Source: Deltaproteobacteria bacterium (GTDB lineage: Bacteria > Myxococcota > Myxococcia > Myxococcales > 40CM-4-68-19). Taken from it: DNA of 37,276 nucleotides. A program made the position numbers and the translations under genes. The stretch is from the NCBI GenBank assembly GCA_005879505.1, contig VBKQ01000140.1, positions 1-37,276 on the forward strand. The letters are read 5' to 3'. The notes below the pieces were generated by a model. It was not told where the DNA came from, searched no databases, and saw only the letters and a list, made by a program, of their open reading frames with translations. Every line of letters begins with the position of its first letter. Positions within the stretch are counted from its first letter, which is position 1. This document shows, piece after piece, positions 1 through 37,276 of the stretch.

Positions 1-360
1 GAGAAGCGCCATGCAGAGGGCCGCCGCGCCGAAGCTCCCGATGCGGCTGTCGCGCAGGATCACGAACAGCTTCTCGCGATCGGAAGCGCCGCCCAGCGCG
101 TCGGCGGTATCTGCGAGCCCGTCCTCGTGGAACGCGCCCGTGAGCAGCATTCCAGCGGATATGGCGAGAGCGGCCGACACCACCGGGCCGGCGCGCGCGG
201 AGACCAGCATCACCCCCGCGAGGACCGACCCCAGCACCGCACCCACGAGCGGAAAATGCGCAGAACTCCAGCGCAAGTCCTCCGCAGTGAATGCCGGTCC
301 GCCCACCGGCAGCCGGGTGAGGAAGGCAAACGCAGCCGGCACCGCGCGAATGGCGCTCAT
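1..360 (-). CDS. cobS: adenosylcobinamide-GDP ribazoletransferase (cobalamin synthase), first 120 codons; continues past the left edge
   Basis: Open frame with ATG at 360 overlapping the cobT stop (ATGA). Translation is MSAIRAVPAAFAFLTRLPVG...LLTGAFHEDGLADTADALGG...ILRDSRIGSFG, which carries the CobS signatures LTRLP, FHxDGLADTxD and RDSRxG. It is missing from the ORF track because it has no in-window stop. Confidence 0.85.
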   Translation of the reverse strand, partial: MSAIRAVPAAFAFLTRLPVGGPAFTAEDLRWSSAHFPLVGAVLGSVLAGVMLVSARAGPVVSAALAISAGMLLTGAFHEDGLADTADALGGASDREKLFVILRDSRIGSFGAAALCMALL

Positions 361-1418
361 GAGGCGCCGCTCTCCGGAACACCCGCCGAGGCAAAGGTCG
401 CCATTTGGGCGTGGAGCGCGCAGGCATGATCGAGGAGCGGCAGCGCGAGCAGCGCTCCGCTCGCTTCGCCCAGGCGTAGCTCGAGATCGAGGAGCGGTCT
501 TGCTTCGAGCGCCTCCAGCACGCGGCGGTGCCCTTGCTCCGCGGACCGGTGCGCGAAGAAGAGGGATCTGCGGGTCGCGGGCGCTGTCCGGACCAGTGCA
601 AGGATCGCCGTGGAAACGATGAAGCCGTCTACAAGGACGGCCATTCCGAGCTCGCAGGCGCGGGCGGCTGCTCCGAACAGCGCGGCGATGTCGCGCCCGC
701 CCAGGCGGTGCACCGCCTCCTCCGGCGAGCGGACTTGGCCCACGCGCGCGAGCGCATCGCGCACAACTGCCCGCTTCCGGGCGAGCGCGGCGCCGGTCAC
801 GCCGGTGCCCGCGCCCACGAGCGTATCGGCGTCCCCAGCGCGCGCGTCCAGGAGCATTGCGGCCACGGCCGAGGCGGCGGTGGTGTTTCCGATTCCCATC
901 TCGCCCAGGGCTAGCACCAGAACGCCCGCGGGCAATGCGTCCACCGCGGCCGCCCCGGCCAGGACGGCGCGGGCGAACGTCGCCTCGCTCATCGCGTCCT
1001 CCACCCGGAGATCGCCCACTTCGTCTCGAGCCACGGGCGCGCGCGCGAGGCGAATGTCCTGCTCGAACGCGAGATCGGCGCCGTCTCGCACGCCGACGTC
1101 GACGATATGGAGCGGAACCCGGAGCTTTCTGGCCAGGACGCTCGCCGCCGCGCCGCCGACGACGAAGTTGCGCAGCATCGCCGCGGTGACTTCCACGGGA
1201 TAGGCTGAGACGCCGTGCCGGGCGACTGGATGGTCGGAGGCGAACACGATCGCGGCCGCGGGCCGCGAAGCCGGCAGCGCAGTTCGTTGCAGCCCGGCGA
1301 GCTGCACGGGAATGTCCTCGAGCAGGCCGAGGCTCCCGCGGGGTTTGGTCAGGCGCTGCTGGCGCGCCCGGGCCAGCTCCGCGGAGGCGAGGTCGAACGG
1401 CGGGACGACGACTTTCAC
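357..1418 (-). CDS. cobT: nicotinate-nucleotide--dimethylbenzimidazole phosphoribosyltransferase
   Basis: 353-aa ORF with the GEMGIGNTTAAS motif and a CobT-like N-terminus (RQQRLTKPRGSLGLLE). The GTG start overlaps the upstream stop (GTGA), which suggests translational coupling. Confidence 0.93.
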   Translation of the reverse strand: MKVVVPPFDLASAELARARQQRLTKPRGSLGLLEDIPVQLAGLQRTALPASRPAAAIVFASDHPVARHGVSAYPVEVTAAMLRNFVVGGAAASVLARKLRVPLHIVDVGVRDGADLAFEQDIRLARAPVARDEVGDLRVEDAMSEATFARAVLAGAAAVDALPAGVLVLALGEMGIGNTTAASAVAAMLLDARAGDADTLVGAGTGVTGAALARKRAVVRDALARVGQVRSPEEAVHRLGGRDIAALFGAAARACELGMAVLVDGFIVSTAILALVRTAPATRRSLFFAHRSAEQGHRRVLEALEARPLLDLELRLGEASGALLALPLLDHACALHAQMATFASAGVPESGAS

Positions 1419-2557
1419 GGCCTCGCCCCTTTTCTGAAGTCCACGCCGACAATGTTTCCGGCGATGAAGTTGCTGACGATCGCTTGGTCGTCGTCGAGCG
1501 GCAGGATGTTCCAGGGGTTCGAACCGTCGCCGGTGTTGACCTCCGCGACCAACATCTTCGCCGGGTCCTTCACGGACAAATCGAGCTTCTGCACCGTGTT
1601 GGTGGCGGACGCCACGGTATAGAGGAACTGGCCGCGTGCGCGCACGTCCTGCAGCGCGGCGCTCTTGCCGAAGGAGAAGAAGTTCACCTCGGCGATCATC
1701 GTCTGCGCGCCGATCGTCACCATCGTAATGGTGCCGCTCACTGAGTTGACCACCGCCAGACGGCCGTCGCCGGCGACGGTCATCGCGGTAGGCTGGGCGC
1801 CGACCAGGACCTTGTCGCCCTTGACTGCGCCGCTCTCCGGGTCGAGCCGGACCAGGTAGCCCTCGTCCGCTCCACAGAGCGCGAACAGATCGTTGCCGTT
1901 CACCAGCAGATCGGCCACGTACGTCAGCGACGCGGGGCAGGGCAGCTGGATGGCGGGGTGACTTTCGTCCGCGGCGTCGGCCAGCGCGAACGTGTTCCGG
2001 TCCAGGCTATAGAGCCGCGCAGAGCCGAAATCGCCCACCCAGATCTTGCGCGGACCACCTGCCACGTAGGACGGCTGGAAGCCCGCCGGCGGCGCTGCCA
2101 TGCGGAGCGGCGCGTTCGTGGCCGGATCGACCTCGATCACCGCGCGCCCGCGTAACTCCTGCGCGGAGAACGAGCCGGTGCAGACGACCAACAGCCGGTT
2201 GCCGTCGTTTCTCACCACGCCGCTGTTGGTGCAGGCGTGATCGTCCGCGCCGCCGGGCAGGATCACTGTCGTGACGCCGGTCTCCGGCTGGACCCGGACA
2301 AGCATGCCGGGACCCCCAGGCGCGAAGTTGTCGTCGAGGTTGGTCAAGGAAACGAAAGCGGATCCACTTGGTCCGGACGCGATGACGGCAGGCGCGGGCC
2401 GGGTGGGATGGGTGGGATCGAAGGGCCGCAACGCGCTTCCAGAAGGCAAAGGGATGCTGGCGAGGGGAGGTGGTGCGCGGAAGCTGCCGCCGCTGCAGCT
2501 GGCCAGGAATGCCGCCAGCGCCAGGGTGAACGATCGAGTGGATACGGAACGGTTCAT
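1415..2557 (-). CDS. lipoprotein with beta-propeller-like repeats (YncE/YVTN-like); function unknown, B12-operon associated
   Basis: Real start taken at MNRSVSTRSFTLALAAFLASCSG (lipobox LASC) at 2557. The 728-aa track ORF is an over-extension that overlaps the receptor gene. The sequence has repeated strand-rich segments. It lies between btuB-like and cobT under the same riboswitch. Confidence 0.7.
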   Translation of the reverse strand: MNRSVSTRSFTLALAAFLASCSGGSFRAPPPLASIPLPSGSALRPFDPTHPTRPAPAVIASGPSGSAFVSLTNLDDNFAPGGPGMLVRVQPETGVTTVILPGGADDHACTNSGVVRNDGNRLLVVCTGSFSAQELRGRAVIEVDPATNAPLRMAAPPAGFQPSYVAGGPRKIWVGDFGSARLYSLDRNTFALADAADESHPAIQLPCPASLTYVADLLVNGNDLFALCGADEGYLVRLDPESGAVKGDKVLVGAQPTAMTVAGDGRLAVVNSVSGTITMVTIGAQTMIAEVNFFSFGKSAALQDVRARGQFLYTVASATNTVQKLDLSVKDPAKMLVAEVNTGDGSNPWNILPLDDDQAIVSNFIAGNIVGVDFRKGARP

Positions 2558-2631
2558 GTGGACCTCGTGCGCGTGGCAAATGTGCGATGGCGAAGGGCTC
2601 GCCGGCGCCACCGCGGGGAAGAGGAGTGGCG

Positions 2632-4635
2632 CTAGAAGCGGGCCCGCGCGGTCGCCTGGAACGAGGCCCCCGGGAGCGGGTACTGGAAGAGATCCTGCTG
2701 CGTACGGTCGTCGAGCACGTTGCGGACTTCGAGGTCGGCCCAGAGTGGGCCAGCCACGCGCACACCCGCGCCTGCGTCGATACGGACCTGCGCGGGCAGT
2801 TCGGCCGTGCCATACGCGTTTCGCGGCATCGCCGAGGAGAGCTGGACTTGAACGAAACCTTCGAGCCGGTCTCCCCGGCGGTCGAGCCGCGCGAAGAGGC
2901 GGTGGGGCGAGCGGTACGAGAGCTTGCGCCCTCCTTGGGTCGCCGAGGGCCGCTCGTTCACCGCCTCGACGAAGCTGTAGGCCACCTCGAGGCCAACCTC
3001 GAGCGGGAGTCTGACGGAGAGTTGGACTTCGGCGCCTCGGATTCGCGCAGCGCCGATGTTGTACGGCTTCACCCGCGCCGGCGGATACAGCTCGTAAAGG
3101 ATCAGATCGCGATAGCGAGACCAGAAGACGCCGGCCGAGGCGGTGAACGGATGGGTCTTCCAACGCAGGCCGGCGTCGACCGACAGAGCCCGCTCGGGGC
3201 GCAGATCTGGATTCGGCTGCGTAGGGCCCGTGTCGAGATACAATTCCGAGAAGGTGGGCGGGCGGAAGGAGACTCCAGCGCCAGCTCGCACCTCGAAGGG
3301 TTCGACAGCGGTGCCCAGAAAGGGTCGCGCGCTGGCGCTCAGGCCCGGACTGAATCCGGTCATTGTCCCAACGAAGTCGAGCCGCAGTGCCGGATACACG
3401 GAGAGCGCTCCCCGCAGGAGCGAAGCGTCGTCGGAGATCCCCAGCGAGACGATCTCGCGGCGGTGGATTCCGGCGTAGCTTCCTGCTAGCCATTCGCCGC
3501 CCGCGGATAGGGACGTCGCGATGGAATGGCTGAGAGAAACGGGGAACGTCACCTCGAGCTCGCCGCGCGTCCCCAGTGTGTGGCTCTGCTGGACCGCGCA
3601 AGCAGGGCTCGAACCGCCTTCGGGACAGTCGAAACCCAGTCCGAGCGCGCGCAGCTGGACGAGGCTGGCGCGGCCCCAGCCGCGAGCCTGGATCACGGTC
3701 TCCCCGACGGTCGCCCGCAGTCGCGCGCCGAAGATCCCACCTTGGTCGCTTTCACGCGCCCGCGGCGTGAACATGCCCACAGGTCCAGGCAATCCGCGGC
3801 TGGCCGCGGTGCCCTGGAAAAGAGCGTCGAGCTCCAGGCCTTCGCGCAGCGGCACTTCGGTGCGCACCAGCAGCGAGGCGCGCATCGCGTCGGCGTTCTC
3901 CCGCACGGCAGGGTAGTAGGGCGCGCCCGGGATCTCCGGCGTGAACTGGCGCTCGTACTGGAACCTGCCATTCGTCCGATCGAGCTGTACCGCCACCATG
4001 CTGCGGGCCGCGCTGGCCAGCGAGACCACCGCATCCGCCGTCACGCGCACCGAGCCGAACGACCCGGCGGCGAGTTCAGCGCCAAATTCCGGCTCGGAAG
4101 CACCGGTCGTCTTCGGCACCAACTCGACCGCGCCGCCGAGAGCGCCGGCGCCGAGCTGCGCGCCGAGAACGCCGCGGCTCACGACCACCTTGCTTACGAA
4201 CGAGGATGGAAGCGTGGACAGGTCGATGGCATCGCCGCCGGGCCCTTGGAGCGGAATGCCGTCGAGCAGCACGAGCGTTTGATCGGGCGACGCTCCGCGC
4301 AGCGACACGAACGCGGCTTGTCCCGGGCCGCCGCTCCGCTGCACTGAGACGCCGGGCGATGTGGCGAGGAGCTCGGCGACCGTCGGCGCCTCGCCTGCGA
4401 ACCGTTCGGCGTCCACCACTGAGGTCTGCGCGGCGCCGCTCGGGCGCGAGCCGCGGACATTGATGACCTCGGTCAGTGGCCCGGCAACAGGCTCCTCCGG
4501 GACGCCCGCGTCCTGTTCGGCACGGACGCTCCGCGTCCAGGAGAGCAACGCGGACAGGAGGACGGTGAAGAAGCTCGCGGCCGACTTCGCGCGCGAACAA
4601 ACGAGACGCCCCTGCGGGGCTTCGACCAGCGGCAT
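2632..4635 (-). CDS. btuB: TonB-dependent outer-membrane receptor, cobalamin-type by context
   Basis: Start at MPLVEAPQ (ATG 4635) is preceded by GAGGGAG. It has a signal peptide, plug-domain motifs (VSLRGASPDQTLVLLDGIPL) and a C-terminal aromatic residue (ARARF). A cobalamin riboswitch lies directly upstream. Confidence 0.88.
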   Translation of the reverse strand: MPLVEAPQGRLVCSRAKSAASFFTVLLSALLSWTRSVRAEQDAGVPEEPVAGPLTEVINVRGSRPSGAAQTSVVDAERFAGEAPTVAELLATSPGVSVQRSGGPGQAAFVSLRGASPDQTLVLLDGIPLQGPGGDAIDLSTLPSSFVSKVVVSRGVLGAQLGAGALGGAVELVPKTTGASEPEFGAELAAGSFGSVRVTADAVVSLASAARSMVAVQLDRTNGRFQYERQFTPEIPGAPYYPAVRENADAMRASLLVRTEVPLREGLELDALFQGTAASRGLPGPVGMFTPRARESDQGGIFGARLRATVGETVIQARGWGRASLVQLRALGLGFDCPEGGSSPACAVQQSHTLGTRGELEVTFPVSLSHSIATSLSAGGEWLAGSYAGIHRREIVSLGISDDASLLRGALSVYPALRLDFVGTMTGFSPGLSASARPFLGTAVEPFEVRAGAGVSFRPPTFSELYLDTGPTQPNPDLRPERALSVDAGLRWKTHPFTASAGVFWSRYRDLILYELYPPARVKPYNIGAARIRGAEVQLSVRLPLEVGLEVAYSFVEAVNERPSATQGGRKLSYRSPHRLFARLDRRGDRLEGFVQVQLSSAMPRNAYGTAELPAQVRIDAGAGVRVAGPLWADLEVRNVLDDRTQQDLFQYPLPGASFQATARARF

Positions 4636-4669
4636 GATGTCTCCCTCTTTCTCTCGAAGAGGCGAAGGA

Positions 4670-4865
4670 CTTCGTCTCATGCCGCCAGGCAGGTCTCCTG
4701 GCTCCCGGGTCCGCAGCGACTCGCTGCGCGCGCGTCCCGCCTTCCCCGGTGCATGCACCGAGTGGCTTCTGGGACGAGCTGCCCGGCTACAGTGGCGGGA
4801 CCGCGCCGGAATTCGACCGGCTTCCCTCTAGGCCCTTGTGGGGCGCCACGGCGGCACGTCTAGCA
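4670..4865 (-). promoter_or_regulatory. cobalamin (B12) riboswitch
   Basis: The minus strand reads AGAGGGAAGCCGGTCGAATTCCGGCGCGGTCCCGCCACTGTAGCCGGG ... GCCAGGAGACCTGCCTGGCGGC. The first block matches the conserved GGGAAGCCGGTGnnAnTCCGGCGCGGTCCCGCCACTGT core. The second (4681-4702) matches the B12 box (AGYCMGGAGACCKGCC). It sits about 45 nt upstream of the receptor start. Outer boundaries are approximate. Confidence 0.9.
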
Positions 4866-4928
4866 ATTGCGTTGGCGCGTTTACGCCGTTCCCCACGACT
4901 CGTCAAGCGGGGCGCTTTCGGCTAGTGG

Positions 4929-5235
4929 TCATCCGTGCTCCGGACGTGCGACGATGAGCGCAGCGAGATCCTCGCGGACGACGCGAATGACATTCAGGAT
5001 TCGCACGTGTGGGATTCGTTGGTTCAAGCGGCGGTGCACGCTACAGTTCCCTTGGTTTCGTCTAGCGCGCCAGGACTCAGCGAAGGTAGCCACTGTCGCA
5101 AGTTCAAATCCTGCCCAAGCTTTGAACCTGCGAGGTAGATCGCAGTTGTCCACGGGCGCACAGCGTGTAGACCGTGGCGGTGCACACTCCGAGCTGCTGC
5201 GCCGCAGCTGCAACAGAAACAGAACGTCTTGGACC
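4929..5235 (-). pseudogene. split excisionase/AlpA-type HTH remnant
   Basis: Two frames carry the two halves of an excisionase-family HTH: VAAAAQQLGVCTATVYTLCARGQL (about 5143-5225) and IPHVRILNVIRVVREDLAALIVA (about 4940-5015). About 125 nt separates them and includes a tRNA-like fragment. There is no credible start codon. Confidence 0.4.
5082..5120 (+). repeat. degenerate copy of initiator tRNA-Met 3' end (att-like remnant)
   Basis: GAAGGTagccactgTCGCAaGTTCAAATCCTGCCCaaGC resembles the T-arm and acceptor of the 5560-5604 fragment, with an 8-nt insertion. Confidence 0.5.
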
Positions 5236-5387
5236 CCCCGTTGGACCCAGAGATTCTTGTTTCTGCGGTGCGGTATGGAAGATCCGTGGATCGGGCCGCG
5301 CGATCGTCTCGAGTGAAATTGAAGCCTTGGGCTCGGAGTGGAGCGCCGTGGAGGTTCGGGAATCCTGGCCTTCAGAATTGCCAAGGC

Positions 5388-5420
5388 GAAGGTCGCCGGT
5401 TCGAAGCGGCTCGCCGGAAC
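5388..5420 (+). repeat. degenerate copy of initiator tRNA-Met 3' end (att-like remnant)
   Basis: GAAGGTCGCCGGTTCGAAGCGGCTCGCCGGAAC has the variable loop plus T-arm pattern but is decayed. The ATCTTGTCCAA that follows recurs at about 5760. Confidence 0.4.
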
Positions 5421-5559
5421 TTTGACCAAATCTTGTCCAAACAGGAGGGGACTTGCGGATCCCTGCGTGGCCTTCGGTGGACTTCGCGCTTGAGCTAACT
5501 ACTCGAGACGACTGAAAACATGAGGGACGACGCCCGTCTGCCGGTTGGGTGAAATCGTG

Positions 5560-5608
<49 letters not shown>

Positions 5609-5665
5609 TCCTTGGCCCCATCGGTACTTAGCGATGGGGCCATCGTTTTGGTCCCTCGCGGTTTC

Positions 5666-5680
5666 AACCCGAAGGTCGCC
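5666..5680 (+). repeat. short tRNA-Met-derived fragment (AACCCGAAGGTCGCC)
   Basis: Exact repeat of the anticodon-stem and variable-loop segment of the 5560-5604 fragment. Confidence 0.4.
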
Positions 5681-6079
5681 GCTCGTCGCTCAGTGAAATT
5701 CCAGCGTCGTGCTCGAGTCTTGGATGCGTGGCGCGCGCATCCAAGTTCGACCTTGTCCAGATCTTGTCCAAGAATTCGGTCGCTAAAGCGCGCCGGCTGC
5801 GGAGCAGAGCGGGCTGTGTCGAGAGCGTCCGAGCTGCCGCGCTAGACGCGAGGCGAGGGCCCTCCTGGTGGAGCATCTCGAGCGCATCGCCCTTGGAAGG
5901 CGGGCTTTGGCGAGCGTGCCTGCGAGCACAAGTGCCGTCCGCACTCCGGACCTGCACCGGCCTCCCGTCAATCCGGATGCCGGAGTCCGCCTAGCCAGCT
6001 CCGATAACTCTGCTTCCGTCACCTGGGGTGAAGCTTCCCCCTGGTCTGCGTCATAAGAATAGCCATCGCCGCAGGGTAT

Positions 6080-6138
6080 GCGCGTAGTAGCTTCGAGCGG
6101 GTTCGAGCCGAGACTCGTCAGCCGAGCTATCTACGCGC
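6080..6138 (-). terminator. long imperfect hairpin overlapping the anti-sigma stop codon; possible terminator
   Basis: GCGCGTAG(A)TAGCT ... AGCTA(C)TACGCGC gives 8+5 bp outer stems around about 32 nt. No U-tract follows, so function is uncertain. Confidence 0.25.
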
Positions 6139-6366
6139 GCCGCTCACGATCTCGACGAGCGCCGCGAGCTCCTCGCGGCAACTGGCGCAGAGCCTCTCGT
6201 GAGCGCACGCCTTCTCGAGGCCTTCCGGGACCGCGCGGCCCTCGGCCCGAACCTCGGCGTACTCCGCCATGAGCGACAGGAAGTCGTCGCAGTCGATCTC
6301 GACGTCGCGCGTCTCGCGTGACGCGTTGAGAAGAGACCGCACTTGTTCGTCGCGAAGTCGCATCAT
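6127..6366 (-). CDS. small soluble zinc-binding anti-sigma factor (ZAS-type)
   Basis: Start MMRLRDEQV at 6366 lies 4 nt after the sigma stop. It carries an HxxxCxxC motif (HERLCASC) and has no TM segment. It is immediately downstream of an ECF sigma gene. Confidence 0.7.
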   Translation of the reverse strand: MMRLRDEQVRSLLNASRETRDVEIDCDDFLSLMAEYAEVRAEGRAVPEGLEKACAHERLCASCREELAALVEIVSGARR

Positions 6367-6370
6367 GTCC

Positions 6371-6985
6371 TCACTCGAAAACCCAGAGTACGTCGGCCTC
6401 GCAGATCCCAAGCGCCTCGAGGTGCACCTTCACGCTCTTCCGCGCGTCGTGACTCAGCTTGTAGAGCGCGTTTTGCTTCATACCGAGCCGCTCCGCGATC
6501 TCCGCGTGTGGCATCCCTTCGAGCTCGGCCACGAGCACCGCGCGCTGCTTCTCCGTCAGCTTCCCCTCGATGACGTCCGCGAGCGCGCGCAGGACGCGCT
6601 CGCGCACCGCGCTCCGCTCTTGCGTCGCCTCCACCCGCGGCTCGAACACGAGCGGCGAACGCGCCCCCTCGAGCATCGCGTCGAAGGAGACGTCCCTCCA
6701 CCGCTTGTGACGGAGGTCGTCGAAGGCGATGCGCATGGCGATCGAGAGCGCCCAGCTGGTGAACCGGCTCTCCCCTCGGAACCCACCGAGCCGCTCGCGA
6801 ACGCGGAGGAGCGCCTCTTGCGCGAAGTCTTCGCAGAGATCCTCGTCCGCACCACGCGCCGTGAGCACTCTCATGAGCCCGGTGACGAGGACCTCGCGCA
6901 GATCGCGACGCGCGGCTTCCCCATCGGCGCCGTCGTCCGCGATCGCGCGAACCCACTCGGCGTTCTCGCGCGGCGCTCGCCTCAT
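6371..6985 (-). CDS. ECF-family RNA polymerase sigma factor
   Basis: Region 2 (DLCEDFAQEALLRVRERLGGFRGESRFTSWALSIAMRIAFDDLR) and region 4 (LTEKQRAVLVAELEGMPHAEIAERLGMKQNALYKLSHDARKSV) are present. Start chosen at MRRAPRE (6985); the 436-aa track ORF is an over-extension. Confidence 0.85.
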   Translation of the reverse strand: MRRAPRENAEWVRAIADDGADGEAARRDLREVLVTGLMRVLTARGADEDLCEDFAQEALLRVRERLGGFRGESRFTSWALSIAMRIAFDDLRHKRWRDVSFDAMLEGARSPLVFEPRVEATQERSAVRERVLRALADVIEGKLTEKQRAVLVAELEGMPHAEIAERLGMKQNALYKLSHDARKSVKVHLEALGICEADVLWVFE

Positions 6986-7180
6986 CTGGACCACCGTATC
7001 AGAGCAAAGCTGATCGGGGAGAACGGCGCTCACGGAGCTCACGTGCAGTACGACGAGCCGAGCGGGGAGGATCTTACGCGCCGGTGACTGGGTAAGAAAT
7101 CGCACCGTCGGATCGTCGAAGGAACCGAGCAGACGGCGCGCCATCCGCGCGATCGTCGCTCGGAAAGGTTCCGCCACCCC

Positions 7181-7852
7181 ATGTCCAGCACCAACGCTCC
7201 CATCGCCGATCATCTCCTGGGTGATCGTGTCGCCGCATTTCACACCGAGCTCGCGAAGCAGGCGCCGGCCGAGGTCGTAAGGGCCCTGGTCAGCGAGATC
7301 GACGGCGTCGTGCGCTCCGGCGCTGGCGCAAAGGCGCCGCGTGTCGGGGACACAGCGCCGTCGTTCACGCTTCCGGACGCCCAGGGCAAGCAGGTGTCGC
7401 TCGACTCGCTTCTGAAAGAGGGCCGCGTCGTGATCGCCTTCTACCGCGGGCAATGGTGCCCCTATTGCGACCTGCAGCTGCGCGCCTACCAGGAGGTCCT
7501 TCCGCGAATCAAGGCGCTCGGCGCGAACCTCGTCGCGATCTCTCCGCAGACGCCAGACGAGAGCCTGTCGACGGTAGAGAAGCGAAAGCTCGAGTTCCGC
7601 GTACTCTCGGACGCCGGCAACAAGGTCGCCCGCGGCTACGGGCTCGTGTGGAAGGTGCCGGCTGGTCTCGATGCGCTCCACAAGGGCTGGGGCGTCGACC
7701 TGACGAAGTCGAATGGCGACGCGTCGAACGAGCTACCGGTTCCGGGGACCTTCGTCTTGGGAGCTGATGGCCGGATCGCCCTCAGCTACGTGAATGCCGA
7801 CTGGCGCGAGCGGCTCGAGCCCGCCGAGATCATCCGCGCCCTCGGATCATAG
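7181..7852 (+). CDS. AhpC/TSA-family peroxiredoxin-like thiol oxidoreductase
   Basis: FTLPDAQGKQVSLDSLLKEGRVVIAFYRGQWCPYCDLQL is a thioredoxin-fold redoxin signature with WCPYC. The gene is divergent from the ECF/ZAS pair. Confidence 0.9.
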   Translation: MSSTNAPIADHLLGDRVAAFHTELAKQAPAEVVRALVSEIDGVVRSGAGAKAPRVGDTAPSFTLPDAQGKQVSLDSLLKEGRVVIAFYRGQWCPYCDLQLRAYQEVLPRIKALGANLVAISPQTPDESLSTVEKRKLEFRVLSDAGNKVARGYGLVWKVPAGLDALHKGWGVDLTKSNGDASNELPVPGTFVLGADGRIALSYVNADWRERLEPAEIIRALGS

Positions 7853-7867
7853 GTCAGATAACGCCTC

Positions 7868-7916
7868 TTTCCGTCCACCGGCCGCACCTCACGACCCTCC
7901 TTCCGGCCGCGAAGCA
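7868..7916 (+). repeat. about 50-bp dispersed repeat, copy 1 (junction that truncates the NHL-repeat gene)
   Basis: CTTTCCGTCCACCGGCCGCACCTCACGACCCTCCTTCCGGCCGCGAAGCATGC aligns with 31549-31598 (GTTTCTGTCCACTCGCCGCACCTCACGACCCCTCCTTCCGCGGCGAAGCATGC). Both copies have the same orientation and end at GAAGCATGC. Confidence 0.7.
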
Positions 7917-8431
7917 TGCCATGTCTAGCTCGTCACACTTACCCCTCTGGCCGATTTGCAGCAGCAGCTGCTTGCCGTCGTGCGAGTACTTCTGCACGAT
8001 GCCGTCGCCGTTGCCGGCTATCCAGAAGTTGCCCTGGAAATCGACGTAACAGCCGTGGAGGCCGTTCGGAAGGATGGTCAAGTCACCCCACGAGTTCACG
8101 ACGTTGCCTTCGGAATCGAATTCGATCACGGGCGGCGACGCCTGGCGACCAGGTCCTCCTTTGCGGTCAGGTTCGCATTCTGCGGGCCACGATTGACGGT
8201 GAATACGTGGTCGTTCGCGTCCACACAGGTCCCGGCCACCTCACCGGTGACCCACCGCTCCGGCAGCGGCTTCGGCCACAGCATGTCGACTTTGTACTTC
8301 GGCGCAGGGTTGTTGCTCCGCGCGACCGCCTGCGTCGGGGTCCACAAACCGAGAGCGCCGATGACGGCAGCGCCGAGAGCCCCTGCGTAGACGAGGGTCC
8401 ATTTTCCGATTACGGCTTTCTTGAGACTCAT
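7917..8431 (-). pseudogene. NHL/beta-propeller repeat protein, frameshifted and 3'-truncated
   Basis: Two track ORFs (8126-8431 and 7854-8129) join as ...TAKEDLV/ASPPVIEFDSEGNVVNSWG... after a 1-nt frame change near 8130-8140. There is an N-terminal signal or TM segment. Homology-like sequence stops at about 7916, where the 50-bp repeat starts. Confidence 0.6.
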
Positions 8432-8652
8432 GATGGGGGGTCCACCTTCTGGACGCGCGTAAAAACAGGGCGCTCCTCAGAAACGTGTTCCCACCGTGCA
8501 ATTTCGCCAGTAAACAGACGGGCGATCAAGCCACTGCTGAGTACCAGCGAAAACGACGCGGCCGTGCGACGCGACGCCCGCACGGCTGCTGCGACCGGTG
8601 GGAAACCCGAGATGTTGATCGCGGCGCGCGTCCTTCAAGGCGGAACGTGGAG

Positions 8653-8802
8653 TCAGACGCCACGGCGACTCTGAAGCAGCCGGATGACGAGGACGACCAA
8701 CGCCAGCACCAGCAGGATGTGAAGCAATCCACCCATCGTGTGGGCAGTGAGCAAGCCCACTACCCACAACACCAGGAGAAGCACCGCCAGGGTCCACAAC
8801 AT
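8653..8802 (-). CDS. lmo0937-family small membrane protein (49 aa)
   Basis: Hand-translated: MLWTLAVLLLVLWVVGLLTAHTMGGLLHILLVLALVVLVIRLLQSRRGV. A GAGGTGG sequence lies upstream. It is too short for the ORF track. The pattern matches the widespread two-TM lmo0937 family (recognised from memory). Confidence 0.65.
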   Translation of the reverse strand: MLWTLAVLLLVLWVVGLLTAHTMGGLLHILLVLALVVLVIRLLQSRRGV

Positions 8803-8949
8803 TGCGCCACCTCGCTTTCTCGACGAGACAAGCTCCCGTGCCGCAGAATCGCCGCCCCGGATTGGGCATTCGACGGCAACGGCCGTGACGACTGTGCTGA
8901 ACAGCGCCTATCTGTCACTACTCTCTTTTGTTCCAACTTCCTATGCGCT

Positions 8950-10980
8950 TCAATGAGCTCGAGCCGCGTGCCGGAAACGTTCGATGGCCTCGGGCGCGCC
9001 GAGGACGATCAGCCGATCGCCCCTCTTCGGAACGTAGTCGACAGGCATGTCTTCGACGCTCGCAGCGTCTGCGCGGCGCAGTGCAACGGCGATGATCCCC
9101 AGTCGCGTTCGCAACAATGTGAGATCGAGCCGCGTCCCGCGCAGCGCCTTCGGGACGGCGATCTCCTCGATGCGGCGGTCAGGCGGCAGCTCGAAGAAGT
9201 CCTCTCCCGCGGCGCCGCCTTCGAAGCGTACCACGCGCGTCAGCAATACATCTCGCTGTAGGATCTCGCGGTCTAGTGCTCCCAGCAGCGTGCGCCGGGT
9301 GACGATTCCGAGCAGTCGCCGCGACGGGCCTGGATCCACGACCGGGACTTCCCCCCAGTCCGTGCTCCACAGCTTCTCGCTCAGATCGAGGAGCGTGTCG
9401 TTGGGGCGGACGACTGTGACCTCGTGAGCTGCTTCTCCGCACGTCGCCCCGACTATCCTCTCCATCCCCCATAGGCGCTTCGCGTCATGCAGGTCAAGTG
9501 CGCGCAGTGGATCGCCGCGCACGTACACGACGCGCGTGTTGGGCTCGGCAAGCAGCGCCAGCGCCTCCGAGATCGGTGTGTCCGGCTCGAGACACGGTGG
9601 ATCCATAGTCAGGATGTCCCGGGCCGAGACCGCAAGTGCGAGCCGCTCGGTGAGACTTCCCCGCCACGGGATGCCGCGCAGACGCAGTTCTTCGGTGTAT
9701 ACCGAGTCGATTCGGAGCTGACGCGACAGCAGCGCGGCGAGGCTCGTGGCAGCGAGCAACGGGATGACGATGGAGTAGTCGCCTGAGAGCTCGAAGCCTA
9801 AGGCCGCGGCCATGAGCGGCGCGTGGGTGGTGGCGGCGATCATTGCCGCCATCCCTGCGAGTGCATAGCCGCCTGCCACGGCCGTGGAAGCCCGCGCGGC
9901 GAGGACGTGCGGCACCGCGCTCCCGATCAGGCCGCCCAGCATCGCGCCCAGGAACATCGAGGGTGTGAACACGCCGCCGGGGCTACCGGACGAAACGGAG
10001 GCAATGGTCGCGACCGCTTTCGCCACGAGGAGCACGGCGAGGATCGAGCCGGCGATCTTCGCATCGAGAACGAGTTGGATCGCCTCGTAGCCATTTCCGG
10101 GAATCTGCGGCAGACGAAGGGCAAGCACGCCCACGACGAGGCCGCCGAGCGCCCCACGCACGGGTCGCGGAAGAGGCCAGGCGCGCACCGCTCGCTCTGC
10201 TCTTGAGAGACCAGAGAGGAATAGTGCCCCGACGGCGCCCGCGAGCAGGCCCAAGGCGCAGTAGCTCGCCAGCTCCTCTTGGGTGACCAGCGCAAACGTC
10301 CGCTGCCCGTAGAGTGGGCCCCCGCCCAGCGCCAGGCGCGTCAGCGTGGTCGAAACGGCGGTGGCGATGACGACGGGCACCACCACCTCAAGCCCTAGGA
10401 CCCCGGTAACGATCTCCACAACGAACAAAACAGCCGCGATGGGCGTGTTGTAGGCCGCGGCGAAGCCGGCGCCGGTTCCGGCCGCGACGAGCAGGCGTGT
10501 GTCCTTGCCGGACAGGCGCAGGAAGCGGCCAATCATGGAGCCGGAGCCAGCCCCCAACTGGATGATCGAGCCTTCGCGGCCGATGGACCCGCCGGTAGAG
10601 AGCGCGATCAGGGAGGCGGCGCTCTTGAGCAGCACCGGCGGGAGGCGGATCTTCCCCCGTCCAAGCGCCACCGATTCCAGGATCTCGGCAACCCCTTGGC
10701 CCCGGGCGCTTCGCGCTGCCAGCAGACCGACGGCCGCCGCTGTGGCTCCTCCGAGCGCCGGGACGACAAGGCGCATCGGCAGCGCCATGGCAGTGAAGCC
10801 CTGCAGCACGTCCGCGTTTCCGACTACGAGCCGCAGCCCGTGATGGAGCGCGAGGCGAAATGCGATCGCAAAGGCGGCGGCGAGCGCTCCCACCGCGACA
10901 GCGGCACTCGCATACGAAACCTCGCGCTGCCACCTGAAAAGCATCCAGGAATGGTCTGCAAGTCGCGCCACCCCGTCCAA
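8950..10980 (-). CDS. ClC-family chloride channel / Cl-/H+ antiporter with C-terminal CBS pair and RCK_C (TrkA-C)-like domain
   Basis: ClC selectivity motifs GSIGREGSIIQLGA and GGVFTPSMFLGA are present. The C-terminal part has CBS-like repeats and a TrkA-C-like end (RGDRLIVLGAPEAIERF). Confidence 0.92.
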   Translation of the reverse strand: MDGVARLADHSWMLFRWQREVSYASAAVAVGALAAAFAIAFRLALHHGLRLVVGNADVLQGFTAMALPMRLVVPALGGATAAAVGLLAARSARGQGVAEILESVALGRGKIRLPPVLLKSAASLIALSTGGSIGREGSIIQLGAGSGSMIGRFLRLSGKDTRLLVAAGTGAGFAAAYNTPIAAVLFVVEIVTGVLGLEVVVPVVIATAVSTTLTRLALGGGPLYGQRTFALVTQEELASYCALGLLAGAVGALFLSGLSRAERAVRAWPLPRPVRGALGGLVVGVLALRLPQIPGNGYEAIQLVLDAKIAGSILAVLLVAKAVATIASVSSGSPGGVFTPSMFLGAMLGGLIGSAVPHVLAARASTAVAGGYALAGMAAMIAATTHAPLMAAALGFELSGDYSIVIPLLAATSLAALLSRQLRIDSVYTEELRLRGIPWRGSLTERLALAVSARDILTMDPPCLEPDTPISEALALLAEPNTRVVYVRGDPLRALDLHDAKRLWGMERIVGATCGEAAHEVTVVRPNDTLLDLSEKLWSTDWGEVPVVDPGPSRRLLGIVTRRTLLGALDREILQRDVLLTRVVRFEGGAAGEDFFELPPDRRIEEIAVPKALRGTRLDLTLLRTRLGIIAVALRRADAASVEDMPVDYVPKRGDRLIVLGAPEAIERFRHAARAH

Positions 10981-11037
10981 CCGCTCGACCCCAGACCTGT
11001 TCAGACTCGCACGGCCATGCGCGCCACCGTGACCCGC

Positions 11038-12560
11038 TCATGCTGTGCCCGCGCGCCGCGCGGCCGGAATGAAGAGGGCCACCGCGCACGCCGCGTGATG
11101 GAGCACGAATTCGACGGTATTCCCGAGAAACATTCGGCGTCCGAGCAAACGCGGGATGGCGCCGAGCACGATGAGATCCGCCTGATTTTCCTGAGCCGCC
11201 GCGAGAACGGCCCTTCCGGCGGAGCGCGAAACCTTGACGTGCGACTCGACGCGCACACCGTGCTGCTCGCCAAGCGTGGCCAATCCGGTGACGACGCGCG
11301 CGCCGATGGCCCGCACGTTCTCTTGCAGAGTGTTCTCGACGGCCAGTGTCTCGACAATGTGAAGCACGTCGATCTGCGCTCCCACCGTCTTGGCATAGAG
11401 CACCGCCAGCTCCGCGGCGCCGCGGGCGGCGAAGCCCCCCGCGGTCGGGACGAGGATGCGATTGAATGTCCGAGGAAGGACTCTCCCGATAGCACAACGG
11501 CATCGGCGCGTCCCTGCTCCAAGACTGCAGTGAGGATGCGGTTTGCGACCATGCGCCGGCGACCCGCACCGAGGAACACGAGGTCGTATCCACGGCGCAG
11601 CTCCTCGCGAATCGACTCCACCGGCGAGGGCGAAACGATGAGCTGCGGATGGCAATCGGGCAGTCTCTCCTCGGCCGCAAAGGTCTCGAATGCGTGCTGG
11701 CTCTCCTCCTTCGTCAGGACGGCTCGGCGCTGAAGGAGAGATGTCCGGCGCGATGCATCGTCCTCCGGAACCACCGAGACAACGACCATCGTGGCGTCCG
11801 GCAGCCGTGCGACCGGCGCGGCGAAGCGCATTGCCTGGTACGATCGTGGCCCGCCGCTCAGTCCTACCAGGATCTTGGTGCCGGTCCGCTTGATGACCGC
11901 CTTCTCGTCCTCAGCCTCGCGATCCAGCCGTGAGGCCTCATCCGGCTCGGGTTTGACGGCGCCAGCGGCCAGCCTGAGCAACAACGGCGTGGTGAAACTG
12001 GTGACGATGGGAACGAGCACGATGGTTGCGTAGATCGTCTGCGATAGCACTCGCAGATCGAGCCCAATACGCGCCACCACCAGCTCCATCGAGCCGCGCG
12101 AGCTCATACCGATGCCGACCGCGAGGGCCGGCGCTAGCCGCATGCCGCCAAACTTCGCGCCCAAGCCGGCGCCGATGACCTTGCCGACGATGGCGCCGCC
12201 GATTATCAGGACGCTGATGCTCACGGGCGGCAACGCCAGCGACGTCACCCGAAGTCCAGTGTAGACGAAAAAGATCGGCGCGAAGACGCCGGTGATCACG
12301 CTGTCGAGCGCGTCGAGCGTCGCCTCCCGGACGCGCGGAGACTCCGCCACGAGCACGCCGGCCACGAAGGCGCCGAAAACGGCATGAATGCCGAGTTGCT
12401 CGGTAATCGCCGCGCAGCCGAACGTCAACACCATGATCGCGCTCGTTGTCGCATGCTCCACCCGACTCGCGGCCTGGAACCAGCAGACCGGCGGGAATTG
12501 CCTCCCCGATGGAAAATCCCAAGGCGTAAGGAATCACAATAGCGTCCTGCGCGCGGCGCT
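11038..12560 (-). pseudogene. CPA2 cation:proton antiporter fused to tandem universal-stress-protein domains; 5'-truncated with at least 2 frameshifts
   Basis: Three minus frames carry consecutive pieces. The first is IVIPYALGFSIGEAIPAGLL. The second is ...AITEQLGIHAVFGAFVAGVLV...MSSRGSMELVVA... followed by USP domain 1. The third is USP domain 2 (RILVPTAGGFAARGAAELAVLYAK...DLIVLGA...GNTVEFVLHHAACAVALF). The N-terminal TM half is absent. Confidence 0.75.
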
Positions 12561-13630
12561 GCCCACTTCGGCCATCGACGGTGTTTCCGACTTTCGCGCC
12601 GACCCCTCCGATCCGCACCGGATCTTCCTGGCTGACGCCGACGGCAGGCTGATCACGCGGCTCTCACCAGAGGATCGTCTGGAGCCGGTCAACGAAGAAC
12701 TGCGCATCGCGCCGCGCTGGATTCCGAAGGCGATCATGCTTGCGCTGCGCGGTCCGTTGCTCGATGAAAAGCAGGGCGTGGAGCGCACGGGTGAATTGAC
12801 CGTCGACGGCGAGCGATGGCTCGCGACGTTTCGGGCGCTGGCCGGATCGCAGGACTGGTTCGTGGGGATCGTGGTGCCGGAAGCGGCGTACACGCGGGAC
12901 CTGCATGCGCTGCGCTGGCGGCTCCTGATCGGGTGCGCGGTGATCAACGGGCTCGTGCTGCTCGGTGGGGGCGGCGCCTTGCTGGCGCTGCGCCGCGGTC
13001 TCGGACGTATCCGCAAGGCAGCGGCACGCATGCACAACCTGGAATGCATGTCTGCGACGACGAAGACCCCGGGCCGCGACGTGCATGAAGTGCTGAACGG
13101 CCTCGAGCAGGCGAAGACCGCGTTGCGGGGAATGGGGAAGTACGCGCCGCTCGACGTGGTGCGCGAGCTCTACGCGGCGAACCGTGAACCGGCGCTGGGT
13201 GGCGAGCTGCGCGAACTGTCGATCCTCTTTACCGACCTCGAGGGTTTCACCTCGCTGTCGGAGCGCCTCTCGCCGGACGAGCTCGCGCGGGCGCTCGGGC
13301 TCTACTTCGAAGCGATGACCGAGGCAGTGCGGAGCTGTGGCGGCACCATCGACAAGTTCATCGGCGATGCAGTTATGGCGCTCTGGAACGCACCTACGCA
13401 ACGCAGGGATCATTCGCAGCTCGCTTGCGCCGCGGTCCTCGCCTGTAGGAAGGTCACCGATCGGCTCTACCGGTCGTCGGCGTGGGCAGGACTGCCGCCA
13501 CTACGCACGCGTTTCGGCCTCCACCGCGACACCGTGATGGTGGGTCACTTCGGCGCGCCGGAGCGCTTCAGCTACACCGCGCTGGGCGACGGCGTGAACC
13601 TTGCGTCGCGGCTGGAAGGCCTGTGCAAGC
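12560..13630 (+). pseudogene. class III adenylate/guanylate cyclase with periplasmic sensor and TM/HAMP region; truncated at both ends
   Basis: The catalytic core is LSILFTDLEGFTSLSERL...GGTIDKFIGDAVMALWNAP...YTALGDGVNLASRLEGLCK. The signal and first TM are missing at the 5' side. Homology stops after GLCK at about 13630. Boundaries are good to about 30 nt. Confidence 0.8.
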
Positions 13631-14045
13631 CCACATGGTCGGTCAGGCGAAAGCGCTGGTCCGCGCCGCGCTCGACGCGCACCACACGGGCGTCTGCGCG
13701 GATCGGCAGGCGATGCCGGCTGGCGAAGTCTTCCAGGTATCGGACCAGCTCATCTGCAGGAGGGAAATACCGGTCCGAGTAGCGCGTGAATCGAACATCG
13801 TCCGAGTCGCCCAGCAGCGAGTTCCAATCCATCCGGAGGTTGATCTCGGGGTCGTCGCTGCCCGTCTCGCCCTTGTTGACGGAGATCAGCGTGCGATGTC
13901 GCGGGAAGCTGCGGAAGAAAGTTCCCGGCGCCGCGCCAGCCTCGAGGATCAACACGTCACGCCCGGCGCGCGCGAGGTGATGGCCCATCTGCAAGCCGGC
14001 TGGCCCGGCGCCGATGATCAGGTAGTCGTGTACGACAGGTTCCAT
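13631..14045 (-). pseudogene. FAD/NAD(P)-binding flavin monooxygenase-like protein, N-terminal ~135 aa only
   Basis: MEPVVHDYLIIGAGPAGLQMGHHLARAGRDVLILEAG shows a GxGxxG Rossmann fold. The reading frame runs into the convergent cyclase fragment at about 13630. Confidence 0.7.
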
Positions 14046-14129
14046 GTCACTCCCCGCAACTGGCCCGACACCAGAGGTATGGGGCCTGGAGCCCCCGGGC
14101 CTTCCCCAAAAAGGGCCCGCCCTGCGGCC

Positions 14130-15242
14130 CTACTCCTCGTCGCCATCCAGTCCGTCGATGGGCGTGAGGGTGCCAAACAGCCCATCGCTTTCGTTGTTGA
14201 TGCCGGCACTGAAGAACAAGCTGTTCGCCGGCCCCGCGTTCGCGCCATTCCCGAACGTGAGGGACCACAGGCCGTCGATGGTCACGAGCGAGTTGTCCGG
14301 GTTCCTCAGAAAGCCGATGAATTGGTGAGTAAAGCCATTGAACGCCGCCACCCAGCCGCTGCGGAAATTGCCGACCAGGACGGCATTGCTGAACTCACCG
14401 AAGTCGCGGGTGGTCCACACCACTCCCCAAGGCGCATTGAACCAGTCGCCGTGTTGCAAGCGGCCGATGTGCTTCCCCGACGGGGTGAAGAGCTCGACGA
14501 ACCCGAGACCATCGCCTCCTACGGGATCGTGCCGCGCAGCGTCCTGCTTTGCGTAGGTGACGAAGATCGTTCCGCCGATGTTTTGAACATTGAACGGTGA
14601 GAAGCCTCTGGGAATCGCATCGTCGTCGAAGGCGTCCTCGTTCAGGTGTACTCGCTTGAAGTTCGTGTCGTAGACCTCGACCTTGGCGGACCGGAAGTTT
14701 GTTACATAGAGGAATCTCCTGCCGTCGATCTCCGCGGACGTAGCGCCTTTGTAGACGGCGCCATTCGCGGAGCCTCCGTCCGAGTTGTCTACTACGAGCA
14801 CCGCGCTCTTCCCGCTGGCCCAGCCCGAGATCGTGCCGTCCTCAGTGGCGAAGATGAAATGCGCCGCCGCCCCCGGTGCAACCAGGAAGTCCGTCGGGCT
14901 TCCGTTGAAAACCACTCCGGTTGGAGCGGACTGCGCGTTCGGCGCGAATCCAGGGGGCGGAACAAGAACTGTTCCCGTCCCATTGATGGGGATGATCTGG
15001 CCAGACCCGGTATAGAGAGTCGAAGTGCCCGAGTTGTTGTTCGCCACCCACCAGGGACTGGTCGCGCTACGGGTGAGTCCCCAGGGGTTCTTCAGATTCG
15101 GGTCGGTGATCGGAGCCATCCCCGCGACGTTGGAAACGAGGTTGGTCTGGTTGTAGTGTTGGGCTCTCGCCACGACTGGGAACAGGAAGATGGAAAGGGC
15201 GAGCGCCGCCAGGTGGTTCGCGCACCGGATTGTAAATGGCAT
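14130..15242 (-). CDS. TIGR03118-family secreted beta-propeller protein
   Basis: Start MPFTIRCANHL at 15242 is preceded by GGAGGA. It has a signal peptide ending VARA. YNQTNLVSNVAGMAPITDPNLKNPWGLTRSATSPWWVANNNSGTSTLY matches the TIGR03118 N-terminal signature (recognised from memory). Confidence 0.85.
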   Translation of the reverse strand: MPFTIRCANHLAALALSIFLFPVVARAQHYNQTNLVSNVAGMAPITDPNLKNPWGLTRSATSPWWVANNNSGTSTLYTGSGQIIPINGTGTVLVPPPGFAPNAQSAPTGVVFNGSPTDFLVAPGAAAHFIFATEDGTISGWASGKSAVLVVDNSDGGSANGAVYKGATSAEIDGRRFLYVTNFRSAKVEVYDTNFKRVHLNEDAFDDDAIPRGFSPFNVQNIGGTIFVTYAKQDAARHDPVGGDGLGFVELFTPSGKHIGRLQHGDWFNAPWGVVWTTRDFGEFSNAVLVGNFRSGWVAAFNGFTHQFIGFLRNPDNSLVTIDGLWSLTFGNGANAGPANSLFFSAGINNESDGLFGTLTPIDGLDGDEE

Positions 15243-15321
15243 TTGAATCCTCCGCAAGAGTGAGAACAAGACTGTGCGCTCACACGCGCAGTCCGGTTGG
15301 ACTGTGAAAGAGAGCAGAGAC

Positions 15322-16770
15322 TCACCGATCGTCGGCGTCCCGTCCGGCGGATGCGGGGATTGCGGGACTGACGGCCACCCGCGCTCCGCTCAACACCCAG
15401 GCCCGCTGACTGGGCGAGAAGCGCGGCGCCAGCAGCCCGTCGTTGATCTCGCGCGTCACGGCAAAGCGCTCGAAAACCGTCGGCGACAGGTAGAGGCGCG
15501 TGTTGTCGGCGAAGCCGTCGGTCGGCGTGTCGATGTCTCCCTCCGGAGCGGAAATGATGCCGTCGCCGTTTTGGTCGACGCGCGTCACCTCGACGGCGTA
15601 CGCGTCGAAGAGGCGCTGCTGGAGGTTCCTCTCCCAGGGCTCGAACGACGCGCGCCGCACGTACACATCGAGGAAGATCTCGTTCGCCAGCCCGCTGGGG
15701 ATGCCGCGCTGCCGGAATTCCCGCTGCGCATCGACGGTCCCGTCGAACTTGTCCGGATCGCGCGGCAGGTTGGGATCGTCTCCCAGGCGGCGAGGATCGT
15801 TCCTCACGCCGTTGGGCCCCGAGCCCGGCACGATGGACTGCAGCTTGCCGATCTCGCCGTCGGCGAAGGTGTCGGGCGCTGCGCCCAACCGGTCCGGGAA
15901 TCCGCCGGTGAAGGGCAGTTCATAGAGGGGATGAACCCAGTTGGTTCCCAGGTAATTGAATTCCCAATAAGCGTGGGCATCGGATTGCTGCAACGCATTG
16001 AACGCGCCCATGCTCAGGTAGATCGGGACCACGTTGGTCTGCGCGTCGGGGAAGTGATCGGACGCGCCGGGGAAGCGCGGCTTCTTTCCGTCGACCGTGA
16101 AGGTGTGTCCCGGGACGTTGTTGCCGGCGCCCATCCTGGCGAGGAGCGCGGCGTCGCGGGGCAGGATGGCGCCGAAGTGGGCGTGCCCGTCGGGACGCGC
16201 GACGGGGTCGATCGCCGGCACGGTGACGTCGTGAATCATCCAGCCTTCGTACCAGCCGCTCTCGTTGTTGATGACGAACAGGCCGGAGATGTCGGTGAAG
16301 ACGTCGATGAAGGCGCGCGGGTCGGTGGGATCGGTCGGGAGGCCGGGCTTCGGCTCGAGCACGACGCGGACCGCCCCCACCACCGGCAAGCCGCAGTTTC
16401 CGCCGGTGGCAGTCAGCTGAGCGGCATCGTTCACGCCCGGAATGCGGCTGGTGAAGACGTTGGGCTCGAAGCCGGTCGAGTCGAGGAGGTAGTACTGGAA
16501 GAGTTGGCTGGCGAGATCGGCCTCGGCGCGGGCCTGCACGGGCAGAACGCTGTGCGGCCGCTCGGCCAGGCGCACCAGCTGATCGCGCAGCGGCGCGGGT
16601 AGCGGCGCGATGTCGCCACGCGCGCCAACCGCCGCAGCGTCGGCGACTGCGTCGGGATTCGGATGGCAAGGGGCGGGAGGCTGCTCGGCCCGCGCCATGG
16701 TCGTCGCCATCAGCGGCAGGAGCAGCGCCGCCCGGAGGGGGAAGGAATACATAAGCCTCGATTCAATCAT
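15322..16770 (-). CDS. secreted hypothetical protein with EF-hand-like Ca-binding loop
   Basis: The ATG at 16770 is preceded by AAGGAG and overlaps the upstream haloperoxidase-like gene by 8 nt. It has a signal peptide (LLLPLMATTMARA) and a DQNGDGIIS loop. No family was recognised. Confidence 0.75.
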   Translation of the reverse strand: MIESRLMYSFPLRAALLLPLMATTMARAEQPPAPCHPNPDAVADAAAVGARGDIAPLPAPLRDQLVRLAERPHSVLPVQARAEADLASQLFQYYLLDSTGFEPNVFTSRIPGVNDAAQLTATGGNCGLPVVGAVRVVLEPKPGLPTDPTDPRAFIDVFTDISGLFVINNESGWYEGWMIHDVTVPAIDPVARPDGHAHFGAILPRDAALLARMGAGNNVPGHTFTVDGKKPRFPGASDHFPDAQTNVVPIYLSMGAFNALQQSDAHAYWEFNYLGTNWVHPLYELPFTGGFPDRLGAAPDTFADGEIGKLQSIVPGSGPNGVRNDPRRLGDDPNLPRDPDKFDGTVDAQREFRQRGIPSGLANEIFLDVYVRRASFEPWERNLQQRLFDAYAVEVTRVDQNGDGIISAPEGDIDTPTDGFADNTRLYLSPTVFERFAVTREINDGLLAPRFSPSQRAWVLSGARVAVSPAIPASAGRDADDR

Positions 16771-18070
16771 TTTCGTTCTCCTTGGGGGAATCCGAGTTGG
16801 ACACGACGAATTCGGCGACCTTCTCGCCCAGGCGATGGCCGGCGCTGAGGTCGAACCGGAAATGCTGGCCGGCGAAGATGCGGCTCAGCGTCGCCTCGCG
16901 GGCCGCGGCGGCGAACGACTCGAAGGAGCGCTGCGTGCCGGGCAGCACCTCGGAAGTGACGCTGAAGGCGAAATCGGCCTCCTCGAGAAAGCCCTCGAGC
17001 ACGGCCGCGGCGGCAGCGCTGATGACGGCGTGCGCGCCCGGATAGGAGGGATCGGGCGCGGTCCTGCCCGCCTGCGGGAGCCAGTTCGGGTCCGCGTCCG
17101 TCTCGGGGTTGCCGTCGGTATCCGCGGCGCGAATGGCGGTCACCGGCCGCCAGAAGGCATAGGTGTACTTCGCGTCGTAGAAGGCGATGACCGAGTCCGC
17201 GATCGCGACATCGAGCAGCGCGAACAGGCGCGCCGTTTCCGCCGTGGTCAGGCCGCGGCTCAATGCCGCCGTCTGCGCGATCTCGTTCCAGTAGTTCTGG
17301 ATGGCGCCGTTCCAGAATCGGCCGGTCAGCGCCTGGTCCGCGGACGCGGGGGAGCCGCTTGCGGTGCCGAGGGACTTGATCTCGTTGAGGGCGTCGGCGT
17401 ACGCGTCGCTCTCCAGCGCGGGAGGCGGGCCGGGCCGAAACTGGCTCGCGCGCTCCAGGGCGAACGGCTTGACGTGCGGCCAGCTCGTGAACTGCGGCTG
17501 GGAGGGGAAGTTCGGCGGAGTCGACTGATATGCGCCGGGGAGCGTTCCGAAGGTAAACTTGAGCGGCGGCGCCGCGGAGCCGTCGTCGGCACGCGCGGCG
17601 AGGACGCGGCCGGCGAAGTCCTGCCCGATGCGGACGCCCTCGGTCTTCGGCGCGCCGTCCGGAACCTGCGCCAGCGATTGCTGGAGCTGGGTGTCGAGCT
17701 GCGCCGCGAGCGATGGGTACAGCGCGACGAGGACGTCGTGCGCAGCCGCTGCAGCCGCGGCCTCCTGCGAGGCTTCCCGCGAAGACGCGCGAATCAGGCG
17801 CGGCGTCCGGTCAATGGAATGGACCGCGTCGCGGATCGCCAGATGGAGCATGGCGAAGGTGCGCGTCGGATGGATGGTCGCCGGCTGGGCGCCGGGCGTA
17901 CGGACGATGCGAAGCAGCGCCCGGTTCCACTCCACCACGAGGTTGGCCGGCTCCTGCGTCTCCGCAGTGGAAACCGCCGGACGTCCCTGCGCCAAGGCTC
18001 TGGCGGGAGGATTGCTGCACGCGGCAGCGAGCGCTGCAAAGTGAATCGCGATCAGCGACGTTCGATTCAT
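16763..18070 (-). CDS. vanadium-dependent haloperoxidase-like / PAP2-superfamily lipoprotein (paralog 1)
   Basis: Start MNRTSLIAIHFAALAAACS carries a lipobox. PAP2/V-HPO motifs are present: KYTYAFWRP (KxxxxxxRP), PSYPGAHAV (variant of PSGH) and SRIFAGQHFRFD (SRxxxxxHxxxD). The track ORF N-terminus is an over-extension. Confidence 0.85.
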   Translation of the reverse strand: MNRTSLIAIHFAALAAACSNPPARALAQGRPAVSTAETQEPANLVVEWNRALLRIVRTPGAQPATIHPTRTFAMLHLAIRDAVHSIDRTPRLIRASSREASQEAAAAAAAHDVLVALYPSLAAQLDTQLQQSLAQVPDGAPKTEGVRIGQDFAGRVLAARADDGSAAPPLKFTFGTLPGAYQSTPPNFPSQPQFTSWPHVKPFALERASQFRPGPPPALESDAYADALNEIKSLGTASGSPASADQALTGRFWNGAIQNYWNEIAQTAALSRGLTTAETARLFALLDVAIADSVIAFYDAKYTYAFWRPVTAIRAADTDGNPETDADPNWLPQAGRTAPDPSYPGAHAVISAAAAAVLEGFLEEADFAFSVTSEVLPGTQRSFESFAAAAREATLSRIFAGQHFRFDLSAGHRLGEKVAEFVVSNSDSPKENEND

Positions 18071-18123
18071 CGGGTACCTCGAGAGGGATTGAGTGGAGTC
18101 GAAGCGGAAATCCGCAAATGCGA

Positions 18124-18687
18124 TCAGGGCGGCCCCCCAGCCGGAGGAACCTGCGTTCGTGCCCAATCCTCCGAGGATCGGCCGGACCCGTCGCGGCGCG
18201 CGCGCGACGCGCCCGCTGCGGTCAGGAGATCGGCCACTTCGGAGCGCCCGAAGAGACGGGCGAACATCAGAGCGGTCTGGCCGACTCGGTTGGCCTGGTC
18301 GACGGCGCATGGCTGCGCGAGAAGCAGCTCGACCACGCGCTTCTGTCCCTGGAACGCCGCACCCATGAGGGCCGAGTTGCCGCGACCGTCGCCGGCACAG
18401 GCGTCGGCGCCCAGCCGCAGCAGCGTGCGCACCGCCTCGGCGTGACCGTGATACGCGGCGAGGATGAGGGCGGTGAAGCCGCGGGCGTCGCGCGTCTCCA
18501 CCGAGATGCCTGCGCCCACCAGGCCCTCGATCGCCGCCGCATCTCCTTCGCGAGCGGCGGCGAGCAGGTAACGCTCAGCATCCGCCCGGGGGACTTCTCG
18601 TCTCGAGAGGGTCGGCAGTGCTGCGAAGAGGACTCCACCCAGCAGCAGCGGGAACGCCAGCCAGGCCACCGATGCGCGCGACGTCAT
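18124..18687 (-). CDS. ankB: membrane-anchored ankyrin-repeat protein, AnkB-like
   Basis: It has an N-terminal TM or signal segment plus ankyrin repeats (GFTALILAAYHGHAEAVRTLLRLGAD; GNSALMGAAFQGQKRVVELLL; GQTALMFARLFGRSEVADLL). The ATG lies 2 nt after the catalase stop (TGAccATG), the same order as Pseudomonas katB-ankB. Confidence 0.85.
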   Translation of the reverse strand: MTSRASVAWLAFPLLLGGVLFAALPTLSRREVPRADAERYLLAAAREGDAAAIEGLVGAGISVETRDARGFTALILAAYHGHAEAVRTLLRLGADACAGDGRGNSALMGAAFQGQKRVVELLLAQPCAVDQANRVGQTALMFARLFGRSEVADLLTAAGASRARRDGSGRSSEDWARTQVPPAGGPP

Positions 18688-18689
18688 GG

Positions 18690-20177
18690 TCAGCGTACCG
18701 CGAGCCGCGCAGCGTCCGCGCTCACGCCTACCGCTTCGGCGAGCCGGCCGCCGTATTCCTCGTCGGCCTGCAGCATGAAGCCGACGATCCGCGTCTTGAC
18801 GGCCGCATTCTTCACCTGCCCGAGATCGCCGGCCAGGTTCTGCACCAGCCGCGCGCGCGCCGGCGCATCGAGCCGCCGATAAAATGCGCCTGCCTGCGAG
18901 AAGTCGTCGGTCTTTTCGATGCGCGCCTGCTGCGTGGTGCCGGAGAGCGGCGTGCGCGAATAGGCATAGGCCGACGTTTCGGCGACGGCGCCCGACACGC
19001 TCGGCTCGTAGTTGACGTCTGTTGCCGGACGCGCGCTGCTCATCGGGCCGGCCTGGTTGTTGTTGGCCACCGGCGAGCGGGGGTGATTGACCGGAAGCTG
19101 GAGATAGTTGGGCCCGACCCGGTAACGCTGCGTGTCGGTGTACGCGAAGAGCCGGCCCTGCAGGAGCTTGTCCTCCGAGGGCTCGATTCCAGGCGGCTGC
19201 ACCGCCGGACTGAACGCGGACTGCTCCGTGTCCTCGAAAAAGTTCGAGGGCGTGCGTTCCAGGGTGAAGCGGCCGAGGACCACCGAAGGAACCTGATCTT
19301 CCGGCCAGATCTTAGTGGGGTCGAGAGCGTCGAAGCTGAAGCGGTCAAGGTCCTTCGAGTCGACGATCTGCGCCGTCAGCTCCCAGCTCGGGTGATCGCC
19401 GCGCGCGATCGCGTCGTAGAGGTCCTTGGTGGCGTGCTGGAAGTCGGCGGCCTGAAGCTTCGCCGCCTCCTCCGGGGTGAGCGTCTTCACGCCCTGGAGC
19501 GAGAGATAGTGAAACTTCACGTAATGGACTACGCCCTTGGCGTTGACGAACTTGAACGCGTGCACGCCGTGGCCGTCCATCTGCCGGTAGTTCGCGGGGA
19601 CGCCTAGGTCAGAATAGAGCTGCGTGATCATGTGCGTCGATTCGGGCACGTGCGAAAAGAAGTCGAAGAACCGATTCGGGTCCTGCCGGTTGGTCACCGG
19701 CGACGGCTTGAGCGAGTGGACCATATCGGGGAACTTGATCGCGTCGCGGATGAAGAACACCGGCAGGTCGTTGCCGACCAGATCCCAGTTGCCCTCCTCG
19801 GTGTAGAACTTGAGGGCGAACCCGCGCGGATCGCGCAGCGTCTCGGGCGAATTGCCGCCGTGCACGACGGTGGAGAAGCGCACGAACATCGGCGTGCGCT
19901 TGCCCTTGGCGGAAAAGATCTTCGCGCGGGTGAGCGCGGAGAAGTCCGCCGCGCTCTCGAACGTGCCGTAGGCGCCAACGCCTCGGGCGTGCACCACTCT
20001 TTCTGGGATGCGCTCGCGATCGAAGCGCGCAAGCTTCTCGATCAGCGTGAAGTCCTCGAGCAATACGCTGCCGCGCGCGCCGGCAGTTTTGGAGTTCTGG
20101 TTGCTGCCGACCGGCGCGCCGGAGTCGGTGGTGAGAGGGGCAGTTGCTGCGAGGAGTGCGGCGAAGAGGAGACGCAT
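18690..20177 (-). CDS. katB: monofunctional haem catalase (small-subunit type) with putative signal peptide
   Basis: Catalase signatures are RERIPERVVHARG, FSTVVHGGNSPETLRDPRGFALKFYTEEGNWDLVGN and RLFAYTDTQRYRVG. The hydrophobic N-terminus MRLLFAALLAATAPL suggests export. Confidence 0.95.
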   Translation of the reverse strand: MRLLFAALLAATAPLTTDSGAPVGSNQNSKTAGARGSVLLEDFTLIEKLARFDRERIPERVVHARGVGAYGTFESAADFSALTRAKIFSAKGKRTPMFVRFSTVVHGGNSPETLRDPRGFALKFYTEEGNWDLVGNDLPVFFIRDAIKFPDMVHSLKPSPVTNRQDPNRFFDFFSHVPESTHMITQLYSDLGVPANYRQMDGHGVHAFKFVNAKGVVHYVKFHYLSLQGVKTLTPEEAAKLQAADFQHATKDLYDAIARGDHPSWELTAQIVDSKDLDRFSFDALDPTKIWPEDQVPSVVLGRFTLERTPSNFFEDTEQSAFSPAVQPPGIEPSEDKLLQGRLFAYTDTQRYRVGPNYLQLPVNHPRSPVANNNQAGPMSSARPATDVNYEPSVSGAVAETSAYAYSRTPLSGTTQQARIEKTDDFSQAGAFYRRLDAPARARLVQNLAGDLGQVKNAAVKTRIVGFMLQADEEYGGRLAEAVGVSADAARLAVR

Positions 20178-20222
20178 TTCTTGGTTCCTTTTCCGTGGGG
20201 CGTGACCGGAACGCGGGCCGAC

Positions 20223-20735
20223 TTATTCCTCGCGGGTGTCCGAACCGTTCCTGGGAATGCCGGCGGCGAACCAGTGCCCGTTGGCGGCGCTGAGGATGAG
20301 CAGCACTGGATTGTCGCAGGAGACCAGCACCGCTGGCGTGAGCGCGTCGTCGATGTGGAAATCGCCGTTGGCGGCGAGGGCCACGCCGGCGGCGCTCGTG
20401 CTGTGAGCGGTGGCCGTCGTCGCGGGTCCGCAGAAGACGGCTGCGAAGACGCGCTGCCCGCCGGTGGTGCCGATCGCATTGCCGGCGGTGAGCAGCAGGC
20501 CCCGCCCATCGACGGAGATGCGGCCGTCCGCTTGGACTTCCGCCGTAAGCGCGGTGATCTGCCAGGTAAAGCCGCCCGGCGAAACGCCGCGGACGACGTT
20601 GACGGCGGGGGTTCCCGTCGAGGTCACTCCGGCGACCGGATCGACTCCGATGCCGCCTTTGAAGGCGAGCATGGTGGAATCGGCCGAGGCCAGGCTGGGA
20701 AACAGGATGGCGAGGGCGAGGGCGAGCGTTTTCAT
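20223..20735 (-). CDS. secreted hypothetical protein (170 aa)
   Basis: It has a clear signal peptide (MKTLALALAILFPSLASA), GGAGG upstream of the ATG and two Cys residues. No family was recognised. Confidence 0.7.
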   Translation of the reverse strand: MKTLALALAILFPSLASADSTMLAFKGGIGVDPVAGVTSTGTPAVNVVRGVSPGGFTWQITALTAEVQADGRISVDGRGLLLTAGNAIGTTGGQRVFAAVFCGPATTATAHSTSAAGVALAANGDFHIDDALTPAVLVSCDNPVLLILSAANGHWFAAGIPRNGSDTREE

Positions 20736-20762
20736 GAGACCTCCAGCTTGGAACGCGGGTTG

Positions 20763-20817
20763 GACTCGTCCGGCCGGCGCACGGTTCGCGCGGGAATAAA
20801 ATCACCGCGCCGCGGTC
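20763..20817. promoter_or_regulatory. candidate divergent ECF-type promoter pair
   Basis: Plus strand: GGGAATAAA (20792-20800), then N17 after GGAAT, then GTC (20815-20817). Minus strand: CGAAC (20788-20784), N18, GTC (20765-20763), about 28 nt upstream of the 20735 start codon. Confidence 0.4.
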
Positions 20818-21348
20818 TACAGCTATCCCCGGGGCGCGGCGTCGAATGGCGGCCAGGATCTGCGGGGGCCGCGAAGAACGTGATGACTCGGTACCCGATT
20901 ACCTCGTGATCGAGACGGCGTTCACGGCCGTGCATTGGGCGATTGTCGGCCCGCTCACGGCACTTGCGTTCGCGCCTGCGCGTCGCGTGAAGGGCTGTAA
21001 TGTTCGGCGGCCTCGCGACCTCCACGTCTGCTCGTAGCGGTGGAGATGGATCACCTCGCGTTGCGCGTTTGGTAGCTGCGCGAGGGTCGCGCGCTCTGCC
21101 GAGGCCCGCTCGCGCGCGACGGAGCTGTCCGGCTCACCGGGAGCTGCAATATCGCCCGCCTCTTTCGCCCTCGGCTTCGTTCCTCCGCCGACTGCGCCCG
21201 GGATTCATCGGTCCGCACCCGGGCCACGATGGTGAACAAGCCAGTCGCGCAGTCCCATCCTGGTGCGCGGGGGGCCTCAGCGTTGTACGGCGCGCAGAGC
21301 GACCACCCGATCGCGTTCATCGCGTCACATGCGACTTGTCGCTGTGAA

Positions 21349-22146
21349 TCAGCCTTGGCGGCGCACCAGCTCGACGAACTTCTGCAGCTCGCCCTCGTTC
21401 AGATCGGAAACCGCCCAGTAATGCATCCCGTCCTTTGCCCAGCAGTACGCGCTGTAGCCGCGCCGGGAGAGGCGCTGCACCGGCTCGTCGCCGGCGCGCT
21501 TGCTCGGCCAGACGAAAAGGTTCACCACGTGCTGCTCGCGGCGGTAGACGAGCGCTGCCGCGGGCGTGTCCTCGACGTAATCGAGCCGACCGCCCACGAG
21601 CGGATAACCCTGGGCGGCCCAATCGGTCACCGACACCGAGTAGTCGAGCTTTCCCTGGAACCAGGGCTTGACAGTGTGCTGGTCGGAGGAAGCCACGTCC
21701 GTGAGATGGTTGGCGAGCAGCGACCGAACGTGCGCCGCGATCACCGCCTCGGCGACTGAAGCTTCGGACGGCGGGCGCCAGAGGCGCGGTCCGGCCACTA
21801 CCACCAGTGCGGCGGCTGCCGCAAAGGGGGCCAGCGCCGCCCACCTCCACGCGTGCCGGCGACGCCGCGCAACTCGCGGGAGCGCGGGGCTCGCTTCTTC
21901 GGAGTGTAGGGGAACGGAATGTCCTTCCGCGTGCAATGCATCGCGCAGCCGCGCGTCGAATTCCGGCGACGGCACATACCTGCTCAGGTTCGTACGTGCC
22001 GAGGCCTGCAGCTCGCGCAGTGCCCGCTCCTCGGCGCCGCAACCGGGGCAACGGGCGACGTGCCCCTCGATCTCCAGCGCTCCGCGCAGATCGAGCTCGT
22101 TGTCCACGTAGGCGTCGATCAGCCGCTTCGTCTCGGAGCAATTCAT
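21349..22146 (-). CDS. membrane-spanning anti-sigma factor with N-terminal ZAS zinc finger
   Basis: HVARCPGC is an HxxxCxxC motif. It has a central TM (WAALAPFAAAAALVVVAG) and a periplasmic C-terminal domain. It overlaps the sigma gene by 4 nt. Confidence 0.85.
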   Translation of the reverse strand: MNCSETKRLIDAYVDNELDLRGALEIEGHVARCPGCGAEERALRELQASARTNLSRYVPSPEFDARLRDALHAEGHSVPLHSEEASPALPRVARRRRHAWRWAALAPFAAAAALVVVAGPRLWRPPSEASVAEAVIAAHVRSLLANHLTDVASSDQHTVKPWFQGKLDYSVSVTDWAAQGYPLVGGRLDYVEDTPAAALVYRREQHVVNLFVWPSKRAGDEPVQRLSRRGYSAYCWAKDGMHYWAVSDLNEGELQKFVELVRRQG

Positions 22147-22682
22147 GACGCGCTCCCCGGCTGCTCGCGGCGGGCGACGGCGGCCTGCAGCTGCCGCCGC
22201 GCGCGCGAGAGCCGCGACATCACCGTGCCGATGGGAATGCGCGCCACGTCTGCGATCTCCTTATACGAAAGTCCTTCCATCTCACGCAGCACGAAGACCT
22301 CGCGGAACTCGACCGGCAGCGCCTCCACGGCCTCGTTGAGAAAGCGCTGCTGCGCCGAGCGTAGTACCAGCACCTCGGGCGTCTCAGAGGTGTGCCCATT
22401 CGAGGCCGGCTCGCTATGAAGCACCTCGTCGAACTCGGTGTCCAGCTCACGGGCGCGGTTCTGCTGCAAGAAGGAATAGGCACTGTTGCGAACGACGGTC
22501 AGCAGCCAGGCACGCGGATTGTCACCGCTGAATCCGTCAAAGAAGCGGAATGCGCGCACAATGGCCTCCTGCGTGACATCCTCGGCGTCGTGGTCGTTGC
22601 GCAAAAGCCAACGAGCGAGGTTGTACCCTGCCCTCATGTGGGGCAGCACCACTGCCTCGAACGAGTCGACTCGATGCGGCAA
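22143..22682 (-). CDS. ECF-family RNA polymerase sigma factor
   Basis: TTG start is preceded by GGAGGGG. Region 2 is DAEDVTQEAIVRAFRFFDGFSGDNPRAWLLTVVRNSAYSF. Region 4 is LPVEFREVFVLREMEGLSYKEIADVARIPIGTVMSRLSRARRQL. Confidence 0.9.
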   Translation of the reverse strand: MPHRVDSFEAVVLPHMRAGYNLARWLLRNDHDAEDVTQEAIVRAFRFFDGFSGDNPRAWLLTVVRNSAYSFLQQNRARELDTEFDEVLHSEPASNGHTSETPEVLVLRSAQQRFLNEAVEALPVEFREVFVLREMEGLSYKEIADVARIPIGTVMSRLSRARRQLQAAVARREQPGSAS

Positions 22683-22714
22683 TACCCCTCCGAGCGGAAA
22701 GGTCCAACCGCTGC

Positions 22715-22741
22715 GACCACGGCATCACTGACTTTATTCCC
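22715..22741 (-). promoter_or_regulatory. candidate autoregulatory ECF promoter upstream of the sigma gene
   Basis: The minus strand reads cGGGAATAAAGTCAGTGATGCCGTGGTCGCAG, that is GGAAT-N18-GTC, about 33 nt upstream of the TTG start. The same motif recurs at six other intergenic sites in the cluster. Confidence 0.55.
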
Positions 22742-22831
22742 GAGCCGCCGCAAGAGCGCAGCCAGTGCAGGGAGGGAAGAAGTTGGGATTGGCTTCGCAC
22801 CAACATTCTCCGATTTCGGCCTCGATGGTGC

Positions 22832-23215
22832 TCAGTCCTGCGTCGCCAGGCGCCGCTCCTCTTGCTCGTCGCGTACCTGGAGGGTGCCGAAGTAGCCAGT
22901 GGAGAGCGGCGCGAGGAGATCCTGGAAATGGCACACTTTGGGGCCGATGCCGATCGCGACGGAGTAGGTGTCCCCAGGATTCAGGACAGTGGACGACAGC
23001 TCGGCGCAGTCATTCGAGTAGATTTGGTGAGGTCGCGCATCGGCGTTGACGAATGCGAGCACGCTGCCCGTCTCGACCTCTAGAACGGGTGCGCTGACTC
23101 CGTGCTCGTCGAGCCGCTCGACCGGCTCTCGCCTCGCTTCGCGGCCGAAGCCCGCGCACCCGCAGAGCGCCGACAAGCACGCCAGCACTGCGATCTTCAT
23201 CGACTTGCGATCCAT
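22832..23215 (-). CDS. lipoprotein with cupredoxin-like fold features (hypothetical)
   Basis: MDRKSMKIAVLACLSALCGCAG carries a lipobox. The pattern VLEVETGSVLAFVNADARPHQ...LNPGDTYSV...GPKVCHFQD resembles single-domain cupredoxin-like proteins. The assignment is weak. Confidence 0.55.
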   Translation of the reverse strand: MDRKSMKIAVLACLSALCGCAGFGREARREPVERLDEHGVSAPVLEVETGSVLAFVNADARPHQIYSNDCAELSSTVLNPGDTYSVAIGIGPKVCHFQDLLAPLSTGYFGTLQVRDEQEERRLATQD

Positions 23216-23249
23216 GGCCCTTGTCCTTGGTCCGGTCTCAGCGACCGGA

Positions 23250-23303
23250 GACTCGGCCGCTGCACGGCATTCCGGTGGGAATGAGTTCGTGCCCGAGGCA
23301 GTC
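23250..23303. promoter_or_regulatory. palindromic ATTCC-GGTG-GGAAT element with flanking GTC boxes
   Basis: The palindrome spans 23269-23282. Plus side: GGAAT-N18-GTC (23301-23303). Minus side: GGAAT-N16-GTC (23252-23250), upstream of the 23215 start. Confidence 0.35.
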
Positions 23304-23676
23304 AATGCGCGCCCGTGATGGCGGCCGCGCGACTGTCTTCGGGCCGCTTGATCTCGACGAAAACGAGACGGTCGCCTCCCGTGACAGCGCGCGCTTCATC
23401 CGTGCTCGTCACGATTTTGGATACTGCAGTCGTGGATGAAATGGGGAGCGAGTAGCCAGCCAGGGTACGAGCTTCGTCTGTGCTGGAAATGGCACCCTCC
23501 ACCGGGGCCTTCACCGCGTTTGCGTGCGGCGGTGTGTTCGGCGCGAGCGCCCTAGCTTCGTCGCTGTTTGTCGGGAGCGGGCTGGCGCGAGTAACGCTCC
23601 CGGCTGCACCCGAAACCAAGAGTGCGACGCCGAGCGAGAGGCCGAGTTTCGAGAGTCTGTGATGGGTCTTCAGCAT
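23302..23676 (-). CDS. small secreted protein with three (S/T)(S/T)DEAR repeats
   Basis: Start MLKTHHRLSKLGLSLGVALLVSGAAG at 23676 is preceded by AAGGAGG. NSDEARAL, STDEARTL and STDEARAV are spaced about 28 aa apart. No family was recognised. Confidence 0.6.
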   Translation of the reverse strand: MLKTHHRLSKLGLSLGVALLVSGAAGSVTRASPLPTNSDEARALAPNTPPHANAVKAPVEGAISSTDEARTLAGYSLPISSTTAVSKIVTSTDEARAVTGGDRLVFVEIKRPEDSRAAAITGAH

Positions 23677-23697
23677 TTGAACCTCCTTGCTCATCCT

Positions 23698-23752
23698 GAC
23701 CGCTTCAGCCCTAGGTGCATTCCTCGGGGAATAAAGAGACGTGGGCGCAGTC
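23698..23752. promoter_or_regulatory. palindromic ATTCC-TCGG-GGAAT element with flanking GTC boxes
   Basis: The palindrome spans 23719-23732. Minus side: GGAAT-N18-GTC (23700-23698), just upstream of the SD and start of the repeat-protein gene. Plus side: GGGGAATAAAG-...-GTC (23750-23752, N17). Confidence 0.45.
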
Positions 23753-23778
23753 GCGGGTCAGCCTGACCGTGCCGCGTG

Positions 23779-24327
23779 CTACTCGGCCCGTGGTCTCGCG
23801 CGGTTGATGGACGACATCGTCAGGAGTAACTGTGCGGCGCGCTGCGCCTCTACTCCGAGGGCCATGGATAACGCCGTTGAACCGTCCGCGAGCGCCAGAT
23901 CCAGCGAGGCACCACTTTCGAGCAACAGATTGACGAGCTCGACGCAATCGAGCATGGCTGCGAGCATCAAGGCCGTGAGGCCTTCCGGGCCGGCGCCGTC
24001 TGGATCGGCGCCATGATCGAGGAGCAACGCGATCAGCCGGCGATCTGCGTCCATCACAGCGGTTGTGAGCGGGGTGAAGCCGAGCTCGCTGCGCGACTCG
24101 GGACTGGCGTTGCGCTCGAGCAGGAGGCGAGCAGCGTCGAATCGTCGGTTTGAGCAGGCGACATGGAGCAGGGTTTCACCGCGCTCGTTGCGCGCGTCGG
24201 CCGGGAGGCCATGATCGAGCACACTGCAGAGAGCGGGAGTGTCGCCGACGCGCGCGTGGAAGAATGCAGCGCGGGTGAGCGACATTGAGTGAAAGGTCGG
24301 AGCAGGGAATGGGCGCGGCTTCGTCAT
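23779..24327 (-). CDS. ankyrin-repeat protein (cytoplasmic type, no signal peptide)
   Basis: The ATG at 24327 is preceded by GGAGGA. Ankyrin repeats are GETLLHVACSNRRFDAARLLLERNASP, GFTPLTTAVMDADRRLIALLLDHGADP and GLTALMLAAMLDCVELVNLLLESGAS. Confidence 0.8.
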   Translation of the reverse strand: MTKPRPFPAPTFHSMSLTRAAFFHARVGDTPALCSVLDHGLPADARNERGETLLHVACSNRRFDAARLLLERNASPESRSELGFTPLTTAVMDADRRLIALLLDHGADPDGAGPEGLTALMLAAMLDCVELVNLLLESGASLDLALADGSTALSMALGVEAQRAAQLLLTMSSINRARPRAE

Positions 24328-24355
24328 CGGGCTTCCTCCACGCCCCGCCGTCCCC

Positions 24356-24380
24356 GACTCTCGCGCCGCGCGTATATTCC
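24356..24380 (-). promoter_or_regulatory. candidate ECF-type promoter upstream of the ankyrin gene
   Basis: The minus strand reads GGAATATACGCGCGGCGCGAGAGTCGGGG, that is GGAAT-N17-GTC, about 29 nt upstream of the ATG at 24327. Confidence 0.45.
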
Positions 24381-24397
24381 CATCGGCGTCCGCTGCG

Positions 24398-24841
24398 CTA
24401 TTGCCCGCTGAGGCCCTTCTGCTGCGGTGTGCCGCTGTTGCGGACGAAATCGGCGGTGCCCTGCGAGAGGGCCAGGGTCTTCGCCAGCCTGGCAAGGGCC
24501 GCATCAGCGCTGTCGAGAGAAGCGCGCGCTTCGTCGATGAAGAATCCGTCGCTATGCAGGGTCGCCACGGCAACGACGCCCTCGGGCGCGCGAACGATGT
24601 CGAGCGTGACTTCGAGATCCTCGTGATACGGCGGATGGGCAACGATGGTGAACCCCTCCCCGGCCAACGCCCGGACGAAGGCCGCATGCAGCGCAGAATC
24701 GTGGCTCTCGTCGGCGACGCTCAGGTTGCGGCTGGAAAGCTCGCTGCGCGTGAGCGGTTTGTCTGCGGCCCGCGAGCGCCATTGGCCGACCGTGCACGCC
24801 CAGAACAGGGCCCCGAGAATGCTTGCTGTGAGGACCCTCAC
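24398..24841 (-). CDS. hypothetical lipoprotein / secreted protein (147 aa)
   Basis: The N-terminus MRVLTASILGALFWACT has a hydrophobic leader followed by Cys. It starts 6 nt after the upstream stop. No family was recognised. Confidence 0.6.
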   Translation of the reverse strand: MRVLTASILGALFWACTVGQWRSRAADKPLTRSELSSRNLSVADESHDSALHAAFVRALAGEGFTIVAHPPYHEDLEVTLDIVRAPEGVVAVATLHSDGFFIDEARASLDSADAALARLAKTLALSQGTADFVRNSGTPQQKGLSGQ

Positions 24842-24846
24842 CGCGG

Positions 24847-26181
24847 TCAGTCCCGCTCGGGATCGTCGTCTTCGCGCTCAGTCAGGAAGTGATCGAGCAC
24901 GAGATCGGCGACCTGCAGGCCAAGGACCCGACCTGCGCTGAGATCGAATCGGAAATGCTGTCCGGCGAAGATCCGACTCAGGGTGGCTTCCTGGGCGGCC
25001 GCGGCAAACGACTGGAACGAGCGTTCTGCCCCGGGCATCACTTCGGACCTGACGCTGAACTTGAAGGGCTCGGCTCCAAGGACGTCCGTGAGCACTGCAG
25101 CTGCGGCAGCGCTGATGACCGCGTGCGCGCCAGGGTACGAAGGATCCGGCGCCGTCTTGCCGACCTCCGGAAGCCAGTTCGGATCGGCATCGGTCTTCAG
25201 GTTGCCATCCGTGTCCGCGGCCCGGATCGCCGTCACCGGCCGCCAGAAGTTGTAAGTGTACTTCGCGTCGTAGAAGGCGATGACGCTGTCCGCGAGTGCG
25301 AGGTTCAGCAGCGCGAAGAGGCGCGCGTTCTGCGCCGTGGTCAACGTATCGACGACGGACGTGGTCTGTGCGATCTCGTTCCAGTAATTCTGGACGGCGC
25401 CGTTCCAGAATCGGCCGGTCAGTGCCTGGTCCGCAGTTGCTGTGCTGCCGGCTGCGCTTCCGAGCGATTTCAAGTCATTGAAGGCATCGCTGTAAGCGGC
25501 GCTGGTGAGCCTGGGCGGCGACCCGGGACGGAACTGGCTGGCGCTCTCGACCGCAAATGGTCTGACGTGGGACCAGTGCGTGAACTGAGGCTGAGGCGGA
25601 AAGTTCGGCGGCGTCGACTGATATGCGCCTGCCATCGTGCCGAAGACATATGTCGGCGGCTGCGCTGCAGACCCATCATCGGCTCGCAGCATCACGAGAT
25701 GCCGAGCAACTTCGGCTCCGATGGCAACCCCTTCCTCCTTCCCCGCTCCATCGGGAACCTCCGTGAGTGATTGCTCGAATTGCGCATCGATCTGGGCGCT
25801 CAACGCCGGATACAACGCCACGAGCACGCCATGCGCGGCGGCCGCGGCGGCCGCTTGTTGCGACGCACCTCGGGGCGCGTGGCGGACACGGATCAGGTAG
25901 GGGGCGTGTGTCCGGTCGATGGCGTTGACGGCATCGTAGATCGCGGCATGAAGCATCGCGAAGCCGCGCGTCGCATGGACCGTCGCCGGCTGCGCCCCTG
26001 GCGTGCGGACGATCGATAGCAGAATCCTGTTCCATTGGACCACCGGGTCGACTGACGGAGCAGGCGATGCAGACGAAACGAGCCGGGTTGTCTCGGTGCG
26101 AGCGGTTTCGCCGGTGGAAGGATTGCCGCAGGCGGCGGCAAGAAGGCAGAGGCTCATCGGTAGAACCAACGCGCTCGTCAT
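24847..26181 (-). CDS. vanadium-dependent haloperoxidase-like / PAP2-superfamily lipoprotein (paralog 2)
   Basis: Start MTSALVLPMSLCLLAAACG carries a lipobox. It is collinear with paralog 1 along its whole length and has identical motifs: KYTYNFWRP, PSYPGAHAV and SRIFAGQHFRFD. Confidence 0.85.
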   Translation of the reverse strand: MTSALVLPMSLCLLAAACGNPSTGETARTETTRLVSSASPAPSVDPVVQWNRILLSIVRTPGAQPATVHATRGFAMLHAAIYDAVNAIDRTHAPYLIRVRHAPRGASQQAAAAAAAHGVLVALYPALSAQIDAQFEQSLTEVPDGAGKEEGVAIGAEVARHLVMLRADDGSAAQPPTYVFGTMAGAYQSTPPNFPPQPQFTHWSHVRPFAVESASQFRPGSPPRLTSAAYSDAFNDLKSLGSAAGSTATADQALTGRFWNGAVQNYWNEIAQTTSVVDTLTTAQNARLFALLNLALADSVIAFYDAKYTYNFWRPVTAIRAADTDGNLKTDADPNWLPEVGKTAPDPSYPGAHAVISAAAAAVLTDVLGAEPFKFSVRSEVMPGAERSFQSFAAAAQEATLSRIFAGQHFRFDLSAGRVLGLQVADLVLDHFLTEREDDDPERD

Positions 26182-26224
26182 CGGATACCTCGATGGGGGG
26201 AACCGGGACGGCATCGGGCGAGAT

Positions 26225-26280
26225 GACCGGCTCGGTGGAGCGGCTATTCCCCGGGGAATGAAATGACGCCTGGGCAAGTC
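26225..26280. promoter_or_regulatory. perfect palindrome ATTCCCCGGGGAAT with symmetric GTC boxes: candidate bidirectional ECF promoter
   Basis: The palindrome spans 26246-26259. Plus side: GGAAT-N18-GTC (26278-26280), toward the NOX-like gene. Minus side: GGAAT-N18-GTC (26227-26225), toward haloperoxidase-like paralog 2 (start 26181). Confidence 0.55.
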
Positions 26281-26457
26281 GTAATGTGCGAGGTGTCCGA
26301 TGTCGATCCGCGGCGTCGTCACTACACGTCACGTATTCCGCCACGGCAGTCTCATCGTACGTGAGTTCGGCCCGCTCGCATTCCTGCGCTGCTGCCTCGC
26401 TATCGTGTTGCGCCGCAGTACGACGTTTCTCGCCTGTGTTACGCCGCTTGCTCCTCG

Positions 26458-27831
26458 GTGATGCGCTCACCATTTCTGGCAGTGTCTGCGCAGCGAATGA
26501 AGGTCGCCAGATGGCTCCTGCTCCTGACGCACATCATCGTGGTCTGCGGATTTTGGCTCTGGAACCACATCCGTTCTCCCGGTGGAAGCCTGCTCTCGAA
26601 GGGCGCTCCCGAAGTTCTTCTCGCCACCGGCCGGCTCGCAGCCGTCCTGGCGGTCAGCGGAATTCTCCTCCAGTTGATGTTGATCGGCCGGGTCAAGTGG
26701 TTGGAACGGACCTTTGGTCTCGACAAGCTGATTCGGGTGCATCACAAGAATGGCCTGCTCGTGCTTGGCGCGCTCAGCGCCCACCCGATCCTGGTCACCG
26801 CGGGGCACGCGATGAAGGAGAGGGCTTCCTTCTGGGTCCAGCTGAAGGACTTCTTGGCCAACTGGGATGCCGTGCCTCTCGCCGCTTCCGGCTGGCTCCT
26901 CCTCTTGATACTCGGCGCGGCTTCCCTCGCGCCGGTGCGCCGCCATATGCGGTACGAGCATTGGTACGCGCTCCACTTGACTGCGTACGCCGCGATCGCT
27001 CTCGCTTTCTTTCACCAGACGAGATTGGGAAGGGACTTCACCAGGAATCAGGTCCTCACCGCATACTGGTTTGGATTGCATGCGTTCGTAGCGGTCAATT
27101 TGATTTTCTTCCGCCTCCTCAGACCCACGTTGGTTTTCTGGCGGCATCGATTCACCATAGAACGGCTCGAACGGGAGACGGATGACGTTACCTCGGTCGT
27201 GATCCGCGGGCGGGCCCTCATGGACTTCCGCATTCAGGCGGGGCAGTTCATGTTCGTCCGCTTCTGGATGAAAGGATTCCGGTGGCAATCCCACCCATTC
27301 TCGATGTCCCGGCAGCCGGACGGCTCCGAGATCCGCCTCAGCATCAAGAGCATCGGCGACTTCACGGCGGCCATCCCGAGGCTGGCACCGGGAACCCCGG
27401 TGCTCATCGACGGTCCACACGGGGTTTTCACCGCGAGATACTGCCAGCGAGAAAAGGTCTTGATGGTGGCCGCGGGAATCGGCATCACGCCCATTCGCTC
27501 GCTGGCGGAGGAGCTCGCGGCGGATGGTAGGGATGTACTTGTCCTTTACGGCAATCGCAACGAGGCGGCGATCGTATTTCACAAGGAACTCGATGAGCTC
27601 GAAGCGACCTGCCCCAACTTGCGAGTGATCCACATCCTCAGCCACGACCCATCGTGGACGGGCGAAAAGGGCCATATCGACGCCGAAAAGATCTCGCGCT
27701 TTGCTTCAGATGCCGCCGAACGAGACGTCTTTCTGTGCGGCCCGCCCATCATGATGAAGGACGTGCTGAAAGCGCTGGCCGCGATGGGGGTACCCCGCTC
27801 GACAATCCACTGGGAACGCTTTTCGCTCTGA
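26458..27831 (+). CDS. NOX/FRE-type transmembrane flavocytochrome (ferric-reductase TM domain + FAD + NAD(P)H domains)
   Basis: Six predicted TM segments carry two His pairs: HHKNGLLVLGALSAH (spacing 14) and HLTAYAAIALAFFH (spacing 13). FAD motif HPFS, NAD(P)H motif GIGITP and CGPP are present. The start is uncertain (GTG 26458, ATG 26461 or ATG 26497). Confidence 0.9.
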   Translation: MMRSPFLAVSAQRMKVARWLLLLTHIIVVCGFWLWNHIRSPGGSLLSKGAPEVLLATGRLAAVLAVSGILLQLMLIGRVKWLERTFGLDKLIRVHHKNGLLVLGALSAHPILVTAGHAMKERASFWVQLKDFLANWDAVPLAASGWLLLLILGAASLAPVRRHMRYEHWYALHLTAYAAIALAFFHQTRLGRDFTRNQVLTAYWFGLHAFVAVNLIFFRLLRPTLVFWRHRFTIERLERETDDVTSVVIRGRALMDFRIQAGQFMFVRFWMKGFRWQSHPFSMSRQPDGSEIRLSIKSIGDFTAAIPRLAPGTPVLIDGPHGVFTARYCQREKVLMVAAGIGITPIRSLAEELAADGRDVLVLYGNRNEAAIVFHKELDELEATCPNLRVIHILSHDPSWTGEKGHIDAEKISRFASDAAERDVFLCGPPIMMKDVLKALAAMGVPRSTIHWERFSL

Positions 27832-27954
27832 CGCAACGGTGCCGAAGGTCGTGGGTCCGATCTCCACGCCAGCCTCTTCGCTTCCCTTAGCGACGAGCAA
27901 CGTCACGGGCTGCAGGCCTCGGCCAACGGCTTCGCGATCGGCGGCTAGCGCCAG

Positions 27955-27980
27955 GGAATAGGGTGGAGGTCAATCGGGTC
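27955..27980 (+). promoter_or_regulatory. candidate ECF-type promoter upstream of the receiver gene
   Basis: aGGGAATAGGGTGGAGGTCAATCGGGTCGTTG gives GGAAT-N18-GTC. If it is used, the receiver most likely starts at ATG 28165 behind a leader of about 180 nt. Confidence 0.4.
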
Positions 27981-27981
27981 G

Positions 27982-28521
27982 TTGCCAGCGATGGAGGAGT
28001 TCAAAATGATCGATGGCCCCGTGGCTCGGCTCAAGTTTCGATCGGACATTGCCGCCCGAATTCCGGCTGATGAACCCTATTGCGGAGCCTACTCAACGAC
28101 AGCCATCGATCGAGTACCTGCCGACCCCGCGCCGAACTGGGAGACAGGACGCGGCGCCGGCGCGATGCTTTGTGAAATCCTCGTGGTCGAGGACGACGAA
28201 GATCTTCGCGAGTCGCTTGCGCAAGCACTCAGCGCCAATGGGCATATCGTGCGCGCGACGGAGCACGGCGCGAAGGCGCTCGAGCTGCTGTCCCGCGGGT
28301 GCCGGCCAGGACTGATTCTCCTCGACATCATGATGCCAGTCATGGACGGTCTCAGATTCCTTGAGTTGAAGAATGCTGACCCGCTGCTCGCGTCTATACC
28401 GGTGGTCATGATGAGTGCCACCGAGCGGCGGCGACATTCCGGAGCCGCCGATCTGGTCGCCAAGCCCATGGACCTGGACGATTTGGAGCGCGTGATAAAG
28501 CAGCACTACGAATCGCCCTGA
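27982..28521 (+). CDS. single-domain response regulator (CheY-like receiver), no output domain
   Basis: The receiver core is EILVVEDDEDLRESL...LILLDIMMPVMDGLRFL...IPVVMMSA...AKPMDLDDL. The track ORF starts at TTG 27982. The receiver itself begins at MLCEILVVEDD (ATG 28165), which may be the true start. Confidence 0.8.
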   Translation: MPAMEEFKMIDGPVARLKFRSDIAARIPADEPYCGAYSTTAIDRVPADPAPNWETGRGAGAMLCEILVVEDDEDLRESLAQALSANGHIVRATEHGAKALELLSRGCRPGLILLDIMMPVMDGLRFLELKNADPLLASIPVVMMSATERRRHSGAADLVAKPMDLDDLERVIKQHYESP

Positions 28522-28532
28522 TCTCGGGCGAT

Positions 28533-29110
28533 CTAGTGCTCTGACCGGCGCGTGGTGAGTCCTTCGTACCGAAAGACACGCCGCGCGTCATCCACACGAA
28601 AGCGCCACTCGATAATCCGATGCTCCTCCTCCGCACGGCGGCGCCATGCCGCGACAAGAGAGATGAGATCGACGAGAGACGGGACGCGCCGCTGCCCGAG
28701 ACACTCGCGCGAGACGAGGCTCGCTTCGAGCTCGGCGGCATTGAGCCAGCTCGCGTGCTTGGGCGTGTAGTGCAACACGAAGCGGCGCCACAGCAGCCGC
28801 CCCTCAAGCTCTCCGAGCACGGTCTCGACCGAGCATCGGAAGTGGATGTTGAGATTGTCCATGACGAGGTGAGTCCGGCGCGCCGAGCGATAGCGCTGGG
28901 CGATCTTCCGCCCGCGCGAATGCGGGAGCCTTGCGGTTAGTTGTCGCGAAGGTCAAGCGCCGCCCGGTCAGCGGCTCCACGATGCAGAAGATGTTTGCGG
29001 TCCCGCACCGGACGTACTCGTAATCGGTGCGAGCCAGCTTGCCCGGCGCCATCGGCTCGCCGCGCCGCGCGTCTTCCCGGAGAGCGACGGGCCGCTCATC
29101 CAGGCACCCG
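28533..29110 (-). pseudogene. IS630-family DDE transposase remnant (5'-truncated, frameshifted)
   Basis: CLDERPVALRED...RTDYEYVRCGTANIFCIVEPLTGRRL is followed, in another frame, by LVMDNLNIHFR...LHYTPKHASWLNAAELEASLVSRECLGQRRV...IEWRFRVDDARRVF. The HTH N-terminal part is absent and the frame breaks near 28860-28900. Confidence 0.8.
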
Positions 29111-29563
29111 GACTGGTACGAGTCCGGAACCTCGGACGCGAGGGTCGCTTCGCACCGACGCTCGAGGATCGTGAACAACTCCGTGATCGTCGCCTGGTCG
29201 TCGACGCGCTTCGCCTCGCTGATCAGATAGACGAGGACTTCCTTAGGGAGGAACCCTGCCGCCGTCCGCTCGCGCAGCTCAGCGCGAGCGATCCGGGTCG
29301 CCGCGTCGAGCGCGATCGTCTCGTCGATCGCAGCCTCGATCTCAGGCGGGCGAGTGTACGCGCTGCCGTCCGGTCTGTATTTTCGAAGAGGGCGACGCAG
29401 GGAAACCTCCTGTGTCTGCACCTCTCTATCGCCACGGCGTGTCCAACCCGGAAACAGAAAGCCAGTGGTGAACGACCGGCCCAAATCAGTGATGATTTCG
29501 CCGCTCCGTCGGATATGATCGCGGTCGTCCGCGCCATCGAAAAGCGCACGGCGGCGCAGTAGC

Positions 29564-30469
29564 TCACTTCGCCAGGAACTCGAGGACCAGCGTGGTGGTC
29601 GCGCCCGGGTTCTCCTCCATGATCCAGTGGCCGGAGGCGGGGACGATGGCGCCCGTGACGTTGCTCCCGACGAATCGGATCTCGTCGGCCTGACCCGGAC
29701 CGAACGACTTCTCCGCGCCGACCGCGAGAATGGGCATGCTCAGCTTGCCTGCGGCGAGTAGCGCCTTGTTGTCGATCGCGTCCTGCCCGAACGCGCCGAA
29801 CTGCTCGAACGCGTCGTGCATCGCGCGCGGCCGTGCGTACAGCGCGGCGTAGTGCTGGCGGGTCGCTTCGTCGATGGCCTTCGGATTCGCCGACAGCTCG
29901 TTCCAGAAGCGGTCGAGATAGATGCGCTCGCGTCCGGCGACGAGCCGCTCCACATCCGGGCCACGGAAGTTGAAGTGCCAGAGCAAGGGGCTGCGGGTGA
30001 TGCTGTCCCAGTTGCCGATGCCCGGGAGCGGGGCGTCGATCACCACCCATCGGGTGACGCGGTCCGGGTACTGCGCAGCGAACGCGTATCCGACCATGTT
30101 GCCGATGTCGTGCGTGACGAGGTCGGCCTTTTCCACCTTGAGGTGATCGAGAACGGCCGCGACGTCGAGGGCCTCGTTCTTCTTCGTGTAGCCCGTGTCC
30201 GGATGGGCGGAGAGCCCCATCCCCCGCAGGTCGGGCACAATCACCGTGTGATCCTGCACCAGCTTCGCCGCGATCGGTGCCCACATGTCGCCGCTATCGC
30301 CGAAGCCGTGCAGCATCACGACCGCGGGACCCTTCCCGCCGGAGCGGACGTAGATCTTCGTTCCGTTCGCGTCGACCATCTGCGTGCGGAAGGCCGGAGG
30401 GAACGGCTGAACCGCCGCCGCCGCGCCGGTCGCGGCCAGAAGAGCTGCTGCTGTCAGGGCGAACCTCAT
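29564..30469 (-). CDS. secreted alpha/beta hydrolase (epoxide hydrolase / haloalkane dehalogenase-like fold)
   Basis: Start MRFALTAAALLAATGAAAA is a signal peptide. VVMLHGFGDSGDMW is present, with the nucleophile elbow HDIGNMVG and C-terminal SGHWIMEENP. The track ORF N-terminus is an over-extension. Confidence 0.88.
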   Translation of the reverse strand: MRFALTAAALLAATGAAAAVQPFPPAFRTQMVDANGTKIYVRSGGKGPAVVMLHGFGDSGDMWAPIAAKLVQDHTVIVPDLRGMGLSAHPDTGYTKKNEALDVAAVLDHLKVEKADLVTHDIGNMVGYAFAAQYPDRVTRWVVIDAPLPGIGNWDSITRSPLLWHFNFRGPDVERLVAGRERIYLDRFWNELSANPKAIDEATRQHYAALYARPRAMHDAFEQFGAFGQDAIDNKALLAAGKLSMPILAVGAEKSFGPGQADEIRFVGSNVTGAIVPASGHWIMEENPGATTTLVLEFLAK

Positions 30470-30723
30470 GTCGAACAACCCTCGGTCTTTCCGCGCTCCG
30501 GGTGATCGGACGCGCCGCGCACCATGCCACAGTCGGGGGCAGGACGAACCGCTGACTCGCGGACAAAGAGGAAAACATGCCCCCACCTTCGTGACACCTG
30601 TCGCGAATTCCTGGCCCTGCGGTCCCGGGTAACGCGGCTCTCCTTGCCCGGCGAGAAGCCGTGTGCGTAGCAGCCGCGAGACGGGGCGCATCGTCTAGGC
30701 GATGACCGCAGGAGGAGAAACAC

Positions 30724-30880
30724 ATGAGGCCGCTGCCTGGTCTGCTGCCATCTTCGCTCGGCGTTTTGACGTGCATCCTGCTCGGGTCGCCGGCCGCCCC
30801 GACTGCAACCTGCACGAGCCTGACCCGCCAGCAGCTTCCCGATACGACGATCGGCGATGCGGGGCATCCGAGCGCGGCGC
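30724..30880 (+). pseudogene. possible N-terminal fragment of a tannase/feruloyl-esterase-family protein
   Basis: A signal-peptide-like start is followed by CTSLTRQQLPDTTIGDAG, which resembles the conserved N-terminal Cys...LP.TTI.SA segment of that family. The frame decays afterwards. This is a weak, memory-based call. Confidence 0.2.
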
Positions 30881-30999
30881 GGTCTCTCAAGAAGTTGCAC
30901 GCGCGCGGGCTGGAGATGCGCAGAGTTGGAGCTGCTGGACGCGCCGTCCAGCTTCACGGAGCCAAAGTTGCGGCCTAGAACTGAGCGGCCAAACCGTCA

Positions 31000-31515
31000 T
31001 TGAACCGTTCATTTCGCGCGCATCTCAAGCGGCGCGCGGGTCTTGGTGGCGACAGGGCGGCCATCATCGGGCACCCGTGCCCGACACGTACTCGCTATTG
31101 CCCGCGGCTGGAAACGAAGGGCTGCGCCGATCCTTACACGAACAGGCCCAGCACTCGCGAGCCGACTGCGCTAGCAACTCTCTCGAGCGAGAAGCGATGC
31201 CAACCGAACGTGGCGGCGCGCCTCGCATTACGGGCAACCTCCCGCCGCAGCGATCTGGCTGTATGCGACAAAGCCAAGCGGGTCTCTCTGCAGACGTTCC
31301 GTCACACAACGGCGATGCATCTGTTGCAGGCCCGCGTCGACCTTTCCGTGATCGCGTTGTGGCTCGGGCACGAGAGCCCCGCGACCACTCACCAGTATCT
31401 CGCCGCGGACCTCGCGATGAAGGAGCGGGCACTGGCCGCAGTCGAAGCCCCGCGCATGACCGCTACTCGTTTCAAACCCGGCGATCGACTGCTCACATTT
31501 CTCGATCGGTTGTGA
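31000..31515 (+). pseudogene. tyrosine recombinase/integrase remnant (C-terminal catalytic region only)
   Basis: KRVSLQTFRHTTAMHLLQARVDLSVIALWLGHESPATTHQYLAADLAMKERAL carries the HxxR and LGH...Y catalytic motifs. The upstream part is degenerate, and the N-terminal core-binding domain and a credible start are missing. Confidence 0.75.
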
Positions 31516-31548
31516 CGCGGAAAGCGGGCGATAGGGCTCACAATGCGG

Positions 31549-31598
31549 GTTTCTGTCCACTCGCCGCACCTCACGACCCCTCCTTCCGCGGCGAAGCA
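31549..31598 (+). repeat. about 50-bp dispersed repeat, copy 2 (34 nt downstream of the integrase remnant)
   Basis: See copy 1 at 7868-7916. Both copies end at GAAGCATGC, after which the flanks diverge. Confidence 0.7.
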
Positions 31599-31615
31599 TG
31601 CTAAAGCCGGCAGAG

Positions 31616-33331
31616 CTACTTCAGGACCTGCGGATACCAGGTGACGGGGCAGAGGTTCGTCGTTCGGTCGCGGCCATTCGGAGGTACGACGAGGATCGAG
31701 CCGTCCCGGCCAACGGCGACGTAGCCGCTCTGCGTGGTCAGCGTCCCGCAGTTCTTGCCGTCGGGCGCGATGACGTCGATGGAACCGGACCCGTACCTGT
31801 ACGGCTCCATCGCGTACGCCTTACCGCCGCGCACGACGATCGCGAGCTTGCCCGACTCGAAACCCTTGGGAGCCGGGCCCGGCGTGGCCGCGCCGCTGGC
31901 GACGGTCGACACCCAGACGTCGCCGTTCCGCAGCGCAACGCCGCCGCCGATGAGCGGGAAGACCGGGTACACCGGGTAGCTCGAATCGACGACGCCCACG
32001 TCGAACCACGGCGTGAGCGCCTTCCCCGAGGAATCGAACCACCGCGCGGTGGAGTTTCCGGCGGGCACGGTGCTGGAGCCGCGGCCGCCCGCGCCGTAGC
32101 TGAGGAGGAACAGGCGATTCTGCGCGTCGACGATTGCCGCGAGCTGCGGAGAGGTCCAGTCGTTGCAAGGCTGACCGGGGAGGGCTACGTCTGCCGCCAC
32201 GTGGCCGGAGTCGTCGATGTAGCGCGCCGACGCCGTGCTGCTGACGTTGCAGGTGGCGTTGACGACGACGACGCCGCCGTTGGCCTGCATGCCGGGCACC
32301 GCCGCCGGTCCGTACATCGTGCTCGACACGACCGCGCCATCAGGCGCGTAGGCGTAGAACGTGCCCGTAGCGGACATCTGGTGAGAGTAGGCGGTGTAGC
32401 CGACCTGCAGCGGTACGAAGAAGTTCTGGCTCTGGATATACGGACTCTGCATGTAGAGGTTGGAGGATCCGTCGCTGATCGCGTACCCGCAGGTATCCGG
32501 GACCACGTCGTACGCGCTCAGCATCGCGGTCTTCGCCGCGGGCATCGAGGGCATCAGGCCGGCGCACGAGTCGGGCGGGGTGGCAGCGCCGAAGGTCGCG
32601 ATGACGGAGGCGTCCGCCGAGAGCGTCAGGTTGCAGGCGCCGGTGCCCGAGCACGCGCCTCCCCAGCCGGTGAGCGTCAGGTTCGCGCCGGGAGTGGCGG
32701 TGAGCGCGACGGTGGTGCCATCCGCGAACTCCGCGCTGCAGGCGCCGAGGCAGCTGATGCCCACGGGCTGGGAGGTGACCGTGCCGCCACCCGTGACCGA
32801 CACGCTGAGCGTGTGCAGGACCGGCGTCACGACGGTGTAGCTGAAGTTCGCATAGACGGTCGTGTTGGCCGAAAAGCTGGAAGCGCAGTGGAGGCCTGAG
32901 CAGCCGCCGCCGAAGCCATCGAAGCTCGAGCCCGGGTTGGCGGCGCTGTTGAGCGTGACCGGGGTGCCGCTCGCGATCTCCATCGCGCAGGTGCCCGGGC
33001 AGTCGATGCCCGTGGGCGACGAGACGATGCGGCCGCTTCCGCTGCCGACGACCTGCACCGCGAGCGTCACCATGCTGGGCGGCGCGGGCGCGAAGGTCGC
33101 GGTGACCGCCGCGTCCTGAGTGAGCGTCAAGTCGCACCCGCCGGTGCCCGTACACGCGCCGCTCCAACCGGAGAAGACCATGCCGCTCGCAGGTGTGGCG
33201 TCGAGGTGCACGGTGTCGCCGCCATCGGGAGATCCACCGCCCGAGCCGCTGCCGTTGCCCAGCGGCCGACTGGAGCCCCCACCGCACCCCACGGCCACCA
33301 GCACAGCTCCGACGAGCCCGAGCTTGCGCAT
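31616..33331 (-). CDS. lipoprotein with about 3 divergent InlB B-repeat-type domains and a ~330-aa C-terminal domain of unknown function
   Basis: Start MRKLGLVGAVLVAVGCGG carries a lipobox. Repeats have the F.GWSGACTGTGGCDLTL...ATF signature (SGWSGACTGTGGCDLTLTQDAAVTATF; TGWGGACSGTGACNLTLSADASVIATF). The track ORF N-terminus is an over-extension into the IS. Confidence 0.8.
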   Translation of the reverse strand: MRKLGLVGAVLVAVGCGGGSSRPLGNGSGSGGGSPDGGDTVHLDATPASGMVFSGWSGACTGTGGCDLTLTQDAAVTATFAPAPPSMVTLAVQVVGSGSGRIVSSPTGIDCPGTCAMEIASGTPVTLNSAANPGSSFDGFGGGCSGLHCASSFSANTTVYANFSYTVVTPVLHTLSVSVTGGGTVTSQPVGISCLGACSAEFADGTTVALTATPGANLTLTGWGGACSGTGACNLTLSADASVIATFGAATPPDSCAGLMPSMPAAKTAMLSAYDVVPDTCGYAISDGSSNLYMQSPYIQSQNFFVPLQVGYTAYSHQMSATGTFYAYAPDGAVVSSTMYGPAAVPGMQANGGVVVVNATCNVSSTASARYIDDSGHVAADVALPGQPCNDWTSPQLAAIVDAQNRLFLLSYGAGGRGSSTVPAGNSTARWFDSSGKALTPWFDVGVVDSSYPVYPVFPLIGGGVALRNGDVWVSTVASGAATPGPAPKGFESGKLAIVVRGGKAYAMEPYRYGSGSIDVIAPDGKNCGTLTTQSGYVAVGRDGSILVVPPNGRDRTTNLCPVTWYPQVLK

Positions 33332-33400
33332 GCGGTCGCGCACCCCCGGCGCGAAAGATGGGTCGTGCAGAGCGGTCCGGCAACCCGATGCCTGCGCACT

Positions 33401-34688
33401 TGTCGTTGGCCAAAACTCGATCGCGGCGCTTGAGTCCACGGCGATCGTGCCTGTGATCGAGCCTGCCCATGACCGTCGTGTTGTGGGTGCAGGGAGCTGA
33501 CCGTGAGCGGACGTTGATAGCACTGCCGGCGGCAAAACCGTCGCGAGTGGATATTGCGCTTCGATTTTGCCGCCGGAGGGAAGAGGGATCGACCGGGTCT
33601 ACGCCGCTCGTCGGACGTAGCGGTGGTGGAGGCCGCCGACGTGGGGCAGGGCAACCACGCGGCCGAGCTCGGGTGGCTCGACGGCGCGCGGCTGGGGTGC
33701 ATCCTTCTCGAGCGCGAGATGCGTTCGCGAGCCGTGGTAGTAGCGAAGGTAGCTGCGCAAACGGCGACGGAGATGTCCCTCGCTCAGGACGATCACGTGG
33801 TCGAGAAGCTCACGGCGGAGGGTGCCGATGACTCGTTCGGCGAAGGGGTTCTGCCAGGGGGAGCGTGGTGACGAGAGAACCTCGGCGATGCACATGCCCT
33901 TCACCCGTCGCCGAAACTCGCCACCGTAGATGCTGTCTCGATCGCGGAGGAGATAGCGTGGCGCCGAATCGTCGGGAAAGGCTTCGACAATTTGCTGCGC
34001 CGTCCAAGCGGCAGTGGGCGAGTCCGTGACGTTGAAGTGCACGACTCGCCGGCGATGGTGCAGCAGGACCACGAACACGTAGAGGATTCGGAAGGTCGCA
34101 GTCGGCACGACGAAGAAGTCGACTGAGACAAGGTCGGCGACGTGGTTTTGGAGGAACGTCCTCCATGTCTGCGATGGTGGTTGCGGGCGACGCGGCATAA
34201 GCCGCGCCACGGTGCGCTGCCAGACGTCGAACCCGAGCTTCAGCAATTCTCCGTGGATGCGTGGCGCACCCCAGAGCGGGTTCGCCAGCGCCATGGTACG
34301 CACGAGATCCGCAAGCTCCGCGCCGACCCGTGGTCTGCCCACTCGCCCGCGGCGGGACTTCCAAGTCCAGAAAGCGCGAAAGCTCTGCCGGTGCCAGCGA
34401 ATTACCGTCTGCGGTTTTACGACATGGAGCACTTCGCTCCACCGTGTCCACCACTGCGAGAGCCACATCCAGAAGGCGCGATCGAGTAGCCCGAATTTCG
34501 GTCGCTTCGATCGGCGGCGGAGCAGGGCGAGCTGCTGCTGGAGCGCCAGGTTCTCGAGTGTGAGGTCGGTGCGGGTTCTGAGCGCCGCGCGAAGAGCACC
34601 CAACAGAGCGAGTACGAGGGACATTGCGCTCCCTGGCTCTCATGACGGTCGCCCATCGTCCAGCCGGGACCGAGTTTTGGCAAGGGAC
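33401..34688 (-). mobile_element. IS481-like insertion sequence, complete copy (1288 bp)
   Basis: Terminal inverted repeats are TGTCGTTGGCCAAAACTCGATCGCGG (33401-) and TGTCCCTTGCCAAAACTCGGTCCCGG (reverse complement of -34688), matching at 21 of 26 positions with TGT...ACA ends. It has a single rve-type transposase ORF. No flanking target duplication is obvious. Confidence 0.85.
33599..34624 (-). CDS. DDE transposase / integrase-core (rve) protein, IS481-like
   Basis: 341-aa ORF. It has an N-terminal HTH-like region and an rve core (VSVDFFVVPT...VVHFNVTDSPTAAWTAQQ...LLRDRDSIYG...SPWQNPFAERVIGTLRRE). Confidence 0.9.
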   Translation of the reverse strand: MSLVLALLGALRAALRTRTDLTLENLALQQQLALLRRRSKRPKFGLLDRAFWMWLSQWWTRWSEVLHVVKPQTVIRWHRQSFRAFWTWKSRRGRVGRPRVGAELADLVRTMALANPLWGAPRIHGELLKLGFDVWQRTVARLMPRRPQPPSQTWRTFLQNHVADLVSVDFFVVPTATFRILYVFVVLLHHRRRVVHFNVTDSPTAAWTAQQIVEAFPDDSAPRYLLRDRDSIYGGEFRRRVKGMCIAEVLSSPRSPWQNPFAERVIGTLRRELLDHVIVLSEGHLRRRLRSYLRYYHGSRTHLALEKDAPQPRAVEPPELGRVVALPHVGGLHHRYVRRAA

Positions 34689-34809
34689 AAGAAGGCGCGG
34701 TACCTGGCGCACGCTGAGCAACGTACGCGGCGACCCGGTTAGGGCGCACGCTCGCCGCGACAACATGCGTTCGGGATCGGCCTGCGCTTCACACGAGGGG
34801 TGCGAGCCG

Positions 34810-36987
34810 TCAGTGCGTTGCCATGGTCAGGCGCGTGCACGTCTCGGGAGCCGGTTGCCAGCTGGGTGAGACGCGATCGGGCCCGCACAGCATCCGCAGC
34901 ACCCGGAGCCGCTGATCGGCCAAAGTCGCGTCGAGCGTACGGAGCGCATCCTGGAAATCGGGTCGGAGCACCAGCCGGCGCGCGATCGGTAGATCCAGGT
35001 CGGCCCGCGAGCCGGTGAAGGTCGCCAGGTTTGCCACGAATAGCGCCACCGCCTCCTGGTCGCGCCCATCGTATGCGGCCAGCACCGCACGCGCGAAGTC
35101 GACGTGGTCGCCCGCAACTCCGGAACGCCGCGCCAGTTCAATCATCTTCTCGGCGCGATCCCGATACCGAATCGCCTCGTCCCTGTTTCCGACCGCGCGT
35201 GCTGCATCCGCCATCATCAGCAGGAGATCGGAAGACAAGCCGGCCGCGCCCTCGCTCTGCTTCCACAAGCGGGCCGCCAATGCTGCTGCCTCTGCGGTCC
35301 GGCCGGCGCCATAGACCGCCCAGAAGAGCCGCCGCGTAGTCTCGGGAAGATCCGGTTCCTTTTCGGCGGCGCTCCGGGCCGCTTGCAGGGCGCCCGCGCG
35401 ATCGCCGAGCGCCGAAAGGACCTTGACGTTACCCGCACCTCCCGCTCGGAGTGCCTCCTCGCGCAGCCCGAGCTGAGCAAACACCTCGGCAAGGTCCGCA
35501 CCTGCTCTGTCCCGCCCGAGTCGCACGGCCCGCAGGAAGTGGCGCGCTGACTCCGGCCGGTCGCCGCGGCCCAGGGCCAGAGTTCCGAGGGTCCACTCGC
35601 TCCAGCCCTCGTCGAGGGCGCGGAGGCGATCCAGCACTCCCGCGATTTCGGACGTGCGGCCGAAGGCCTGCAGCGTGGGTGCGTAGTTGTGCAACGCGAT
35701 CTTCGAAAGAGGATCGACCTTTACCGCTTCCGCGGCGGCTGCCAGAGTCTGGTCGTAGCGGCCGAGGGCTTCGAGCGCCATCGCGCGCCAGTTGCGTACC
35801 TCGCCGTTGCTCGGGTTGATGGCGAGCGATCGGTCGTAGAGCTCGAGCGCACGCTGGAAGTGGCCCGCGAACGATTCGGCGAGGCCGGCGGCGGCGAGCA
35901 CCTCGACCTGGTCGGGTGCCAGTTCGCGCGCCTTGTCGAGCGCCGGCCGGGCCTTGGCGATCGCCTCGCTCATCGGGACATCGCCATAGGTAGTGTCCCC
36001 GCGGCCGAGAAGGAGCGTCGCGATCGCCATGTCGGCGTAGGCGGGAGCAAAGCCCGGCGCGAGGGCCGTCGCCTTGCGGAAACTTGCGATCGCCGCCTCC
36101 ATCGAAGCGCGGTTCCGCTCGTTCAGCTGGTGCCGGCCCAGCAGGTACGCCTCGTATGCCTCGGGGTTGGTGGTCGCGCCGACCTGCGCTGAGGGGGCGC
36201 GGTCCGGGGGCACCAGCTGCACCTTGAGCGCTCCTGCGATGTCCGCCGAGATCTCGTCCTCGACCGCGAAGACGTCCGACAGGCTGCGCTCGTAGGTCCG
36301 CGACCAGAGGTGATATCCGTCGGACGCGGAGACGAGTTGGGCGGTGATGCGGACCTTGCCGCCCGCCTTGCGCACGCTTCCTTCGAGGAGGTTCGCCACT
36401 CGCAGCGATGCGCCGATCTTCGCCACGTCCTGCGCCTGGCCCTTGAAGGCGAAGGAGGAGGTCCGCGCCGGCACCCGCAGGCCGGGGATGCCGGCCAGAG
36501 CGTTGAGGATTTCCTCGGAGAGGCCGTCCGAGAAGTACTCGTTGCTGGGATCGTCGCTCATGTTCACGAAGGGCAAGACGGCGACGGATGCCGCGGTCGC
36601 GCCCGCCGACGAGGAGGCGACTACTGTCGGAGGCCCGCCGCGCACGAGATAATAGAGGACCGCCGGGGAGGCGAGGAGCAGTCCGACGGCGACGAGCACG
36701 AGCGCGCGATAGGCGCGGGCGCTCGGCTTGGCGCTGACACCCGCCGGCGCCGGCGTGCGCTCAATGCCACGCGGACTGATGTCGTAGGCCCAAGCAAGCA
36801 GGAGCGTGACGGGTAGGCCAAGTCCCAGGCCGATCACCACGGCCTTGAGTACCCACTCGGGCAGCGCGAGGCCGTGCATGACCGGCTCGATCACCTGGAG
36901 GATGGCGAAGGCGGCGATGGCATAAGTCACCAGCGCGCGGAAGACCCGCCTCCGCTTGAGCTCTTGCAACCAGATCGAGAGCTTCAC
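34810..36987 (-). CDS. membrane-anchored TPR-repeat protein with TolB-N/CsgG-like periplasmic module
   Basis: The N-terminus RRRVFRALVTYAIAAFAILQVIEPV plus a second TM is followed by VAVLPFVNMSDDPSNEYFSDGLSEEILNALAGIPGLRV...YLLEGSVRK-type module and then multiple TPR repeats. Confidence 0.88.
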   Translation of the reverse strand: MKLSIWLQELKRRRVFRALVTYAIAAFAILQVIEPVMHGLALPEWVLKAVVIGLGLGLPVTLLLAWAYDISPRGIERTPAPAGVSAKPSARAYRALVLVAVGLLLASPAVLYYLVRGGPPTVVASSSAGATAASVAVLPFVNMSDDPSNEYFSDGLSEEILNALAGIPGLRVPARTSSFAFKGQAQDVAKIGASLRVANLLEGSVRKAGGKVRITAQLVSASDGYHLWSRTYERSLSDVFAVEDEISADIAGALKVQLVPPDRAPSAQVGATTNPEAYEAYLLGRHQLNERNRASMEAAIASFRKATALAPGFAPAYADMAIATLLLGRGDTTYGDVPMSEAIAKARPALDKARELAPDQVEVLAAAGLAESFAGHFQRALELYDRSLAINPSNGEVRNWRAMALEALGRYDQTLAAAAEAVKVDPLSKIALHNYAPTLQAFGRTSEIAGVLDRLRALDEGWSEWTLGTLALGRGDRPESARHFLRAVRLGRDRAGADLAEVFAQLGLREEALRAGGAGNVKVLSALGDRAGALQAARSAAEKEPDLPETTRRLFWAVYGAGRTAEAAALAARLWKQSEGAAGLSSDLLLMMADAARAVGNRDEAIRYRDRAEKMIELARRSGVAGDHVDFARAVLAAYDGRDQEAVALFVANLATFTGSRADLDLPIARRLVLRPDFQDALRTLDATLADQRLRVLRMLCGPDRVSPSWQPAPETCTRLTMATH

Positions 36988-37150
36988 GGGCGCCTCGATT
37001 CGTGCCCCGCATCTTAACGCCCCGCCGGCGTGCCAGCAGCATTCTCGACGCGCTCGTGAGACGCTAAGCTTTCTTTGCCGCGGCGGCCTGGTGCTTCTTG
37101 AGCATCTTCTCGTGATCTGATCAAGCGCGCGGTACCGAGAGAGCGGCAGC

Positions 37151-37276
37151 TGTCGTTGGCCAAAACTCGATCGCGGCGCTTGAGTCCACGGCGATCTGTG
37201 CCTGTGATCGAGCCTGCCGTCGTGTGGTGGGTGCAGGGAGCTGACCGTGAGCGGGCGTTGACAGCACTGCCGGCGG
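37151..37276 (-). mobile_element. second copy of the IS481-like element (first 126 bp; continues past the right edge)
   Basis: It aligns with 33401-33532 in the same orientation from the exact TGTCG terminus. Differences are a 1-nt indel, a 7-nt indel and three substitutions. Confidence 0.8.

Follow-up and report, generated by a model that had tools for sequence, protein, structure and literature searches.

We examined if the GGAAT…GTC motif that recurs between the genes of a catalase and haloperoxidase cluster is a promoter read by the ECF sigma factor encoded within the same cluster, and which units such a sigma factor might control.

Occurrence and conservation of the motif

In the window (the whole 37,276-nt stretch of DNA analysed) there were 14 exact matches to GGAAT-N16-18-GTC, compared to 2.92 ± 1.40 expected from 100 dinucleotide-preserving shuffles of the window, none of which reached 14. 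Eleven of the 14 fell within the intergenic DNA of the cluster (1,357 nt, within 20204-27980; Fisher p = 5e-14). The other three, at 3471(-), 14611(+) and 15714(+), lacked the extended consensus given below and lay in probable coding DNA; their number equals the chance expectation. Every site listed by the original prediction was found at its coordinates and strand, but four exact sites had been omitted, 20229(-), 20793(+), 23278(+) and 23728(+). By sequence and gene calls, start codons lay 19-43 nt downstream of the GTC box across the cluster units, and sigma-70-type promoters in the cluster did not exceed chance. The sigma factor itself is encoded behind one of the matches:

22715 to 22740, minus strand: putative autoregulatory promoter of the sigma/anti-sigma operon, GGAATAAAGTCAGTGATGCCGTGGTC
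22143 to 22682, minus strand: ECF sigma factor gene, 179 aa (Pfam Sigma70_r2 and Sigma70_r4_2)
21349 to 22146, minus strand: anti-sigma factor gene, 265 aa (Pfam zf-HC2, 1.5e-9)

The TTG start of the sigma gene is 32 nt past the end of the GTC box. The top NCBIfam model for the sigma was PRK12533 (212.7 bits, below the cut-off of 248), and the anti-sigma combines HxxxCxxC with a single membrane helix (hydropathy peak 1.83) and a periplasmic domain.

Among orthologues of the sigma, and among homologues with identities as low as about 42%, GGAATAAA-N15-GTC was retained 45-75 nt before the gene in several phyla (well over 100 loci). Because the box stays while the spacers vary freely, this represents a phylogenetic footprint, that of an ECF promoter under autoregulation. 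The consensus of 50 distinct sigma-upstream sites from homologues of <70% identity was cGGGAATAAAa-N13-c(A/G)GTCTt, where positions beyond the search pattern (G-1, A+5 to A+7, and the T after GTC) carried 1.2-1.8 bits and the spacer none. An independent weight matrix, trained solely on sigma-upstream sites of homologues of <70% identity, gave 18.4 bits for 22715..22740(-) and five window matches >12 bits versus 0.2 expected, all five inside the cluster. In diverged Myxococcales loci (sigma 84-95% identical), each target promoter likewise stands before its own gene, with substituted spacers. Judged from these sequence comparisons, GGAAT…GTC is genuine and conserved as a promoter signal for the cluster's alternative sigma factor, and the promoter type is already known from other bacteria.

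Target units and their putative promoters

The putative promoters and the units behind them were as follows:

16763 to 20177, minus strand: target unit with Pfam matches to catalase (18690-20177), ankyrin AnkB-like (18124-18687) and PAP2/vanadium-haloperoxidase-like protein 1 (16763-18310), all on this strand
20204 to 20229, minus strand: promoter of the catalase-ankB-haloperoxidase 1 unit, GGAATAAGTCGGCCCGCGTTCCGGTC, exact match
20763 to 20788, minus strand: half-module in degenerate form (CGAAC-N18-GTC), 27 nt ahead of the gene for a 170-aa secreted protein (20223-20735)
23250 to 23273, minus strand: promoter of the cupredoxin-like lipoprotein gene (22832-23215), exact match with N16 spacer
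23698 to 23723, minus strand: promoter of the STDEAR-repeat secreted protein gene (23302-23676), exact match
24356 to 24380, minus strand: promoter of the ankyrin-repeat gene (23779-24327), exact match
26225 to 26250, minus strand: promoter of haloperoxidase-like 2 (24847-26181; Pfam PAP2 and VCPO_N), exact match
26255 to 26280, plus strand: promoter of a 53-aa ORF (26300-26461) and the NOX-like gene (26461-27831), exact match
27955 to 27980, plus strand: promoter of the stand-alone receiver-domain gene (28006-28521; Pfam Response_reg), exact match

The catalase ATG lies 26 nt past the end of the GTC box, and this promoter is conserved before the catalase gene in two related loci. The original prediction had instead placed the secreted-protein and catalase genes together behind the CGAAC variant; the variant is present but weak, and the exact, conserved catalase site had gone unlisted. 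With its two mismatches the variant falls short of significance as a match to the motif (NGAAN-N16-18-GTC was found 99 times in the window), whereas its distance from the strong site 20793(+) is exactly the canonical 4-nt gap (p about 0.003), and we regard it as a weak candidate promoter of the 170-aa secreted-protein gene.

The STDEAR-repeat ATG is 21 nt past the end of its GTC box, and this promoter was invariant in 14 distinct related sequences. Conservation was also found for the promoters of the cupredoxin-like lipoprotein gene (with N17, six loci), the ankyrin-repeat gene (spacer variable, five loci), haloperoxidase-like 2 (four loci), which shares one unit with a 147-aa gene downstream (24398-24841), and the receiver gene (three loci). 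The promoter of the NOX-like gene (ferric-reductase/FAD/NAD by Pfam) stands back-to-back with 26250(-) across a 4-nt gap, and the pair is conserved in three loci.

Known promoter classes and the sigma factor that probably reads the boxes

The Sinorhizobium meliloti RpoE1 and RpoE4 promoters, with start sites mapped via 5'-RACE or RNA-seq (PMC6180224, PMC3511301), are GGAATAAA-N15-GTC and GGAATAAG-N15-GTC (PMC6180224). These ECF26 promoters are identical to those of the window in boxes and spacing (-35 GGAATA(A), -10 (C)GTC, and 18 nt between GGAAT and GTC), and the S. meliloti systems resemble the window in their autoregulated sigma/anti-sigma operon and small, local regulons; a catalase gene is present in ECF26s1 neighbourhoods (PMC7826278). 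The proteins are less alike: the window sigma is only 34% identical to RpoE6, the single S. meliloti ECF26 sigma compared, and the RpoE6 anti-sigma has no detectable similarity to that of the window. As targets, S. meliloti has genes for sulfite oxidation, whereas the window has catalase, haloperoxidase and NOX-like genes.

The ECF Hub entries, to the extent that PMC13492112 quotes them, give GGAATA/CGTTTT as the ECF26 consensus and GAATAA/GGTCT as predicted boxes for ECF207 (Cupriavidus metallidurans RpoO/RsoA), and as quoted the latter fits the cross-phylum consensus (GGGAATAAA … GGTCT) better than the ECF26 -10 CGTTTT does. Sigma homologues in Cupriavidus, Burkholderia and Ralstonia are 44-54% identical to the window sigma and carry GGAATA(G/A)A-N-GGTA (in Burkholderia AGTT), accompanied by a divergent partner box. 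Anti-sigma identity is 35-50%, i.e., 35% over the full length in Cupriavidus, whose homologue is not necessarily RpoO, and 47-50% over the C-terminal domain of the anti-sigmas adjoining the Burkholderia and Ralstonia sigmas. ECF207 is an essentially uncharacterised group; in C. metallidurans, no start site was detectable for predicted ECF207 and ECF26 promoters under the conditions tested, and for rpoO neither a start site nor autoregulation was detected (PMC13492112). ECF26 and ECF207 are the closest described promoter classes on the consensuses quoted there, a classing by promoter boxes that leaves the ECF Hub group of the sigma unassigned.

The original prediction had pointed to the SigR/SigH (ECF12) class. 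This was a reasonable lead, since Mycobacterium tuberculosis SigH is the nearest solved structure to the window sigma (E = 2e-24). Both systems have the -35 core GGAAT, a spacing of about 18 nt, an anti-sigma with zinc HxxxCxxC and an oxidative-stress theme. The class is argued against by the membrane-anchored zinc anti-sigma with its periplasmic domain (RsrA/RshA are soluble) and by the NCBIfam scores (TIGR02947 SigH_actino, 97.6 versus a cut-off of 251); the -10 box here is GTC, not GTT, and thioredoxin-type or thiol-homeostasis targets were absent from the cluster.

It is highly probable that the GGAAT(A/G)-N16-18-GTC boxes are -35/-10 elements read by RNA polymerase with the ECF sigma of 22143-22682 or a close paralogue of the same specificity; comparative and literature support upheld the central proposal of ECF promoters, including an autoregulatory one, in a local regulon. 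We consider it unlikely that the boxes, as real ECF promoters, are mainly read by a paralogous ECF sigma whose gene lies in another part of the genome, with the adjacent sigma controlling its own operon only. S. meliloti RpoE1, RpoE4 and RpoE6 are documented to overlap in specificity (PMC6180224; PMC10880074), and one MAG (DATBZA01) has two sigma/anti-sigma loci whose sigmas share 94% and 86% identity with the window sigma, both behind GGAATAAA-N15-GTC, which makes it ambiguous which sigma reads any one promoter; however, the targets cluster tightly around the window sigma gene, this linkage persists through many rearrangements, and the window sigma's own promoter bears identical boxes.

Back-to-back layout and orphan halves

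The motifs were mostly arranged as divergent back-to-back pairs, ATTCC-N4-GGAAT, and such a compact bidirectional promoter layout is unusual. Around S. meliloti rpoE6 no back-to-back -35 pairs were seen, and we know of no description of them for S. meliloti ECF26 sigmas. Three halves had no gene to drive within the window:

20793 to 20817, plus strand: best family-consensus match in the whole window, cGGGAATAAAATCACCGCGCCGCGGTCTac, 31.6 bits
23278 to 23303, plus strand: orphan back-to-back partner, its -10 GTC overlapping the convergent STDEAR-repeat gene at the stop codon
23728 to 23752, plus strand: back-to-back partner directed into the ankyrin gene (23779-24327) at its 3' end, 16.1 bits

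Site 20793(+) is convergent toward the anti-sigma/sigma operon with no credible downstream gene, and 20818-21348 yielded no plausible ORF, no Rfam match and no significant fold; the related locus L103 carries the identical module followed by different DNA. In another locus (L104) a near-identical copy of the 23278(+) promoter stands before a YceI-like gene followed by a cupredoxin gene, and on this comparison 23278(+) is a promoter remnant from a YceI-like gene that is absent here. Site 23728(+) is a candidate antisense promoter into the ankyrin gene; its -35 box, which reads TTTATTCC on the opposite strand, was invariant in 14/14 related sequences and its -10 GTC retained in 9/14.

The inverted repeat TTTATTCC-N4-GGAATAAA could be imagined not as paired -35 boxes but as an operator bound by a dimeric regulator, given four near-palindromic sites with a fixed 4-nt gap and a TTTATTCC half that never varies ahead of the STDEAR-type promoter, including where the antisense -10 box is lost. 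We find this very improbable: the sigma, catalase, ankyrin and receiver genes have unpaired single boxes, each half has GTC at N16-18 (chance about 0.055 per site, a hand estimate from base composition), in other phyla the halves are 14-15 or 20-26 nt apart with each before a gene, and the cluster encodes no DNA-binding regulator besides the sigma. That the matches arose by chance, or as copies of a dispersed repeat devoid of promoter function, is hardly credible, for while the three out-of-cluster matches look random and two-mismatch variants are common, the shuffles and the intergenic enrichment contradict chance, the boxes are conserved across phyla, and the sites are not repeat copies since their similarity is confined to the boxes, with no repeat family joining them outside.

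Paired -35 boxes of ECF promoters may be set beside the symmetric bidirectional promoters of the housekeeping sigma that Warman et al. reportedly described in 2021, with overlapping -10 elements and starts about 18 bp apart. In both, a short symmetric segment would be transcribed both ways and orphan directions would yield antisense or non-coding transcripts; in the window, by contrast, it is the -35 boxes that abut, their centres 9 bp from each other, the predicted starts are about 70 bp apart, and both halves putatively depend on the ECF sigma, not the housekeeping sigma.

What is shown here is that the boxes exist, exceed chance, occupy these positions and are conserved in evolution, and that boxes and spacing are identical to those of mapped ECF26 promoters; which sigma reads them, what signal induces it and how the orphan halves act we infer, by analogy with other ECF systems, as follows. 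The co-transcribed zinc-binding anti-sigma would hold the sigma at the membrane until a periplasmic or oxidative signal released it, whereupon the sigma would amplify its own operon via the 22740 promoter and turn on at least eight separate units, each with its own promoter: catalase-ankB-haloperoxidase 1; probably the secreted 170-aa protein; the cupredoxin-like lipoprotein; the STDEAR-repeat protein; the ankyrin protein; haloperoxidase 2 with the 147-aa gene; the 53-aa ORF with NOX-like; and the receiver protein. With genes on both flanks, a pair would act as a true bidirectional promoter (NOX / haloperoxidase 2), and a rearrangement that removed one flank would leave an orphan half (20793+, 23278+, 23728+) from which sigma-dependent antisense or convergent transcripts may arise. 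The set under control would be catalase, haloperoxidase and NADPH-oxidase-like genes in an uncultured soil myxobacterium.

The GGAAT…GTC motif and its place in the cluster

An exact search of the window for GGAAT-N16-18-GTC, read as the -35 and -10 boxes of promoters for the cluster-encoded ECF sigma, gave 14 matches compared with 2.92 ± 1.40 expected from dinucleotide-preserving shuffles, none of which reached 14. Eleven of these fell between 20204 and 27980, all inside 1,357 nt of intergenic DNA (Fisher p = 5e-14), with spacers of N18 (seven sites), N17 (three) and N16 (one); GTC formed the -10 box at each of the 11, and was followed by T at only two. The cluster sites have the two-part form general to ECF sigma-dependent promoters, in which a GGAA(C/T)-like -35 and a (C)GT(C)-like -10 are held about 16-18 nt apart. 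The three matches outside the cluster (3471-, 14611+ and 15714+) were within probable coding DNA, lacked the flanking consensus, and equal the number predicted by chance. All sites listed in the original prediction were found at their coordinates, but four exact ones had been overlooked: 20229-20204(-), which directly precedes the catalase gene, and 20793(+), 23278(+) and 23728(+), each designated by motif start. The listed CGAAC variant, 20788-20763(-), was not significant alone (there were 99 NGAAN-N16-18-GTC matches), but it is separated from 20793(+) by exactly 4 nt and is plausibly a weak promoter. The genes and sites are as follows.

18690-20177, minus: catalase gene; site 20229-20204(-)
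20223-20735, minus: secreted 170-aa protein gene; CGAAC variant 20788-20763(-)
20793, plus: exact site
21349-22146, minus: anti-sigma gene
22143-22682, minus: ECF sigma gene; site 22740-22715(-)
22832-23215, minus: cupredoxin-like lipoprotein gene; site 23273-23250(-)
23278, plus: exact site
23302-23676, minus: STDEAR-repeat gene; site 23723-23698(-)
23728, plus: exact site
23779-24327, minus: ankyrin gene; site 24380-24356(-)
24847-26181, minus: haloperoxidase 2 gene; site 26250-26225(-)
26461-27831, plus: NOX-like gene; site 26255-26280(+)
28006-28521, plus: receiver gene; site 27955-27980(+)

Pfam and NCBIfam bore out the gene calls made earlier, supporting the catalase, an AnkB-like ankyrin, two PAP2/VCPO-like haloperoxidase-type proteins, the ECF sigma, a zf-HC2 anti-sigma, a second ankyrin protein, a ferric-reductase/FAD/NAD (NOX-like) protein and a receiver-only protein; the same family search gave no match for several small secreted proteins. 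The anti-sigma (265 aa) has a zf-HC2 match, a hydrophobic membrane helix spanning roughly residues 100-122, and a C-terminal (periplasmic) domain of 140 aa; it scored 46 against a cut-off of 100 with NCBIfam NF052375 ('antisigma'), and a comparison with solved structures gave no match. A 53-aa ORF at 26300-26461(+) has a good ribosome-binding site; it overlaps the start codon of the NOX-like gene (TGATG), and this overlap suggests translational coupling. Among the loci compared (L numbers, each encoding an identical or related sigma), gene calls include this ORF on the near-identical contigs covering the region (L001-L005), and a 53-aa gene is called on L006 too; the ORF had no family match. 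Outside the cluster there was a full-length cobalamin riboswitch at 4671-4866(-) (91.9 bits) and a borderline tRNA match at 5539-5601(+) (29.1 bits).

Taking starts from gene calls on near-identical contigs, the start codon of each gene lies 19-43 nt downstream of its GTC box. If transcription begins 9-10 nt past GTC, as in the mapped Sinorhizobium meliloti promoters considered below, the leaders would be 10-34 nt, each long enough for a ribosome-binding site. Directly 3' of the lipoprotein promoter -10 box, in the predicted 5' leader, is a 7-bp inverted repeat (TCCGGTC-N5-GACCGGA, 23226-23248). Scanning the cluster for sigma-70-type promoters revealed none beyond chance; the window is about 67% GC, and in DNA this rich in GC both that scan and one for intrinsic terminators were uninformative. 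The 76 nt that follow the anti-sigma stop codon are conserved; folded as a candidate terminator, they did not give a significant result.

Conservation of the boxes and the promoter class

We compared 160 loci encoding sigma relatives 40-99% identical (from species-representative genomes and metagenomes), plus six contigs with the identical sigma. Several soil metagenomes contain contigs with sigmas 99-100% identical; among named records the nearest are 'Myxococcales bacterium' MAGs. The motif upstream of sigma was present in most of these 166 loci, with invariant boxes and variable spacers, in keeping with the autoregulation originally proposed. In nearly all close Myxococcales relatives the sigma gene is preceded, at a distance of 45-75 nt, by GGAATAAA-N15-GTC, which occupies that position in most homologues from Acidobacteriota, Verrucomicrobiota, Planctomycetota, Chloroflexota, Eremiobacterota and Proteobacteria too. 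Fifty distinct sigma-upstream sites, from homologues of less than 70% identity, gave the consensus cGGGAATAAAa-N13-c(A/G)GTCTt, in which the spacer held no information and positions that had not been searched for (G before GGAAT, AAA after it, T after GTC) held 1.2-1.8 bits. At the homologous sites generally the -10 box was GTC nearly throughout, even with GT[CT] permitted in the search. A matrix built from these 50 foreign sites alone made five matches above 12 bits in the window, where 0.2 were expected, and all five were in the cluster. MAG DATBZA01 (SMAG_U7607) has two paralogous sigma/anti-sigma loci (L007 and L011, 94% and 86% identical to the window sigma), each with GGAATAAA-N15-GTC in front, so that cross-recognition of promoters between the paralogues is likely.

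In Myxococcales loci with sigma 84-95% identical, the catalase, cupredoxin-like lipoprotein, STDEAR, ankyrin, haloperoxidase 2, NOX-like and receiver genes each retained their own box pair as the spacer mutated. The window sites resemble one another in their boxes only, and copies of a mobile repeat, which would have more than the boxes in common, were rejected on that ground. Because boxes are kept while spacers mutate, and nothing outside the boxes is shared, the sites are selected elements. On this comparative evidence, with the sigma-upstream box conserved and the targets retaining theirs, the motif is a real feature, and its main reading, as promoters of the cluster ECF sigma, was evidently right.

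The promoter class appears to be one already known, of the ECF26/ECF207 type. The start sites of the S. meliloti RpoE1 and RpoE4 promoters have been mapped (GGAATAAATCCATAGCCCTCCGTGTC and GGAATAAGCGAGGCAGCTCGCTCGTC), and the authors give a cross-species ECF26 consensus of -35 GGAATA and -10 GT (PMC6180224); the boxes are the same as those in the window, and GGAAT-to-GTC spacing is 18 nt in both. The cross-phylum form, cGGGAATAAAa … (A/G)GTCTt, contains the ECF26 consensus of Staron 2009 and Casas-Pastor 2021 (-35 GGAATA, -10 GT(C/T); compared with Table 1 and text of PMC6180224). The ECF Hub consensus quoted in a 2026 C. metallidurans paper is GGAATA/CGTTTT for ECF26 and GAATAA/GGTCT for ECF207, the RpoO group (PMC13492112). 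The predicted ECF207 boxes are present in the cross-phylum consensus as GAATAAA and (G/A)GTCT, and the ECF207 -10 box fits that consensus better than the ECF26 one does.

Neighbourhoods and protein relationships were also compared. A catalase gene is among the ECF26s1 neighbourhoods (PMC7826278); there it accompanies cytochrome b561, whereas in the window the catalase has its own promoter and no cytochrome b561 was found, the NOX-like gene supplying a di-haem membrane domain of the ferric-reductase type instead. The catalase and sigma genes are not neighbours in most related loci. The window sigma is 34% identical to S. meliloti RpoE6 (pSymA), below what its phmmer score to Mycobacterium tuberculosis SigH implies, and the window anti-sigma had no detectable similarity to EcfR6, the RpoE6 anti-sigma. 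The clear relatives are Burkholderia, Cupriavidus and Ralstonia sigma/anti-sigma pairs, with sigmas 44-54% identical and anti-sigmas 35% identical over full length (Cupriavidus) or 47-50% over the C-terminal domain (Burkholderia and Ralstonia); these pairs carry GGAATA(G/A)A-N-GGTA (AGTT in Burkholderia) with a divergent partner box. A Cupriavidus campinensis homologue, possibly the equivalent of RpoO, is 50% identical to the window sigma. A full-text literature search for GGAATAAA with ECF, or for vanadium haloperoxidase with ECF, found nothing relevant.

The SigR/SigH class named in the original prediction did not hold. The anti-sigmas of that class (ECF12; RsrA/RshA) are soluble cytoplasmic zinc proteins of about 100 aa without a membrane helix, whereas the one here is 265 aa with a membrane helix and periplasmic domain; ECF12 promoters have a GTT -10 and a thioredoxin/thiol-homeostasis regulon, whereas the window has GTC and catalase, haloperoxidase-like, NOX-like and ankyrin targets. 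Family membership was tried with TIGR02947 and rejected (97.6 bits for the window sigma against a cut-off of 251.55). The nearest solved structure to the window sigma is M. tuberculosis SigH, so the two classes plausibly read GGAA alike.

Back-to-back modules and orphan halves

Eight of the 12 boxes (CGAAC variant included) form four back-to-back pairs with a 4-nt gap: 20788/20793, 23273/23278, 23723/23728 and 26250/26255. The last, between haloperoxidase 2 and the NOX-like unit and kept in L104, L106 and L108, appears to be a true bidirectional promoter. The site 23278(+) is nearly identical to the L104 promoter that heads a YceI-like gene followed by a cupredoxin gene; as these genes of the L104 arrangement are missing from the window, 23278(+) is an orphan promoter, and its -10 box shares bases with the stop codon of the STDEAR gene, which is convergent to it. 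The site 23728(+) aims into the ankyrin gene 3' end, and its -35 is invariant in 14 distinct related sequences with GTC kept in nine. What is conserved there would be either an antisense promoter or an upstream element belonging to the STDEAR promoter. The site 20793(+) is the top match to the family consensus in the whole window (31.6 bits) and faces the anti-sigma/sigma operon; the approximately 530 nt downstream of it (20818-21348) yielded no credible ORF, Rfam family or significant fold. This module recurs in L103 with different downstream DNA: L103 homology ends near 20860, L002 homology starts at 21161, and related loci show no conservation past about 20860. The region 20818-21348 may be a rearrangement hot spot, or possibly a metagenome assembly joint.

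Divergent pairs are a trait of this ECF family. Among 61 dereplicated divergent modules from several phyla, the distance between the two GGAAT boxes clustered at 2-5 nt (17 modules), 14-15 nt (5) and 20-26 nt (26), with peaks at 4 and 25, and gaps of 6-13 and 16-19 nt were nearly missing, the lone exception being 11. The Rayleigh statistic was maximal at a period of 10-10.5 bp (R = 0.62; the modules are phylogenetically non-independent, and the nominal p-value is not a probability). By arithmetic, the two -35 boxes of a pair in the 4-nt class would have their centres about 9 bp apart, with the partner box upstream at about -42, which is the position of class II activators contacting sigma region 4; the other classes would place it near -52 and -63, where it would face the same side of the helix. 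Two holoenzymes might bind one module co-operatively or exclusively, which would couple both directions. Orphan halves, with 23728(+) against ankyrin mRNA and 20793(+) against the anti-sigma/sigma operon as candidates, would then drive antisense or convergent transcription that depends on sigma, or else act as decoys that bind it. That the back-to-back -35 layout is a functional architecture of the family, and not a by-product of compact gene packing, we regard as rather unlikely.

A cassette mosaic and the putative regulon of this lineage

Within the Myxococcales lineage the gene order is mosaic, built from single-gene cassettes that each have a promoter of their own. Compared with 16763-28521, loci with sigma 92-99% identical (L093, L095, L096, L098, L099 and L103-L108) contain differing subsets and orders of the cassettes: haloperoxidase 2, secreted 170-aa, 147-aa, ankyrin, STDEAR, YceI-like, cupredoxin, NOX-like, receiver, and catalase-ankB-haloperoxidase 1. 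Each carries its own GGAAT…GTC box; deletion joints adjoin promoter modules, and the breakpoints of cassette shuffling among strains coincide with them. In L103 (5995-6040, against window 20459-20760) most of the secreted 170-aa gene is deleted and its 3' part is fused to the back-to-back module. In other phyla (L019-L082, L151-L165) the divergent side of the sigma promoter usually has a gene for a TAT-signal metallophosphoesterase or for a DoxX-like membrane protein, and on the Ralstonia OE1-1 megaplasmid (L170) the divergent genes encode a metallophosphoesterase and a coxII-like cupredoxin. The core regulon may accordingly have differed in its ancestral state from that of the window, and the catalase/haloperoxidase/NOX-like content is therefore particular to this Myxococcales lineage.

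Less ordinary are the high promoter density (one for every gene), the tightly packed back-to-back modules, which appear to be helically phased, the putative regulon content, and the orphan halves, from which sigma-dependent antisense or convergent transcripts should arise. The motif gives a sequence-level definition of a putative regulon in an uncultured soil myxobacterium, tying a catalase-AnkB pair, two vanadium-haloperoxidase-like proteins, a NOX-like flavocytochrome and several uncharacterised secreted proteins to one membrane-signalled sigma, and co-regulation of peroxide-making, -using and -removing enzymes becomes a testable hypothesis. With it comes an orthogonal sigma/promoter set that includes graded natural variants of the promoter. 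Should the helically phased compact modules prove functional, they would amount to a simple natural way for an alternative sigma to exert coupled bidirectional and antisense control.
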